Source: Euprymna scolopes (Eukaryota). From it: a DNA stretch of 64,000 bases. Below, one piece after another: positions 1 to 64,000 of the stretch; positions within the stretch are counted from its first letter, which is position 1; each line of letters opens with the position of its first letter. The stretch is taken from NCBI GenBank assembly GCA_053919585.1, contig CM132806.1; one strand, 5' to 3'. The translations under genes were made by a program, and so were the position numbers. The notes below the pieces were generated by a model that was not told the origin of the DNA, did no database searches, and saw only the letters and a program-made list of their open reading frames with translations.

Positions 1-829
1 TACAAAGTTTCTTTTTCTTCTGAGGAGGGTTTTCTCTTCAACGGGAAATTTTCCTATTAACGGTTTCAGGTTAACTTAAAATGCGTTAGAGCGTTCTCGC
101 CTCTTTTTTTCTCCTTTTAGAGCTTTCTTGCTCTTTAAATTAAAAAGGGAGATTAAAATACGTTGGCTATCATCATATTGTATGAATCCGAAGATTCTGT
201 TGTTGACATTATTGCTCAGATATTTTTCTAGACAGAATTCTTTCTAGAAAGACATCGGTTACTTATGGAAGAGACCACAGGAAGGTTGCGAACAACCTAA
301 GTGAAAGTAATTTTAGTGGAACAAACTGGATTCAAACTGGGGACACCCAGATCGTCAGTCCGTGTTGCTAACCGCTGAACCACAAATCGAGTAGAATTGC
401 TAATGAATCCCAAAACCCATTCTCTATCTAAAAACAATCTTCTTGAACTAATTTTAAAACGCGAGAAAGGCACAAAAGAAATTCCATCCCCAAACATTTT
501 ACCCTGTTTCTCTCTCTTCTCCCCTTTGGCCAACTACTACAGAAATAAATACACGTGGATATAATATATCTATGGTTATTCTCGCTCTGACAGGTCAAAT
601 AATACAGATATTCGTATTCATTGTCCTGTTCAGATTTAGACTATTATTGTTGTGAAGGAAAAAAAACTCTACAACAATTTATAAAATAAATAATTTTTAA
701 TGTTTCTGTTTAGAGAATTATTTGAATAAACTGGAAACTTTTTTACGTTTCTGAATTTTTCAGATGAGGATTGGTTATATCTATTATTATTATTCATCAC
801 CCTACTGTTCTCACCTTGAGTGTGATTTT

Positions 830-871
830 CACAACGTTTCGGTCGATATAACCTCCGACCTTCTTCAGGTG
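830..871 (-). ncRNA. Minimal type I hammerhead ribozyme motif in the left pseudo-LTR
   Basis: Minus strand reads CAC-CTGAAGA-A-GGTCG-gaggttatat-CGACC-GAAA-CGTT-GTG: CUGANGA and GAAA cores, a 5-bp stem II, a palindromic ACGT stem III and a CAC/GTG stem I. Confidence 0.8.
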
Positions 872-981
872 TATCTTACTGAATTCAGGAATGTTTCTGT
901 CGAACTCGGGAATTTGGACGGAATTTTTATCGGAACCATTTATTTACTTCACGGGGGTAGCTCGCTCTTGTTTCGTCAGCC

Positions 982-2120
982 ATAATAAGCTAACATCGGA
1001 TGCCTCACTCAAAGATCGCACTTGCATCTCAGTTGACAATATAATGGAGACGTTGACCTTCTGTGTAGAAACTACATACTTCGTGATGGTATCTGATATA
1101 TATCGGCAGGAAGGTCTGGCGATGGGATCACCAGTGTCCCCGGTACTGGCCAATGCATACATGGAATACTTTGAGGAAATAGCATTATGGTCAACACCAC
1201 TAAAGCCAACAATGTGTTTGCGATATGTAGATAACACATTCATACTCTAGCCCAATCAGGAAGATGTTCAAACGTTACTAGACCATGTGAACTCGATCCG
1301 TCCAACTATTCAGTTCACAATGGAAAAAGAAAATAACAATAAATTACTATTCCTACACGTGCTGATAACTCGCACAGATCAGGGGTTTATGTCATCTGTA
1401 TACCGAAAGCCAACTTTCACTGAACAGTATCTAAACTACAACTCCCACCATCCATATAATGTAAAGAAAGGAATTGTCCGTTGCTTACAACACCGAGCAA
1501 AAGCAATATGTAGTAACATCAGTGCATATCAAGAGGAGATAGACAGTTTAAGAGAAAACCTCAACCGTAACAACTATCCAGAGAGCATGACATCAGCTCC
1601 AAGAAATCTGAACCAAAAACAAAAGGACACGACTCAGAAACTCACCACAGTTTTTATACATATATGAAGGGCTTGTCTGAAAAACTTCAACGAATATGTA
1701 ATCCATATGACATCAGGACAGTATTCAGGAGTGATTCAACTCTCCGGAAACAGCTTGTGAGAGTCAAGCCCCCTACAGAAAAAAATCATGACTAAGAACT
1801 GTGTATATGAAATCCCATGTAAATGTAGAAAACTATACAAAGGTGAAACGTGTCGTCCGTTGAAAGTACGGTTAGAAGAACATCGAAAAGCCGTAGTACA
1901 TGGAGAGACTGAAAAGTCAGGTATAGCTGACCATATCTGGAAAGAAAAGGGAAACCATCTACCATTATGGGATGAAGTAAAAATTATAGACAGAGAGGAA
2001 CGGTGGAGAGTAAGACGACTGAAAGAAGCAGCATATATGCTGAGAAATAACCAACTGCTAAGTAGACTTAGTATAGAATTTAATACGATATGGGAACCAG
2101 TCATTACAAACAATAGATAA
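982..2120 (+). pseudogene. Penelope RT (C-terminal part) plus GIY-YIG endonuclease, broken by a stop codon and a frameshift
   Basis: ORF pieces 891-1250, 1287-1667 and 1788-2120; catalytic YVDD is mutated to YVDN. Confidence 0.9.
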
Positions 2121-2253
2121 TATATACAAGTAATAAGTAAAACATCAATATATATATACAAATAACAAGTATAGAGATAGATATACATTAATATATAGTA
2201 ATAATTAGTAATAAATGGTGATATTTACAACTAGAAATAAAAATTGTCCGTAA

Positions 2254-2348
2254 GGACCCGTGGCGCAGTGGTTAGAGTACTGGGAAAAATCAATTGTATA
2301 AGTGATATTCTCCTGAAGGTTGAAGGTTCAATTCTCAGTGTGGGCGAC
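2254..2348 (+). promoter_or_regulatory. tRNA-like Pol III A/B-box cassette in the Penelope 3' region
   Basis: A box TGGCGCAGTGG (2261-2271) preceded by a 7-nt acceptor-like GGACCCG; B box GGTTCAATTCT (2325-2335). Not a complete cloverleaf. Confidence 0.6.
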
Positions 2349-2483
2349 TGAAATATACATTTACGAATTACATAGCTGACGGAACAAGAGCACGCTACCC
2401 CCGTGAAGTAAATAAAGGGTTCCGCTCGGAATTCCGTCCAAATTCCCGAGTTCGACAGAAACATTCCTGAGTTCGACAAGATA

Positions 2484-2525
2484 CACCTGAAGAAGGTCGG
2501 GGGTTATATCGACCGAAACGTTCTG
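2484..2525 (+). ncRNA. Minimal type I hammerhead ribozyme motif in the right pseudo-LTR
   Basis: CAC-CTGAAGA-A-GGTCG-ggggttatat-CGACC-GAAA-CGTT-CTG. Same core as the left copy, with one stem I mismatch. Confidence 0.75.
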
Positions 2526-4656
2526 AAAATCACACTCAAGATGAGAATAGTAGTCTGATGAATAATGGAAACTTTTTGTCTCACATATTTTTTTACTGAA
2601 TAATTTCATTTGAATAGGTTGGAATTCCGGTCACATTTCAATGGCCTATTGATTTTTATATTTCCTTTCATGAATATTTTTGTATATATTACACTGAAAA
2701 GTTTCTAGTCAACAAGCTGACGTTAATTAAAATTATTTCTTTGAGACAATAAATTTAATTTAAGAGGCCAGAAACATTCTGGTTAAAATAGAAGTCTGAT
2801 ATTATTTTGAAATACTTCATTTAAAAGTAATTTTATTTGTTGGAAATAGAAACTGTCTGGTTATACTTTCAAAAAGAAACGTAAATAATGACCTACTGGA
2901 AACAATTTCTCTTTTAATCTGTTGCATATCGGAATGAAATTGACGAAACTTAACGCGATAAAAAATAAAATTGTGTTGCTGTGTCTATCCAAGCGGGGAG
3001 TTGGAATTAAGGCTGGCCGAGTGAAAAGTATTTGCTAATGGTGTGCTGTAAAGTCATATCAGCCCAGAGTGGGGGTTCAAGTACGTTGACCGATAAAGTG
3101 GAATAAAGTAGGCGAATTAAAATGACGAAATGCAATACTTATATTTAATCACGCAGAAATTACTAATTATCAATATTTTGCTTCAGACAAGGATTGCATG
3201 AAACTACTCTTAATTGACATCAGGGAACGATACTTAATATTGAGGACAGAATATTGGGAAGATTAAGGAGTATAATTAGTATCTTGGACCTAATTTGAAG
3301 ATCTTTTTTCTTCTGCCACTTGCGATTATTGGCAGGGAATATGGAAGTTCAAGTTTTAAACAAAAAAGGCATTTGAGGAAACACATCTATTACTTGGACA
3401 TAGCAAATTAGAAACGTTCTTTTATAGTCACAGAGATAACAGCTTGCTAGTTTTGTGGGTCTATTGGATGTTTTAATCTCTTTCGCTCCAAAAACCGTCA
3501 CACCTGAAAATCTAAAAAACATAAGGTGAACGCTACTTTGTTACAAATGCAAAGGACCTCGTTGGTTTCAAGATGGGTTACCATAGTATGCCTACTAAAG
3601 AGGATCACTCTGATGATAGCAGCGGTAATAAAGACGACGGAAAGAGCAATTGTAGTATTTCTACTGTGCTGAAAAAAATTACGACACAGTGATATATAAA
3701 AATGTCACGATATATCTTTGTTGTCGGCAATGGAGAAGATGTGTGCGTTAGTGTAGAAGAAAGGGATACGTTTTCTCGGGCCCAAATTGCCGGTCAATTG
3801 TTGATATTAATTTCGAGTGTTTATGTAATAATACCTGACTCTTCGCCCTCACTTTCAAACGTCGACTCTGGGATTTCACTCTTAATGTAACCAAGCCACA
3901 CTTTCAAAGCGTTTTATTTAGCGATGACGTGTTTTGTTCTGCCGCTAACATTTCACAGGTGGCTCCAATAAACAATTATTTTTGACAATCCACCATACTT
4001 GTTTTCCCGATCATATGGTTCGAATTCAATTGACGATTATTTTATTTGTAGCAATCAATCATATTCAATTGTTTTCTTCTGGTCTGGTGCAACGTTTATC
4101 TACTGACAAATCATTTTTCAGCAAATTCGACTTGAATATTTAAATAAATAAATGGATGCCAGCACAGAGAAAACACCTGCTTAGCTGGCACTGTAAAAGA
4201 TGAGAGGGTGAGAAGAACTTTAAGGACTATAAAAACTTTAGAGATCCAGAGGGAAAAATGGAGATTGTAAAATTAAAGAATATTATCAAGGAGAAAAGAA
4301 AAAAACGATACCAAACCACCCAAGCCAAGTCCAACTTCTTCATCGTAAATGTCCAAACCCAGTTGCCTTCCTCATATCAACTCATCAAGCATTACCTTAA
4401 GGGCATAATTTGATAGATAATGGATTTTAACAAAAATTTCTACAAATTCAAATTTGACTTCAATACATATTGATTCTAAAAAAGAATAAAACTAAAGTAC
4501 CACACTAAACATATAAGATCGAATCACACTTCTCTTTGAATTCATTACTCAAATATTCAACAAACTTTAGTTACTGGTTCTTCTTTTTTTTTCTCAATAA
4601 TTATTCAAACACAAAATAAAATTCTGGTTAAGTGAAAAAATATTAATAAAATGGTA

Positions 4657-4659
<3 letters not shown>

Positions 4660-4722
<63 letters not shown>
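4660..4722. repeat. (CT)n microsatellite
   Basis: Direct dinucleotide run. Confidence 0.98.
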
Positions 4723-4725
<3 letters not shown>

Positions 4726-5019
4726 AAGAATAAGCTAACAAATATTTTTCTTTTACAAAGGAGTCACAACTTATCAAGGCCCGGGGTCCGCCCAGGGATA
4801 AGAATTAATGAGTGTACGGTAGCCAATCATGCAATATCGTAGTAATCCTTAGTAGTGGAAATTTGGTAAATTAGATTACTTAAGGAGACGGCTCCTCAAG
4901 AACTTATCCACGGTAGATTTGGAGACGATTGAAACGGAAGAGAGTTTCACAGGCGTGCAGTTCTAAGAAAGAAACTTTGTTCATGGAATTTAAGTTTAGT
5001 CACAGATAAAGGTTCTAAA

Positions 5020-5900
5020 ATGGCACTCATGCTAGCTCATTTAGGTTTTGGGGGATTCTCAATGTCGAAGTAAGCGTATTCTGTATACAAGAGACCCAAC
5101 ATTATTCGAATATGTGAATATGTTTGTGTGCTGGCAAAGGATTTACATGTTCATTAAGCATACTTTGATGATCACTTGAGACGACTCTCTTGGCCTGTAT
5201 GGCACTCTTTAGGTGTGTCGGTTAAAGGAAGATTCTGCATTCTGGGTGTAATGATAGAGTATAGTGTTTCAATTTAGTTGTTTTATGCAGCTCATGGCCG
5301 GAGTGAGCATATTCAATCATCTCGGCAGAATCAGCGGTTAATGAATACTTCTTGGCAGTATATTTTAGTGGGAGATTTGAATGCTTTCTTGCATCCCAAT
5401 TTAGATGATGGAACTAATGCTAGTAGGAGCACTAGCCCAGATCAGAATGCTGTGGCATTTTTCATGAATTTGTAAATAAGTTTGACTTTGCTAACAAGTA
5501 TTGAAATGAAAAATCTTGCGATAAAGTATAGACTTGGATAAGCCTGACTCTGGCAGTTTTAAAAAGAGTTTATCTAAGTCTTTTAGAATGTCCAAGTTTT
5601 CACACTATAGTTCATTTGAGCTATTGGTTAATCGGGGTTTGAGTAAATTTTTATAGGTCTAAGCCTAAGATAAGTTAAGAGAAGTCGAACACTCTATTAT
5701 TTAAAGTGAAACACTACCAGGAACAGTTAGAAGTAACAATAAAGCGAGAAGTAATAATTGGCAATAAGTGGTGGAAAATTATTTACATTCGGGGGGGGGG
5801 TCACAATTGTTATGAGTTCACCATAAAACATTCCATTAAAGTACTGGTAAGACAAACGCAGGGATACAACATTGCGGCGATGAGATGATAAAGTGCTGAA
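5020..5900 (+). pseudogene. Decayed APE endonuclease of an L1/Tx1-like LINE
   Basis: Residual motifs VFCIQET (about 5075-5095) and ILVGDLNA (about 5362-5385); many stops. Confidence 0.5.
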
Positions 5901-6394
5901 TTTGGAGCTTGGTGGATAGTGTGGCGCCTATTAAGTTTGAGGCTCATGTTAGACCCTGTCTCAGAGAGAGAGAGGGACTAGTTGTATATTCACCAGCCCA
6001 GATATGGCAACAATACTGACAGAATGATGGCTTTGCGATATATCCCTTGTTTCATTGTCCAATTAACTGCGCTAGAAAGTAAGTGTCTTTATTATGTTGA
6101 AATAATATATTAAATTGCTGTCAAATAGTTATTCACCTTTGTTTATTTGACTGCTATTTAATTAATTCGATTTATTCCCCTGCTTTAATTCTATCATTAA
6201 ATAGCTGACAAATAATTATTGCCCCTGTTGAATTTATAGAAGTCAAATATTTATTTCCTTTGTTTTATTATTCAAGTAAATAGCAATTTAATAGAGTAAC
6301 TGAGATTGATTTTTACACTATTAACTAACAATAAAAAAGGTATTTGTTTATGAATTTTGACGATAGATTTTTTATTATTCGTATGATTTGGATG

Positions 6395-7300
6395 TTTTCT
6401 GACTACTTTTCTCATCTTGAGTGTTATTTTCACTTTTCAGTCAATGTAACCTTCGATTTTCTTTAGGTGCATTGGATAAAATTTGAGAATTTTTCTGTCA
6501 AACTCAGGAATCTGCATAGAATTTCCAACAAAATCCTTTATTTAATCTATGGGGTAGCTGCAAATACCCATGGTCTAATGGATAATGTACTTGGTAAAAT
6601 TCAGTTACATTTTTCTTAGATTGAAGATTCAATCCTAAGTCCGGGGGACAGTCAAAATACTGTTGCGGACCAGGATATAATAATCCTAGCTCGCTACAAA
6701 AGAAAATAATGAAATGAATGGAAAGAAGGAAACAAAACTCAATTGCTGAATAAAATAAACATGTCGTTTATTTTCTGTCGAAAATAAACGGTTTAGGTGG
6801 AACACGTGTTCATTCAGTCATTGACGACTACGCACATGGAAAAAAAAGGAATGAAGTAGAGGAATGAGAAATGGCAGTCCAGCATGTAGAAAAAGAAAGA
6901 GAGAGGGGGTTGACCTCAGTAAAGCCGTGCGTCCATGGTAGTAGCCATCCATGTGGAAAAGTCTTCAAGTCAAAGTCTGTGGACGCGAACTTGTCTGATT
7001 GATGAACTAAAGCAAAAGGGAAAAAAGAGAATATTGAATGGTGTTATTGACTTTTATACCAGGGTCAGTGTTCTGACTGAGCATGTCTGGATTTCCTTTC
7101 AGGGGAAGTGACGTTTCCCATGTGTGCGTACATGTGTGTACGTTAGTGTGTGTGTGTGTGTGTGTATGCACATGAATGTGAGTGTATATACGTGAACGTG
7201 AATATATGTACGTGTCTATGCGTATGTGGGTGTGTACATGTGGGTGTATGTATGTGAGGAAAAAAACATGTTCGAACAATACAATTGCAAATTACTTAGG
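6395..7300. mobile_element. Old degenerate copy of the Penelope pseudo-LTR (inverted ribozyme arm plus tRNA-like cassette), split by a solo LTR
   Basis: 6410-6560 aligns by eye to 806-962; 6565-6660 plus 7279-7295 aligns to 2254-2372. Confidence 0.7.
6661..7278. mobile_element. Solo LTR
   Basis: TGTT...AACA termini and a 4-bp TSD ATAC; the flanks rejoin into a continuous pseudo-LTR homolog. Confidence 0.7.
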
Positions 7301-8039
7301 ACCTTTACTCAATCATGGCTGATGGAATGAGAGCATTCTACTCCAGTGGATAAAATGAAAGGTTCCATTCAAAATTCAATACAGATCACCAAGTTTGACA
7401 AAATATACTGTAAGAAGGTTGAAGCTTACAAATAATTCTTTCTGTTTTTTAATCAATTTTATGAATTAATTATAATTATTCCCTTTATTTAATTACTCCT
7501 TTATTATAAAGCAGTCAAACAACAGTAATCACTTTGTTAAATTATTCCAATAAAAAACTTTATCTAATAAAAACACTTTATGTAGGATACAATTTATTGG
7601 ACTACTTACACATTTTTACCTTTTCTAAGTTGGTTCGATTGAAAATGTCAACTAAAATGTTTGTGTAAGCACATGCCTTCCAACTCAACACTTTTCCAAC
7701 ATTTGATATCAAATTTTTCTCAACCCCTTTTTTTAATGATGGGCTCCTTGAATTCAATTTTGTTCCAATCCTGCCTAAATAAATAGTATGTAACTAAAAT
7801 TTTATTTATTCTGACAATTTCTTCTTCCCAGAAAGATTGTATTTTAAATAGTTTACAGAATTGAGTTAGCTAAACAATATTTCTGGAGTTTGACATTTAG
7901 TCATTTTCTTTAAAAAACTGCCTTTACCAACCGACAGATCTCAACTACTACCAATCACATAGTAAAATGATGACACCAACCTGACAAGCTAAAAACGGAA
8001 AAGAAACAATAATGGAATGCAGGTCGGAGATGATTTAAA

Positions 8040-8410
8040 CACTCCTATCTGTTAACTAGCATTGATTGTTTTTCTCGGTAAAAGCATTTCATTTAAGTGA
8101 TATTGTTACTGAAACTCGTGTGATGAGTGTGTTATTAAGATGTCCCTACACCAATTACCAATTATCACGGTATTAATTCGATTTCCATCTACTTAAGAAT
8201 CTTCCAAAATCTTAGTTACAAAACGCACACAGACAAGTTACAATCCAGCTTCCAACGAAAGGATTGAGCGCTTTTATCATCAGTTGAAATCTACTTTACA
8301 TGCTGCTTCTGATCCTCAACAATGGATCTAATGTGTATGCTTCTTGAAATTATACTTTCAAAGATGCACGAACCTTGTCTTCCGACATATTCTACTACTA
8401 CATACCATGG
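8040..8410 (+). pseudogene. Gypsy integrase fragment
   Basis: TSYNPASNERIERFYHQLKS resembles the integrase TTxYHPxxNGxxERxHxxLK motif. Confidence 0.6.
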
Positions 8411-8468
8411 TAAATATGTCCATTAGTTAAAAAAACACTGTAAAACTATATATATATATGTATATATA

Positions 8469-9150
8469 CTAGCGAAAGTACCCGTCGTTGACTGGGTTAA
8501 AAAACAGCCTACAGAAAATGGACTCTGATTTATGAAAGCATGATAGGTTATGAAAAGGAAGGGTTGTAAAGAGATAGCTTCGAATTTGTGGGTATCAAAA
8601 CCAAAGCAAAATATGATGAAAGTAAAAATAAAATAGATAAACCCCATAATTTATTATACCATACCTGTTCACACTGAAACACTTATCACAATATTCTGTG
8701 AATCTATATTAAAAAACCTTGTTAAACTTTGTGACATATTTCCATTCTATGGAGGTCAGGTGCGAACGAACACCTCATAATTTTATTATACCATATTTCT
8801 TCAAACTGAAACATAATTATCAAAGTATAATTACGCAGATAGATATGAAAATTATTTATTAAAGTTTGTGCCTATTTCCATTCTATGGAGGGCAGGCGCG
8901 AACACAGACCCCACAATTTTATTATACCATCCCTATTTAAGTTAAAACATACTTAAACGTTTTTTTTTATTTTTTTAGTTTTTATTTCCATACTTTGTGG
9001 ACCAGGCGCGATCGCAGACCCCACAATTTTTATGAACTACCGTTCTGCCAGATCAAACATACCCATTCCTGTGTCTCGATACATCTTCTATCATTATATG
9101 TAATCAGTTTTTTTAAATATTCAACCATATAGGAGCCTATTCGTGACCAG

Positions 9151-9188
<38 letters not shown>

Positions 9189-9206
9189 TCAGCTTTATAT
9201 TATAGA
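8469..9206 (-). mobile_element. Non-autonomous Helitron
   Basis: Minus strand begins A|TC followed by (TG)n and ends with a GC hairpin (8480-8497) plus CTAG|T; internal tandem units of about 130 bp. Confidence 0.8.
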
Positions 9207-9375
9207 TACAAAGAGAGAGATACATTAACATTCCCATTTATACACAGGCCAACAGACAAAATAAACATGTCTGCTCAATTCCTCCTGAACATAATGTGTC
9301 TCGATACATCTTCTATCATTATATGTAATCAGTTTTTTAAAATAGTCAACCATATAGGAGCCTATTCGTGACCAG

Positions 9376-9406
<31 letters not shown>

Positions 9407-9513
9407 TTCAGCTTTATATTATAGATACAAAGAGAGAGATACATTAACATTCCAATTTATACACAGGCCAACAGACAAAATAAACATGTCTGCTCAATTC
9501 CTCCTGAACATAA
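9070..9513. repeat. About 220-bp tandem duplication spanning the Helitron 5' end and its flank
   Basis: 9070-9294 versus 9295-9513; near-identical, differing in CA-run length and about 3 bases. Confidence 0.92.
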
Positions 9514-10399
9514 TGTGATAGCCGAAACAAACAGATGTACTCAATTTCTCTTGCATTGACAACAACTTTTTCTCTTGAAAATTGTTCTTTACCAATCTTT
9601 TATTTCGCATTGCTTAAGCAATTTATTGTATAAATAAATTTTATATGAATATTAATCTCTGTTATATGCAGTTCCTCTTTTTCATGCTTGGACTGTCCAG
9701 GGTCAATAGATTGGCACACCTTACATTGCTCCACCACCTCTTGAACATTGTCAATTTTTATGTTATGATTCTCTTTCCTGGCTAGGTTCTCTTCTTTCCA
9801 AAATGATACATATTATGCAGGTTCTTCAGATCTTCTACTCCACAGCACACCAAAGCCACATCCTTCTTTTACCGTAGTTGGGGCCTTTTTCACTCTGGTC
9901 ACTCTATCCACTTTTTCTGTGATGGAACCAAGGTTACAGTTATCTTCAGTCCAAATTCTCTGATCAGGTTTCCAAGTGCTCCAAGTCGATGTTTGATAAG
10001 CATATCAACTGTCCCTTTCGTCCTAATCTTCTGACACTTTTGATTTAATCCATGATGCTGAGTCCATTTATGCACCCACTGTCTTTAACCCTCATTTCAA
10101 ATTCAAATTGATGCCCTTTACTGTGGTATCGCACTCTGCAACATTGACGTGAGTACTATTATATTTTATAGGCAAGCAACATCCTCAATAGTTACTTATA
10201 TTTCTAACAAAGCTCCTTATGCCAAACTGCTAGTGTCACTCAATATTACCACTTTTTGAGCTGCTTTTTATATACTATTCTCCCTTTACAAGATCTACCC
10301 TTTTCACTTCCTCAATGACCTCTTATATCATGTGCAGCACCTCTTTTTCAATTGCATCTTCCCATTGGTCTTCACCAGTTTCCCTTTTAGTAAAGCTGC

Positions 10400-10800
10400 A
10401 TGCAGTCCACAACAATCCGACCACAGAGTAATGACTAGCATCATAGCAACTATCATCTACATACTGAAAAAAGTTCTTGCTTGGATAGACCATTCTTGAT
10501 TTCAGGGATCTCATTTCAATAGCCAAACATCAACTTTCTTTGAAGACGGAACTTTACAAGGTGGCTTTATCATCTTTGTCTGTAGCAAAGGATTATAAAC
10601 AGGAATGTCATAGATGTGTGTAATCAAAGAAACTTGACTGAATAACAAACAGCCCATAAGCTTCAGAAACTCTTGCGTTTGGTGAAGCAGTTGATACTGG
10701 TATATTGATAGCTGCCATGCTTCAGGAGATATTCAGACTACCAAGATTGCCTCAGGTTTTTTGTAAAACAGACAATAATGCTCTGCTGGAAATTTTAAAT
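10400..10800 (+). pseudogene. Copia-type RT/RNase H fragment
   Basis: QGGFIIF and ETLAFGEAVDTGILIAAMLQEI..TDNNALL motifs. Confidence 0.6.
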
Positions 10801-11949
10801 TTATCAAATCCTGTGAGTGGCTAGACTGAAGGAAATGATGGTGAAGAAGGAAATATAAACTGAATGGATCAGGGGTCAAAAACTGGTTGTAGATTGTCTG
10901 ACGAAGATGGGAATTCTGAGAGATTTTTTGCAATGAAGATTAGTTTTGATTTTGTTGTTTTAGTTTTGTTTTTTTGTTTTCTTAGGCACTCTAGTTCTTA
11001 CAAGAAGACGCCAGCAATATTAATCTCTGAGTTAAGACAGTTACCTTTCTTTGTCTATAGATAAAGCAAAGTCCATTTGAAATGATCTGCTCTTGGTCGT
11101 TGTGATTGTAAATGGGTTGTGAGGAAGGAGTACATGGCACATAAGCCTACGTTTAAATATGGGCAAACATTAACATTCATATTTCCACACATGGCGCCAG
11201 TCACATAAGCACGCCTGCTTAATTCCTTAATATAATGGGCAACAGTCTAAGTAAATGTGTACTCAATTTTTCTTACATGAAAAATCAATTTTTTCTCAAG
11301 AAAATTCTTAGATTTTTTTTAACTTAGCAAAATTTGCAAAACGAGGTCGGTTTAACTTTGCAATCTTTACAAAACGAGGTAGGTTTTAAATGCGAGGAAA
11401 ATTCAGTTCTCCCAAATGTGGCACACTGGATTGGAAAAAAAATAAATTGCCTCTTTAAGGATTTTTCTTTCATGCAGTACTGTTTATAATTTTTTAAGTT
11501 ACAATGTCAAAATATTTGTGTGTAGAAAGTGTTGATTTCTATGTATATAATTACTTGTGTTCGACAAAGGCATGCAGATAAAAGAACAATCCATACATCA
11601 TTGGAAATCAGGAGCAATATAAAGTAGCTTTCAAGTGACTATGAAATATTTCAATTGTCCCATTGGAAGTTGAATGGTTACTGGTTGTTTGCGTTTTGTA
11701 CTTATGATTTTGGAAGATTCAATCGAATTGCTTATTACAAAGAATAATTGTTGTAATGTAATCATAATATGAAATTTAGTTAGCAATTAAAACCGGCGCC
11801 AGTTTCAGCAGAAATATCAGTCAAAAGGAAATTTTTCAACAAAAAAAAATCAATATACGATAACAGATACATTTATTCCAGCCGGCAGAGAAAAATCTGA
11901 TTGAAATCAACTTCACTATGGCAGAAATTCTTAGACAAGCCCAACTGCA

Positions 11950-12480
11950 AAGAGGAAAAGTGAATTTTACGATGAGCATCAGAAAAAAACAGGGTTGAGT
12001 TGAATTTATAGAAGTTTCGCTCAGGATTTGTTCATCTGCTGTAGTGATGAAAATGCACTAAAATTTGCAAGTAGCAAATTCTGGTGTTGAAAGTTTCAAA
12101 ACATCTAACGACTGGTCCAAAGACATTTAATAAAGATTGATATTCTTAAGAGAAGAAATAACACTCAGGGGAGGGTGAGGTCATGTATCTAAAAGAGTTG
12201 TTCTTTGAATTGGATATTTATCATGTGTCGTTGGAGACATCGGAAATGAAGTTCAAATATCAAGCTTCACAAGGAGAATATTATCTAGCTAAACATGAAG
12301 ATTGAATTTAAAGTGACAGTGATCCATATAAATCGCAAATTTATCACCCTCCAGTGCATAATGAAAGTGTTTATTTTCTAGGTAGACAGAATTTTGGGTC
12401 CAAAAATACTATATTGCATCTTAGCAGATGTCAATTAACGAGAAAATTCATGCCATTATTGAATTTACTGCTGATAATGT
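11950..12480 (+). pseudogene. Possible pogo/Tigger transposase remnant
   Basis: FKTSNDW...QGE resembles the CENP-B HTH motif FKASxGW...GE; heavily decayed. Confidence 0.35.
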
Positions 12481-12663
12481 AACACAGCATCAAATACAGA
12501 ACTAGTTTTGGAATTTTATTTTTAACCCTCTCAACCATCTAGCGGTGCTAGGAGGAAGGTGGGGATTCAACTATTTTGCCTTTGTGGGGTAGGAAGCCTG
12601 CACTTCTTGCTCTGTTGTCTCCTTCCTGTTCAGTGTGGTAGTGAGACTGAGTGATCCTTTGAC

Positions 12664-12664
<1 letters not shown>

Positions 12665-12700
<36 letters not shown>
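12665..12700. repeat. (CAT)n microsatellite
   Basis: Direct trinucleotide run. Confidence 0.95.
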
Positions 12701-14188
12701 GTGTCTGTCACCTTCCTTGCCCTATAGCAGTCCTGGTAGAAATGAAAGAGAAAGGTTGTTTGAGGAAGAACGCCTTCTTGGTCACTTTTTTCAGTTTCGG
12801 CTTGTTCTCTTTTAGAGAAAGAGATTTTTTGGAGCTCTGTTGATTGTTACTACACTTTTGATATAATTTCATTACCTGTTAATTACAGAGCAACAAGGCC
12901 TTATCAGCTGTGAAATTATTTCTTTCAAGACGACCACTGCGAGAACTGGTTGTGTTTTTTGGGACGACTTCTGTAAGAGTTACTGAAGTTAAATTTGTTA
13001 ACCAGCCTGAAAAGAAAACATGAAGGTTTAGACTGTGCCATGCTGCTCCTATGACTGGAAGGAAATAGATTCTGTCATGAGAATTCCTACAAGTTTTTTC
13101 CATTAATAATGCCGAGTTTGTATTTTATTTCATTCTCTGATAATTAAAGAGCAAGAAGGTTTTATCACAAAATTTGTTTCAAAGGAACTCCTCTTCATAG
13201 AAGGACATTTTTATTTTAAAAAAACTAGATTAGGACCAGAAGGTCCCAGACGATTGAGAGAGCTTCTCTCAAAGAGAAGGACTGAAAGAATAGAACATTT
13301 TAAAGATCTTTTATAGTTTTGCATGTTTCTCGCTTTTCAGGTTTTTATATTAAGTAAAGTTTTTTCTTTATTTTAAATAGGAAAATGAGAAGTTTCTTCC
13401 TATAATTTGTTGCTGTCAGTTGGACGATTTATCGTCCAACTTTGTCATTCGAATCGACAGAGCTAATTCTGGAATAATCTCTCAATTATAGACCCTTTTT
13501 ACATATGTTTCTATCTTTTTTATTGTTACTTTAAGGGTAATTTCACCCTTGCTTTGAGAAATAAAAGCATCAACATTTTATTCAAGTTTAATCAATCCTT
13601 GTCTAAACTAATTAATTTTTCGGATCTAATTTACATTTGGTCCTTTTTTATTTGGTCCCCTTTTTATAGCTACCTTTGCTATTATCTACATGACTTTGAC
13701 GTTATTTTATTCAGTGCAAGTACGAGACTTTGCTTTTACCATTTTTCCCCAATTTTTTATATGTTTGTTACACAATAAAACATATTCTGGTAATAACTCC
13801 AAATTATGTAACTAGATGTATCCATTACAAATGAAAACTGAGCATCAGACATCTGAGATGCCCAGCAACGATGTGTTTGCAGATTTTATTTTTAATTTTT
13901 ATCTCCTTAAAAACTTTCAGCTAACTTTTATTTAAAGTAATAGCTTTATTTTTCCTATTTGTTAAGTTCGATAAAAAAAATAGTTTTAAAATAGCAAGAA
14001 GAATAAATAATTATAAATACTGATTTAAATACAAAATGGTTTAACTGTTATGTGCTAAATAGGATAGGGGAGGTAGAAAATAAATTTTCTCAATATGGAG
14101 GACTTGCCTCTAAAAACTTATTTTAGTAGGATCCTGTTACTGACAAAATATGGTATGTAGTTCTAAATTGGCATTCATTTAAACAAAG

Positions 14189-17100
14189 TGTAATGAAAAC
14201 ATGACAAAAGATTCCATATAGTAATCTTTTATTCAATTAAGAAACTTGACAAGTGGAAATGTACAGCTTTTATAGCTTGGATTATCAAAGAGGAGATAAT
14301 CCATATTCACAATATTTTTCCCCACCACATTTATCACTGAATGTTTAGGCTCCCTACGAGCTCAAAGTGCCTCAGCAGTCCATGATTCAGGGTTGGAGTA
14401 CTCAAAAATATCATGTGTCGTTGGAGACATCGGAAATGAAGTTCAAATATCAAGTTTCACAAGGAGAATATTATTTAGCTAAACATGAAGATTGAATTTA
14501 AAGTGACAGTGATCCATATAAATCGCAAATTCAGTGCGAGCCTGTCTGTGGGCTCCAAAATACCTCACTTCAAAATGTTTCCTTCTCAGAGGAGCAGGCT
14601 GTTCCGTGTCAGAATCAGTCTCTTGATGAACATGTTTTTTCGACGCTAGTCTTTCATCTTTCAGGGATTCAGGTGTTGGCCCATCCGAGGTGTCTGATAG
14701 AGCTCCAATGAAAACAGTGTTATTAGACAACGTGCTGGGAGCAATTTTAGTTCCATGAGCTTCCAGAGGGGCTTCAGTGTCAGAGGGAGTTAGTCTGTCT
14801 TCAGGGGCTGTGACGGTCCTGGTATATATCCAGCAGGTGCTATGTCTCTACCAGCTGCATGTCATACTAGAGCGTACTGGGTGTTTGCCTCTATGAGCTT
14901 TACCTCATCCACCAAAGGACCATTCTTGGTGTAACACGCATGTCATCTCAGAAACACAGTACTGGATTGAGAGAGCCCACATGGAAGCGAAGCTTCCACT
15001 GAACTCCATCGCTAAAAAAGTAAAAACCTTTTGTGTGGGATAACATTCATGGCGGTACATAATAGGGATAGAATGGCATATAATGCAACAGGAAAAAAAT
15101 GTTCTCAATCATCAATCGAACATCCGTCATTTGATGCAGCCAACTGAAAGTCTTCTAAATAATGCCGTTATATCTTTCACATTGGCCATTATTTAGGGTT
15201 GTAGGGAGTTGTCTGGCTTATAGCTACTCTTCGTTTTTGTAGAAATTGTTAAAGCTGCTCTGACATGAAAGAAGCTCCTCAGTCCGAATGTATATAGGCA
15301 GGAATTCCAAAGACAGCGAATAGTGAACAGAGACATTGTATAATTGCAGTAGCTGATATGTCATAGCAAGGGAAGGAAAAGAAACCGTGTGTATTTGTCG
15401 ACAACAGTTAATATATATCAGTTCCTTGTTTTGCTAAGTAGCGGTCCTTTAAAATCAAGATTGAGTCTTTCAAACGGTTGTGTTGCTTTTATTAAAACAC
15501 CAGTTTTGGGTTTATAAAATCAAGGCTTTATTAAAGCACATGTTCGGCAGAGATTTATAATTCTTTTTACCTCCTCCACTGAGAGAGGCAAGTTTCTACA
15601 CCTAACAGCATGAACCATTCGAGTAATGCCTAGATGACAGAGATTGTTATAGAGCATTTGGAGTTCATCCCCGCTTGATGCCATACACCATACTCTTGAC
15701 AGTGTATCAGCTGTTAAGTTCTCCTTGTCAGATCGGTAGCTGATGTCAAAGGAGAAACAAGATAGTTCAATTCTCCACCTCGCTATTTTCTCATTCTTTA
15801 TTTTGCTTGTAGTCTTAGAGTTGAACGTAAAAGCAATTGACTTTTGGTTAGTAATAAGTTTAAAGTGGCATTCGATCAGGTAATGTCGCCATTTTCTTAA
15901 TTCCTCAACTATGGCGTAGGCTTCCTTTTCAATTGCAACTCATGAGATGGTCCTTGAAAAATAGGCTATAGCACGATTAACTTGTCTCAAAGAAGACTAT
16001 AGGACGATCAGCTTGTCTCAAAGCACAATTTGACATATCTATTTTAACAACCAGAGGAATAGTTTGGTCTATTGTTGCAATTGCTTATTTCGCAGTATCC
16101 TTTTTCAGTCCTTCAGTCCCTTGAATGCCTCAATGGCTTGACGGGACAGAGGAAATGTCTCTACTTATGTTAATGGATGTATCTTTTCTGAGAACAATGC
16201 AATCCACTGGGAGGATTGAGCAAACATGCCCATAGCACATCGAAAAGAAGGCTGATCATAAGGGACAGGCATCTCGAGTAAAGGTTTCAATTGATCTGCA
16301 TCCAGTGCTATAAAACCTTTGCTTATGGTATACCCCAGTAGGCTTATTTTGTCCAGTCAAAACAAACATTTGTCGTTGTTTAGGGTAAGATCGTATTTGT
16401 GGGTGGTGGACATGAACCATCTGAGATTTTCATTGTATTTCCTTTTATTATAGCTAGATACTGTGACAGTGTCAATGTACACTAATATGCCCTCCAGTTT
16501 CTCATCCATTATGATTTGGTTGACTATCCTTTGGAAGCTGGCTACCCTATTCGCAATGCCACAAGGAATCATGCAATATTGATATAATTGATCATTTGCC
16601 TTGAAAGCTGTGTATAACTTGTCTTTAGGTTTAATGGCGATCTGATGATATGTGCTTTTCAAGTACAGAGTGCTAAACATGCGATATTTGGCTATTTAGC
16701 CTATCATTTCATCTATTCTGGGTAGTGGCAGGGCATCCAAAAGAGTAAATTTATTTATGGTTTGGAAGTAATCTATAACCATTCCATTTTTTTGGTTTTC
16801 AGAAATGGTTATAACTATCTGAGCCCTCCAGGATGATTTGCTAGGCTTAATTATACTCTCCTCGAGTAGTCTTTTTATCTCAAAATCAACAATTTTTTTA
16901 TTATTATAAGAAAAATGTCTGCTTCTCACTGCTATTGGGTTTGCAGTTTTTAGTTAAGTTTTCGAAAAGTGATGGGTACTGGATTTTTGTTGTCACTAAT
17001 CCACAAATTTTCAATGCAGGCATTGAACTGTCAAACAGAATTTCAATCTGTGAGTATTGCTGCAAAAAATCGTGCCCCAGTATTATTTTGCAACAAAGGT

Positions 17101-18320
17101 TTTTCATTAAAGATAATTTAGTGGTTTTATAGGAAACGTCATAAATAGTAAATCCACCAAACAATAACCACTTACTTGTGCAGACAATGATGCATTTGCC
17201 ATTGTTACTCTACTGAGGAAGGAGACAAAATAAAATTTGTTAGTTTCTACCAAACTTTCTTTGATAAAATTTTCTGAGTTCCCAGTATCGAGCAGAGCAT
17301 TCATAGATCTCCTGTTAATTTTCACTTTTACAATAGTTTTTAAAAGGCAGTCAGGGGAGGCAGCTAAAGTTGCAGATGTATTCTGGCAAGTGGCTTTGTA
17401 TGGGGCTGTAGAAGACTTGCATACCTTTGAAAAATGATCTTATTTTCCACATTTATGACAACGAGTATTTCTGGTGGGGCATGAAACTCGTAGGTGTTTA
17501 GATAAGCCATAAAAATAGCAGGTGTCCAATTTTAAATCAGCAGTGACCGATCATTCTTGAAGTTTCGTTGGACTATCGTCATGAGGGGAGGGGCAGTAGG
17601 AAAAGATGGATTTAGCACGGCACCCACAGTGTTTGCCTGCCAATAAGAACTAGACTGCTGTATAGTACATTCGAAGGTATAAGCTTACTCGTAATCTTTG
17701 TGTAAGGGTCTTATTCTCAAGAAGACGTTGTTTTACCTGAGCATTATGTAAACCGTTAATGGAGGTGTCCAAAATATGTTGCTCTTGGGTCTCTAATGCC
17801 GTCATTGGGCAGAAGTTGCAATCTTTGCCCAGTGTCCAAACGCTCTTAAGGAAATGGTTCAATGTTTCACCTAATTCTTGTCAGCGAGTTGTAAGTAAGT
17901 GTCTAGAAAATATTTAATTTTCGAAGTTTATGTATGTAGTGTTCAGTACATAGATTACTTTTTCATAGGTAACATAATCCGAGATAATTTTGTTGACTGT
18001 AGTTGGTTAGGAGCACATGCTTATTGATGGGACGTCCCACTCTTTCTGAATGCAGAACCTTGACGAAATTTGTAAATGTCTCCTGCCAATGTTTCCAGCA
18101 CTTGTTGTCTGAATCGCTTTCTGGATCTGTGGTAAATCACTCTGGTCGCATAAATTGTTCCATTCTTAATTGAATAAATTGTAATGAAAACAGGACAAGA
18201 GATTCTGTCTAGTAATCTTTCATTCAATTAAGAATCTTATTACTCGTCTACTTGACAAGTGGAAATCTACAATTTTTATAGCTTGGATTATCAAAGGGAA
18301 GATAATCCATATTCACAACA
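14189..18320 (-). mobile_element. Ty3/Gypsy LTR retrotransposon A (short LTRs, decayed gag-pol)
   Basis: LTRs at 14189-14314 and 18180-18320; 5-bp TSD CAAAG/CAACG; polypurine tract at about 14315-14328; minus-strand fragments of gag, protease (LLDTG), RT (16357-16929), RNase H and integrase. Confidence 0.92.
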
Positions 18321-18653
18321 CAACGTATAGATGGTGGGAAAATATGATTAAAAAAAGCCCTTGATAGAATAAAGAGATGGTGGGTCTCGATTTTAATCAG
18401 AAAATATGTGGTTCTAACATTGTTAATATTAAGTTAGAATTATGGATTTTTAATACTTTTCCACTATTACCATCTTGGTATATGTTAATTAACACATTTC
18501 TCTTGAGAAATCAAATAGGAAAGAAAAATGTTGTTTTTTTTTTTCCGTTCAATGCAGATATATTTTAAAACCTTTTGAAGGTTGAGCGATTCTGATTTTG
18601 TATTTCAGCATATTTCAACCATTCTTTTTTTTTTTTAATGAAAATTATTTGTA

Positions 18654-18855
18654 CAGGGTGACCCCAAAAAAACGTGATATCTCCATTATCTATTCACCGA
18701 TTACCCTTATTTTACAGGACATGGCAGAATCAACGCCCGTGAGTACACCAAACCCCCAAGTGGAACAAAGAATACACTGTGTTAAATTTCGTTCAGACAA
18801 AACACTAAGAAACGGGGCCTACTTAGAGCTGGGCCCGTTTTTTGGGGTCACCCTG
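18654..18855. mobile_element. Tc1/mariner-type MITE
   Basis: TIR CAGGGTGACCCCAAAAAA(A)CG at both ends; TA duplication. Confidence 0.88.
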
Positions 18856-18912
18856 TATTATCAAAAGACATTTTAGAATTATTTGTATTATCAAAGACAT
18901 TTTACAATTCCG

Positions 18913-19085
18913 NNNNNNNNNNNNNNNNNNNNNNNNNNNNNNNNNNNNNNNNNNNNNNNNNNNNNNNNNNNNNNNNNNNNNNNNNNNNNNNNNNNNNNNN
19001 NNNNNNNNNNNNNNNNNNNNNNNNNNNNNNNNNNNNNNNNNNNNNNNNNNNNNNNNNNNNNNNNNNNNNNNNNNNNNNNNNNNNN
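18913..19085. other. Assembly gap (N run)
   Basis: Run of n. Confidence 1.
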
Positions 19086-19089
19086 TTGT

Positions 19090-19440
19090 CATATTGCTGG
19101 GTGGAAATGAGGATGAGCGCCTTCTCTCCTATAAAATACTCTCAAGGCATGCTCAAATCTATACCCTCTAACAATCTAGTCCTTTTCCTGGCCTTCATGT
19201 CTGGTTTGTCACTAAGCCCAGCGAACCTGTTCTACTGACAGGAGGGGGTTCATCAGGCGAGTAACTGGCGCCTTAAAACCAGTAGCTCTGAGTGGATGTT
19301 CTTGTCAGTCTGGCAAGACAGACCATCTAGGAAAAGGATACTTTGATTACAAACCACCGCTGTCTCACGGTACACCCCACCTGGTGTGAGATATTAGGAC
19401 TCTAGCCCAAGCTTATTGTGTATATACGTGTATGTGCATA

Positions 19441-19500
<60 letters not shown>

Positions 19501-22500
19501 CATGTGTGTGCATATGACTATTCAGATATATGTGCACTGGTCTGTAGCAATTCCCTGGCTGGTGTTTGGGGACCACTTTAAATCATTAGGAGTGATGGGT
19601 CCTTGAGTTACTGTTGTGGCACTCATCTAGGAGACGAAACTTCTGAACTAAAACTTGCAATCGATGCATTTACCAATCATCTTGCTTTTGTTTGTCATTG
19701 GGTCAAATTTGCAGGAATTCAGCGAGTGGCATTAATGTTGTATAAGCTTGTGCTATTTAAATCCATTGAAGTACAGAAATCACAATGATTTCAGATTATT
19801 CTTATCTAACCACTTCTCAAAGACCTGTGGCGAGAAAGGCATAGTGACATTGGGAGCACACAGTCATTTCACACATAGGTGGCAAGAATCTTATCATCGT
19901 TATGATATTCTGACATAATTTGATAGAGATATTTTCCAGTAGATATTTTTGTGATTGAGTAACTCTATTTAGGGACAGCACTGGTCGCCCATCATATGGG
20001 AAGGTGCTAGAAAAAGTGCACAAAAAATTGCCCATCAGAACCTAAATTGGTTAGCTTACTGCGACTAACTGTGATTCACTATAGCAGGAACAACAAAAAC
20101 AAGATATTTACAAGAAGTAGGTTGAAACTGAACATAATTTGGTGGAACGTCAGAACTCTCTTTGATCTTGAAATAAGGGAATGTTCAGAGCAATGAATGG
20201 CACTGCTTACAAATGAGTTACAAAGATTTAACATTGATATAGCAGATTTGTCTAAAACACGTTTTTCAGGCGAGGACCAAGTTACTGAAGTTAAGTTAGG
20301 TCACACACTTTTTTGGCAAGGTAAACCAATAGACTAGAAGCGGGATGGTCGTGTTGGTTTTGCGATCAGATCCACTCTTATTGACAAGACTGAGCATCCA
20401 ACTGAAATCATTGATCGTCTCATGAAGGTCAGAATCCGTCTGGCATTGGTCGATGCTTGTCAGTTCTGTTGGTGCATGCACCAACTATAACATCCACAGA
20501 GGAAAGCAATATGTCCTTTTTATAAGCCTCTTTGAAGTATCATTGTACCAATTGAGAAGCTGATTGTCTTTGATGATTTAAATGCATGAGTTGATCAGGA
20601 ACATGACATGGGATGCACTTGGCCGCTATGGCATCAGCAAAGTTGACAGTAATGGTTTACTTCTACTGCAGCTTTGTTCAGAATTGATCTTGTTGTGCCA
20701 ATATGTTCTTCCATCAAAAGCACAAACATCAAGTCACATGAACGACCACGATCAAAGCATGGGCACATGAGCGACTTTATACTAACACGTAAAAGTAACA
20801 TAAGAGGCACGTGCAATGTGCATGTTTTACATAGTGCTGATCATAACATTGATCATAGCTCATAGTTCATGGAAAATTTAAGCTGTGCATTCACAGGAAA
20901 ACTTGAATGGAATGGGGTTAGGGTTCCAAAATATATTGATGTCTCTAAACTAAAAACATCCTGCAATTTGCATGGCTTTGAATAAAAAATTAAGCACAAT
21001 TGAGTTTGATGATACCTGGGAAACTTTTAAAAATCAGGTACATACTTCTGGGGTAGAGGTCCTCCGTCTAAAGAAGTTTGCACACTAGGGCTGGTTTGAT
21101 GATAATGATCAATTGATAAAGGCTTTCTTGGATGCAAAAAAAAGTTCCTTCATGAAACACTTTTGAATGATGATCTCAAAAACAGAACAGTCATTGAAAG
21201 AAACTACATGGAGCATAAGGTGGTTCTACAGAGAGAACTGAGGAGAATGAAGAATGTATGGTGGTTCAATTTATCTGCAGAAGTTCAATCTGCTTGTAAC
21301 CGGAAAGATACCAATGACCTATATAGTCTTCTTAAGCAGGTTTTTGGCCCATAGCCTGTACCTTTACTGTCCTAGGATAAGTCAACTCTCATCAAAGATC
21401 TAGATAAAATAAGGGAGCGATGGATGAAGTACTTTGCTTATTTGTTTTTCAACCCATAAATTATTGATGAAAATGTAATCAATAGTTTACCTAAACTTGA
21501 CATTCTTCATCACATGGATGAGTTACTCTCAGTTGATGAGGTGGTTTTGGCTATGAAAAAAATGAAGACAGGGAAGACACTAATCTGGTTTGCCATTGAG
21601 CTGCTTCAACATGGAGGTAAACATGTAACTAATGCATTACACATGCTGATTGAAAAGTCTAGGCTGGGTTCACCAATACCACAAGATTGGATAAATGGCC
21701 TTTAGTTTCTCTATTCAAGGGTAAAGGAACAAAATCTGATTGTGATCACCACCATGGAATAATGCTTCTTAAATCAACAGGGAAGGTGCTAATGAGGGTT
21801 TTGTTGGAAAGACTCATCGTTAACATCTGTCTGTTAATTATTCTTGAGGCGTAATGAGGTTTTACTGAGAGTAGGGGTACTATGGCTATGATATTTACTG
21901 CAAGGCATTTACAGGAAAAATGTATTAAACAACAGATGCTACTTTATTAAGTATTTGTGGACCTAACAAAAGCATTTGACACTGTAAACATAGAGTCCTT
22001 ATGGGTAATTCTTGGGAAAATTAGATGTCCTTCTACTTTTGTCAATATGTTTCAAGAACTGCATAGAAACATGAAGGCCTGTGTTGCATTTAACGGGCAA
22101 TTATATTGGGAGTTTGAGGTTGACAATGGCATGAAACAGGGGAATATTCCGGCTCCAGCTCTAGTCTCCATTTACTTCACAATGTTTCTTGCATACACAT
22201 TTAAAGATTGTAATAAAGGTGTCTTTCTCCGCTTTAGGGTGACTGGCAAAGTATTCATCTAAGAAGATTTAACACCAACTCACAAACGTTTGGGGGCTTA
22301 GTCAGAAACTACTTTATGCTGATGATGCTGATTTTGTATCTCATTTAGTACAAGAAATGCAAGATATAATTAATTGTTTTTCAGCTGCATATGACGCATT
22401 TGGCTTAACTATCAGCATTAGGAAGACAAAAGTAATGTTCATCTCTGTAGTTGGTGCGCCATACATTGAACCAAATATCTCCAGAGATGACTCCCTGGAT

Positions 22501-22570
22501 GTGGACATATGTCTTAGCATTCAGTAGGCCAGCATGGCATTTGGAATACTAGAAAAGCGGTTCTGGGGTT
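19090..22570 (+). mobile_element. RTE-clade LINE, decayed (APE endonuclease plus RT)
   Basis: WNVRTL at about 20143, GRYGISKVDSNGLLLL, DLTKAFDTV, GMKQG and LYADD at about 22312; many stops. The 5' boundary is approximate. Confidence 0.85.
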
Positions 22571-23001
22571 TCTAATACAATAAATTACTCCTCATATTGG
22601 AACCATTTGACGAGAACAAGTACACCCCCTTTTGCTTAAAGGATTTTTCATTTTTCAATCTAAGAGCAATAATTAATGGTCAATGTGCACTAGAGTACTA
22701 ACAAAAGTCTTATCTTTAAAAAATTGATTTTTAGGGGTATTCAAATCTGTATTGCATATTGTGTTCACTGGTCGCCATGTTTGTTTTTGCATGGGCAAAA
22801 ATTTAATGTGCGCACTATTTATTGTATTAGAAAGAGTGCACACATATAAGTATACCAAAGAGTTTCCCCGTTAATTTAAAAATTGTAAATGTCAGGTGAT
22901 AAAACTTGAAAATTGCATATTAAACAATAAAAGAAAAACTTTGACCAGGTAAAACCTTTGTAAATGTAGGGTGACGAAACTTGAAGATAACCATAAATAT
23001 G

Positions 23002-26000
23002 TGTTGTGAAGTGAGAACAAAAGAAACGTTTACCTAGAATAAAGGCTTTAATAAACTAATAGAAAATACTAGAGAGCACACAGCAAGGGGAGATAATCAG
23101 ACAACACAGTAAACACAAAATACAAGAGTTTTAATATTATGCCATTCTTTCCCTTCTCAAAAAATTAAAGTTATAGTATTAATTAAAGTTAATTTGTCAC
23201 AGTCATTGATAACGTGATGGTTTTCGACGTTTGCATAAGGATCGTCATAGGGTCCCTGGGCATTCAGATTTAGGAGGGGGTAATAATTCCTCCAAGTCCA
23301 TAGGTACCATGGGGGAAGGTTTATGTTCAGGAAAGGAAAAATCAGCATCAGCATCAGGATCAATGGGCATTGGAGAAGATATTTCAGGTGTTGTATTTTG
23401 TTCTTCGGTGGAAGTTAGATTAGCTAAGTTATTCTCAGCACAAGGATTGTTCGACTTTTCTGGATGAACCAAGGTTTCAGTTGCGGTCAGCTTTTCAGAT
23501 AGACTCAAGTTTCCAATGGGAGCTAGGTCACGTACAGAGACCATAGGCTCTTGTCCGTCATTAAACTGCACGTGGGCGTACTGAGGGTTTGCTTTTAAAA
23601 GTTGCTCCTCATCGACTAAGGGTTCATATTTACTATGGAGAACATGACGAGGTAGTAATACAGGTTCTGGTACAGTTCGCCAAGAGGGTAGAAAATGACC
23701 ACTAAGTGACTTCCGTTGGTTGGAAAATAGTCTCTCATAAGGAGTGGCATTAGTTGCAGTACACAGTAGAGATCTGATTGAGTGTAATACTATGGAAAGT
23801 ACAGTCTCCTACTGTGACTCTTTGAGGTTACTAGAATCCAATGCCATGGATACAGTTTTCCATATAACGTCATTATATCGCTCACATTGTCCATTTCCTC
23901 GAGGGTTGCTATGCCTAAACTTGTGAGATACTCCCGTAGGTCTTTGGATACAAATGAAGTTCCTCGATCAGAGGGGATGTATGAGGGTGTCCCAAACATT
24001 GTAAAAATTTGGAATAAACATTCGATTACTACATAAGTAGTTATATTTGCACAAGCAAAAGCAAATGGAAAACGTGAGCACTCGTCCATTACTACTAGTA
24101 GGTACTGGTTCTTCAATGTAGATGGGAGCGGTCCTTTGAAATCTATGTTGAGTTTTTCCATTGGCTGAGTAGCTTTGATAAGAGGGGTTGAGTTTAGAGA
24201 GTGGAACCTTGGTTTCCATCGTGCACATATGGGGCATTCAGCGCACACTTTCTTGATTTCTTCTATCGAATAAGGAAGATTTCGAACTTTCACAAAATGT
24301 GCCATTCGTGTGATTTCCGGGTGGCAGAGAGACATGTGGATATCTGATAGTTTAGTTTTGTTGTTGATGGCTCCACAATAAGTTTGTGAGAGTGTATCAG
24401 CAGAAATCTTATTTCTTCCTGGCCGATACATGATATCATAATCGTAGCATCCCAATTCCATTCTCCATCTTTGAATTTTATTGTTTTTAATTTTTCCGGG
24501 TCTTTTTGAATTGAACATGTAGTTCACTGCTTCTTGGTCAGTAACTATTATGAAACGCTTAGTAGATAGGTAGTGTGACCACTTTTTGATTGCTTCCACA
24601 ATAGCATATGCTTCTTTTTCCACGGAAGCATGCTTGCATTCAGCATGAGAAAGAGACCTCGAGAAAAAGGCAATTGGTCGACCAGCTTGATTGAGCGGTA
24701 TCTAAGGCATCAGTTTCAATCACTAGGGGAAGATTTTCATTTATTGAATGGAGCAGAGCCTTTCCGATTTCGTCTTTAATGTTATTGAAGGCCTTCTTAG
24801 TTCTATATTGATGGGAAAAGAGTCATTGTTAATAAGAGGTTTTATTTTCTCGGAGAATTTCGATTGCGAATAATATGAAAATAATCCAATGACTCAGCGC
24901 ATAGCAGTGTTGTCTTTCAGAAAAGGTAGTTCCTTGAGTGGTCATAGTCGTTCACCATCTGGTTTAATTGTTCCGTGTGTTATTGTGTAACCAAGGAAAT
25001 CTATTGAGGTAGTTGACAATATAGACTTTGCTTCGTTGAAAGTCAGGTTAAGGACCTGAGCATCTTTCGGAAATTTTGCAAGATTTTCGTCATGCTCCTT
25101 TTGGGTATTCCCGACTATAACTATATTGTCAACATATGCATAAACTCCTTGCAACTTATGTTGCTTGATGATGCTGTCCATTGTTCTTTGGAAACAAGCG
25201 ACACCATTAGTGACGCCAAACAGAACTCTATAAAACATAATTTTCTGTTCACCTCAAAGGCAGTGTAGATTTTCTCTTCCTCTCAAATGGATATTTGATA
25301 CACACTCTTTAAATCCAGGGATCTGTAAATTTTATATCTGAAAATTTCAGCAGCAAGATCGTCCATCCTTGGTAGAGGGCCAGTGTCTAATAATGTGAAT
25401 CTATTGATTGTTCGACTGTAATCAACAACCAATCTTTTTTATGAGACGCTCACCAGTAACTATTAAAACTTGGACTCTTCAAGGTGAGGTACTTTCTTCA
25501 ATTACTCCTTCCCGAAGCATTTTTCAATTTCTGACCGTATAAATTGTGTAGAAAATGTGTAAGGAAAGTCCTTTAAAATTACTGCGCCCTCTGTAGATGT
25601 ATAAGGAAAATCCTTTAAAAGTACTGTGCCCTCTGTAGATGTGTAATGTTGCAGCAACGTAAAGCAATTCAATAACAAGTAAACACCGGTTCTGCACGGA
25701 ATCATACTAGCAAGGTACCTAGATGGACGCGAACGGTTACTCAGAATGGGCCCAACAATTGGTTACTCAGAACGGTCCCAACAACGGTAAGATATGCTCA
25801 CACCCACACGGCACGAGAAGCAACAGCAACACGATTCCCGACCAAGTCAATTATCGCTCTCCCAACGTCTTTCAATCACCCACTTTTATGGCCGTTGCAG
25901 GCCGGCTAAATTTGCATATTGCGAGAATTCATGTGACTTTGCGAGATATCATCCTTTCCAAAGACGGCAGCCGCCATCTTGATCTTTCTTTCTCTATTTT

Positions 26001-27675
26001 CGGTCGGTGACGCCGAGCCGGCCCCGAGGTAAATCTTTCCTTTTCGTCGGTCTCTCTTACGCACCCACACAACACACAAACACACGGGCGCTTGTCTCCT
26101 GGATGCACATTACAAATTGTTCATCTTGATTTCCAAACCTCCTAGATTTAGTGGTAATAGGTTTACAGTCCGGAGAAAGGTTTGCAAAAAGAGATGTTGT
26201 TTCTATTAAAGCAGACTGTACACTGCAGGAAACAGAGCTAGGGATTTGGAGACTTCCCTTATGACCACCAAAGTTAAAAGAACACTAGAATACTGCCTCA
26301 TGAAGTTTTGGTCGAGAATGACATCACTGCAAAGATCCGGTAAAATTTCAAATTTTGTGTTAGCATACCACTCACCTTGTAAATTGATGTTGATGGTACA
26401 CTGTCCTTTCACTGGAGCATTAAGTGATGAGGAGGCCATATGTACCCTTCGAGTAGCTGGTTGTACTTTCAATTTATTTTTCTTAACAAAGTCTTCCGAG
26501 ATGAAGGATCCAGAGCTTTCAGTGTCTATCATAGTTGTTGTTTCAGTTTTTCCGACTAGAATGTATACAGAAGTTGGTTCTAAACTACCCGAAGAAGAAG
26601 CAGATGTATTTTCAAAAAAAAATGTTTTTCTTTGTTAGAGGATCAGACATTATGGACATTAGCTTGTGTGATTGTGTAGATGCTGACGTGGCTTGAAATT
26701 GAATGGAAGCAGATGTAGATTTCTGAGAATTTTGACATGCCCTCGCAAAATGACCTTTAACATGACATTTTTTACAAATGGCGGACCTCACTGGACAAAA
26801 TTTCCGATCGTGTCCAGAATACCCGCAAAAATAGCAAATAGATTTAGTTTTTATGAAAGCAGAAGTATCACAAAATTCATCCTCAGATTTATTATGACAG
26901 TTTGGTTCGTCGTTAACAGTAGCCACCGTGTCATAAGAACCAGTGTAAGATTCAGAATAAGCGTAGGATTCAGAATTTTTCTGTGCGGAATAAATAGCTC
27001 TAGCTTGGTCGATGGTTGTATTTAAAACAAGTGTTCTATTCTCAAGCAATCTCTGCCGGATAGAGTTGGAATGTAAACCAGTAATGAAGGGATCACTGAC
27101 GCAAGCGTCTCTGTTTTCAATAGCATTAACTGCCTGAATTTCACAACCTTTAGCTAACAACAGTAACGATTCTACATATTCATCAATGTTTTCATCGTCT
27201 TTTTGTCTTCGAGTGGACAACATATGTCTAGCAAAAATTTCGTTAGTGGGTTTTATATATAAATCACTGGGACGATTCAGAGCGGAGGCATACGTCGCAT
27301 GTTCTGTGATGTATTTGTATATGTCGGAAGAAACATGATTTATCAAAATGTCTAATCTGTCAATATCAGTTGTGTTCTCGGTGGTTGTTCTTCATATGAG
27401 AGACGATATAGTCCGAAGTCAATGTTTAAATGTTTTGTTTGTGCCGGTTGATCTAAGAGAGATATCCAGACGATTAGGAATTAAAAATTTGTCCATATTT
27501 TTTTTTTTTTTTTTTTTTTGATTAGCTCATTAAATTGTTGTGAAGTGAGAACAAAAGACACGTTTACTAGAATGAAGGCTTTAATGAACTAATAGTAAAT
27601 ACTAAAGAATACAGAGCAAGGGGAGATAATTAGACAACACAGTAAACACAAAATATGAGTTTTAATATTACGACA
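23002..27675 (-). mobile_element. Ty3/Gypsy LTR retrotransposon B (short LTRs, related to A)
   Basis: LTRs at 23002-23144 and 27536-27675; perfect TSD ATATG; PPT at 23145-23160; gag with CCHC knuckles (26612-27346), protease (IDT), RT (YVDN), RNase H/integrase (23790-24623). Confidence 0.95.
25547..26114. mobile_element. Solo LTR nested in the pol gene of Gypsy B
   Basis: TGTA...TACA termini, 5-bp TSD AATTG, internal tandem duplication of about 42 bp; pol sequence resumes on both sides. Confidence 0.85.
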
Positions 27676-28322
27676 ATATGTATATCAAATAATAAGAAAA
27701 GGGCAAATTTTTACTGTTATTATTTGTCATAGGGGCTGAAATTTCTGCCTTTATTTTTATCATATCTAGTCTTTAGTTGGTACTCTAGCACACATTCATT
27801 GCCCTTATATTGTAAATGTTGGGCGATACAACTTGAACAATGTTTATTTGAAAAAAAGAAGTAAAAATTATTCTGGCAAAACCTTTGTAAATTGTTGTGT
27901 TTTAATGACTTACGGCAGAGTCATCACTTGTAGGATATGAGACCCGTAGGATAATCAATTGATAATCAGGATGTATCAATTTTTAGGACCGTGGTTGCAT
28001 GTGTCATAATTTTATTGAGGTCAAAAGTAGGAGTGTATCCAAAGAAGATAAATTTAACAGGATTGCCAATTAATAGAAAGGTTTCATTAATCCACATCAT
28101 TATATAAAGAAATAAAAATGAAATCCATAAAATAACAACATGACAAAGAACATGAAATCGTAGTATTGTTTCATGAACAGCAACAGGTGTTACACCATTT
28201 GGAGTAACGCCCCTTGGAAGTGACCGGTGTAAGAAGAGTATTAAATAAAGATGGTTGTCGAGTAAACACAACGACTAGTTTTATGTTATATTTTATCCGT
28301 GGGCATCTTCACACATGAAACA

Positions 28323-28340
28323 TGGTGATAGCGGTGGGAT
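28323..28340 (+). promoter_or_regulatory. Primer-binding site, tRNA-Leu type
   Basis: TGGTGATAGCGGTGGGAT lies immediately after the 5' LTR; 16/18 match to the recalled tRNA-Leu PBS TGGTGGCAGCGGTGGGAT. Confidence 0.75.
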
Positions 28341-28467
28341 GTACAATAAAGAGAAGAAAAAACAAAACGGTGGAAAGGTATCAGAAAAATTTAAAAAAAA
28401 CAGATCAGTAACGTTTAATTTTTCGGTGTGAAAATTACGACGCCACGAGGTGGTGAGGAAAAAAAAA

Positions 28468-30776
28468 ATGTCGGAAGGAGACATGAGTGCAATAAACAGA
28501 CCAGTAGCTAGCATAAGACCACCACCACCCCTTTGTATGGAGCAGAATTTGACAGAGAATTGGAAGCTATTTAAGCTGAAATGGCATAATTATACTATTA
28601 TTACGTATCTGACAACCCAGTCGATATAATATCAAACTGCACTTTTGCTTCATACATTAGGAGATGATGCTTTGAAAGTGTACTACGGGTTTCACTTTTC
28701 AACGCCCGAAGATGAAGGAACGCCTATGGAAATTATTCAGGCGTTTGAGAAATATGCTATAGGGGAAACAAATGAAACTTACGAGCGTTATGTTTTTCAC
28801 ACGAGAAAGCAAGGAGAAAAGGAGACCATGGAATCTTTTATTATGGCACTTCGGACATTTGTAAAAACGTGCAATTTTTGTGACAATTGCGTTTCCTCAG
28901 TACTCAGAGATCAAGTCATGCTGGGAATATGTAACCCTCAGACACAAGCTGACTTACTTAAAATAAGACAGCTGGATTTACAAAGATGTATAGACATTTG
29001 TAAGCTGTCTGAAAATGCTACGTTACAAGCCAGTATCCTAAGGCCTGAGAGAGTGAACCGAGTGGAGTTCAGACACAAGAAAAAGCTAGGGAAAAAAACT
29101 GTGAGAGAATGCAGAGCGTGTACACTGCAACATGGACTGAACAAGGAAGTATGTCCTGCATTTGGCAAGACATGCTACAACTGTAATGGAAAAAATCATT
29201 TTTCTGCGAAATGCAGACTAGCAAGGAAAAAGAAGGTGCAGACTGTCAAAACACAACAATATGAGGATCAAGATGACAGTAGTAGTTCTTCAGACTATGG
29301 GCAGGTAGACAGTGTAACAATAAAAGAAAAAGTTAACGCTGTGAATCATGAGGTGATAAAAACGGAAATGATGGTGAAAGGAAAGCCAATTATTTTTCAG
29401 CTTGACAGTGGAGCATCAGTAAACATACTGAATGAGAAGCATGTAATGGGGAAAACACTGGAGCCTTCAAATAAGACACTGGTCATGTGGAATGGGACAG
29501 AAGTGAAGCCATTGGGAGAGTGTCGAGTCAAAATGATAAACCCCAAAACTGCACAAAAATATGCAGTTAAGTTTGTCATTGTAAAAGAGCATTTCCATCC
29601 TTTACTGGGAGCAAATGCAATTCAGAAGATGGCACTCATCAAAATCAACCAGGACCAGTTCAAAATGATAGCCAAAATTTCTCAAGTGGATGAATCCAGC
29701 AGCCAGAACTCTGACAGCATTATAAACGAGTTCAGAGATGTATTTAAGGAGGAATTGGGTCAGTTACCTGGAGCGGTACATTTGGAGGTGGATACAGCAG
29801 TAACAACAAATGTAGCTGCAGCACGAAGAGTGCCAGTCGCACTGAAAGACAAATTAAAAGTTGAATTGGAGAAACTGGTTAAAAAGAAAGTTATTGAACC
29901 AGTAAGTGAGCCAACTCCATGGGTAATTGCATTGGGATTGGTGATGAAGAAAAATGGAAATCTAAGGATTTGCATAGACCCAAGACCACTAGATAAGGCT
30001 TTGAAAAGGGAATATTTCCAACTACCTACATTGGATAATTTGCTGCCAGAACTGGCTGACAGCAAAGTATTTTCCACCCTGGATTTACGAGATGGATTTT
30101 GGCATTTGAAATTGGATGAAGTCAGCAGTCGTTTGACTACATTTACCACGCCATTTGGTCAGTTCGGTGGAAGGTTTTACCATTTGGGATTACTCCAGCT
30201 CCAGAGATATTTCAAAAGGCCCTCTTTAACAATGTATGGGATTTAGAGGGTATGATCAACAAAGCAGATGATCTTCTGGTGATTAGGAAAGGTAAAACAA
30301 TGGAGGAAGCAACAGCTGATCATGACAAAAAACTGAGAAAACTGTTGCAGAGATGTAACACTAGGAAAGATATAGATGTTTGTCGTAGGTTCAATTTTCC
30401 AGCATTCAATTGAACCTACGACAAACATCTATATCTTTCCTAGTGTTACACGAATGACCCGGTCTAAGCCGGGTTGACATGCTAGTATATATATGTGTAT
30501 AGGTGTATATACATATATGTATGTTCATGAATTAAAATGTGGCACGCGTCTGCGGATGAAATGTCAGAAATTTACAAGCTAAACGGGAATTGCTTCAATA
30601 TTTCTCACAAATATAAACAGACCTTGTTATTGTTATAAAAAATGTAACAGAAAGGAATCTGGTTACGTGGATGTTTTGAAAAGATTGACAGGAAAAATTC
30701 ACAGAAGGAAAAAGATTGCAGTTGGAGATTTGATTGTCAACCAAGTAGACGCCACGATAATTCTCTCTGTCGCTCT

Positions 30777-30824
<48 letters not shown>

Positions 30825-32929
30825 CTCTATCTACCATAAGTAAGCACAACAGGAGAAATAAAAAACGGACTGTTGCTTACACCAATGGTTGTTGTGTTTT
30901 GAATTCTTAGAAAAAGGGTTTATAATATAACACTAGGTCACACGATAACCAGTGATGGGTTACTTCCTGACCCTGGGAAGGTAAAAGCTATAAAATAGAT
31001 GCCATGCCCAACAGATGTTAAAGGCATGCAAAGATTGGCTGGATTTGTGAACTACTTGACAAAGTTTCTGCCACATATTTCCGACGTGATGGCCCCAATT
31101 CGGAATTTAGTGAAGGCAGATGTGCCATGGACATGGTCCCAAATTCATGAAAGAGCTTTTGAAAAAATTAAAAGGTTAGTGAATGAGGCACCAGTATTGA
31201 GATACTATGAACCCAACAAACCTTTGGGCATTCAATGTGATGCAAGTAAGAAGGGTATGGGGGCTGCACTACTGCAGGAAGGTCAACCTCTAGCCTATAT
31301 CAGCCGTGCGCTGACTGACACAGAAACCTGATATGCGCAAATTGAAAAAGAACTGCTAGCAGTAATCTATGCTACCGAACAGTTTCATCAATATACGTTT
31401 GGTCGACAGATAGCGGTACTGACCGATCATAGGCCATTAGAAGCTATCATGAAAAAAGAGTTGGGAAAATGCCCCAAACGACTGCAAAACATGCTGATGT
31501 GATTACAGGCTTACGATGCTACCGTTTTGTACCATCCAGGTAGGAAAATGTTCATTGCAGACACGCTATCAAGAGCATATATCCACGGAGTGAACAGCGA
31601 AGATATGGACAATGAAGATGATGTCAAAGAAGCTGAATACATTCCTGTAACAGAGAGGAGGCTGCTTGAACTAAGCTCAGCCACAAAAGAAGACTGAAGC
31701 ATGCAGCAGTTGCAGCAAGTAATTGTGGAGGGATGGCCAGACGAAAAATACATCTTGACCCAGAGGTGAGACCGTTTTTTGGTATACAAAATGAAATGAC
31801 TGTACAAGATGGGTTAATTTTCAGGGGTAATCGTGTAGTGGTTCCAATTACCCAGCGGGCTATACTGAAGGAGAAGCTGCATTCTACACACCTAGGAATA
31901 GAAGGATGTTGCAGAAGGGCAAGAGAATGTTTGTATTGGCCAAACATGAACAGTGAGATTAGAGACTATGTTTCAAAATGCCCCACATGCACAAAATATG
32001 AAGTAGCCAATCCAGCCGAACCATTAATGGCTCATGAAGTTCCTAACAGACCCTGGGCGAAAGTGGGAGTGGACCTGTTTAAGTTTACAGATAGAGACTA
32101 TCTTTGTACTGTGGAGTGCATGAGCAACTTCTGGGAAATTGATCATCTTCAAAATACAGAAGCTAAGACAGTAGTAACCAAACTGAAACATCATTTTGCA
32201 CGACATGGAATACCAGATCAGGTGGTAACTGATAATGGGCCTCAGTTTAGCAACCAGGAATTTTCCACCTTTGCTAAAAAGTGGTGTTTTATACATACAC
32301 TTGTCAGTCCATACAATAGCAAGGCGAATGGGAAAGTGGAATCTGCAGTAAAAATGGCAAAGAACCTTTTCCGGAAAGCGATGGAGGATAAGGTTGATCC
32401 ATACCTAGCAATGTTGGATCATAGGAATACACCATCTAAGGGTCTCTTATCACCAGCTCAGAAGCTGATGTCAAGGAGAACAAAAACACTTCTCCCAACT
32501 AGAGAGGAGTTACTCAGACCAGAATTGGCCAAAAACCTCAAAAAGTGTGTCAAACGAGACAGCAGGAGACAAGAACAGTTTTTTAACCACAAAGTGCAAC
32601 TACTTCAACCGTTACACCCTGGAGATGTAGTATGGATTAAACCCCACATAAAGGGTCAGAGAGAGTGGAAGAAGGCAATTGTATGGGAGAGACTGGATGA
32701 GCGGTCATACAATGTAAAATTGAATGGGGAGCTATATCAACGGAATAGGGTCGACTTGGAAAAAACTGCAGAAGCACCCCCACTTACATCGTTGATTCAC
32801 CAGCTATGTGGAGTGCAGAGCGAAATAGTCAGGAATGAAGGTAATGGCATAGAAGAGAGAGATGACATCGGCCAACCTGGGTATGAAGGTGAATTGGGAG
32901 AGGGAGTTAACCCGACACCACCCCAATGA
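28468..32929 (+). pseudogene. Gag-Pol polyprotein of Gypsy C, disrupted by frameshifts, stops and an insertion
   Basis: CYNCNGKNHFSAKC knuckle, LDSGA protease, LDLRDGFW RT, CDAS RNase H, integrase HHCC plus VTDNGPQF..NGKVE. Confidence 0.92.
30354..30937. mobile_element. Non-coding insertion in the Gypsy C RT, with a perfect 43-bp hairpin and a Helitron-like 3' end
   Basis: Arms at 30354-30396 and 30408-30450; ACCCGG-n6-CCGGGT plus CTAG at 30457-30485; TAACACTAGG repeated at both ends. Confidence 0.7.
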
Positions 32930-33570
32930 TATGAAGCCTCGAACAAACAAAAGCAAGCCTACGGACAACACGGTCGGGAAGAGTAGTGAGAGATCCTGTG
33001 AGATTCAGGGACTACACGAAATAAAGTAGGGAAGGGCAGAATAATCCCTGTTAGGCAGGAGGGTAGTCTGCCCAATGAATGCCTAGGTCACTTTTTTATA
33101 TATATTTTATTTTAATTCCGTTCAGACGTTTTTTTTTGTTATTTGTTTTCTCCTTTCTTTGAGAAAAGGGAAGATGTTGCATGAACAGCAACAGGTGTTA
33201 CACCGTTTGGAGTAATGCCCCTTGGAGGTGACCGGTGTAAGAAGAGTATTAAACACAATGACTGGTTTTATGTTATATTTTATCCGTGGGCATCCTCACA
33301 CATGAAACAAGTATGTATCAACATGAAATAAACAACATGTATTTATGTGTTAGGAATATTAGTTTAAATTGTTCCAACATAAGTGTTTTCTTGTGGGCAA
33401 TGTTCATAATGAAAGAGTAATGAAGTGAGAATTTTGTGAGAATAGCAGGTTTGAAATTACTAATTTTTTATGATCAGAGTGGCGCATGTGGGCTTAAAGG
33501 TGCATGTGGTTGTTTTTGAGAAGAACAGTCCAAAAATCATATAAGCAAATGCGGGTGTGTGATTTTTTTT

Positions 33571-33575
<5 letters not shown>

Positions 33576-33633
<58 letters not shown>
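33576..33633. repeat. (TG)n microsatellite
   Basis: Direct dinucleotide run. Confidence 0.98.
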
Positions 33634-33635
<2 letters not shown>

Positions 33636-35159
33636 ATAACATAAGAACAGTAGTTTAAAATAAGATTGTTTAAAGGAAGATTAACATTCTTGTTTGATAT
33701 GGTAACTTTCCATGATGAGTATAAACGTTCATGTGCATTGCACATAATATCAGGACAGGGGTTTTAATGTCTCCTGCAGATGGAGTTATTCTAAACATGT
33801 GCTGCTCTTGAGAAATTGAAGAAGAAACAGATTTGATTTCTGGCGGGCAAATCTTTATATACAGACCTTTTTGAACATTCCAGCCTGTTTAATGTATTTC
33901 TATGCAAGGGAGAGTAACATATTTGCTTTTGTTTTATGTGTGCAGTGGTCGCATTACAACACCATGCATCTATGCATTCTTCATATGCATGAGCGTTGAA
34001 ACAGTGATCACTATGACATGTTCCTGTCGGGGATTTATTCAGGCCGGGCATTATGTTTGCCAGAGGGTGACTAAACTTGAAGATAACCATAAATATGTAT
34101 AATATAAAATAATCGGAGAAAGCAAAATTTTAAAAAAGGCTAAACTGCATAAAAAAAGGCTAAATTCGCAAAATTTAGCCTAAAAACGTCGTGGTTCTAA
34201 AATGAGTGATCGATTTACTAGAACCTTGCATTAGAAACTGAGTACTCCCTACAACTATTTAAATACTGGCTTTTTTTTATTTTTTTTTTTTTATTTTTGA
34301 TAAGCTGGTAGTCTAGTGTCCATTCGATAATAATCTGCTGAAAAAATTGAAAAAAAAATAGAGCAGGGATACCGCTTCCATACATGCCTCCTCCTCTTTG
34401 GCTACTGTAAAACAAGCTCTTTCATTTTGCATGTAGCTATTTTTTTTTTTTTTTAATAATTACTACTGTAAAAATACTTTTGTAAAATACTTAGTACGAT
34501 GTAAATATTTTTGCAAAATAATTAGAAAAAAAACAAAATTTTAAAAGGCCAAATACATTTTTTAAGGCCAAATTTAATGAATTTGGCCTTAAAAAAGCCA
34601 ATCTAGCCACCTCGCTGAGACCCGAAAGGGAGGGGGGCATATTAATTTAATTATGAATTATGATTAATTAGAACAATCAAACATTATCTTTCCTAACATA
34701 ACTAAATCCCAGAACTAACGCATATTTTAGTATATATTTTGTGTTATTAAAGTAGATAGGAAAAAACTTGGGAGAAATAAACATTAATATCCAATCAGAG
34801 AACAGCAATTTTTCAGTCCGACTCCAAAGCACAAGAAAAATAAAATTATTTTTTCTAAATGTCTACATTTTTAAACACACGAGCACTTCGCGTATTAACA
34901 GATCAGATCACAGTGCAGGTAGACTTTGTTTATTTGTTTTGTTTATATTGTCTTAAACTACATTATAAAGTGCAAATGTTTGATGGATCATGTTTTTATT
35001 TTGTCCTACTTTTCAATTTTAGATAATGTATTTTTAAATTATTACGAGGAAAAAAGTTATTTCATACGGCAGTTTTTCTTTTGTTTTTGATCATGAACCA
35101 ATATTACATTCATTTAAATTTTTTATCCTTGTTTTTCTTTTAATTTTTATTTTTTATAC

Positions 35160-35725
35160 TCGCGTTCACCTCTATCAAAGTGTATCGCCACTAGGTGAGG
35201 GGCTACTATTTGGGACCATGATTAGGAAAGAGTAACAAGATGTTCTGTTATATTTAAACTTCTGCATATCTGTACAGTCAGGGAAGCAGGTAACAAGAAA
35301 GGAATTCCAAAGTATATATGTTCGAAGGAAGAAACTATTAGTGTAGAAAGCTTTCTAGCATTTAGGGATCTCAGCAGTAAAGGACTAAAGGAGGGGTGTG
35401 ATTTTGTTGCTAATCGGGTTTGTCGGGGATATGTGTGTCGAGGGGGTACAAGTACAACGAGTTCATCCATCAGAGCACATTCTATTAAAATATTTGTAAA
35501 ACAAGCACAGGGATGCAACATTGCGACGATGGGACAGGGGTTGGAGCTTAGTTGACAAAGTGGGACCTATTAAATTAAACTCTTTTTTGGACCCTATCCA
35601 AGAGGGAGAGGCTAATTGTAGATGCATCAGCCCAGGTACTGCAACAATACTCCATACATTGGCGAATGGTCGCCTTGTAGAGGTACAGAATACTCTCAGA
35701 TGTGAGTAGTAAACCAAAAACACGC
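35160..35725 (-). mobile_element. 3' end of a CR1/L2/Jockey-group LINE
   Basis: C-terminal ORF2 motifs EYCCSTWA, LDRVQK and LQPLSHRRNVASLCLFYKYF...CSD. Confidence 0.8.
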
Positions 35726-36416
35726 ACTATTCGTCAGTTTAAAGGTTTTAGAAAAATTATGCGCTTGTGTATTTTTGTTTTTGAAGACAACTTCTTGTTG
35801 TTATCTTTAAGTTCGGTCACCTGGTGTTTACAAATGTTTTGCTCGGGGTTTTTATCTGCAAAATGAAACGAGTTTTTTTTTTTTTTTTAATATATTTTGG
35901 CGAACCTGGATAATCTTTTTTTTTTTCTTTTCGTCTTTTTTCAATTTTTTCAGCAGATTATAATCAATTGGACAATAGTTTACTATAGTATTAAAAAAAT
36001 GCAAAAAAAAAAAAAATAGTAATAATGATAATTATATTTAAATATTTGTAGGGGTGCTCAGTTTTTAATTCAACTTTCTAGTAAATCGATCCCCGATATT
36101 GGAACCAGTCGACGGAAACCTGCATATCCCTCATAATTTTTTCTTTTTTTCATTTTTTTTTTTTTTTTTTTTTTTTTTTCAGCGAATTATTATCGATTGG
36201 ACACTGATCTACCATATTATCAAAAAAATAAATAAATAAAAAACCAATAAATACGATATTTAAATATTTTCAAGGGGTGCTCTCAGTTTCTAACAAAAAT
36301 GTTCCAGTAAATCGATTCCGATATTGGAACCACTCGACGAAAACACACCTCTTTTATATAAAGGATTTTTCATTTATCAATCTAAGGTCAATTATATTAA
36401 AACCTTTATTATCCAA

Positions 36417-39400
36417 TGTATTTAGCGCGAAAACAAATATGGCAACCAATGAAAACAATACTGTAAAGTGTACCGAGTCTGAGACTAGTGCTGAACTGCT
36501 GAATTTATAACACCACATGACGACCAGTGTTCCATTTTACCCAACCTGTCTTATTGGTTATTCCCATTCTCTACATGCCCCCCTCCCCCGCCCACAGCTT
36601 ATGACTGCAACACCAGTGTTTTGTAATTACTTGTTGAGAAAGTTCTGTATAGTTGTGAGTTGGTCCTCACGTTTGTAGAGACAATGGTCTTGGTGGTCGT
36701 GGAATCAGGCTCGTTAGTTTGTGCCTGATCGGGTCTTGATTATCTACCTCCATATTTGTGGCAGATATGTTATCTTCCATCATTACGTCATCATCCATCT
36801 TTTCCACGTCCATCCTCTCGTGTATATCACATAGGAATATGCTGTCCTCCATTCTTGTGATTGGAAGGGTGGTGGTATGAGCGAATAATCTGGCATGTCG
36901 ATGATAGGTTGGGGATCTTCTGGATGAACCGACGATTGCATAGTTTGATCCTGCTGCTTCCATCCAACCATATCCAATATTGTCTATTACCCATGGTCTC
37001 AACAATTCGCCCTGTTTTTGTCCATCATCGTGGATATGGACCCTTCTGATTCTGCACCTTAACAGATTCGCCAACCATAAGCTGTTGGAGTGGACGGCTT
37101 TGCATATTGTAGTGTTCTTTGTTTAGCATATGCTTTTTTGCTATCGTCCTTTCTCTTAATTCTTTAGTTTCTGTCCACCGATCATGAATCTGGTGCTTCT
37201 CGCAAAGTATAGGGAAGTGATCCCTTATTCTTCAACCATATATCATTTCAGGTGGCGATAATCCGAGGTCCCGGTCATCCTATGAGTCATCATCGCCTGT
37301 GCTGTTCGATCGTGATGTAGGTGGCCATAGCCATCAATGCAGTCCATGAGCATTCTTTTGGCTGTTTCGGCTTGGCCATTACTTTGGTGATAATGTGCAT
37401 ATGATATATGTCTTTATGCCCCAGTCTCCTAGGAACAATTTATACTCCAATGAGTCAAATGGTAGCCCTTCATCAGATGATATCTCCTCCAGTGCACCAT
37501 ATGTGTAGAACCAACTCCTCAATGCATCGCATACTGCTGCAGCCTTCCCTGATGGTAGTGGGACAACTTCAATCCAGCTAGTGTATTGATCTGCATATAC
37601 CATGTAACTCCTCCCATGTATATCCAATAGGTCTATGACAGTTTTTTGGAATGGGAATTTTAGGTTTAAGGGTGCCATTAATGGTTCTCTCGGTTGGAAT
37701 AGGGCAATCAAATTGCATTTTTGACATCATGCCCTTGTTTGTCGGATACTAGTGTCTAGACCAGGCCAAAATAATCTTTGTCTAGCGTTAGCTAACATCC
37801 CATTCACTCCTTGATGGATGGAGTGCAGTGCCTCTAGTACCTCAGCTCTAAGCTGCTTTGGTATTTGAATCTTATCCAAACAATATAGTTTGTCTGCCAT
37901 CACCCAGAATCGTTGGACTTTCAGTCGCAGTTCATGTTGTAACTTCGGGAACCTGTCTCGTATATATATTGCTAATGTTTGGCATTCCTTGTCAGTGGCC
38001 GCAGCTTCCATGTTCTATTCCAGGTTATAGCTTTAAATTTGGGGTCATGTACGTACGCAGCTGTGATTGATGCTGAGTAGTATCGGTGGTTCTTAATCTA
38101 TATCTTGGTGCCGGGTATTTAGAAGTGCAGTCCGGTGTGACATTAAGTTTTCCAGGAATGTGCTTAATCCGGAACCTGTACATTAATGATCATTCTTTGA
38201 ATGAAAACAAGCAAGAGTTCTTTGTTTTCTAGGACCTGATCTGAGAATATTTTTACCAATAAATCTGGCCACCCCAAAACAAACATTCTACAAGACTCCA
38301 ATCCATATATCAATGCCAGAGTCACATCCTCTATGGGGAAGTAACAAGATTCTACATTCTTCATAAACAGGGATCCGGCCAAAATCATTTTCCAGTGGTC
38401 CTTACCACAGTTAGGTCCTAATTCCGTTGGGAATTGTCATTTTTTTTTGAAACAGAAAATACCCGATGCCAACCTTGTTATAGTCCATTAAGAGGCAAGT
38501 TGTCCTGTTCATCTCGAATGTTTTGATCCCCTCCCCGATTTTCCGAACAATGTTTTTTTTTAACTTTTCTGAAAAGCTCATTTAGAGTAGCATCCCAATA
38601 GAATTTTATGGTTCTTTGTGCGCAACAATTCTCGAAAGGGGGATATGATATCAGCCTGTTAGCCTGTGAAAATGTATCTGATACCTGGTTAACTAGTCCA
38701 AACAACAATCTGATGCCAGTGATGTTTGTCAGCGTCAGGAAGTTGATAGTGGCTTCAGTCATTTTTTTTTAGTTGATTGTACACCATCAGATATTATTAA
38801 AAAGCTGGCAAATTCGATTTCTTTACCTGTAAATTGAAACTTATCAGAATTGAAGACAATTCCATTTCTGCTGCAATGAATGATAAAGTCCACTGTGTGC
38901 CAGACAGCAGATTGCATAGTTTTATCCCAGAAAAGGGTATCATCAATACGAGACTTTTGGGCATGTCTACCATAATGTCATCAAACCAGCAAGTGTACCC
39001 ATCACCAGAGGCATAGAAACCTTGAGATGCTCTAAAGTACTGATAACAGCACCACTCTGTTATGAATGTGGTTATGTCTCAGGCCATTGGAGAGAGCAGT
39101 AAACTGTTATATCTGTTCCACGCATCTAAAACTGTTTTTATTTTTTATTTTTTGGGGTTCACATGGGCACAACAGACACTTCGTTAAATGGGGATGGAGT
39201 TTGATGGGTTTCCCTCATTATTATGAAATTCAATTTTTGTAAGTCTACCATCCTTCTTGGTGACCCATCCTTTTTTGGTGCAACCATTATCCTCAAACAC
39301 CAGACCATAGGTGTACCTACTGGTATTATCTCAATGATGCGCAATGCTACATCTCTATCTAAATCTTCCTTCACCTTCTTTTTCCAATAATGGGGGACAG

Positions 39401-40940
39401 AAATGGAGATGTGTGCAGCTGATGAATTTGCTCCCGGCATGAACACTATATCCAGTGGTCTCCCTGACATCACTTGTGACGGTTGATGGGGGCAGGTATT
39501 GAATGCACTTGATTTAAAGTGCTCCCGTAACCAGTGTTCTAAAAGTTCCCTATTATTTCCAATAGAGGTAACTGTGATTCTTGTGTGGCACTATCACCTC
39601 CCCGGGAGGGTTACTTGGTTGAGGAACCACATATCTAAATGATAGACACATGTTGGAAACATCAACAACAATGGGTCGATATGTCATCGGCTATAACTGT
39701 CTGGCATAAGTCGCATCTTGTGTGGTCATTGCAGGCATTTTCCCATCGTCGGCATTGATGGCATGCTGAAATCGAATATTTGTATAAAAATAACGACAAA
39801 TGCATTTTTATAAAAATATATATAATTTATTTAACAGTTAACAAGTTGTAAGCATATTTAGTCAACCCATTGCATGAACACCCAAACTGCTATCGTCCTC
39901 TGCATATAGGGTGCAAGGCTCAACTGATTTTACAATACAATCATATTTCAATTCTCTCTTTCAATGAAGAAAGAGAGAGAAAGGGAGTGAATGAGAGAAA
40001 GAGAGAGAGCAAGAAAGGGACATAAAAAGAGAGAAGGTACATTCATACAGGTTAAACATTATTTTGCTTTCGAATGCCTCTTGATGAGTTCCCCTAGTTT
40101 GACCTTTCAATCTCTAAGGTTTTATATCATTTTGCCTTGATTCAATATCATAAACAAACTGTCATTTTTGTCTTGAGTCATCGCAGAACATTTTCAAAAT
40201 CACAAACACCTGTTTTACACAATTGCACCACACTGAAGTGTGTGTGTCTGTGTGTGTTTGCCTCCACATAAGTGCAGGCCAAGTTAGACACAAGGTTCAT
40301 TAATATAGAAGCCCTTAGCTCCCTTAAAAGGGGCTACGTCATTGTGCCACACTTGTAGGTTTGTTAGGGACCATTTCTCTTTGGGGACATTTACATGGTG
40401 CTATTCCATTATTTAAGGTTTACATGTCAGCTTTCGATATCTGGTGTGGGGGTCGTGAGGGATTAACTCTAAGTCTTTCAGTGCTGACAGATAAGTAAAA
40501 TCCTGACATGTTCTCTGATACGTAAGTGACTAGTTTGGTTTCTTTAAGGCCAACTTCAATATGTGCAAAAATTATTCCTTTAATGTGTAGTGGGTTGTCC
40601 ATGATCTCACGTATCCTATGGGTAGTTGGTATTAGCACATCGCTAGTGCATCCCAATACTTTCAGTATTTCAGGGCTACTCGAACATGTTTGAGCACCAG
40701 TATCCGGAACAGCCATATACGGTGTATTCAACGGCAAATCCCTTTATCTAAGGCACACCCAAATTCAGCATGGGACTTCGGTATTAAAGATATTTCGACT
40801 TTTAAGGAGAGTGACAGTTTGGGAGTGGGGGGGGGGGGCTTCTTTTGAATCTACCTCTGTTCCATGCAAGATGTTGTATTGCTGCTAATTTCTATCTTCG
40901 TTCAGCAGATGCTGGTCTTCCTCCTACTCTGCTGCTAAGT
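36417..40940 (-). mobile_element. Decayed Gypsy element D (3' LTR plus IN, RH, RT and PR; 5' part lost)
   Basis: Putative LTR at 36417-36575 (TGTA..TACA) next to a G-rich PPT; protease PDTGAQ (40420-40737), RT KKDGSPRRMVDLQKLN (39159-39473), integrase (37379-38011); non-coding insertion at about 39590-40320. Confidence 0.8.
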
Positions 40941-41469
40941 ATTTTTGACTGATGGCGTGATGAATCACTCGTTCTCCTCCCACACTCTTCATACAGTTTA
41001 TTTCAAGGAAGGGTCTTTATTTATTCACTTATACCTATGAGTTTTCCCATGATTTTCCGCTATTAATTCCTTCTTATGAAAACCATATAGTCTGTCTTTT
41101 TTGTTGTTTTCTTTTTGTTTTTTCTAACATTCTGTTTACAATAGACAACAAGCATTCACTGCCAATTTCTGTTAAGTAAACAAAATTGTTAATTTTCGTT
41201 GAAATACACTGCACTTTATGCTTAACATTTGATGAATAAATTATTAATACAAGGTGTTTATGTACTTATGTTACCGCGCTATTGTGTAACATAGTCTTCT
41301 TAACTAAAATTCACTTTTACAATATCTATTTGATTAAATTGTTAGGTGAAAGTACACTATAATTACAAAACACCCTACACTACTCATGTTTATGTCTTTC
41401 TAAATAATTGTATTGTTATTTAAGCATGAGCACCAAAAAATATTCATCTTTTCTTAAAAAAAGATTATT

Positions 41470-41880
41470 TTGCTTATTAAAAAATTGAGTATTTTTTACG
41501 ACAGTACCCACTGTGCTATAAACACCCCCGATATCCACATGTTAAAAACATCTTTTGAAATAAACAATCCCAACCTCGCCATGTTTTGGCTTTCAGGGGT
41601 GTTTACTCCATCTTAACATGGGGCGGTTGAGGTATTTATACTACGCTGGGTACTAAAAAATTAATAAAATAAAAAATCAACCAATATTAAACAACAGTAC
41701 AAAGCGTAGTGTAAAAACCTTTTACATTTCCATGTTTGGAACGGCTTGCGAATTTAACACCTCCTACCTCCCCATGTTAAGAACAGCGTTCCAAGTTGAG
41801 GTGTTTTTCCAAAATCCATTCTTAACATGGGGAGATTGGAGGTGTTTATGCTACACTAGGTACTGTTGTAAAAAATACCA
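41470..41880. repeat. Inverted-repeat (foldback/MITE-like) element
   Basis: About 57-bp imperfect inverted arms at 41490-41545 and 41821-41878, with internal partial copies of the same motif. Confidence 0.65.
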
Positions 41881-41948
41881 AAAATTTGGAAAAAAATTTT
41901 TTTAAATAATAATAAAAAAGAAATAAACTCTATAAAGTGCAAGTTTTC

Positions 41949-41994
<46 letters not shown>

Positions 41995-44900
41995 CAGTAA
42001 GTTTACAGTAGATTTTATTTTTAATTTATTGTATTTATACTTTTTTTCAGTCTCTTTGTTTGGATATTCATCTGCCTCTGTTACTTTGCTAGGCTTAATC
42101 CGGTGACTGTTGGTTTAGCCTAAACCATAATTTACACAAAATCCTGAGGACCCAGGTCTAATTCTGCTAAACTTTTCTTATACCTAATATGAAACTAAAA
42201 ATTGCCTTAAAACTTAAATTAAAATTCTTTCATAACTCCTTGTGTAACGCTGAGAAACGGGTCCTGCTAGTTGATAATAACAAAAAAAGTGAGAACTGTG
42301 CTATACTCATCTTCCACAGAAGCATTTATCTCGCTAGCGCATCTGTTATACACAAGATTCTACGTTCTCTCTCGGCTTGCGTATCGCACACTATGTTAGC
42401 TGCTAATCTCTAGCAGTCACTTCCTTGTAGCGAAGCGACCTATGTCTCTTTCCCTTTCTTTCAGCCTTTTTCTCCTTTTTCTCTCTTCTTTTTCTTCATA
42501 ATGTGATGATTACAACAATTAACAGCAAATCAACCTTTTCTCTCTTTTCTTTATCTTAACAAAATAACATATAATAATTCCACTCTCTCTTTTTTTTTTA
42601 ATACACAATCAAATCTCAAGGGCTACCCAACCGATAACTAGGAAAAAGGCAACTCAAGCCAAAATAAGACGATTAACTCGTTGACCTGTAGTTGACATGG
42701 TCCCTTTCATGAAGACAGGGTTGATATGATGCTAGATGCAACAGTTGATGATCTCTTCTGTTTTCTGCTGGAAAAGATCATTCAACTGGGTTATTTTCTT
42801 TAACTTCACTTGCAAGTGAATAATGATAATAATAATAATCGATGCCGACTGATTGTAGTTTTCACATGAAATTAATTATTCTTCACATAAGAGAAAAAAT
42901 AAAAATAATTATGTACACTTTTTCACAGAAGAATTAAAAATAAAAGAATGAAAACATTGTTTACAAATTTCTTTTTCTGGTAGTTACAATAGTGTTCAAA
43001 CAAAGCTCTTTTTTTCTATTTTTACTGGTGATTTCTTGCTTATTGGATGGGTGCTTCACAGGATGGTGGGTGGGATGATGGACAGTCTCCCTCTGAGTTC
43101 AACCAGACTCCAAAATTGAGCTGAAAACTTACTCCTGACTGATTTTCTTTACTCTGCAACACCTTATGTATGCAGGGTGATGTGGGTCAGAGTAGACATG
43201 GGGCTTCCATTTTACCAATCATCGTCTAGTCCGTTGCACTTTGGTTCATCCTGATTAGATAATCAGCCACCTTCCTCATACATCCCAATCATGTAACTTT
43301 CCACAAAACATGGTTCTCAGTGACAATTTTCTCATGTACCTGGGTGATTTCAGTCCTTGATCCCCGAGTCACAACTCTAGCTTAAACAATCGCTAGATAT
43401 CTCCAAATAATCACTTTTACAGCAATATTTGTTTGTTCCATTACAAAGAAAAATGTATTTTACATCGATGACCATGCCATTTCTCTTTCTAATTGGCAGG
43501 GTTGTCTGCTGTCTTCCAGGACCTGTGATTAAAATAAAAAGGCTCTAATTCCTCTTTCGCTTGCTCTGTTTTGGGGCAATTTTCTGCTATAGCTCTAATT
43601 CTTCTCGTCTCAACTCCTCCTCTGGGGTAATCAATTTCTTACCATCCTGGTTGGTTAGGTCACATTGTATAAAAAAGAAAATATTGATTTTAAAAAACAA
43701 AAGAAAACGTCAGACACTTTCCAAGAATGATTCATGAATTTTAATGATTATTTCATTTCTTACGAAAGTTTGAATTTTGTAATAAAAAAAATAAATATAA
43801 AATAAAAATGAAGAAACAAATTTTCAGAACTCTTTTTCACTAACATCACACTTTGTACAGACTTTACTTGAACTGTATTTCATAACATCTATGCTCTCTC
43901 TCTCAGCTTTTAAAAACTCGGCCCTGTCCTCTTCAATTTGTTCTTATAGCCACCATTACTTTCATGTAAATTAATGCCATATTTATATAAAAAAATCCAT
44001 CTACAAACTTTAGTTTTCTTTTTCTTTCTCCTTCTCCAATCCTGTCACTCGACAGACTAAGCTGCCACTGTGTGTATCTTCCATTTCCTTTGCACAAATC
44101 CCCCCTCCTCCGATTTTATCATCACAAATATTGCTGCTGGATGTGAGCCTCTTTGTTCAAGCGCTTCTGCAAAGTGGAGGAGCAATCTATTACATCCAAG
44201 ACTGTTGTTGGACCGTCTATCATTATCATCATTGTCAACAGTGGCTTCTGAGCTACTAGTGTCAGAAGCATTGTCTACTGATACCGACCTTGGCCTGTTC
44301 TATTGTTTGATTTCTTATGACAAACTAATTCTGGTATTGAATAGTATACAAGTTCCTAGAAAAGGCACAAATTCTTACATGATGACGGATTCTATCAATC
44401 AACACTGAGTATTGACTGTTGATGTTTCCTTTAGGTTCATAAACACACCGTAATTGGAGCCGTACACCTCATTCTCACAGCAACTACCAAAAGTGTTGGC
44501 TGGTAAATGCAGTGCCATTGTCTTAGTATTTTAATTGGTGGGCTTTGCTTATAAAATATGGATACCAGCTGGTGTATGACGCTTAGTGAATTTTGCCAAT
44601 GTAGAGATCACGAAATTGCAAGTAACGAAGCACCACAATCAATGAGTGTGAGATAGTTATCATACCATGATGAGTGATGTCCACATTCAACCGTTTCCAT
44701 TGTCCCCACATCAAGCCTCTCTTTGCAACAGGATACAGGTGCAGGATCAATCGGCTGATATGCCTCATATTTTTACTGCCATTCATACATCGACTTTCGA
44801 TACAGTTGTGTCCTTTCGTTTGGCAAAGTATAATGTGTGTTTTATTCCAGGGTGTCCTCAATGATGATGAATGTGTGTGGTGTGGTTAATGTTCAAACAA

Positions 44901-45177
44901 TGTGCACTATCGATGCAGGTATGTTGGGTGGTTCTACTTTGGCTTTTACTTTACTGTGCCAGCATTGTCATACTCTTGTCAGTTAGTTGACTAGTACTGC
45001 TATTAGACTATAGTCTTTAACTATGTCTACAAATGTGTTGAGTCCTCTTCATAGCAGCATTTTGCTGGCTGCCTTCATGGTTGGTTGGTACTTTCCTACA
45101 TATAGTACCTTTGCCTGCCACTGACATGTCAGGTTAACTCCTTTTAACACTTTGCTAGGTTAAAGTTTGGCACATTA

Positions 45178-45201
45178 CACAGTGGGTTCGCAAGCGGACA
45201 T
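45178..45201 (+). repeat. Left RSS-like TIR: heptamer + 6 bp + CAAGCGGACAT
   Basis: CACAGTG-GGTTCG-CAAGCGGACAT, read directly. Confidence 0.9.
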
Positions 45202-45936
45202 ATGGAATTTTTGCAACTTCCCCAAATGACTATAAAACTTAGAAAAGTGCAAAGTTCAGTTTCTGTAGTATCAAAAAATGGTATTATTTATCTTCTAAAA
45301 ATGATTATTGATCAAGATATGCCAGCTGGAAGCTTGCGAATTTTGATCGTTCACAACCTTGCGATAACATAAAAATTACCAAGCAGCAACTTTGGGTGTA
45401 CCTGAGTAATTGTCAAAAATTTCTTCCAAAACCTCTGTACATGTCCCATAAGTCCCCGAAATATAAGGCCAGATGTCTAAAATTGAATTAAATGCGAAAA
45501 GTTGGATCTATGGTCAGCTATTGGGCCTCTTTTGTGGGATTTTCCGGAAAATTTATGACACAGATTAACAGTTTTTTCCTTAAAAAAAGCCCGAAATTTG
45601 ACCCCGATCTGTACACTTTCACCGACGATTGCAAAAAAAAGCCCGAGATAAAAAAATTTATGCTTCACATATAAGAATCTAGACAAATAACACTATCATA
45701 ATCCAATTGGACAAAAAAATTCATTCTCGGGCACCATATTAATTCTGACGTAATAAAAAATATTGAGGATACCCAATTATTGTAATTTTGTGTATCCAGC
45801 AAAAATCGTCAAACGCGTATATTCATATAACTAATCAAATTTTTTTCCACATATATGACCCATACCACTTTTCCTATGTTTTTGGGGTGTAGAATCCAAA
45901 TCTGGCCTTTAAAACACCTGAAACTTAACTGTTTTC

Positions 45937-47214
45937 ATGATAAATCCAAATTCTAGCACATCATATGGTGAATTGGTATGGGAGAATCCTTCGCATGCAT
46001 CTTCCTCGTCTTGTCGCCCCGTGATGCTACTGATGGGAAACGAAAACAGAGAGAACCTTGATATCGTTACAGACATCCAGAAAGAGAGAAAGGATTGTGA
46101 ATTCATTGTCCAACATCACAGCAAACCGGTGAATATCAAGGTCGATGCAACTATGTCTATGATTGATGGTAAGATGCATAGTCTTATATCTGGTTTGGGT
46201 GGGGCATTTTGTTGCTTGTGTGCATACAGTAAAGAACAATGTCATGATTCTGTCTGTATCACCACTGGTTTCAAAATTGATCGTTCCTTGGAACAAACAC
46301 TAGCCCTCTGTGAGAAAGGAATCCATCTTCCAGAAAACCGAAAGGTTGGTGATTATGATGATCGCAAAGGTATCACCCAGGATCCTATTACCATCGAAGA
46401 TATCAACAACTTGCATCCTCTCCATAATTTGCTGAGATGCTTTGGATGGATCTTCAAGATTTGTTATCATGTCACTGCAGGACATTATTCATGGTCAGAA
46501 GCAAAGGTGGACGTATCCAACCGTATCGCTAGAGCATTGGCATTTCTAAAACAAGCGAAGGAACAGATCCAGACCAAGGTAAAGGAAGAGACATCAATCA
46601 CCATGGAGAAACCTGATCCAACAGGTCACGGGGGTACGTCTACGACAGGAAATGTGGCGTCACTTATGCTCAATACTAGCAACAGAAGGTTGTTGACTGA
46701 TGGAATTGATAACACCGAATTGAAGTTAAAGATTGACCGCATTATACTTCGTATGGCGGTTATTCTAACGATAAACAACTCGAACAAGAACATCAGGGTT
46801 GCTGAATTTCAGGAGTTTTGCCGTGAAACATACCTTCTTGTCAATAAGATATCGTGGATTCAAATCAGTCCAAGTGCACACGTTGTTCTTGGTCACAGTG
46901 CGGAACTTATTGAACAGAACGACGGCAAAGGTTTGCTGAACTTTACGGAGTGTGGCATCGAAGCAAATAACAAATTCCTGAGGCAGTATCGAATGAACTA
47001 TGCACGGAAAACAAGTCAATTTGACAATTTATCCGATTGTATTAACAGACTGTGGGATAAAAGCGACCCTATGGTGTTGAAAGTATGTGAACGACTACAG
47101 TGCACTCATTGTAAAGGAGCAGGTCACACAATACGAAGCTGTGATGAGTTGAAGGAAGCACTTCATCAATGCAACAGCGAATATGAAGCACTAGTTGCCT
47201 TCTTGTCTTACTGA
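45937..47214 (+). CDS. RAG1-like/Transib transposase, C-terminal catalytic core plus CTT-like tail (first catalytic Asp region absent)
   Basis: WENP..SSSSCRP, MIDGK (D77), CCLC, PLH, GGTSTTGNVA, HVVLGH, TECGIEANNK (E342), ARKTS..NLSD, SDP, CTHCKGAGHTIRSC; 425 codons without a stop. Confidence 0.9.
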   Translation: MINPNSSTSYGELVWENPSHASSSSCRPVMLLMGNENRENLDIVTDIQKERKDCEFIVQHHSKPVNIKVDATMSMIDGKMHSLISGLGGAFCCLCAYSKEQCHDSVCITTGFKIDRSLEQTLALCEKGIHLPENRKVGDYDDRKGITQDPITIEDINNLHPLHNLLRCFGWIFKICYHVTAGHYSWSEAKVDVSNRIARALAFLKQAKEQIQTKVKEETSITMEKPDPTGHGGTSTTGNVASLMLNTSNRRLLTDGIDNTELKLKIDRIILRMAVILTINNSNKNIRVAEFQEFCRETYLLVNKISWIQISPSAHVVLGHSAELIEQNDGKGLLNFTECGIEANNKFLRQYRMNYARKTSQFDNLSDCINRLWDKSDPMVLKVCERLQCTHCKGAGHTIRSCDELKEALHQCNSEYEALVAFLSY

Positions 47215-47349
47215 TTCTTTTTATTTAGGGTCTATTTTGTTCCAAGTTACGTTATTGATCATTCTATTCATAGTTCATTATGTTTTTCAATATTGAATTA
47301 CAGTGCGTATCGAATTGTTATTACATAGCTGCGGATTTATTACGAACTT

Positions 47350-47895
47350 TCTTGCAAATTCTGTTCAAAAACGCATTCTTAGGCCTTTTACGTCGAAAAA
47401 CCTGTTTCCCGGAATGTTGACCCGATTTCTCAAAATTAGGGGTTGAGGCACCCAGACTCCCAAAAATTTGAAAATTATACATGTAAAATTGACTTCTCTA
47501 CATTCCACGCCATTGTACGGTTCTAACAAGCCCAAAATGGCCTCCGTATCAGTATTATTTAACAAGTTCTGTCAAAAAACGTGTTTTTTGGATTTTGGCC
47601 AGATCGCCCAAAATCAGGGGTTTTGGCCCCTTTGACCCCCCAAAATTTCAAAAATTTTAGAGAAATGTTTTTTTCTGTCTTCTACTCCCTCATTCGGTTC
47701 TAACAAACCCTAAATGGCCCCTACATCGATATTATTTGACGAGTTCTGTCAAGAAACTCGTTTTTTTGGATTTTGGCCAGATTGCCTAAAATCCAGGCTT
47801 TCGGCCCCCTTGACCCCCCAAAATTTCAAAAATTTTTGGGAAATGTTTTTTCCTGTCCTCTACTTCCTCATAAGGTTCTAAAAAGCCCTTATGGC
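47350..47895. repeat. About 178-bp subterminal tandem repeat (about 3 copies) in the right arm of the transposon
   Basis: GGTTCTAA(C/A)AA recurs at about 47519, 47696 and 47874; units share TTCTGTCAA..GGATTTTGGCCAGAT..GACCCCCCAAA. Confidence 0.85.
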
Positions 47896-47930
47896 TATAA
47901 ATGAAGTAGTTTTTTCTAATTTATAGTTAA

Positions 47931-47966
47931 ATGTCCGCTTGACCCCCCCCCTCTGGGCCCACTGTG
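47931..47966 (-). repeat. Right RSS-like TIR: heptamer + 18 bp + CAAGCGGACAT
   Basis: Reverse complement reads CACAGTG-GGCCCAGAGGGGGGGGGT-CAAGCGGACAT. Confidence 0.9.
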
Positions 47967-48789
47967 CATTATTCACTGAGTGCAACCAGCTTGCATCCTG
48001 ATCCGTCGACCTCTAGCGTGATCTCAATGGACAGTGAACCTGCTTCCACCCAAAGTGTAAAATCCCTACCATTTACATACTAATCACTTTGTAAAAGATT
48101 GTCCTGATGTATTCCATTCAATATTTCCTTCACCATAATCCTGAGTTGTTATTTCATCATCCCTGCCAGTTGTAACTTTGTTGGCGTAATGTTTCATGTA
48201 TACTGTAACTACTCAATGCCTTCTGCAAACTGGAAAATGACCAGTCTTCCACATACTGGAAAGATTGTTTGCCACATCATGACTGATAGAGATTTTGAAC
48301 TATCTCCCCCCCCCCCGTATCTATTACAGTCTACTGCCGTCGCTGTGAATGTGCAATCCAAACATTTGTGTTCCTTCTTGAAACTACTCGGGTAAACTCA
48401 CAGGTCAGTCAAAATTTTCCCAAATATTTCTTCACTTGTTCTGCAAATGTGAGACATTAATTGTCGAAAATGATGTCCATGTATGATGATGTGGCTGGTT
48501 GAATTGACATATAGTGGAAGTTTACTAAGTTTATAATGGATTCCATTATCAATGCAACTTTCATGCTAAGTTGTGTGAGGCAATACCTTTGCCTCTCAAT
48601 ATCACTGTCTGAAAGGGACACAATGATTTGTATGTATGCACTTTAAGATAAGATTTCTCCAATTCAATATGACAGCACCTGAGTCTTCATGGCACCAGTC
48701 CTGCAACTTCTGTGCATATATACACCAGCATTTACTGGAAAAGCGCCAACAAAGTTATTGAGCTCTCTGTAGTCTGTCACAAATCACAC

Positions 48790-51700
48790 TTTGTTCTTGT
48801 TCATCTGTACTACCGCCATTAACAGAATTAAGGCCTTAGCTGGACCTAAATCTTTTTCTAAATATGGGACCACGCATTCATTTTCCAGCTATAACTTCAG
48901 TTCTTTTTCATATTCGACTCGCGTAGGCTTTGCCATTGGGTGCATTGATATTCGATTCTTTAGTTGCTCTAGTATTCGTCCTCTCATCGATTTCCACAAG
49001 GGCGTAGTCAGGCGCATTGATTTTGGTCACAGCACACCAGGATATGTTCTTTGTAAGGAAGTGAACCACAACAGATTCAGTCAGATATACCCCTTTCCCC
49101 AACTACTTGAAGATGTCAGATCACAGTAAAAGGTCAAAGCCTAACAGTTTTATTTCGAGGATTAAGACCTCCAGGTGCAAAGGGCACAAACTGCTCACTG
49201 TAAGCTTAACTTGGATGGTCAACCCTCCTTAGTCTTGTCTCCAAGATATATAAATGCTAAGCTTAGTGTAAACACCCAACTCACCATAGCCAGAGGTGGT
49301 CGCAGGTATGGATCGGTTCTCAGTGAAAAACTCACCGGGTAGGCGAAGGAAGTTCCAAAAACGATTTCAGTTGGTGTAGTATTCAAGTTTTCTTTAATAA
49401 TAGACTAAAGTACCAAGAGAACAAGTGGTAAATGTTCATTTCATTTATACAGTTTGGGTTGGCCAGATAGGGTAGCCTTAAGCGTTCCACCATGCCATTA
49501 GGGCAAGAGTGATAGGCAGTAGACACAATGTGTGAAATTCTAAAAGATCGACAAAAGTCCCAGGAAGTATGTGAGGAAATCTGTGAACCTCTGTCGGTAG
49601 TAACAGTGGTGGGCACACTGAAAATAGAGATTCAATTCTCCATGAATAAACGGGCTACAGATTCAGAGGAAATGTCCTGCAAGGAAACGGCCACTGGCCA
49701 ACAAGTAGAACAATTTATCATAGTGAAGATGTAATTATGAGCAGCAGCAGCAGATAAAATATGCAAAAAATGAGCGTCGGGTCTAGGAAAGTTGCCGTGG
49801 GTGTGACAATGTATTTTTGTTGTCTGAGTCCATTGGCATATATCTACATTTATATTAAGTCAAAAATAATGGGCTCTTCACTGTTGCACGCTTGACAGGG
49901 TGCATTAAGTTATGAAAATGCAAAAAAACATTTTTTCCTTTCTTTGGTATCAGATGTGTAAAAAATGTCTCGCACAAGATGAACTTGTTCGAAAATGAAA
50001 TTCGTATTTTCTTCAGCAGAATAGTGGAAGTACACATAAATTCGATCAAGAAGGTATCACTTGCCTGTTCAGAAGCAATATAGTCATAATCCAGTGGTTG
50101 ATCAAGACTGTTAAGATCAAAAACGGGAGAGAATATCAGCCACAATATTCGATTCACCAGCTAAATACTGGACATCCACAGAAAATTGTGTAACAAAATC
50201 CATCTGTCATAGTTCTCTTGGAGTATGGTTCCCTGAAATGGGTGATGTAAGGGCAGCAATTTAAGGCTTATGATCCATAAAAATAGTGAATTTCCTCCCT
50301 TCCAACATACAAAAATGTTTACTGCTAAACACATAGTGCTACAAAGACATATTTATACTGACGAGTGCTCAACTTAGCAGAAAAGAAAGACAGCCCCAAT
50401 GGTGACATCAGAAGCATCCGTCAAAAGAAAAAGGTTAGTCATTGGGTTAGGATTGATGAAAGAAAATTTTGTGAAATGCACCAATGCTGTTTTGGGGGCA
50501 TGAAAACTGTCAAGGCTTCATCTATGAGAGACAAGTTTTTCTTTCACGTACAAAGTGAGTCTAATAGTTTGGAAAGGTAATTAAAAAATTTAGAGATAAA
50601 ACAGCAGTAATTGTTTACGAATCTAATATAACAGCATAGTTGCTGCAAAGAGGTGGGTACTGGAAAATCTTGAGCACTTGCACTTTCGAAGGTAAGGGCA
50701 TGTTCAGATTCGTCAATTAGGGGTCCAAGGAAATTTAGAGAGTTAACACTGAATTCACACTTTGCAACATTAATTTTTAATCCAAAGGATTATAAATGTC
50801 AGAAGACTTCAGTCACATGAATCAAATGTGCTTCTTGTGAGGAGCTTGTGATCAGGAATTCATTGATGTGCACAAAAGCAAAGGGTAATCCACGAAGGCT
50901 ATCATCAATGAACCTTTGGAATTCCTGGGCAGCATTATGCAACCCAAAAGGTAGGCGTTTAAACTTGTATAATCCAAAAAGAGTATAAATTGCAGTTTTA
51001 AGAATGTCTTCCTTGGCAACGGGTATCTGGTTGTAAGCACGGATTAACTCTACCTGAGAAAAGATGGTAGAGCCTGACAGCAAAAAGGAAATGTCATGCA
51101 AATTCAGAATCAGCAGCTGCATTGAGGGCATGGTAATTACTCCACAATCTCCAGTCTCCTTCTGATTTCTTGAGTACCATGTGAAGCAGGAATGACCAAG
51201 AGGGTCGTATTTTAGTGAGATTCATCATGTGCTAAAATTCCGAGCGGGCTAGAGCCAGTTTTTCTGGACACAGTTGTTGAGGTTTGGTGTGCACCAGACA
51301 CCACAAGTTGTGATATGATGGCACATATGGTGTTTAATATTCTCTGAGTGAGAAAATGGCTGGGTGAGTTCAAGAAAATTATTTTAACAGATTGGTAAAA
51401 ACTGTATTGGATGGAGTAGCTATGCAAATTCTTGGTGTATCACATGAAAGTATTCTGCAATGGACAAAAAGAGATGTCTTTGAGACACAGCTTTTTAGCT
51501 TGAGTTGGATAGCCTATAGGTGTTTCTTGGTGCTGATGGTTTTGCTCAGGTCGTTATCCCTACCTCAGGTTATTTACTTCCTTCTAACCCATACCACTTA
51601 TTTTCATGTCCAAATTAGCTACTGCAACTGCATCTCAGCCGTGCCAATCACTTGTGTTTTTCAATTACCTGACCATTCTATCAGTTGATCTCCAGCATAA
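48790..51700 (-). mobile_element. Decayed CsRn1/Kabuki-like Gypsy pol
   Basis: RT IFSQVELIRAYNQIPVAKEDILKTAI..LPFGLHNAAQEFQRFID (50799-51131); integrase TTDRGSQ..STAYH..NGMVER (49383-49616). Confidence 0.82.
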
Positions 51701-52066
51701 TAGCACTCATCTCTTTAACTACTTTAAATTTTTGAGCAAACAAAAAATAAGTCTCTTCCAAATCTAGAAGTGTAATTGTTGATGTTTAATTTTCAGAAAC
51801 AGCTCCAAAATTCTTATTCAATCACAAAGTGACTCAATGAACATTTGTATTCGTTAAAAAATACTTAATGTAATAAAAATCACTGCGTATTCTATTTTTG
51901 TTTTTTTTTTTATATACACTAAATTTTAAATAAAACTACAATTACCGTTTTTGTAAAAGAAATTGATTTTTTGGATAAAAAGTTAGAAAATTAAGCTAAA
52001 AATTACAGAATTTTGTCAAAATATTTTCAATTTTTCTTAACAAATTTCATAAATTCCTTCCAAAAT

Positions 52067-52199
52067 NNNNNNNNNNNNNNNNNNNNNNNNNNNNNNNNNN
52101 NNNNNNNNNNNNNNNNNNNNNNNNNNNNNNNNNNNNNNNNNNNNNNNNNNNNNNNNNNNNNNNNNNNNNNNNNNNNNNNNNNNNNNNNNNNNNNNNNNN
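52067..52199. other. Assembly gap (N run)
   Basis: Run of n. Confidence 1.
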
Positions 52200-53149
52200 A
52201 ATTGAATCCATTTTGTGACTCTTGGCTCCTTTTTTCATGAAAGATGGATAAATTTCTTGTGAAAAACTGCCATTTTTTTTAGAATTTTTCTATAATTTTC
52301 AGAAAATTAGTATATTTTATGACTGGAATTCTTCATTCTAAGATAAAAAAAGTTTTTCTTGTGCATTAATTATCCTTGCCTCTCATATGTTTCATTTTTT
52401 ATATCCATTTGCCTTTGTGATGATACATAATTGCTCCTAGACCTACAACTAACCTAAAGTCCGAGTGGAAAGCTTCCTCCTCCTATAAAGACCCTCTTAA
52501 AACCACATAATTGTCTAAAAAACACAATTTATTTTCCATAAAAGATGGTTAACTGCCCTAAAACGTTAGAATGACATTAAAATGTCAGATTAATTTATAT
52601 TAAATTTTTATATTAAATTGATATTTTTTTTAATTTCTGACAAGTTTTTTAGTGTGTCAATATTGAATTGCCTAAAATAGAATCACATTTGGGGAAGCAG
52701 GTGAAGGCGATTTAGCAGATCTTAATGTAAAATAATACTAAAGAAACCTTGCAATATATTCATTTCGAAACAGTCATAATATTAGATTTAATTTTGTATT
52801 TTAACTAAGATATAGCATTTTTACTATAAAAAATGTAATGTAAAAAATGTGGCAAAGCATGTATAGTCTTAAAGAGGGACAATATCCAGACATAGGCTCA
52901 AAAATGGTGATAACTTCCTTATTTGGGTCAGATTTTTTAAAAAAAAAGTAAGATTCTTTCTTAGATCAGAAAGCTCTGTCTATATCTACCATTCTTGAGA
53001 TGTTTTAAGCAATTTCAATTTTTTCTATGTGTATTGCTAATTCAAAGCAACAAAGGCCGAATTCAACAGCTCAAAAGATAAGCATAAGAAGAACTAGTTG
53101 GATGAATGTCAACATGTTTGGTGTTGATGTTGGAACATAATGAGTGTAA

Positions 53150-53950
53150 GAAAAGAAGAAAACGTGATAGATTCTAATGGTTTTCAAAGAAATACATTTT
53201 CCTATCACCTATGAGATTCTAGAAGGAGTGGCAGAATAAACTGTAATGTGTCATCGCACCTTTGTTAGAGAATAATAAATTTGATACAGTTCAGTGCAAA
53301 GAAGTTGATAAAATGATTGTCAAGTGTGTAATAAAGATTCTAGTGTTGAAGAGGAGTAGCTCAAGTGATATGGAGGGAAAAGTTTTTGAAATGATTTTCA
53401 AACAGGATTGTGATGGAGCAGGTCAACTAGTAGAAGTGAAAGAGAAAATGTTGACTACCAACCATGGATTAAGAAGTCAGATCCTCCAGAGAAAGTGTAC
53501 TTGACATAATTTAAGAGAAGACTACTGGTCTGTATGTAGACAGATGCAATACTGGTGGTGGAAAAGGTGGAATATCAACAAATGGCCCTCTTTGTAGAGG
53601 TTATTGAATGCATATATGATTTGACTTCTAAAGAGAACTTGTTGCTTTTGCAGCAATTCTTTATCTTGTATCTTTATTAAAAAAGGTTAAGATAAAAGAA
53701 CTTTGCTAAAGTTCAGTGAGGAACGTGTGAGAACTTTAAAAAGGTGAAGCTAAATGGGATACTTCATCATTCTGTTGAATTGATGAGTATGGACAATAAC
53801 CGGATTAGGGACCTTGTCAGTGAATGTTTGGAATCTAATAATGAAAACATAATTATTTACAATTCCTTTCAAAGAAAGCTTTACCTATTGAACAACTCCC
53901 TGATGTTGTGTATAGATTACTTAAACGTTTTAATCCTGGTATTGTGAAAA
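53150..53950 (+). pseudogene. Second, decayed RAG1/Transib-like transposase relic
   Basis: FKQDCDGAGQ (first catalytic Asp, codon 53412), GGGKGGISTNGP (about 53554-53589) and GILHHSVELM..SECLESNN (about 53756-53842) occur in the expected order. Confidence 0.7.
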
Positions 53951-55288
53951 AAGTACTTTACTGAATGTGGTGCAAATGATCATACAATTGAATCTCATGC
54001 AAGGCTTTTCAATCTACCAAATAAATTTTTTCAGTTACTTTAAAGATATATAGTGCTTGATTACTAAATAGTTACAATTTATATCCTTTAATTCGTTAAT
54101 AATATTTCTCTATATATTCTTATTGAATATTCATGAATCTCTTCTAGTGTTTATAACTGATTGTGTAATGTTGTCCGCAGTTTCAGTCGCAAAAGAAAAT
54201 TAAGATAAAGGATAGGAAATAACTCCAACTCATTTGTTGTTTGTAGTAACAACATTTATTTCCTCATTCTCTCTTTACCACTGTAATGTCCCTAACATGA
54301 TCATCTTCTCAAGCATCCTTCATGCCTCGTACAAAATCGCAAACATTATTTATGTTTACCCTGCGGTCATTCTTTCTCCTTTTTATAATCTTCCTTTCTC
54401 TCCACTGATGACGTCACTTTACATTTATTTACGTATATGCATCTGCGCTATGTTATAATTGTAGATTTTTTTTATTTTGGTCACATTAGTATTTATAAAT
54501 ATGATTGAATATAATTAATTCCAAGTATAGTATTGAAAATATTTAATTCTCACAGAATAACTTCTATAATTCTGTTTACTGAGAAAATTTTCAATGAAGG
54601 TGTTCATTGTTTTACAAAAGAACACTTCAGGAAATTATGATTTTGGTTAAATATTTAATTATTAATGAAATTTATTAAATTTCTTGACTACTGCATTCAG
54701 TTTTTTAACATAGCAACGTCTAAAGAGAACATTCTTTTGAAAATTATCAGAAAATCGGAAATTTATGCCAATTGAATTGTAAATAAAGACTTAATTTATT
54801 TTTTATTTACAGATGTTCCTGCTTTAAAACATTTCATAGATTTGGATGGATCGTCATTTCCTTGTGATTTACTTTGTATTTTCTAATGTTGAATACAAAA
54901 GTGAAATTTATTGTAAAAGTATTTTCTCTGGATTATGTGTTTCAAGAAACGATTTCTAAATAATAAAAAAATATCACATGCTGAATACAAGGATTTTTTT
55001 TTAAACCAGCTGAGTTTTGTTGAACTTTGTTTACAGGAATGTCTACTTTAAAATGATATATGAATTTAGACTTGAGAAAGAAATTATAGTAATCTGTTTA
55101 TGAACATTTTTATACCCAATGAATATTTCCATGAACTTGAATTGTTTAAGGTGAATCATATAGGATCACATTCAAATAAAGCAATGAAGTAAATAAATTA
55201 ATTTTAAAGACATAAGAAATCATAACAGAAAATAAATATTTTATCTGGTGATTTATCAATTCCAAGAAATTCCAACCAAAACAAAATA

Positions 55289-55810
55289 ATGGAAACGCAT
55301 ATAAAACAGAAGTCGTATTCTTGTAATGTGTGTGATCATTCTTTTTCTTATAAATCAAATTTAGTCAGACATATGCGAACTCACAGTGGTGAAAAGCCAT
55401 ATTCTTGTAATGTATGTGACTATTCTTTTTCTCGTGAATCACATTTAGTCAGACATATTAAAACACATACTGGAGAGAAGCCATATCCTTGTAACGTGTG
55501 TGATTATTCTTGTTCTCGCAAATCAAGTTTAGTTATACATATGCGAAAACACTCTGGCGAAAAGCCATATTCTTGTAACGTTTGTGATTATTCGTTTTCT
55601 TATAAATCAAGTTTAATCACCCATATTCAAACACACACTGGAGAGAAGCCATATTCTTGTGAAATATGTGAATATTCTTGCTCTCTTAAATCAAGTTTAG
55701 TTGTACATATGCGAACACACAGTGGTGAAAAGCCATATTCTTGTAATGTGTGTGATTATTCTTGTGCTTCTAATTCAAGGATAGCAAGACATATGCGAAT
55801 ACACAGGTGA
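55289..55810 (+). CDS. Tandem C2H2 zinc-finger protein, six intact fingers (may be a terminal exon or a pseudogene)
   Basis: Six CxxC-x12-HxxxH units with H(T/S)GEKPY linkers; a possible splice acceptor lies upstream at about 54812. Confidence 0.85.
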   Translation: METHIKQKSYSCNVCDHSFSYKSNLVRHMRTHSGEKPYSCNVCDYSFSRESHLVRHIKTHTGEKPYPCNVCDYSCSRKSSLVIHMRKHSGEKPYSCNVCDYSFSYKSSLITHIQTHTGEKPYSCEICEYSCSLKSSLVVHMRTHSGEKPYSCNVCDYSCASNSRIARHMRIHR

Positions 55811-56158
55811 AAAGCAATATTCTCGTAATATATGTGAATATTCTTGTTCTCAGGTGTTGCACAAACTTGAAAAGACCTTGAATTTTGATATTTGCCTTGA
55901 AAAAGCTTTAATTCTATTATTTCCTTGAAAAGTCCTTGAAAATATGGAAAATGTTTTAAAAAGCCTTGAAAATCATATTCTTTGCCCAGTAAGAATTTGT
56001 ATTGAAATATTAAAAATAAAATAAAAAATATTATTAAATTATTTTTTAAGTATTAATAGAAAATACCATTAAAATATTATTTAAATACTTAAAATAAAAT
56101 CGAAATATGTTGCTTTGAAATTGTGTCACATTATTGTGAAGCTATTTCCCTTTATTAT

Positions 56159-56321
56159 GAAATTTGTTTTTACTTTTAAATTTTGAATTTCCAGTATCGT
56201 GGATACAAGAGTTATGTCCCTTTATCACAAAACTACTTGATCAGGTAGTTTCGTGATAAAGGGATGCTACTTTTTGTATCCGCAATACTGAAAATTCAAA
56301 ATTTTAAAATAAAACAAATTC
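56159..56321. repeat. About 160-bp loopless imperfect palindrome
   Basis: Centre at TGA|TCA (56240/56241); the arms pair outward to AATTTGTTTT / AAAACAAATT. Confidence 0.88.
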
Positions 56322-57404
56322 AGCATAGACCAATCCACAATGGGGAAAATAACAATATTTAATCATGCTTGATTGGCCAAATATAAGTGAGTGAGGGAAT
56401 GTAAATATGATTATTGTGTATATCAAAAGATGTTTGTTTTGAGCAAAATGAGTGAAAGTGTGTTAAAATCGCACATGGCTGGCATTAAACACAAAATGAA
56501 TGAACGCATGTGTCAGGAATTAACACTCAAATTGACAAGTTACAATTTTGTTCCGAAACCATCAATTTCAACTGGCAACCCCAAATCAATGTATGAAATT
56601 TCAGCCCTGTCACAAACTAGAACTTCAGATGGAAGCTACAAACTAACTCTATTTTTGGATTTTGCTTCAAATAATGACACGTTTTGAGCAGAGATTTTGT
56701 AGACATTGAAAACTGTAAATGACCACGCATCGTATTGGTCAAATGAATATGTTGGAAATGTATTACAGTTGATGTTCTTTGATAGTGCAATTGCTCTTAA
56801 GTTTGTGTGTGGCGAAAAGAAAACAGCATATTTGTGTGTATTTGGAATGCACCCTATTTATTCTTAAAACAATATAGAGTCAAATTAAAGGAAAATGCTG
56901 TTTATGATTTGATGAAAGTTTTAATAAAAAGTGCCAGAAAAACAAATGGATATCCACATGAGATAGTGGACCCTAGAAAACAAAGTTGTGTCTGACTATT
57001 TTGGATCACAGTTTTTAGGTAAGTTAAGTTTAACTTTTTTCAAATGTTTATAATGTCAATTTAATTATGGCAATATGAACACAAAAAATAAATTCAATTA
57101 CATGTAAATAAAAATAATCCAAATTTAATTTTGTAATTTAAAATAAATTTTATTTGTAAATATTTAAAATCTTCAGTCTTTTTTTGTGCTTATACACTTA
57201 TGTTACTATGTTATTTCTTTAATCTTATTTCCAAGTTAAATTTGAGTTTTACAATATCTTTTTATATTGTTAGGTGAAAGTACAGAATAGTTAAAACAAT
57301 TCCCTCCTCCCCATGTTAAGAATGGCTTTATAAATAATAACATCATTTCAGCACAGTAACTTTTTTTATAATCCAAAAGAAATTCAACCTACATGCATAC
57401 AAAA

Positions 57405-58760
57405 AAGGAAGTGGGGATTTAGCAGAGAAGCCAATAAACTGAAAAAAAGGGTAAAAAATTCAAGTATATATAATCAATAAATGTTACGACACTCAATAAA
57501 AGTTACTTTTACATCTAGCTCATTTCTGTTGTCTTTATGTATTTTTTTAATGTTATTTATTTGATCTAAAAACAATTTAGTTTTTACAAGCAGATTTAAA
57601 ACAATATAGCAATGGTGTCACCTTTTTGTTGGGAAAGAAAGCCTCATTTTGAAATTTGTGATTTCTATGAAAGTTTTTTTTGGGGGAGGGGGGGGGTACA
57701 ATACACATTGGTACAAAAGAATGGTCAAAAAACAATCATATAACAAATAAATGTTCCTCTTTACTTGCCTCCCCATGAGGGCAGAGTTAGACACCAAGGT
57801 CGGTTTTTAATGTGGGGGAAGGAACAATAATAAAAAAAATTGTCTCATAAAGGATTTCTCATCCACTAACCAAGACCAAAAGATTGAAGTGTAGTATCAG
57901 AACAGATATTACACTTTGATTTTGGCCTTAAGTTATGTTATCAAAGGCAAGATAAGTTACTCTTCTACCAAACTGGATAAGTTTTTAGTGGTTTTACTTA
58001 GATTAAAACGTTTATTTGGTCTGCAAAATAGTGTCGAGTTTTAGGTAGAAAAAAAAATGGCCACGAATTGACATCTAAATATTTGAAGTTTTGATAATGA
58101 TTTAAAAATAAAAATAAAAAATATTCTGTTAAAAACTCATCCAATAAATGTCACATTAGAATATATTGGGTGGGTTTCTAACAATACTTTCTATAATTTT
58201 TTTAATTTTAAGTCATTATCACAAATTCAAATATTTAGGTATCAATTTGCAGCTATTTTTCTTGTTTTCACCTAACACTCAACACTATGTTTTTTAACCT
58301 CATAAACTTTTTATAGTAAGACCACTAAAATCTTATCCAGTTAAGTGGAAGTGTATCTTGCATTTAATAACCTTTATTTGTTATATATTTGAACTTTAAC
58401 CACTTTTTCTTAACAACATATATTGTAAAACAAACCTCTTTTTCATGCATATCTTAAACACCTCCCCAAGAAAAACGCACAAGTTTCCGAGATATGCACA
58501 AAAAAGACATCATAGAAACCACAAACTACAAAGCAAGGCTTTGTTTCCAAATAAGGTGTTGCTATCACCATGTTGTTTTAAATCCGCTCATAAAAACTGA
58601 ATTTTGAGATGAAATAAAAAGCATTATAAACACAAAAAAATGAGCCAGGTACATATAATAGTAACTTTTATTGGTTGCAGTAACATTTATTCATTGTATA
58701 TTTGAACTTTTTTACCCTTTTTTTCCATTTATTGGCTTCTTTGCTAAATCCCCGATTTTT
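57405..58760. repeat. About 1.35-kb imperfect foldback centred near 58153
   Basis: Paired blocks 57412-57530/58640-58753, 57580-57620/58555-58600 and 57955-58148/58160-58360. Confidence 0.8.
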
Positions 58761-59057
58761 CCAATTTATTTTTGCAAAAAAATGATTGTCAACCTGTCCA
58801 ATTTGATATTCTATTTTAAAATTATGCACATGGGGATGAATAAGAAATTAAAATATGCCAAAATTTAATTTGTCTTTAAAAAGAGTCAAAATTATTGTGA
58901 ATAGTGCATTTTTTTCATCGCACGATTGTGCCATAATTACATGCTTAGAAATTTATAATAAAAAATAATTTTTGTAGTGATTTGAATTTTTATTATTTGG
59001 ATTTACATTTTGTAAAATTCTTAATGCATTTAATTATCTTTTGCTTATTTCAAATTG

Positions 59058-59565
59058 GTTATCTTCAAGTTTTACCTCCCTGTGTTGATAAAGCTTGAGA
59101 AAGGTTTTCTGTTGTACTGTCAGCTGGATAGTGTAGACCATAAAAATTCTCTACCAAATTTTTTCTTCCACATTTTTCATTTTTCACGTTCATATTTTTT
59201 TTATTATGAAGTTTATATTATAATAAAAAAATATATATTTTTACTTTTAATATATTTAAAAAGTAGTTTACATAAAAACATTTATTTTAATTTTTAATCA
59301 AACAACATAAAAAAATGAGATGTTTTTTATTTTTCACTTTGAAATGTTTATTTAAAATTTTATAATAAAAATATATTTATGAAATCAAGTGTTGATTTTA
59401 TTTTTTTTAATTAAACATAATAAAATTGAATTTAACCAGAATTTCAAAATGAAAAATAAAAAACAAACATGGTAAAAAAAACTTTGTGGAGATTTTTTAT
59501 AGTCTATACCAACAGAGTTGCAGAAACCCTATCTTAAGCCTTGGGGGCTAAACTTGTAAATAAGC
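59058..59565. repeat. Second imperfect inverted-repeat element in the same intron
   Basis: 59058-59185 pairs with 59452-59565. Confidence 0.6.
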
Positions 59566-60664
59566 CTATTATTTATCAAGTGTTATTTAAGTGTATTTTT
59601 CTTATTACCAATGGTTAGTTTGATCAATAAACTTCATCTGCAAAAAAATTTTGTTTGCTTTTATAAGATATTTGTTATACTACATGAAAGAACTTTGTGT
59701 AGAATAACACACACTTCATGGTATTCTATTTCAACTTATTCTACATGAAAGAACTTCATTAGAAAATCATTATGAACCGGCCATCATAGCATGTTTTTAT
59801 TAAGTTTTATGTGTTTTATTTTATAAAGTGTATTAAATCTTTTTCAGGTCATGCAACAGCAGAGAGAATGTTACAACACTTTGAAAAAGGTGTAATAGGG
59901 AGTAGACTGGATGTCAAGGATATGGAGCAAGTTAGTATATATAGATGGGTCAAATGTGAACTGGGAATTTTTTACACTGTTGAGAAAAAAAACTTAAAGA
60001 TGATTATGATTCCTCAATGATAAACATTGGATTTACAATATTCACAACTCTTTCACAAGTGGAGCCACTGCCACAGGATAGAACATTGAGTCATTTACCT
60101 CAAGTTTGTATTTCTTCTTCAAGGACTTTCCTGTATGGCTTGAAGACTACCTCAATATATCACAGACCCAACTGAAGCTACTGAAGTTTGCAAATCACAA
60201 GTGGTTGGAAAATATCCCAATATATAATAGACCACTCCTTATCTTGGATGATATTATTAAGTATGTTAAAAGTGTGGAGGAAAAGAAACTTCCCATGCTA
60301 ACCTGCAAGTCCAATGAGACAGTTTGCCAAGTGACAAAGGACAAGCTTCTGATTCCAAAGTTGCAATGTTTAAAGTCTGTTGCAAGTCACTTGCAGCTTT
60401 TCTTGAGTGTTTATCAAACTGACAGATCCATGGTGCCATTTTTGGAAGAAGACCTCTGTTAGATGGTCAGAAGATTGATGAGGTGCTACATAAGATCTGA
60501 AAGTGTACCTGTATCTGATGAGAAGTTGAGCAAAGAAGTGAGGCTCAATTAAAAGAAGATGGAACTTGGGTGCCTTATAGAAAAGAATATCAAGGAAGCT
60601 GCAAAGGATGGGGTGTTTGAGAGACAGATGCATACTTTCAGAATTAAGACTATTAAATTTCTTG

Positions 60665-61121
60665 GTTTGGTTTGGCTGTTTTACAGCATATCAACCCTTT
60701 TCAGGTTATTTAATGCTGAATCCAGTTATTTTGGAAATAATATTCATGTTGTATCCAGTTATTTTGTAGAAGGATTTTATTCTTCAAGCTCTTTGGATCT
60801 TCAATCGCTAGTTTGTGATGTTTGGTTTGCTTGTTTTATAGTGGATTTTATCATTTTTGTTCCCTGCCCTACAGAACATGAATGAGTTTGCAATGAGAGA
60901 GAGAAAAGTGTTTGGTACATTTTAAGTTAGGAAACAATCAGGAAGTGGGGGAAATGGGAAGAAGGAAAAGAGGGCGAAGGTGAGGTTTTGTTTTTGTCTT
61001 TGGTTTTGCAGAACCTAATTAAGTTTTGCAAAGGGAAGTAAAAAAAATAAAAAGCATCAATGTTAGGTGCATTTCATCTAAGGAAGCCAGTATCTTCAGA
61101 CAGCCTGATCTGGTAGCACCA
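60665..61121 (-). mobile_element. SINE or truncated non-LTR insertion in the hAT transposase
   Basis: 13-bp TSD ATTAAATTTCTTG (60652-60664 and 61122-61134); short (CCAAA)n tail on the minus strand. Confidence 0.75.
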
Positions 61122-62227
61122 ATTAAATTTCTTGACAGTGTAGTAAAGAAAATCGTACATAAAGGCCCACTATCCTATTCTCTTATCAGACAGCTGTTTT
61201 CTCTCAACCCAAAAATGATGGCCACCAAGCAGGTAGAGTAAAGAAGAATTTAAAAGTGTATTAAACATTCTTCTGCACAAAGGAAGAGGACTGTGATAGT
61301 GTCATGCAACAATATTTTGCCTTTCTTGAGAAGATACCTGTCATTGGATCCAAAAAGTTTGTTGGGTTCAACCACAGGAATGACGATGACAGGCTTGAAC
61401 TTTTCACAACTTACATGGTTGATTTTGTTACAGCAAGCTGCTTTGAGTTGTGAAGACTGTTCTGGTGCTCTCTCATGGTTAGGCTAGTATTGAGAGAGGA
61501 TTTTCCATGAACAAAGAAATAGAGGTGGAGAATATGAAAAATGAGGCTGTAGTAGCACAGAGGATCATCTGTGACCAGATGAAGATACCAGGAGGCGTCA
61601 AGTCCCAATAATGAATCCCCTTATTGTTTCATGCTTCATAGCTTGACAGAGATATGACATGTACCTAGAAAAACTAAAAGAGAAGAGAGATGAGTAAATA
61701 GACAAAAACTGAAGAGAAAGTCAGACTTTGAGCAGTAGAAAAACTGAATAATAAGAAAATGAGGATAGAAAATGACATTATGCCATTGACTTCATCAGCA
61801 GATGCCCTTGCTCTGAAGCAGAGAATTCTGGAAATTTGAATCTGTTGACAAAGTTAAATGATTTCAGAAAATCAGTCTCTAAAAAAAAACTGAACTGGCT
61901 AAGCTCAAAGAAATTCTAGAAACTAAACATGAAAAACTGAAAATAATTTATAATGACTAGATTACAATGTTGTGAACTTAAGCTGTAAATAGTTCACCAG
62001 TTTTGTTGCGCATTATGTTCATGTAAATAACTGACCTTTAAAACTACTTCATGAAATAAAGAGGTAATTGAAAATGATTTTTCTTGTTGTCAATCAAGTT
62101 TTTTAGTTTATTATATCATTGTTTTAGATGCAAATTTGTTCTCAAAATTTGAATTTTGTCTGGAGAAGGCCTTGAAAAACTTTCAAAAGTCCTTGAAAAT
62201 TGGCATTAAAAATTTGTACGAACTCTG

Positions 62228-62352
62228 GTTCTTCTAATCTAAGTATAGCCAGATATATGCAAATATACAGGTGAAAAAGCATATTCTTTTAATGTATGTT
62301 AATATTCCTCTTTTGATAAATAGAGTTTATGCAGACATATGAAAATGCATAA
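62228..62352 (+). pseudogene. Orphaned, decayed continuation of the zinc-finger array
   Basis: SSNLSIARYMQI..GEK..YSFNVC*YSSFDK*SLCRHMKMH continues the finger interrupted at 55850. Confidence 0.85.
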
Positions 62353-62899
62353 AGCAAAAGAGTTTGTTACAACATCCTAGAGTGGTTTCAGTCTCCCAAC
62401 ACAAAGGTTTGATAAGTCAAAATGAAATGAGGATACTTTACCCTATATGGCCAAATAATCAAAATAACATATTAGTCAAAGTCTAAATAAGACCCCTTAA
62501 CATAACTAAACTCTGCTGTACATTCTTCTTATGATTTTGACTTAATCAGACAATACAAGTTTTGTTCTAGAATCCGGCAATACAAAAAGATCACAGTACA
62601 GATAAATTATAACACTTAAGTGGATGTTGGGGGATATAAAAAAACTGTTCCTCACTGCTTTACAAACTCAAGATAAGAGAGGTAGTGTGGAATCTTAATT
62701 GAACACTCAGATATCTATGTATCTCATATAAAATTCATATGTTAACCCCAGAAAGGGGCCTCCTTGATTTATGTGAGCAAACTGAAATCAAATGCAAAAA
62801 TAAAGGAAATTTGTATTTTTTTAAATTATGTAGATATTCTTGATGGAAATCAGATTCAGTCAAACATGGGCATACACATATAGAACAAACCTACACCAT

Positions 62900-64000
62900 G
62901 GTCACTAGCAACACTCAAACAAAAGTATCCAACACCTGCTCTTCATGGATAATCTCAGATCCTGACTGAAGTCAACTCATGCAGGTTGTACATACCTTCT
63001 CCAAAGATATTGGAATTGTTTAACCTAGACCATTATGCCAACTGCTCTCTTAGAGCTGAGACGAGAATTCATGTGGAAAACACAGCTTGATGAAGATAGT
63101 GACATTCATAATCTAGAGGAATGGTTACAATACAAATACTTTACAATATAAATACCTTAGCATTGAAGAGAAATATGAAATTAAACATGTCAAGATGAGA
63201 GATAAAATTGGCAGAGAATATGTATGTTATGTAAGAAATCTCTGCAAAACACAGCTTACAAACAAAAACAAAGTAACTGCCATCAACGAATTTAGCATGT
63301 CAATGATAACTTACAGCTTTGGCATTATTGACTTGTCTCAAAAGGACATTAACAAGCTAGACACTAAAATCAGAGAAATGTTGTCACTATATAGAAACAA
63401 GTGTCTTCCAAGACTGTATCTGCCCAGAGTATAGGCCTCAGAAATTAACCATCAACATAGAACCATTATTGTGAACACTGGTCAATATCTGGTGATCCCC
63501 AAAACTCTAACTATAAGGTACATAAAGAAACAAGATCCAGTAAAACAATTTTCATGAGAAAATTGATCAAACATTTTGGACAAGACTATCCTACAACAAG
63601 ACACAAACATCAAACAAAGCTGCCAGAAAAAGAGCCCAAAGGAACACAATAAATACACCAAAACTTTCCATATTGAGAAACTGAAAGAATGTGCCAAGCA
63701 ACAATATGCCAAATACGTTCTTAAAGGACTATCCCAGAAATACATAAATAACAAAGCCTCACTACACTAGCTCGAAAGAGAATCGCTATACTATGATCAG
63801 ATGAACATAATAATGACTGCTCAAGATAAAGGCTTGATGGCCAATGATTTTAAGATGATGGATCTCAACAACAAATGCGAATCTAACACACAGAACTTCA
63901 TGGTTTGAGCCACTTGGGTTTATATTTTAAGTTTCAGCTAGAGATGGCTATTATACAGTACAATGCAATGGAGTGTGTAATTATCTTCACTGAACCATCT
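62900..64000 (+). mobile_element. R4/Dong-like non-LTR retrotransposon remnant (runs off the window)
   Basis: KNKVTAINEF..ITYSFGII..DINKLDTKIR..RLYLPR thumb-region motifs. Confidence 0.75.

What the first reader, a model, noticed from the sequence alone, without database searches (positions are those of the whole stretch)
45178..47966. RAG1-like transposon with RSS heptamer ends, an intact TSD and no RAG2: candidate Transib-to-RAG intermediate
Seen in sequence: both tips are CACAGTG(GG), the TSD CATTA is perfect, and the 425-aa ORF has no stops. The host Gypsy around it is badly decayed, which suggests a young insertion. Established: CACAGTG is the V(D)J RSS heptamer; 5-bp TSDs and CAC ends define Transib and ProtoRAG/RAGL transposons; IDGK and ExxExxNK correspond to mouse RAG1 D708 and E962, and CxxC plus HxxxxH to its zinc site. 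Inference: a recently mobile single-gene family between insect Transib and RAG1L-RAG2L transposons. Related proteins may already be in databases, so novelty is unverified.
Basis: partly seen in the sequence, partly recalled or inferred. Interest (0 to 1): 0.92.

Follow-up and report, generated by a model that had tools for sequence, protein, structure and literature searches.

The report
Truncated Transib transposon copy, RAG1-like
This is a real but defective copy of a Transib DNA transposon: its gene has lost the front third, including one of three catalytic residues. It belongs to a branch of Transibs already described in 2022 as the closest single-gene relatives of the RAG1 ancestor, so it is a new member of a known kind.

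Summary
The sequence observation holds. Window 45178-47966 (2789 bp) ends in CACAGTGGG / CCCACTGTG, is flanked by a perfect 5-bp duplication CATTA, and carries a stop-free 425-codon ORF. The ORF aligns to HzTransib, amphioxus RAG1L and RAG1, with the second Asp, the Glu and the CxxC/HxxxxH zinc site in place.

The copy is not intact. Full-length relatives (707-711 aa, 61-89% identical, 3.95-4.54 kb elements) show that the window lacks about 1.6 kb. The missing part includes roughly the first 280 codons and the first catalytic Asp. The ATG comes from the 5' leader. It is therefore a non-autonomous internal-deletion copy.

The family has one gene and no RAG2-like ORF. A full-length relative in a 4.77-Mb genome contig has its own perfect TSD (CCCTA). 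The family shows three features:
- bipartite, asymmetric ends (9-bp CACAGTGGG and 10-bp AAGCGGACAT, spaced 5 nt at the 5' end and 15-17 nt at the 3' end);
- a zinc-domain segment of about 55 aa that HzTransib-type proteins lack;
- the RAG1L-type C-terminal Cx2Cx3GHx4C knuckle.

These are the features Tao et al. 2022 used to define "Subgroup I" Transibs, which they proposed as Transib-to-RAG1L intermediates. In a tree the window ORF groups with ctenophore Subgroup-I-type proteins, apart from the HzTransib-type clade. A copepod (Caligus) carries 63%-identical copies.

The parts
45173..45177 (.). Left copy of the 5-bp target-site duplication, CATTA
   Evidence: Read directly; identical to 47967-47971.
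45178..45201 (+). 5' terminal inverted repeat. It is bipartite: a 9-bp element CACAGTGGG (the heptamer CACAGTG plus GG), a 5-nt spacer, then a 10-bp element AAGCGGACAT.
   Evidence: The same layout with a 5-nt spacer is seen at the 5' ends of relatives L001, L023, L047, L068, L072 and L032.
45202..45947 (+). Non-coding 5' leader of the element
   Evidence: Collinear with the 5' leaders of related elements: L023 183-951 at 72.5% identity, L068, and L001 517-637 and 878-1261. All three frames are full of stops.
45948..45956 (+). Junction of the internal deletion. About 1.6 kb of the full-length element is missing here, corresponding to L001 ~1262-2886: the rest of the leader plus roughly codons 1-280.
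   Evidence: Leader homology to L023 ends at 45947. ORF homology to L001 starts at 45957/45958.
45937..47214 (+). Remnant ORF of 425 codons plus stop, equivalent to residues ~285-707 of the full-length transposase. It keeps the second catalytic Asp (MSMIDGK, 46153-46173), the zinc-site CxxC (46210-46221), HxxxxH (46879-46896), the catalytic Glu (46948-46974) and the CTT*-type knuckle Cx2Cx3GHx4C (47101-47142). It lacks the first catalytic Asp. The start codon and the first ~7 codons derive from the leader.
47392..47889 (+). 3' subterminal tandem repeats, about 178-bp period and 2-3 copies
   Evidence: The homologous repeats occur in the full-length relative L001 at 4330-5055.
47931..47966 (-). 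3' terminal inverted repeat. Read on the minus strand it is CACAGTGGG, a 17-nt spacer rich in G, then AAGCGGACAT.
   Evidence: The 3' ends of relatives have spacers of 15 nt (L001, L072) or 16 nt (L032, L069).
47967..47971 (.). Right copy of the target-site duplication, CATTA
   Evidence: Read directly.

Best explanation
Window 45178-47966 is a non-autonomous, internally deleted copy of a single-gene Transib DNA transposon of the 'Subgroup I' type. It inserted by cut-and-paste transposition and duplicated the 5-bp target CATTA.

Shown:
- Both bipartite ends and the TSD are intact.
- The internal region is a 5' leader fused to the last ~60% of the transposase gene.
- Full-length relatives encode a 707-711-aa RAG1-core-like DDE enzyme. 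In P0002 numbering it has D259, D359 and E624, the zinc site C374/C377/H597/H602, and a C-terminal Cx2Cx3GHx4C knuckle.
- Those relatives have no second gene.

Inferred from the solved HzTransib, BbRAGL and RAG mechanisms:
- A full-length transposase made elsewhere in the genome would pair one short-spacer (5') end with one long-spacer (3') end.
- It would nick at the CAC, form hairpins on the flanking DNA, and integrate the excised element with a 5-bp stagger.
- The heptamer would be read by the catalytic core. The second 10-bp element would be read by the N-terminal NBD-like region and/or the CTT* knuckle.

The window copy cannot make an active enzyme, because the first Asp and the first strands of the RNase H fold are missing. 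It could move only in trans. Most of its sequence divergence predates the loss of selection, so the deletion and insertion are probably recent.
For: Ends, TSD and ORF.

Homology:
- HzTransib scores E 1.8e-17 and amphioxus RAG1L 2.7e-6 for the window ORF.
- The family profile scores 238 bits (HzTransib), 174 bits (RAG1L) and 105-118 bits (RAG1).
- An AlphaFold model of the full-length relative has pLDDT 80. Its Foldseek matches are mouse RAG1 core (E 4e-23), HzTransib (TM 0.83) and BbRAGL (TM 0.77).

Truncation:
- Full-length relatives of 707-711 aa cover 99% of the ORF at 88-89% identity.
- tblastn finds only residues 275-707 in the window.
- The leader is collinear with L023, L068 and L001 up to 45947.
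- The D259 column is empty for the window ORF.

Single gene:
- L001 element 517-5055 (4539 bp) and L072 element 4962-8914 (3953 bp) each hold one long ORF and nothing else of 100 aa or more.

Mobility of the family:
- L072 has its own perfect TSD, CCCTA.
- Six different 5' flanks are seen among relatives.

Subgroup I features:
- TIR spacers are 5 nt versus 15-17 nt.
- C377-H597 spacing is 210-233 aa, against 164-166 aa in HzTransib-type proteins. The hhalign gap lies at P0002 ~394-438.
- The knuckle CTHCKGAGHTIRSC matches the CTT* motif Cx2Cx3GHx4C of RAG1L (PMC7204232).
- In the tree the window ORF sits in a 24-row clade (support 99) with Mnemiopsis P0033 and Bolinopsis P0067. A 12-row HzTransib-type clade is separate (support 100).
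- P0067 closely resembles the MleTransib_3931 protein printed in Tao et al.'s supplement.

Youth:
- dN/dS against L001 is 0.20.
- Codons changed only in the window lineage are 14 synonymous and 8 non-synonymous. Neutral decay would give about 1:3.
Against: - No full-length copy and no empty site are present in the 64-kb window. Trans-mobilisation in this genome is therefore inferred, not shown.
- The two full-length metagenome elements L001 and L032 do not show matching TSDs. I attribute this to chimeric assembly of repeats, but that is an assumption.
- Subgroup I membership rests on features, and on a tree with a ctenophore proxy and midpoint rooting. No RAG1L, RAG1 or bacterial sequences could be included in the tree.
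- The open 430-codon frame and the synonymous-rich substitutions could also mean that the truncated protein is itself under selection.
Confidence: 0.85

Rival explanations
1. One reading: an intact, autonomous, recently mobile single-gene RAG1-like transposon of a new family that bridges insect Transib and RAG1L-RAG2L elements.
For: Intact tips and TSD, an open 425-aa frame, two of the three catalytic residues and the zinc site. The family is more RAG1L-like than the HzTransib type.
Against: The ORF is only the C-terminal ~60% of a 707-711-aa protein and lacks the first catalytic Asp. The element is 1.2-1.75 kb shorter than full-length relatives. The bridging class was already defined by Tao et al. 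2022. Thousands of relatives are in databases.
Confidence: 0.04
2. The truncated ORF is itself functional. It might be a dominant-negative or repressor form of the transposase, comparable to truncated P-element repressors, or a protein on its way to host domestication. It would keep the zinc domain, the C-terminal domain and the CTT* DNA-binding knuckle.
For: The frame is open for 430 codons in an otherwise decayed neighbourhood. Window-specific codon changes are 14 synonymous to 8 non-synonymous.
Against: - The ORF lies between intact TIRs with a TSD, so it is still a transposon copy.
- Its start codon is an accident of the leader-ORF junction.
- No relative shares this junction. The ~430-aa database proteins begin at a conserved internal Met of split full-length genes, not at a deletion.
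- The substitution pattern is equally explained by a recent deletion.
Confidence: 0.07
3. A degenerate RAGL (RAG1L-RAG2L) transposon that has lost its RAG2-like gene.
For: A CTT*-type knuckle, a RAG2-binding-region equivalent in the zinc domain, a 5-bp TSD and CAC ends.
Against: - Full-length relatives with intact TIRs carry no second ORF.
- Similarity is highest to HzTransib: 238 bits against 174 for RAG1L.
- The N-terminal region aligns with that of HzTransib-type proteins from residue 5.
- No RAG1 N-terminal zinc or RING domains are found by Pfam.
- The TIRs lack the A-rich TR2 next to the heptamer.
Confidence: 0.03
4. A chance arrangement of short motifs around an unrelated ORF.
For: None beyond the shortness of the individual motifs.
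Against: The terminal 9-mer is enriched. Both ends, the leader, the ORF and the 3' repeats are collinear with independent elements from other samples.
Confidence: 0.01

Closest known systems
Subgroup I Transib transposons (Tao et al. 2022, Natl Sci Rev, PMC9435367), for example ctenophore MleTransib_3931 and Hydra and bacterial members
   Same: - A single RAG1-core-like transposase gene and a 5-bp TSD.
- Asymmetric bipartite TIRs.
- Retention of the zinc-domain alpha11-alpha12 equivalent.
- A CTT1/CTT* zinc knuckle.
- Greater similarity to RAG1L than HzTransib-type elements show.
- The window family clusters with ctenophore proteins of this type.
- The Hydra TIR printed in the paper's supplement even begins CACAGTGGG and has an AAGCGG/AAGTGG second element.
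   Different: - The lineage differs. The nearest named relatives are copepod (Caligus, 63% identity) and then ctenophore (33-38%). Most copies come from marine plankton metagenomes.
- The spacers are 5 and 15-17 nt.
- The window copy is a deletion derivative.
HzTransib (Helicoverpa zea) and classic insect Transibs (Subgroup II); structures 6pqn and related
   Same: - Best sequence match in the PDB.
- Same fold (TM 0.83).
- Single gene, 5-bp TSD, CAC(A)(G/A)TG ends and a DDE triad.
- Homologous N-terminal region.
   Different: - HzTransib-type proteins lack ~55 aa of the zinc domain: 164-166 aa between the Cys pair and the His pair, against 219 aa here.
- They lack the Cx2Cx3GHx4C tail.
- They form a separate clade.
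RAGL / ProtoRAG transposons (amphioxus BbRAG1L-RAG2L; protostome and cnidarian RAGL)
   Same: - 5-bp TSD and CAC-heptamer ends.
- A RAG1 core collinear over its whole length (profile positions 87-653 align to BbRAG1L 9-627).
- The CTT* motif and the zinc-domain segment that binds RAG2 in RAG1.
   Different: - No RAG2-like gene.
- No RAG1 N-terminal RING or zinc-finger region.
- No A-rich TR2 next to the heptamer.
- Lower similarity than to Transib.
V(D)J recombination signal sequences with the 12/23 rule
   Same: The exact consensus heptamer CACAGTG. The two ends differ in spacer length by 10-12 bp, about one helical turn, as 12 and 23 do.
   Different: The second element is AAGCGGACAT, not the A-rich nonamer. 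Counted from the heptamer, the spacers are 7 and 17-19 nt, not 12 and 23. No functional test of pairing exists.

Membership tests
Transib superfamily | 5-bp target-site duplication | tested here: met
   CATTA on both sides in the window. CCCTA on both sides of the full-length relative in L072.
Transib superfamily | Terminal inverted repeats that begin with an RSS-heptamer-like CAC(A/T)(G/A)TG | tested here: met
   CACAGTG at both tips. The same holds in six related elements.
Transib superfamily | A single gene for a RAG1-core-like DDE transposase | tested here: met
   Met for the family: one 707-743-aa ORF between the TIRs in L001 and L072, with the DDE columns conserved. In the window copy only the second Asp and the Glu remain; the first Asp is deleted.
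Transib superfamily | Significant sequence and fold similarity to a characterised Transib transposase (HzTransib) | tested here: met
   E 1.8e-17 for the ORF, 2.9e-24 for P0002, and 2.5e-69 for the family profile. Foldseek TM 0.83.
Transib Subgroup I (Tao et al. 2022) | Asymmetric pair of TIRs: two conserved elements with different spacers at the two ends | tested here: met
   The spacer is 5 nt at every 5' end and 15-17 nt at every 3' end. This holds even in a relative only 26% identical in protein (L032).
Transib Subgroup I (Tao et al. 2022) | Equivalent of the RAG1 alpha11-alpha12 (RAG2-binding) region present in the zinc-binding domain | tested here: met
   There are 219 aa between the Cys pair and the His pair, against 164-166 aa in 7 HzTransib-type proteins. 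The profile-profile alignment shows the HzTransib-type gap opposite P0002 ~394-438. The model has helices at 400-408 and 421-425. Identity with alpha11-alpha12 is inferred from position, not from a residue-level superposition.
Transib Subgroup I (Tao et al. 2022) | CTT1 / CTT* C-terminal tail (Cx2Cx3GHx4C) | tested here: met
   CTHCKGAGHTIRSC at 47101-47142. Also present in P0001, P0002, P0006, P0008, P0067 and others, and absent from HzTransib-type proteins. The motif definition comes from PMC7204232.
Transib Subgroup I (Tao et al. 2022) | Phylogenetic placement with named Subgroup I members and nearer to RAG1L than Subgroup II is | tested here: inconclusive
   The window ORF groups with ctenophore proteins (support 99), apart from the HzTransib-type clade (support 100). 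P0067 resembles the printed MleTransib_3931. Profile scores to RAG1L and RAG1 are about twice those of the HzTransib-type profile. However, no RAG1L, RAG1 or bacterial sequences could be put in the tree, and the root is at the midpoint only.
RAGL (RAG1L-RAG2L) transposon | A RAG2-like (kelch, with or without PHD) gene between the TIRs | tested here: not met
   No second ORF of 100 aa or more lies inside full-length elements of 3953 and 4539 bp. The window element has none either.
RAGL (RAG1L-RAG2L) transposon | [quoted passage not shown] | tested here: not met
   Pfam finds no such domains in P0001, P0002 or P0006. The N-terminal region aligns with that of HzTransib-type proteins.
V(D)J RSS-like ends | Heptamer plus A-rich nonamer at 12 or 23 bp | tested here: not met
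   The heptamer matches exactly. The second element is AAGCGGACAT at 7 and 17-19 nt from the heptamer.

The most novel reading that the evidence does not exclude
This copepod and marine-plankton lineage of Subgroup I Transibs may still be active. It has intact full-length copies with perfect TSDs. It combines the exact RSS consensus heptamer, a conserved one-helical-turn difference between its two end spacers, a RAG1L-type CTT* knuckle and a RAG2-binding-region equivalent, all without RAG2. It could then be a tractable natural system to test whether a 12/23-like pairing rule existed in a single-protein transposase before RAG2 was acquired.
Probability: 0.25. Interest if true: 0.6.

Novelty: new member of a known kind. 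Interest (0 to 1): 0.33.

Why it matters
The origin of V(D)J recombination from a Transib/RAGL transposon is a well-studied question. The single-gene 'Subgroup I' Transibs are the proposed stepping stone.

This window adds one defective copy of such an element. Through its relatives it points to an abundant, apparently recently mobile lineage in marine arthropod-like genomes. That lineage has a conserved spacer asymmetry of about one helical turn (5 versus 15-17 nt).

This helps TE annotation of the host genome. It also offers candidate full-length enzymes (P0002, P0006) for biochemical tests of end-pairing rules. It does not change the current picture of RAG evolution.

Tried and rejected
- **Pfam on the ORF and close relatives.** It gave no significant family in the local copy. 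The database's precomputed tag is PF26100 RAG1_RNase_H. Only the ctenophore relative P0033 hit PF12940 RAG1.
- **Word-indexed protein search with a 15-sequence alignment.** It returned only 30 close relatives and did not reach HzTransib, RAG1L or RAG1. I therefore could not build a tree with those references.
- **Metagenome scan with the bipartite TIR pattern.** It returned 66 loci, of which only L023, L032, L047, L068 and L069 are real relatives; the rest are chance matches.
- **TSDs in L001 and L032.** They do not match (CGCAA/GCGAC and TACCG/GGAGC). I set these aside as probable chimeric repeat assemblies.
- **Empty-site paralogue in the window.** None found.
- **LTR pair around the insertion.** None found.
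- **Rfam.** Nothing in the window.
- **Third CACAGTGGG at 41507.** It has no second motif and is not an element end of this family.
- **An upstream exon.** Rejected, because the three frames of 45178-45939 are full of stops and this stretch is homologous to non-coding leaders.
- **~430-aa database proteins as conserved short forms.** Rejected, because they start at a conserved internal Met downstream of a split in otherwise full-length genes.
- **Host species.** It could not be identified.
Full report
**1. What is in the sequence**

The window reads CATTA (45173-45177), then CACAGTGGG (45178-45186). At the other end it reads CCCACTGTG (47958-47966), then CATTA (47967-47971). The terminal 9-mer occurs three times in the window against 0.34 expected by shuffling. 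The third site, at 41507, has no second motif behind it and is unrelated.

Each end is bipartite. The 9-bp terminal element is followed by a spacer and then by a 10-bp element, AAGCGGACAT. The spacer is 5 nt at the left (5') end and 17 nt at the right (3') end.

Between the ends lie four parts:
- a non-coding stretch at 45202-45947;
- an ORF of 425 codons at 45937-47214;
- a spacer;
- a ~178-bp subterminal tandem repeat at about 47392-47889.

The ORF is the only long one for many kilobases.

**2. What the ORF is**

phmmer against PDB sequences gives these matches for the ORF:
- HzTransib transposase, E 1.8e-17;
- amphioxus RAG1L, E 2.7e-6;
- mouse RAG1, weak, E 0.015.

- MSMIDGK is the second catalytic Asp.
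- ECGIEANNK carries the catalytic Glu.
- CCLC and HVVLGH are the zinc-site Cys pair and His pair.

The alignment begins at HzTransib residue 137. The RNase H strand that carries the first Asp is not covered.

**3. The copy is truncated**

A database search found full-length relatives of 707-711 aa. They are 88-89% identical to the ORF and cover 99% of it. The ORF therefore corresponds to residues ~285-707 only.

The DNA of these relatives came mostly from marine (Tara) metagenome contigs. One, L072, came from a 4.77-Mb genome contig.

- tblastn of the full-length protein P0002 against the whole window finds only residues 275-707.
- In a 74-sequence alignment the column of the first Asp (D259 in DGLDGSGGHS) is empty for the window ORF. 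D359, E624, C374, C377, H597 and H602 are all present.
- The stretch 45178-45947 is collinear with the non-coding 5' leaders of related elements (L023 at 72.5% identity, L068, and parts of L001). ORF homology to L001 starts at 45957.

The copy therefore has an internal deletion of about 1.6 kb, with its junction at 45948-45956. The ATG at 45937 belongs to the leader. The remnant cannot form a complete RNase H active site.

**4. Architecture of the intact family**

| Element | Coordinates | Length | Main ORF |
|---|---|---|---|
| L001 | 517-5055 | 4539 bp | 707-726 aa |
| L072 | 4962-8914 | 3953 bp | 711-743 aa |

Neither element has another ORF of 100 aa or more, so there is no RAG2-like gene.

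L072 has its own perfect TSD, CCCTA. Among relatives, six different sequences flank the 5' end. These points indicate a mobile family.

The TSDs of the two metagenome-assembled full-length elements (L001, L032) do not match. I regard this as probable assembly chimerism, but I cannot prove it.

All 5' ends have a 5-nt spacer and all 3' ends a 15-17-nt spacer. This includes L032/L069, whose protein is only 26% identical. The difference of 10-12 bp is about one helical turn.

**5. Structure**

An AlphaFold2 model of P0002, built with a 15-sequence alignment, has mean pLDDT 80 and pTM 0.71. Foldseek against the PDB returns:
- mouse RAG1 core, E 4e-23, about 640 aligned columns;
- HzTransib, TM 0.83;
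- amphioxus RAGL, TM 0.77;
- the next unrelated hit, P-element transposase, at only E 1.5e-4.

**6. Place among known families**

Tao et al. 2022 (PMC9435367) split Transibs into two subgroups. Subgroup II is the HzTransib type. Subgroup I includes ctenophore, Hydra and bacterial members. Subgroup I was defined by:
- asymmetric TIRs;
- retention of the RAG1 alpha11-alpha12 (RAG2-binding) region of the zinc domain;
- a CTT1 tail shared with RAG1L.

They proposed Subgroup I as intermediates between Transib and RAG1L. Martin et al. 2020 (PMC7204232) give the RAG1L CTT* motif as Cx2Cx3GHx4C.

Tests made here:
- (a) *TIR asymmetry.* Met (section 4).
- (b) *Zinc-domain segment.* The distance between the Cys pair and the His pair is 219 aa in the window family and 210-233 aa in its wider clade. 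It is 164-166 aa in seven HzTransib-type proteins. The profile-profile alignment places the HzTransib-type gap opposite P0002 ~394-438. In mouse RAG1 the corresponding distance, C730 to H937, is about 206 aa; this figure is from established knowledge and was not computed here.
- (c) *C-terminal knuckle.* The window ORF ends with CTHCKGAGHTIRSC, an exact Cx2Cx3GHx4C. HzTransib-type proteins have none.
- (d) *Tree.* In a maximum-likelihood tree of 74 proteins, the window ORF sits with P0001 and P0002 (support 100). That group lies inside a 24-row clade (support 99) holding Mnemiopsis P0033 and Bolinopsis P0067. P0067 closely resembles the MleTransib_3931 protein printed in Tao et al.'s supplement. 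Twelve HzTransib-type proteins form a separate clade (support 100). One of them, P0182, matches 6pqn at E 8e-120.
- (e) *Profile scores.* The window-clade profile scores 174 bits on BbRAG1L and 105-118 bits on vertebrate RAG1, in one stretch across the whole core including the NBD region. A comparable HzTransib-type profile scores 73 and 50-64 bits, in short stretches.

The family is thus Subgroup-I-like and closer to RAG1L than classic Transibs are. It is still most similar to Transib (238 bits), and it lacks RAG2L and the RAG1 N-terminal domains.

The limit of this analysis is that no RAG1L, RAG1 or bacterial sequences could be placed in the tree. The rooted relationship therefore rests on Tao et al.

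**7. How common it is**

The family profile matches 7395 clusters at 50% identity at E<=1e-3, and 1052 at E<=1e-30. The sea louse Caligus rogercresseyi encodes several copies. One of them, P0225, is 63% identical to P0002 over 524 aa. UniRef names it 'V(D)J recombination-activating protein 1 RNase H domain-containing protein'. That genome's published repeat annotation lists 262 CMC-Transib copies (PMC7878743). The host of the window is not identified; a marine arthropod is a reasonable guess only.

**8. Age**

dN/dS between the window ORF and L001 is 0.20. Codons changed only on the window lineage are 14 synonymous and 8 non-synonymous, far from the ~1:3 expected under neutrality. Most divergence therefore accumulated while the gene was under selection.

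Together with the perfect TSD, intact tips and open frame, this fits a recent deletion and insertion. An alternative reading is that the truncated protein is selected for a function of its own. I give that low weight, because the start codon is accidental and no relative shares the junction.

**9. Surroundings**

Broken reverse-transcriptase and integrase fragments, in RT-then-IN order, lie on the minus strand at 49.4-51.2 kb. This is consistent with a decayed Ty3/Gypsy-like or BEL-like element. No LTR pair and no empty-site paralogue were found. The claim that the Transib sits inside that element is plausible but unproven.

**10. Verdict**

It is wrong that the copy is intact. The 'intermediate' status is an already published concept. 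I classify the finding as a new member of a known kind, of modest interest. Its most useful by-products are the conserved 5 versus 15-17-nt spacer asymmetry and the intact full-length relatives that could be tested biochemically.

Noticed in passing
window 47392-47889; L001 4330-5055: A ~178-bp subterminal tandem repeat (2-3 copies) lies just inside the 3' TIR. It is conserved between the window copy and the full-length relative, so it could hold transposase-binding or regulatory sites.
   Followed up: partly
L032 107-4444 and L069 (3' end at 3977): These hold a Transib whose 733-aa protein is only 26% identical to P0002. It comes from contigs of the JGI metagenome collection. It has the same two TIR elements (CACAGTGGGC and AAGCGGACAT) and the same short/long spacing (5 and 16 nt). 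Its two copies have different flanks. The protein lacks the C-terminal CCHC knuckle. TIR conservation across such deep protein divergence is striking.
   Followed up: partly
window 49386-49631 (-) and 50802-51221 (-): Fragments of an integrase core (rve, E 4.8e-5) and a reverse transcriptase (RVT_1, E 2.7e-9), in RT-then-IN order and broken by stops. This is a decayed LTR-retrotransposon-like element. No LTR pair was found.
   Followed up: partly
L073 1-630 and 694-1977: P0011 is 427 aa and its cluster has 109 member sequences. It is the downstream half of a relative whose gene is split into two called ORFs 63 bp apart. The downstream ORF starts at a conserved internal Met. The split may be a short intron or a frameshift. 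Several other ~430-aa database entries begin at the same Met.
   Followed up: partly
protein P0212 (1174 aa): A distant relative on a very long branch. It has a ~415-aa N-terminal extension of unknown nature and a C-terminal CCHC knuckle. Pfam finds nothing in it.
   Followed up: no
window 41507-41515 (-): A solitary CACAGTGGG with no AAGCGGACAT element behind it. It is probably a chance match, or the tip of a different family.
   Followed up: yes
window 55308-55851, 9070-9517, and 52001-60000: Tandem arrays: overlapping self-matches offset by about 84 bp and multiples at 55.3-55.9 kb, and a ~225-bp duplicate at 9.07-9.52 kb. There is also a markedly AT-rich block (GC 0.26-0.29) at 52-60 kb.
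   Followed up: no
window 18913-19085 and 52067-52199: Two runs of N (173 and 133 bases). They were left as they are.
   Followed up: no

What the first reader, a model, noticed from the sequence alone, without database searches (positions are those of the whole stretch)
45178..47966. Asymmetric bipartite ends: heptamer + 6 bp versus 18 bp + identical 11-mer, a 12/23-like architecture
Seen in sequence: left CACAGTG-6-CAAGCGGACAT (45178-45201) and right CACAGTG-18-CAAGCGGACAT (47966-47931). The spacers are unrelated after GG and differ by 12 bp, or by 11 if the C9 homopolymer is off by one, i.e. about one helical turn as in 12/23 RSS. A third AT-rich block, ACTATAAA(AC)TTAGAAAA, starts 51 bp in on the left (45229) and 39 bp in on the right (47927), a 12-bp offset in the opposite direction; this could be chance. 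Inference: the transposase may require one short and one long end, an independent or ancestral spacer rule.
Basis: partly seen in the sequence, partly recalled or inferred. Interest (0 to 1): 0.88.

Follow-up and report, generated by a model that had tools for sequence, protein, structure and literature searches.

The report
Deleted Transib transposon, asymmetric RSS-like ends
This is a broken copy of a Transib "jumping gene" (the transposon family from which the antibody-gene recombinase RAG1 arose); its two ends carry the same signals at spacings about one DNA turn apart, a real and family-wide feature, but one already described for this transposon group.

Summary
Window 45178-47966 is a 2,789-bp Transib (RAG1-like DDE) DNA transposon with a 5-bp target-site duplication, CATTA. 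Both ends carry CACAGTG and the 11-mer CAAGCGGACAT, 6 bp apart at the 5' end and 18 bp apart at the 3' end. The copy is non-autonomous. A deletion of about 1.7 kb removed the first ~290 residues of a ~707-aa transposase, including the NBD-like region and the first catalytic Asp.

In relatives from marine metagenomes and bdelloid rotifers (89% down to 26% protein identity), the 5' spacer is 6 bp in 8 of 9 other ends. The 3' spacer is 16 bp in nine ends and 17 bp in the rotifer lineage, where its sequence is unrelated. Only the window copy has 18, because of a G9 run. The family asymmetry is therefore 10-11 bp, about one helical turn, always short at the 5' end and long at the 3' end. Indels are rare in the spacers.

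The third AT-rich block is not supported. Asymmetric 12/23-like TIRs are already published for Transib (Kapitonov & Jurka 2005; Tao 2022) and for RAG-like transposons. This is a new member of a known kind. A functional short/long requirement is plausible but untested.

The parts
45173..45177 (.). Target-site duplication, left copy (CATTA)
   Evidence: Read; identical to 47967-47971. A 5-bp TSD is the Transib/RAG hallmark.
45178..45184 (+). 5' TIR heptamer CACAGTG. Together with the next GG(C) it forms a terminal 9-10-mer that is invariant in all relatives.
   Evidence: alignment A2 has columns 1-9 invariant.
45185..45190 (+). 5' short spacer, 6 bp (GGTTCG)
   Evidence: It is 6 bp in 8 of 9 other 5' ends, with varying sequence (GGCTCC, GGCTGG, GGCTCG, GGCAAC).
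45191..45201 (+). 5' copy of the conserved 11-mer CAAGCGGACAT, the presumed internal transposase-binding element
   Evidence: Ten of its 11 positions are invariant or nearly invariant across relatives.
45202..45947 (+). 5' subterminal and non-coding region of the element, retained
   Evidence: 45177-45298 aligns to L001 516-637. 45268-45947 aligns to L006 144-822 at 72% identity.
45948..45957 (.). Junction of an internal deletion of about 1.7 kb. It removed the rest of the 5' region and transposase residues 1 to ~290.
   Evidence: 5'-region homology ends at 45947. Coding homology to L001 resumes at 45958, which is L001 2887, about residue 290 of P0002.
45937..47214 (+). 425-aa ORF, the C-terminal ~60% of a Transib/RAG1-like transposase. 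It keeps the second catalytic Asp (MIDGK, 46159-46173), the catalytic Glu region (GIEANNK, 46954-46974) and a C-terminal CX2CX4HX4C zinc knuckle (47101-47142). It lacks the NBD-like region and the first catalytic Asp.
   Evidence: HzTransib 6pqn E=1.8e-17 and BbRAG1L 6b40 E=2.7e-6. 88-89% identical to the 707-709-aa proteins P0001 and P0002. D259, D359 and E620 are invariant columns in A1. Motif coordinates.
47516..47889 (.). 178-bp subterminal tandem repeat, 2.1 copies, in the 3' non-coding region
   Evidence: Two of the units carry GGGGGTCAAG/A, resembling the junction of spacer and 11-mer. This is not seen in L001, L009 or L030.
47931..47941 (-). 3' copy of the 11-mer CAAGCGGACAT
47942..47959 (-). 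3' long spacer, 18 bp here (GGCCCAGAGGGGGGGGGT, with a G9 run). It is 16 bp in nine relatives and 17 bp in the rotifer lineage.
47960..47966 (-). 3' TIR heptamer CACAGTG
47967..47971 (.). Target-site duplication, right copy (CATTA)
45229..45246 (+). It is not supported as part of the inverted repeat.
   Evidence: 66 of 1000 shuffles reach the score, and relatives show nothing comparable. Within 5' ends alone, an AYTATGAAA motif is conserved near offset 50, but it is displaced by about 8 bp in L009 and L022.
47912..47927 (-).
   Evidence: Conserved only among the closest 3' ends (window, L001, L005).

Best explanation
Window 45178-47966 is an internally deleted, non-autonomous copy of a Transib DNA transposon. 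Transib elements are RAG1-like DDE cut-and-paste transposons with no RAG2-like gene. This copy sits between 5-bp target-site duplications.

Its ends are bipartite, RSS-like terminal inverted repeats. Each has a terminal CACAGTG+GGC cleavage element and an internal 11-mer, CAAGCGGACAT. The two elements are 6 bp apart at the 5' end. At the 3' end they are 16 bp apart in the family, 17 bp in rotifers, and 18 bp in this copy through expansion of a G run.

Shown:
- the anatomy of the ends;
- conservation of both spacer lengths and of their polarity across lineages down to 26% protein identity;
- the scarcity of indels in the spacers compared with the neighbouring subterminal DNA;
- the presence in the full-length transposase of an N-terminal region that aligns with the RAG1 nonamer-binding domain, and of a C-terminal CCHC zinc knuckle.

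Inferred:
- The 10-11-bp difference keeps the 11-mer on the same face of the helix at both ends, but one turn further out at the 3' end.
- The transposase dimer therefore assembles an intrinsically asymmetric synaptic complex with one short and one long end. The core and zinc knuckle would sit on the terminal ~12 bp, and a flexibly tethered NBD-like domain would sit on the 11-mers. This is analogous to RAG on a 12/23 RSS pair and to ProtoRAG on its 5'/3' TIRs.

This copy could move only if a full-length family member supplied transposase in trans.
For: Identity:
- ORF matches HzTransib (E=1.8e-17) and BbRAG1L.
- Full-length relatives of 707-711 aa carry PF26100 RAG1_RNase_H.
- The AlphaFold model of P0002 (pLDDT 82) matches mouse RAG1 core at E=7e-24, and HzTransib at TM 0.83 normalised to the target.
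- 5-bp TSDs: window CATTA, L009 CCCTA, L030 TAGTA, L013 AGGTT.
- L001 has a single large ORF and no RAG2-like gene.

Deletion. D259 is an invariant column and lies in the missing part.

Asymmetry:
- 5' spacer is 6 bp in the window, L001/L002, L006/L016, L007, L009, L022, L027 and L018.
- 3' spacer is 16 bp in L001, L005, L009, L014, L017, L026, L029, L030 and L033; 17 bp in L018/L028; 18 bp in the window.
- L018 is a rotifer-type element, 26% identical to P0002. It has the same heptamer and 11-mer but an unrelated long spacer, GGCAATTTTGGCTAGAG.
- A more distant family, L013 (34% identity), has different TIRs but again about 9-10 extra bp in the 3' end.

Domains:
- The family profile aligns to RAG1 from the NBD motif [20 protein letters not shown], and to BbRAG1L from its NBD*.
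- The CX2CX4HX4C knuckle is read directly, with a weak match to retroviral nucleocapsid knuckles.

Precedent:
- ProtoRAG works better on the asymmetric 5'/3' TIR pair than on symmetric pairs (PMC8289069).
- The RAG1 NBD dimer enforces the 12/23 rule (summarised in PMC10462144).
Against: - No functional data exist for this family. Conservation of length is also what simple descent from one ancestor with a 10-bp indel would give.
- Within the marine clade the long spacer is conserved in sequence too.
- Length is not absolutely fixed: 16, 17 and 18 bp at the 3' end, and a decayed copy (L030) has a 4-bp loss at the 5' spacer.
- The relatives were partly found by searching for the exact heptamer and 11-mer, so family members with other end structures would have been missed.
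- The 11-mer is GC-rich and lies about 6 bp closer to the heptamer than an RSS nonamer. Which domain binds it is a guess. In BbRAG1L the NBD* is reported to be auxiliary and non-specific (PMC8289069, PMC7204232).
- Elements assembled from short-read metagenomes (L001, L018) lack matching TSDs, so their two ends may come from different copies.
Confidence: 0.6

Rival explanations
1. The asymmetry is a historical accident with no functional requirement. A ~10-bp insertion in the 3' TIR, or a deletion in the 5' TIR, arose in an ancestor and has simply been inherited. The transposase needs only the terminal ~12-17 bp, as proposed for invertebrate RAGL elements, and tolerates any position of the 11-mer.
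For: - Within the marine clade the long spacer keeps a recognisable sequence, GGCYnAgAnnGGGGKT, as expected from descent.
- Lengths of 16, 17 and 18 bp all occur.
- Martin et al. 2020 argue that invertebrate RAGL enzymes rely mainly on the terminal 15-17 bp plus the CTT* domain and are relatively insensitive to TIR asymmetry (PMC7204232). This family has such a C-terminal zinc knuckle.
Against: - The 11-mer is as conserved as the heptamer across lineages only 26% identical in protein, so it is under selection and its position probably matters.
- In the rotifer lineage the long spacer has been replaced in sequence but kept within 1 bp in length.
- The 6-bp spacer varies in sequence but not in length.
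- Indels are frequent just inside the 11-mer (8-bp and 3-bp gaps in A2, many in A3) but nearly absent in the spacers.
Confidence: 0.28
2. The extra ~10 bp at the 3' end is not a spacer but an additional binding site, for example for a host factor or a second transposase domain. It would mark the 3' end functionally, as the distinct left and right ends of P elements or Tn7 do.
For: Positions A13, A15 and G21-G23 and the T before the 11-mer are nearly invariant in the marine-clade 3' ends. A G-rich tract is always present there.
Against: The rotifer-lineage element L018/L028 has no G tract and an unrelated sequence at the same place and length. The G run varies from interrupted forms (GGAGGGG, CAAGGGG, CAGGGGG) up to G9.
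Confidence: 0.1
3. The pattern is chance or an assembly artefact.
For: The heptamer-gap-11-mer pattern also hits unrelated bacterial sequences at roughly the expected rate in very large collections (L015, L019-L021, L023-L025, L031, L032, L034, L035). The exact length of the G9 run could be a homopolymer sequencing error.
Against: In the window the two matches are inverted. They bracket a Transib transposase remnant and abut a perfect 5-bp TSD, with none expected in shuffles. The same architecture recurs in independent assemblies.
Confidence: 0.02

Closest known systems
Transib transposons with RSS12/RSS23-like 5' and 3' TIRs (Transib5 of Drosophila, Transib2_AG and TransibN1-N3_AG of Anopheles; Kapitonov & Jurka 2005, PMC1131882)
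   Same: RAG1-core-like DDE transposase, 5-bp TSD and a CACA(A/G)TG terminal heptamer. The 5' TIR has the short spacer and the 3' TIR the long one, with a difference of about one helical turn.
   Different: Those ends have an A-rich nonamer-like element at 12 and 23 bp. Here the internal element is a GC-containing 11-mer, CAAGCGGACAT, at 6 and 16(-18) bp. The hosts here are marine animals and bdelloid rotifers rather than insects.
Subgroup I Transib, and the AanRAGL element of Aureococcus (Tao et al. 2022, PMC9435367)
   Same: Subgroup I Transibs are reported to all have asymmetric TIRs, a CTT1 C-terminal domain and the alpha11-alpha12 region. This family has asymmetric TIRs, a C-terminal CCHC knuckle and about 40 profile positions that HzTransib lacks but RAG1 and BbRAG1L have. 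AanRAGL has two conserved elements separated by 4/13 bp, a geometry very close to the 6/16 seen here.
   Different: Phylogenetic placement in Subgroup I was not tested here. AanRAGL also carries a RAG2-like gene, whereas this family has a single ORF.
ProtoRAG (BbRAGL-B) and PflRAGL-A transposons (PMC8289069, PMC10462144)
   Same: Bipartite TIRs with a rigid spacer length. ProtoRAG has an experimentally shown preference for the asymmetric 5'/3' pair. The organisation heptamer, short conserved adjacent block, asymmetric spacer, distal element matches. PflRAGL-A has a 10-bp asymmetry. Both have NBD/NBD* and CCGHC C-terminal tails.
   Different: Those elements encode RAG2L. The ProtoRAG asymmetry is 27/31, only 4 bp. 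Their conserved block next to the heptamer (TR2) is A-rich and 9-10 bp long, whereas here it is GGCNN.
Vertebrate 12/23 recombination signal sequences
   Same: The heptamer CACAGTG is identical to the RSS consensus. There are two signal classes differing by about one helical turn, and the recombinase is homologous.
   Different: There is no ACAAAAACC nonamer and the spacers are 6/16 rather than 12/23. There is no RAG2, and this is a mobile element rather than a domesticated system.
HzTransib (Helicoverpa zea; PDB 6pqn and related entries)
   Same: Closest solved structure by sequence (E=1.8e-17 for the window ORF, 7.7e-72 for the family profile).
   Different: HzTransib TIRs are described as symmetric (PMC8289069). 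The solved construct aligns only from family-profile position 158, so it has no NBD-like part, and it has a different C-terminal tail.

Membership tests
Transib superfamily of DNA transposons | Transposase homologous to the RAG1 core, with a DDE triad | tested here: met
   Met for the family. Window ORF against HzTransib E=1.8e-17. Model of P0002 against RAG1 E=7e-24. D259, D359 and E620 are invariant and E624 nearly invariant. The window copy itself lacks the first Asp through deletion, so it is a non-autonomous member.
Transib superfamily of DNA transposons | 5-bp target-site duplication | tested here: met
   CATTA in the window, CCCTA in L009 and AGGTT in L013, TAGTA in L030. Not met on the short-read metagenome contigs L001 and L018, which may be chimeric assemblies.
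Transib superfamily of DNA transposons | TIRs beginning with an RSS-like CACA(A/G)TG heptamer | tested here: met
   CACAGTG at both ends. L009 has CACAATG at its 3' end.
Transib superfamily of DNA transposons | No RAG2-like gene inside the element (distinguishes Transib from RAGL) | tested here: met
   The full-length elements L001 (4,539 bp) and L009 (3,953 bp) hold one large ORF only.
Subgroup I Transib (Tao et al. 2022) | Asymmetric 5'/3' TIRs | tested here: met
   6 versus 16-18 bp.
Subgroup I Transib (Tao et al. 2022) | CTT1-type C-terminal tail (CCHC/CCGHC zinc knuckle) | tested here: met
   CTHCKGAGHTIRSC at window 47101-47142. P0002 residues 667-686 weakly match retroviral nucleocapsid knuckles. 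Equivalence to CTT1 is inferred from the motif only.
Subgroup I Transib (Tao et al. 2022) | Retention of the alpha11-alpha12 region of the ZnB domain | tested here: inconclusive
   Family-profile positions 397-449 are matched continuously by BbRAG1L and RAG1, but correspond to only about 13 residues in HzTransib. This is consistent, but the helices were not mapped one to one.
Subgroup I Transib (Tao et al. 2022) | Phylogenetic placement with Subgroup I sequences | not tested
12/23 recombination signal sequences | Heptamer CACAGTG at the cleavage site | tested here: met
12/23 recombination signal sequences | A-rich nonamer (ACAAAAACC-like) as the second element | tested here: not met
   The second conserved element is CAAGCGGACAT. 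The AT-rich block further in is not a conserved inverted repeat.
12/23 recombination signal sequences | Spacers of 12±1 and 23±1 bp | tested here: not met
   6 and 16-18 bp. Only the difference of about one helical turn is shared.
12/23 recombination signal sequences | Efficient reaction only between one short and one long signal (the 12/23 rule) | not testable with these tools
   Needs cleavage or transposition assays.
RAG-like (RAGL) transposons such as ProtoRAG | Convergent RAG1L and RAG2L gene pair between the TIRs | tested here: not met
   No second ORF of 100 aa or more in L001, and none among the called genes inside the L009 element.

The most novel reading that the evidence does not exclude
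In a Transib family without RAG2, a strict short/long rule (6/16-17, one helical turn) is enforced by an NBD-like N-terminal domain reading a GC-rich 11-mer. If so, coupled asymmetric synapsis, the mechanistic core of the 12/23 rule, predates both capture of RAG2 and the A-rich nonamer. This family, with intact 707-aa ORFs recovered identically from several ocean samples, would be a compact and probably active system in which to test that.
Probability: 0.3. Interest if true: 0.55.

Novelty: new member of a known kind. Interest (0 to 1): 0.33.

Why it matters
The origin of the 12/23 rule is a standing question in the evolution of V(D)J recombination. Published work already holds that asymmetric, bipartite TIRs are ancestral to Transib and RAG-like transposons.

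This family adds comparative support. The same heptamer and 11-mer, and the same 6 versus 16-17 bp spacing, persist between transposases that are only 26% identical, living in marine animals and in bdelloid rotifers, while the long spacer changes sequence. That is the pattern expected of a length-constrained spacer.

The family also offers a small single-protein system, with an NBD-like domain and a CCHC tail, in which the requirement for asymmetry could be measured directly. It does not change the current picture. The specific copy in the window is a dead-end deletion derivative.

Tried and rejected
1. Third AT-rich block as a third TIR element. Rejected: in the window 66 of 1000 shuffles reach its score, and there is no 5'/3' similarity beyond the 11-mer in four other complete elements. 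In 5' ends its distance from the 11-mer shifts by about 8 bp in L009 and L022.

2. GGGGGTCAAG copies in the 178-bp repeats as subterminal transposase sites. These occur only in the window copy, not in L001, L009 or L030.

3. Other copies or fragments in the window. None found by blastn or tblastn.

4. Pfam on the ORF and on P0002. This Pfam copy gave no RAG1 family hit at the thresholds used, although the precomputed tables list PF26100. Identity therefore rests on the PDB sequence and fold matches.

5. A third independent lineage (Rotaria P0072). The contig starts at the gene, and no 11-mer-like 3' end was found. Uninformative.

6. Mnemiopsis element L012. The ends could not be paired or supported by a TSD. 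Left unresolved.

7. Pattern scans of prokaryotic genomes and viral contigs. These gave only chance hits, plus one eukaryotic contaminant contig, L033.

8. The Liu et al. 2019 HzTransib structure paper could not be read. Statements on HzTransib TIR symmetry come from PMC8289069.

Full report
**1. Observation**

The pattern CACAGTG, a gap of 4-30 bp, then CAAGCGGACAT occurs exactly twice in the 64-kb window. The two matches are in inverted orientation, at 45178-45201 (6-bp gap) and 47966-47931 (18-bp gap). None of 100 dinucleotide-preserving shuffles gave a match. The 11-mer itself occurs nowhere else in the window, even with one mismatch allowed. Directly outside the two heptamers lies the same pentamer, CATTA (45173-45177 and 47967-47971). 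This is a 5-bp target-site duplication, so these are the ends of one inserted element of 2,789 bp.

**2. What the element is**

- The only long ORF inside is 45937-47214 (+), 425 aa. It matches the Helicoverpa zea Transib transposase (PDB 6pqn, E=1.8e-17), amphioxus RAG1L (6b40, E=2.7e-6) and, weakly, mouse RAG1.
- A search of 5.8 billion proteins found full-length relatives of 707-711 aa, up to 89% identical, carrying the RAG1 RNase-H family PF26100. Almost all come from marine (including TARA Oceans) metagenome assemblies.
- An AlphaFold model of the 707-aa relative P0002 (mean pLDDT 82) matches the mouse RAG1 core at E=7e-24. It also matches HzTransib (TM 0.83 normalised to the target) and BbRAG1L.
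- In an 18-sequence alignment, D259, D359 and E620 are invariant and E624 is nearly invariant.
- Full-length elements hold no second gene. This is therefore a Transib element, not a RAG1L/RAG2L (RAGL) element.

**3. The window copy is defective**

- Its first ~120 bp align to the 5' end of the full-length element L001.
- Window 45268-45947 aligns to the 5' non-coding region of L006 at 72% identity.
- Coding homology resumes only at 45958, about residue 290 of P0002.
- A deletion of about 1.7 kb thus removed the N-terminal ~290 residues, including the first catalytic Asp.
- The remaining 415 homologous codons differ from L001 at 41 synonymous and 42 non-synonymous codons. Most of that divergence therefore accrued under purifying selection before the deletion.
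- No other copy or fragment lies in the window.

**4. Are the asymmetric ends copy-specific?**

No. I read the ends of relatives obtained in two ways. The first was through their proteins. The second was a scan of JGI metagenome contigs and prokaryotic genome contigs for the heptamer and 11-mer with a free gap of 3-22 bp.

5' ends (the side of the transposase start):

| Locus | Spacer length | Spacer sequence |
|---|---|---|
| window | 6 | GGTTCG |
| L001/L002, L007, L027 | 6 | GGCTCC |
| L006/L016, L022 | 6 | GGCTGG |
| L009 | 6 | GGCTCG |
| L018 | 6 | GGCAAC |
| L030 (pseudogenised copy) | 2 | 4-bp loss at this point |

3' ends:

| Locus | Spacer length | Spacer sequence |
|---|---|---|
| L001 | 16 | GGCTCAGAGGGGGGGT |
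| L005 | 16 | GGCTCAGAGGAGGGGT |
| L014 | 16 | GGCTCAGAAGGGGGGT |
| L017 | 16 | GGCTTAGAAGGGGGGT |
| L029 | 16 | GGCTTAAACAGGGGGT |
| L009 | 16 | GGCCCAGACAGGGGGT |
| L030 | 16 | GGCTGAGACAAGGGGT |
| L033 | 16 | GGCTGAAACAGGGGGT |
| L026 | 16 | GGCCCACATTGGGGTT |
| L018/L028 | 17 | GGCAATTTTGGCTAGAG |
| window | 18 | GGCCCAGAGGGGGGGGGT |

- Complete elements with both ends and a matching TSD are the window (CATTA), L009 (CCCTA) and L030 (TAGTA).
- The polarity is always the same: short spacer at the 5' end, long at the 3' end.
- L018 carries a 733-aa Transib ORF only 26% identical to P0002. Its close relatives are annotated in the bdelloid rotifers Didymodactylos carnosus and Rotaria.
- The same terminal CACAGTGGGC, the same 11-mer and nearly the same spacer lengths therefore persist across very distant transposases and hosts, while the long-spacer sequence has been replaced.
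- Among the same sequences, indels are common just inside the 11-mer: an 8-bp insertion in L009 and L022, a 3-bp gap in L018 and many gaps in the 3' alignment. They are almost absent in the spacers.
- A further family, L013 (34% identity, TSD AGGTT), has different TIR sequences but again about 9-10 extra bp in the 3' end.

**5.

- The family asymmetry is 10 bp, or 11 bp in rotifers. The 12 bp in the window comes from a G9 run where relatives have five to seven G or an interrupted run. This is a homopolymer expansion or a sequencing error, which I cannot check.
- The first five spacer bases match or nearly match between the two ends of one element (GGCTC/GGCTC in L001, GGCAA/GGCAA in L018). The architecture is better written as terminal 12-mer, then 1 versus 11-12 bp, then the 11-mer. 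This is the same heptamer, adjacent block, asymmetric spacer, distal element scheme described for PflRAGL-A (PMC10462144).
- The third AT-rich block is not supported. In the window, 66 of 1000 shuffles of the two subterminal regions reach its score. In L001, L009, L030 and L018 the 5' and 3' subterminal regions share nothing above chance.

**6. How it probably works**

- The family profile aligns to RAG1 starting at the nonamer-binding domain. The family consensus kskkPlsevgrrqkrrrL aligns opposite [20 protein letters not shown]. The profile also aligns to BbRAG1L from its NBD*.
- In line with this, the structure model's best PDB matches are RAG1 chains that include the NBD, with about 640 aligned columns against about 570 for chains without it.
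- The C-terminus carries a CX2CX4HX4C zinc knuckle (window 47101-47142). This motif forms the CTT* clamp on the heptamer-adjacent DNA in BbRAG1L (PMC10462144, PMC8289069).
- I infer that the catalytic core and the knuckle hold the terminal ~12 bp of both ends in the same way. A tethered NBD-like domain pair would bind the two 11-mers. A difference of 10-11 bp keeps the 11-mers in the same helical phase but about one turn further out at the 3' end, so the synaptic complex would be built asymmetrically.
- The inference rests on analogy with RAG, where the NBD dimer pivots to fit 12/23, and with ProtoRAG, where the asymmetric 5'/3' pair is experimentally preferred (PMC8289069). It is not shown here.
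- The main rival is that the indel is merely inherited and tolerated. I give that about 0.28. A specific 3'-end binding site within the long spacer gets about 0.1. It is disfavoured by the rotifer lineage.

**7. Comparison with what is known**

- Kapitonov and Jurka (2005, PMC1131882) showed that several Transib families have 5' and 3' TIRs resembling RSS12 and RSS23. They stated that the 12/23 rule can be derived from Transib TIR structure.
- Tao et al. (2022, PMC9435367) report that all Subgroup I Transibs have asymmetric TIRs, the CTT1 domain and an NBD equivalent. They also report that AanRAGL has two conserved elements separated by 4/13 bp.
- Martin et al. (2023, PMC10462144) describe a 10-bp asymmetry in PflRAGL-A and conclude that asymmetric TIRs, CTT-CCGHC and NBD-GRPR/K are probably ancestral.
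- ProtoRAG has 27/31 spacers (PMC8289069).
- The present family fits this picture and looks like a Subgroup I-type Transib. Phylogenetic placement was not tested.
- It is not a 12/23 RSS in the strict sense. It has no A-rich nonamer, and its spacers are 6/16.

**8. Verdict**

It is a new member of an already described class. This particular copy is a deletion derivative whose 18-bp spacer is atypical. Interest is moderate to low for a specialist. The useful residue is comparative evidence for spacer-length constraint in a RAG2-less Transib, and a compact candidate system for testing it.

Noticed in passing
window 23790-24623 (-), 26612-27346 (-), 28645-30246 (+), 31733-32929 (+): ORFs with retroviral-type integrase, RNase H, reverse transcriptase, aspartic protease and CCHC gag domains. 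These are fragments of one or more LTR retrotransposons, so the region is rich in transposable elements.
   Followed up: partly
window 55289-55810 (+): A 173-aa ORF made of about six tandem C2H2 zinc fingers. It lies in a markedly AT-rich stretch, 27-28% GC at 52-60 kb against 35-39% elsewhere.
   Followed up: no
window 18913-19085 and 52067-52199: Two runs of N, which are assembly gaps or masked stretches.
   Followed up: no
window 47516-47889: A 178-bp tandem repeat (2.1 copies, 84% match) sits in the 3' non-coding part of the element. Two units contain GGGGGTCAAG/A, which resembles the spacer/11-mer junction of the 3' TIR. The motif copies are absent from L001, L009 and L030.
   Followed up: partly
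L033 (JAAEPJ010000191.1, 621 bp): A contig filed under a 'MAG: bacterium isolate Cli_8' is a 3' end of this eukaryotic Transib family, with a 16-bp spacer and 38% GC. It is probably eukaryotic contamination of the bin.
   Followed up: partly
L001 517-5055 and L018 107-4444: These complete-looking elements on short-read metagenome contigs have no matching 5-bp TSD (CGCAA/GCGAC; GCTCC/CGGTA). Elements on long contigs do have one. The likely cause is chimeric assembly across multiple copies. L001 and L002 share the same 5' flank.
   Followed up: no
L012 3818-3824 and 4305-4311 (Mnemiopsis leidyi CM108485.1): Two Transib-type termini, CACAGTGTATGTTCG, face away from each other about 480 bp apart, upstream of a 733-aa Transib gene. 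The gene lies inside a kinesin gene. The ends could not be paired and no TSD was found.
   Followed up: no
L013 2161-3723 (-): A THAP / P-element-like transposase ORF (PF05485, PF21787) lies next to the distant Transib element.
   Followed up: no
window 45937-47214: The truncated 425-aa ORF is still open. It retains the C-terminal DNA-binding parts but not the first catalytic Asp. It could in principle encode an inactive, competing protein. That is pure speculation and was not tested.
   Followed up: no

What the first reader, a model, noticed from the sequence alone, without database searches (positions are those of the whole stretch)
46210..47142. Mosaic transposase: Transib-type core with a RAG1-type ZnC2 extension and a ProtoRAG-type Cx2Cx3GHx4C tail
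Seen in sequence: MIDGK and GGTSTTGN are Transib-style (RAG1 has GYDEK and MNGN). After CCLC there is a long segment, GFKIDRSLEQ...DDRKGITQDP, resembling RAG1 SITRSHAEN...DRVKGVSAKP. The tail CTHCKGAGHTIRSC (47101-47142) fits Cx2Cx3GHx4C exactly. Established: that motif is the C-terminal tail of invertebrate RAG1L implicated in TIR binding, and the extended ZnC2 belongs to the RAG2-binding surface that insect Transib lacks. Inference: RAG1L modules are present without RAG2, either before its capture or after its loss.
Basis: partly seen in the sequence, partly recalled or inferred. Interest (0 to 1): 0.8.

Follow-up and report, generated by a model that had tools for sequence, protein, structure and literature searches.

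The report
Truncated Subgroup I Transib transposon copy
This is an internally deleted copy of a Transib jumping gene; its enzyme really has a RAG1-like zinc-domain extension and zinc-knuckle tail, but Transibs of exactly this type were described in 2022, so it is a new member of a known kind.

Summary
CCLC is at 46210, the extension at about 46267-46410, GGTSTTGN at 46630 and the Cx2Cx3GHx4C tail at 47101-47142. MIDGK lies just upstream, at 46159.

A profile of 59 relatives aligns continuously with RAG1 and BbeRAG1L through the extension. HzTransib has only about 11 residues there. A folded sub-model aligns 131-149 residues to RAG1, 145 to BbeRAG1L and 102 to HzTransib.

The combination is not a new mosaic. 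Tao et al. 2022 (PMC9435367) define "Subgroup I Transibs" by this alpha11-alpha12 region, the CTT1 tail and asymmetric TIRs. They already propose these elements as Transib-to-RAG1L intermediates.

The window element (45178-47966) fits the class: 5-bp TSD CATTA, CACAGTG heptamers, a shared 11-mer after 6-bp and 18-bp spacers, and no RAG2L.

Residues 1 to about 290, including the first catalytic Asp, are deleted. This copy is non-autonomous, but full-length copies exist in the same organism.

The scan has noted other Transib families with the same features elsewhere in this genome.

The parts
45173..45177 (.). Left 5-bp target-site duplication, CATTA
   Evidence: Read directly. It is identical to 47967-47971.
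45178..45201 (+). 5' TIR: heptamer CACAGTG (45178-45184), 6-bp spacer, 11-mer CAAGCGGACAT (45191-45201)
   Evidence: The same layout is found in the full-length relative L001 at 517. Contigs of DNA and RNA runs break here and continue into different flanks.
45178..45957 (+). 5' non-coding part of the element retained in this copy, ending at the internal deletion junction 45958/45959
   Evidence: Only 45177-45298 matches L001 at DNA level. At 45958/45959 the contigs of the same organism branch. One branch continues upstream into codons for MYMFRIENLK of the full-length transposase.
45958..47214 (+). Transposase remnant: 418 codons plus stop, corresponding to about residues 291-709 of the full-length protein. 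No internal stop or frameshift.
   Evidence: tblastn against P0001/P0002 gives 85-88% aa identity. DNA identity to L001 is 92%. dN/dS against L001 is 0.20.
46159..46173 (+). MIDGK, containing the second catalytic Asp (D359 in P0002 numbering)
   Evidence: Invariant column in alignment A1. It aligns to HzTransib MIDGK and RAG1 YDEK.
46210..46221 (+). CCLC, the two zinc-binding Cys of ZnC2 (C374, C377)
   Evidence: Invariant or near-invariant columns. It aligns to RAG1 CTLC and HzTransib CYLC.
46267..46410 (+). RAG1-type zinc-domain extension, equivalent to alpha11-alpha12
   Evidence: Profile positions 392-441 align with RAG1 and BbeRAG1L but have no counterpart in HzTransib. The sub-model aligns 131-149 residues to RAG1 693-863, 145 to BbeRAG1L and only 102 to HzTransib.
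46630..46653 (+). GGTSTTGN, a Transib-type motif at the position of RAG1 MNGN (the R848 region)
46879..46905 (+). HVVLGHSAE, the two zinc-binding His of ZnH2 (H597, H602)
   Evidence: Near-invariant columns. It aligns to RAG1 HKTLAH.
46948..46974 (+). ECGIEANNK, containing the third catalytic residue Glu (E624)
   Evidence: Near-invariant column. It aligns to RAG1 SEGNESGNK and HzTransib SEEASEARNK.
47101..47142 (+). CTT1 zinc knuckle CTHCKGAGHTIRSC (Cx2Cx3GHx4C), followed by 23 more residues
   Evidence: The motif is in the family consensus. It is exact in 21 of 54 relatives. It gives a weak hit to retroviral nucleocapsid knuckles. The structural alignment to BbeRAG1L extends through it, to model residue 693.
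47516..47889 (.). 178-bp tandem repeat (2.1 copies) in the 3' non-coding part of the element
   Evidence: A homologous 172-bp array is found in L001.
47931..47966 (-). 3' TIR: heptamer CACAGTG (47966-47960), 18-bp G-rich spacer, 11-mer CAAGCGGACAT (47941-47931)
   Evidence: L001 has the same layout with a 16-bp spacer.
47967..47971 (.). Right 5-bp target-site duplication, CATTA

Best explanation
Window 45178-47966 is a non-autonomous, internally deleted copy of a single-gene Transib DNA transposon of the published 'Subgroup I' type.

The full-length enzyme is about 707 aa and is known from 88-89% identical relatives. It is an RNase-H-fold DDE transposase with these parts: an NBD-like N-terminal domain; catalytic D259, D359 and E624; a Cys2-His2 zinc domain that keeps the RAG1-type alpha11-alpha12 segment; and a C-terminal CCGHC zinc knuckle (CTT1).

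By homology with HzTransib, BbeRAGL and RAG, I infer how it works. It should bind the bipartite ends (a CACAGTG heptamer plus an 11-mer after a short or a long spacer). It should cut by nick-then-hairpin and insert with a 5-bp duplication. The knuckle and the NBD-like domain would supply the DNA contacts outside the heptamer.

The window copy lost residues 1 to about 290, including the first catalytic Asp. It cannot act on its own. It could move only through full-length copies present in the same organism.
For: Shown:
- The ORF is homologous to HzTransib, BbeRAG1L and RAG1. The profile E-values are 9.8e-84, 3e-63 and about 3e-44; single-sequence searches agree.
- The AF2 model of P0002 has pLDDT 90.5. 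It matches HzTransib at Z 32.3, RAG1 at Z about 32 (including the NBD, from model residue 88) and BbeRAG1L at Z 28.6.
- The extension is shared with RAG1 and RAG1L but not with HzTransib.
- The tail motif is conserved across the family.
- The TSD is CATTA, and the heptamer plus 6/18-bp spacer plus 11-mer ends are conserved in L001 as 6/16.
- The full-length element L001 517-5055 carries a single ORF of at least 80 aa.
- The other large ORFs in the window are gypsy pieces, with no kelch domain.
- The window copy begins at 45958, with stops upstream.
- Contigs of the organism branch at 45958 into full-length coding sequence. They also break at both element ends into different flanks, so the family is multicopy.
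- dN/dS against L001 is 0.20.
- The class definition is in PMC9435367. The window protein is 38% identical and colinear, through the extension and the tail, with P0093. P0093 is a protein closely resembling the published MleTransib_3931 on visual motif comparison.
Against: - No rooted phylogeny with the published Subgroup I and II sets was built, so clade membership rests on architecture and on similarity to one ctenophore-type relative.
- Pfam hmmscan gave no significant family for the ORF or for P0002, although precomputed annotation lists PF26100 RAG1_RNase_H.
- The structural comparison uses predicted models, and the sub-model Z-scores (6.4-8.6) are moderate.
- All biochemical steps (hairpin formation, which domain binds the 11-mer, the role of the knuckle) are inferred from homologues, not shown.
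- L001 itself lacks a matching TSD.
Confidence: 0.85

Rival explanations
1. The truncated ORF is an expressed, functional product, for example a domesticated or regulatory C-terminal fragment (zinc domain plus knuckle) that binds transposon ends and modulates transposition.
For: It has 418 intact codons after the deletion. An ATG is fortuitously in frame at 45937. Contigs from runs classed as RNA hold over 80% of its 31-mers, and a few single-cell RNA reads lie on it.
Against: The family is multicopy, so the reads and contigs cannot be assigned to this copy. The RNA contigs could be DNA carry-over or read-through transcripts. The start codon lies in unrelated sequence and no promoter evidence was found. 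Intactness is expected for a young deletion derivative. The dN/dS of 0.20 reflects the divergence between subfamilies, not selection on this copy.
Confidence: 0.05
2. The family is a RAGL (RAG1L) lineage that lost RAG2L secondarily, rather than a Transib that never had it.
For: It carries the RAG1-type alpha11-alpha12 segment, the CTT* knuckle and an NBD-like domain, and its length is colinear with BbeRAG1L. Loss of RAG2L has been raised in the literature as a possible origin of Transib.
Against: Overall sequence is clearly closer to HzTransib than to BbeRAG1L or RAG1 (9.8e-84 against 3e-63 and 3e-44). The active-site-proximal motifs are Transib-type (MIDGK, GGTxTTGN). No RING/ZDD or zf-RAG1 N-terminal domains were detected. 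Tao et al. place proteins of this architecture in the Transib clan, with bacterial Transibs sharing the same features.
Confidence: 0.07

Closest known systems
Subgroup I Transib transposons (Tao et al. 2022, Natl Sci Rev, PMC9435367), e.g. MleTransib_3931 of Mnemiopsis leidyi, PbaTransib, HvuTransib-9_HM
   Same: A single-gene element without RAG2L. It has the alpha11-alpha12-equivalent zinc-domain segment, the CTT1 Cx2Cx3GHx4C tail, asymmetric bipartite TIRs that begin CACAGTG, and an NBD-like region. The window protein is 38% identical and colinear with P0093, a protein closely resembling MleTransib_3931 on visual motif comparison.
   Different: It is a different family, only about 38% identical, in a different host that earlier scan notes call probably a mollusc. 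Its spacers are 6 and 16-18 bp, and its second conserved element is the 11-mer CAAGCGGACAT. The window copy itself is internally deleted.
HzTransib transposase of Helicoverpa zea (PDB 6pqn, 6pqx; Subgroup II)
   Same: It is the best sequence match (E 9.8e-84 with the profile). The DDE core, the MIDGK and G-T-x-GN motifs and the Cys2His2 zinc site are shared. Z is 32.3 over 466 residues.
   Different: HzTransib lacks about 40-50 residues of the zinc-domain extension (Hz 243-253 against profile positions 392-441). It also has no CCGHC knuckle in its tail.
BbeRAG1L of the amphioxus ProtoRAG transposon (PDB 6b40)
   Same: The alignment is colinear through the zinc-domain extension, with 145 of 161 sub-model residues aligned. 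BbeRAG1L has a C-terminal Cx2Cx3GHx4C tail (CTT*), shown there to bind TIR DNA.
   Different: BbeRAG1L works with a RAG2L partner encoded in the same element and has N-terminal zinc-finger/RING regions. Its active-site motifs are VDEK and MAGN rather than IDGK and TTGN. It is more distant in sequence (3e-63).
Mouse RAG1 core (PDB 4wwx, 6cg0 and others)
   Same: The same overall fold, including the NBD (model residues 88-155 align to RAG1 391-459). The same Zn ligands are present. The extension aligns to RAG1 residues of about 745-795.
   Different: RAG1 has an acidic tail without the CCGHC knuckle, needs RAG2, and is a domesticated recombinase. Identity is only about 17-18%.

Membership tests
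Transib/RAG1 DDE transposase superfamily | RNase-H-fold core homologous to HzTransib and RAG1 | tested here: met
   Profile E-values are 9.8e-84 for HzTransib and 3e-44 for RAG1. VIA Z is 32 to both.
Transib/RAG1 DDE transposase superfamily | Complete D-D-E catalytic triad in the copy under study | tested here: not met
   The window copy keeps the second Asp (46159-46173) and the Glu (46948-46974). It lacks the first Asp (D259 of P0002), because homology starts at 45958. Full-length relatives have all three residues.
Transib/RAG1 DDE transposase superfamily | 5-bp target-site duplication and TIRs starting with a CAC-type heptamer | tested here: met
   CATTA flanks both ends, and the heptamer is CACAGTG at both ends.
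Subgroup I Transib (Tao et al. 2022) | alpha11-alpha12-equivalent segment in the zinc-binding domain | tested here: met
   The alignment with RAG1 and BbeRAG1L is continuous, with a break only in HzTransib. The sub-model aligns 131-149 residues to RAG1 against 102 to HzTransib.
Subgroup I Transib (Tao et al. 2022) | CTT1 tail with Cx2Cx3GHx4C | tested here: met
   CTHCKGAGHTIRSC is at 47101-47142. The motif is conserved in the family.
Subgroup I Transib (Tao et al. 2022) | Asymmetric TIRs | tested here: met
   Heptamer, then a 6-bp or an 18-bp spacer, then the same 11-mer. L001 has 6 and 16 bp.
Subgroup I Transib (Tao et al. 2022) | Phylogenetic placement in the Subgroup I clade | tested here: inconclusive
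   The window protein is 38% identical and colinear with P0093, which closely resembles the published MleTransib_3931 on visual motif comparison. No rooted tree with Subgroup II, RAG1L and bacterial anchors was built.
RAGL transposon (RAG1L + RAG2L) | A kelch-type RAG2L gene inside the element | tested here: not met
   The full-length relative L001 517-5055 has only the transposase ORF. The 2789-bp window element has no room for a second gene. The other large ORFs in the window are gypsy-derived.
RAGL transposon (RAG1L + RAG2L) | RAG1L-type N-terminal zinc-finger/RING (ZDD) region | tested here: not met
   A Pfam scan of full-length P0002 gave no RING or zf-RAG1 hit at E<=0.01. Structural matches to RAG1 begin at the NBD.

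The most novel reading that the evidence does not exclude
This could be a currently mobile Subgroup I Transib family in a marine invertebrate. Full-length copies exist in the same organism. Near-identical sequence occurs in runs under five organism labels, and 89-92% relatives occur in open-ocean metagenomes. It would then be live material for asking what the RAG2-binding-surface homologue and the CTT1 knuckle do in an enzyme that has no RAG2. It would also let a 6/18 pairing rule be tested, as a possible precursor of the 12/23 rule.
Probability: 0.3. Interest if true: 0.45.

Novelty: new member of a known kind. Interest (0 to 1): 0.25.

Why it matters
Subgroup I Transibs are the published candidates for the stage just before RAG2 capture in the origin of V(D)J recombination. 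Another young family would be a useful extra substrate for biochemical tests of that model. This one has perfect RSS-type heptamers, clearly asymmetric ends and full-length relatives. It does not change the model. The combination of features is already described, and the copy in this window is a dead deletion derivative.

Tried and rejected
- Pfam scans of the ORF and of full-length P0002 gave nothing useful.
- tblastn of full-length relatives found no N-terminal part anywhere else in the 64-kb window. A split or intron-containing gene is therefore rejected.
- The apparent tblastn extension to 45889 is spurious, because it contains stops and does not match.
- The idea that the tail is a chance CCHC match is rejected by its conservation in the family.
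- The idea that the long zinc-domain segment is particular to this protein is rejected. All 58 aligned relatives have it.
- Liu et al. 2019, the HzTransib structure paper, could not be read because it is not held.
- The organism could not be named because run labels are coded.
- No rooted tree was built. No Subgroup II, RAG1L or bacterial anchor sequences were available as tool-supplied ids, and I did not retype published sequences.

Full report
**What is there**

The window holds one long ORF in this region, 45937-47214(+), 425 codons.
- MIDGK at 46159-46173, slightly upstream of the stated start
- CCLC at 46210-46221
- GFKIDRSLEQ...DDRKGITQDP at 46267-46386
- GGTSTTGN at 46630-46653
- CTHCKGAGHTIRSC at 47101-47142

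A sequence search of solved structures hits HzTransib (E 1.8e-17), amphioxus BbeRAG1L (2.7e-6) and, weakly, mouse RAG1.

**The ORF is a remnant**

The closest database proteins (P0001 and P0002, 88-89% identical) are 707-709 aa. They are encoded as one uninterrupted ORF on marine-metagenome contigs.

tblastn of these proteins places only residues of about 291-709 in the window, and nothing else matches anywhere in the 64 kb. True similarity starts at 45958 (TSYGELVW). The seven codons before it, including the ATG, are unrelated sequence preceded by stop codons.

The missing part contains the NBD-like, DDBD and pre-RNase-H regions and the invariant first catalytic Asp (D259 in P0002 numbering). 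The window copy keeps the second Asp, both Cys and both His of the zinc site, the catalytic Glu and the tail. It cannot be an active enzyme.

**The element**

- The ORF lies in a 2789-bp element, 45178-47966, flanked by a perfect 5-bp duplication CATTA.
- Both ends start with CACAGTG.
- The same 11-mer, CAAGCGGACAT, follows after 6 bp on the left and after an 18-bp G-rich spacer on the right.
- The full-length relative L001 (element 517-5055, about 4.5 kb) has the same layout with 6-bp and 16-bp spacers. It also shares a ~175-bp tandem repeat in the 3' non-coding part.
- L001 has no second ORF of 80 aa or more inside the element, so there is no RAG2L.
- The other large ORFs in the window are gypsy retrotransposon pieces.

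I laid contigs and reads of runs that hold this sequence on the window:
- Contigs break at 45177/45178 and 47966-47968 and continue into different flanks, so the family is multicopy with these exact termini.
- At 45958 one branch continues upstream into codons for MYMFRIENLK, which is the full-length transposase.
- Full-length copies therefore exist in the same organism, and this copy is an internal-deletion derivative.
- The retained coding part differs from L001 with dN/dS 0.20. This is the signature of a lineage that evolved as a working transposase.

**Is the "RAG1-type extension" real?**

I aligned 59 full-length relatives (alignment A1), drawn from a family with 2193 representative clusters at E<=1e-3.

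A profile of A1 scores 9.8e-84 against HzTransib, 3e-63 against BbeRAG1L and about 3e-44 against RAG1. The alignments are informative:
- Against RAG1 and BbeRAG1L the profile runs continuously through positions 392-441, with RAG1 ITRSHAEN...RVKGVSAKP aligned to the family's GFxIxRsxE...RxGxTxxP.
- Against HzTransib the alignment splits into two pieces, and only Hz residues 243-253 are left to cover those 50 positions.

An AlphaFold model of P0002 is confident (pLDDT 90.5). It matches:
- HzTransib at Z 32.3 over 466 residues
- RAG1 at Z about 32 over 486-552 residues, including the NBD from model residue 88
- BbeRAG1L at Z 28.6, with the alignment extending through the tail knuckle to residue 693

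I also folded residues 345-505 alone (pLDDT 89). That sub-model aligns:
- 131-149 residues to mouse RAG1 within 693-863 (most chains ending at 845), Z 6.3-8.6
- 145 residues to BbeRAG1L 797-947, Z 6.4
- only 102 residues to HzTransib 220-325, Z 4.1

The active-site-proximal motifs are Transib-type (MIDGK, GGTxTTGN), also as proposed.

**Is the tail real?**

The Cx2Cx3GHx4C motif is part of the majority consensus of A1. It is exact in 21 of the 54 relatives that have a C-terminus and near-exact in 3 more. It weakly resembles retroviral nucleocapsid knuckles. HzTransib has no Cys at this position.

**Is it new? No.**

Tao et al. 2022 (PMC9435367) divide Transibs into two subgroups. They state the following:
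- Subgroup I Transibs and bacterial Transibs, but not Subgroup II (which includes HzTransib), keep the alpha11-alpha12 RAG2-binding-region equivalent.
- All Subgroup I Transibs have asymmetric TIRs.

Their supplement prints MleTransib_3931 with GLGGAFCDLC, the long segment, GKGGTTSGN and a CKKCSGRGHIGRYC tail. The window protein is 38% identical and colinear, through the extension and the tail, with P0093, a protein closely resembling that published sequence on visual motif comparison.

Martin et al. 2020 document the motif as the hallmark of invertebrate CTT*. Martin et al. [quoted passage not shown]

**How it most likely works**

Shown here:
- the fold, the catalytic and zinc ligands, the end structure and the TSD
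- the single-gene organisation
- the deletion in this copy

Inferred from HzTransib, BbeRAGL and RAG biochemistry:
- A full-length dimer pairs one short-spacer end with one long-spacer end.
- It nicks at the heptamer border, forms hairpins on the flanks and integrates with a 5-bp stagger.
- The NBD-like domain (residues of about 88-155, with KRP in place of GRP) is the likeliest reader of the distal 11-mer.
- The CTT1 knuckle contacts TIR DNA next to the heptamer, as CTT* does in BbeRAG1L.

What the alpha11-alpha12 segment does without RAG2 is unknown.

The window copy can move only in trans.

**Rivals**

- An expressed, functional truncated protein is unlikely (about 0.05). Contigs from runs classed as RNA hold the sequence. 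However, the family is multicopy, the ATG is fortuitous and there is no copy-specific evidence.
- A RAGL lineage that lost RAG2L is also unlikely (about 0.07). The sequence is clearly closer to HzTransib, and the RAG1L N-terminal zinc modules are absent. Only a rooted tree can exclude it.

**Context from the scan**

Earlier notes on other pieces of this genome describe several further Transib families with asymmetric ends, NBD-like segments and CCGHC tails. They call the host probably a mollusc. I found the 2022 paper independently, and those notes agree with my reading.

**Verdict**

The copy in the window is a dead deletion derivative. It is a new member of a known kind, of modest interest.

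Noticed in passing
window 23790-24623(-), 26612-27346(-), 28645-30246(+), 31733-32929(+): These large ORFs carry integrase, RT-RNase H, aspartyl protease, reverse transcriptase and Gag zinc-knuckle domains. They are pieces of gypsy-type LTR retrotransposons.
   Followed up: partly
window 55382 and 55718 (+): A repeated CACAGTGGTGAAAAGCCATATTCTTGTAATGT... sequence reads as HTGEKPYSCNVC linkers. It looks like a tandem C2H2 zinc-finger array inside the AT-rich stretch 52-60 kb, where GC is 0.26-0.29.
   Followed up: no
L001 512-516 and 5056-5060: The full-length metagenome copy has intact bipartite TIRs, but its flanking pentamers (CGCAA and GCGAC) do not match. It shows no TSD, possibly because the metagenome contig is chimeric or because copies recombined.
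   Followed up: no
window 45149 / 47967: One contig of run X3 joins 45149 to 47967 with 33 unrelated letters in between (depth 7, short side 20). It might be a related empty or paralogous site. It is unexplained.
   Followed up: no
window 45958-47216: Near-identical sequence (0.82-0.90 of the 31-mers) is held by runs under at least five coded organism labels. It is also held by mollusc, invertebrate and seawater metatranscriptomes. An N-terminal relative at 62-64% identity is annotated in the sea louse Caligus rogercresseyi. The family has a wide or patchy host range, and horizontal transfer or contamination has not been resolved.
   Followed up: partly
P0002 (full-length relative): Precomputed annotation lists PF26100 RAG1_RNase_H for these proteins. 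A fresh hmmscan against Pfam-A returned no family at E<=0.01.
   Followed up: no
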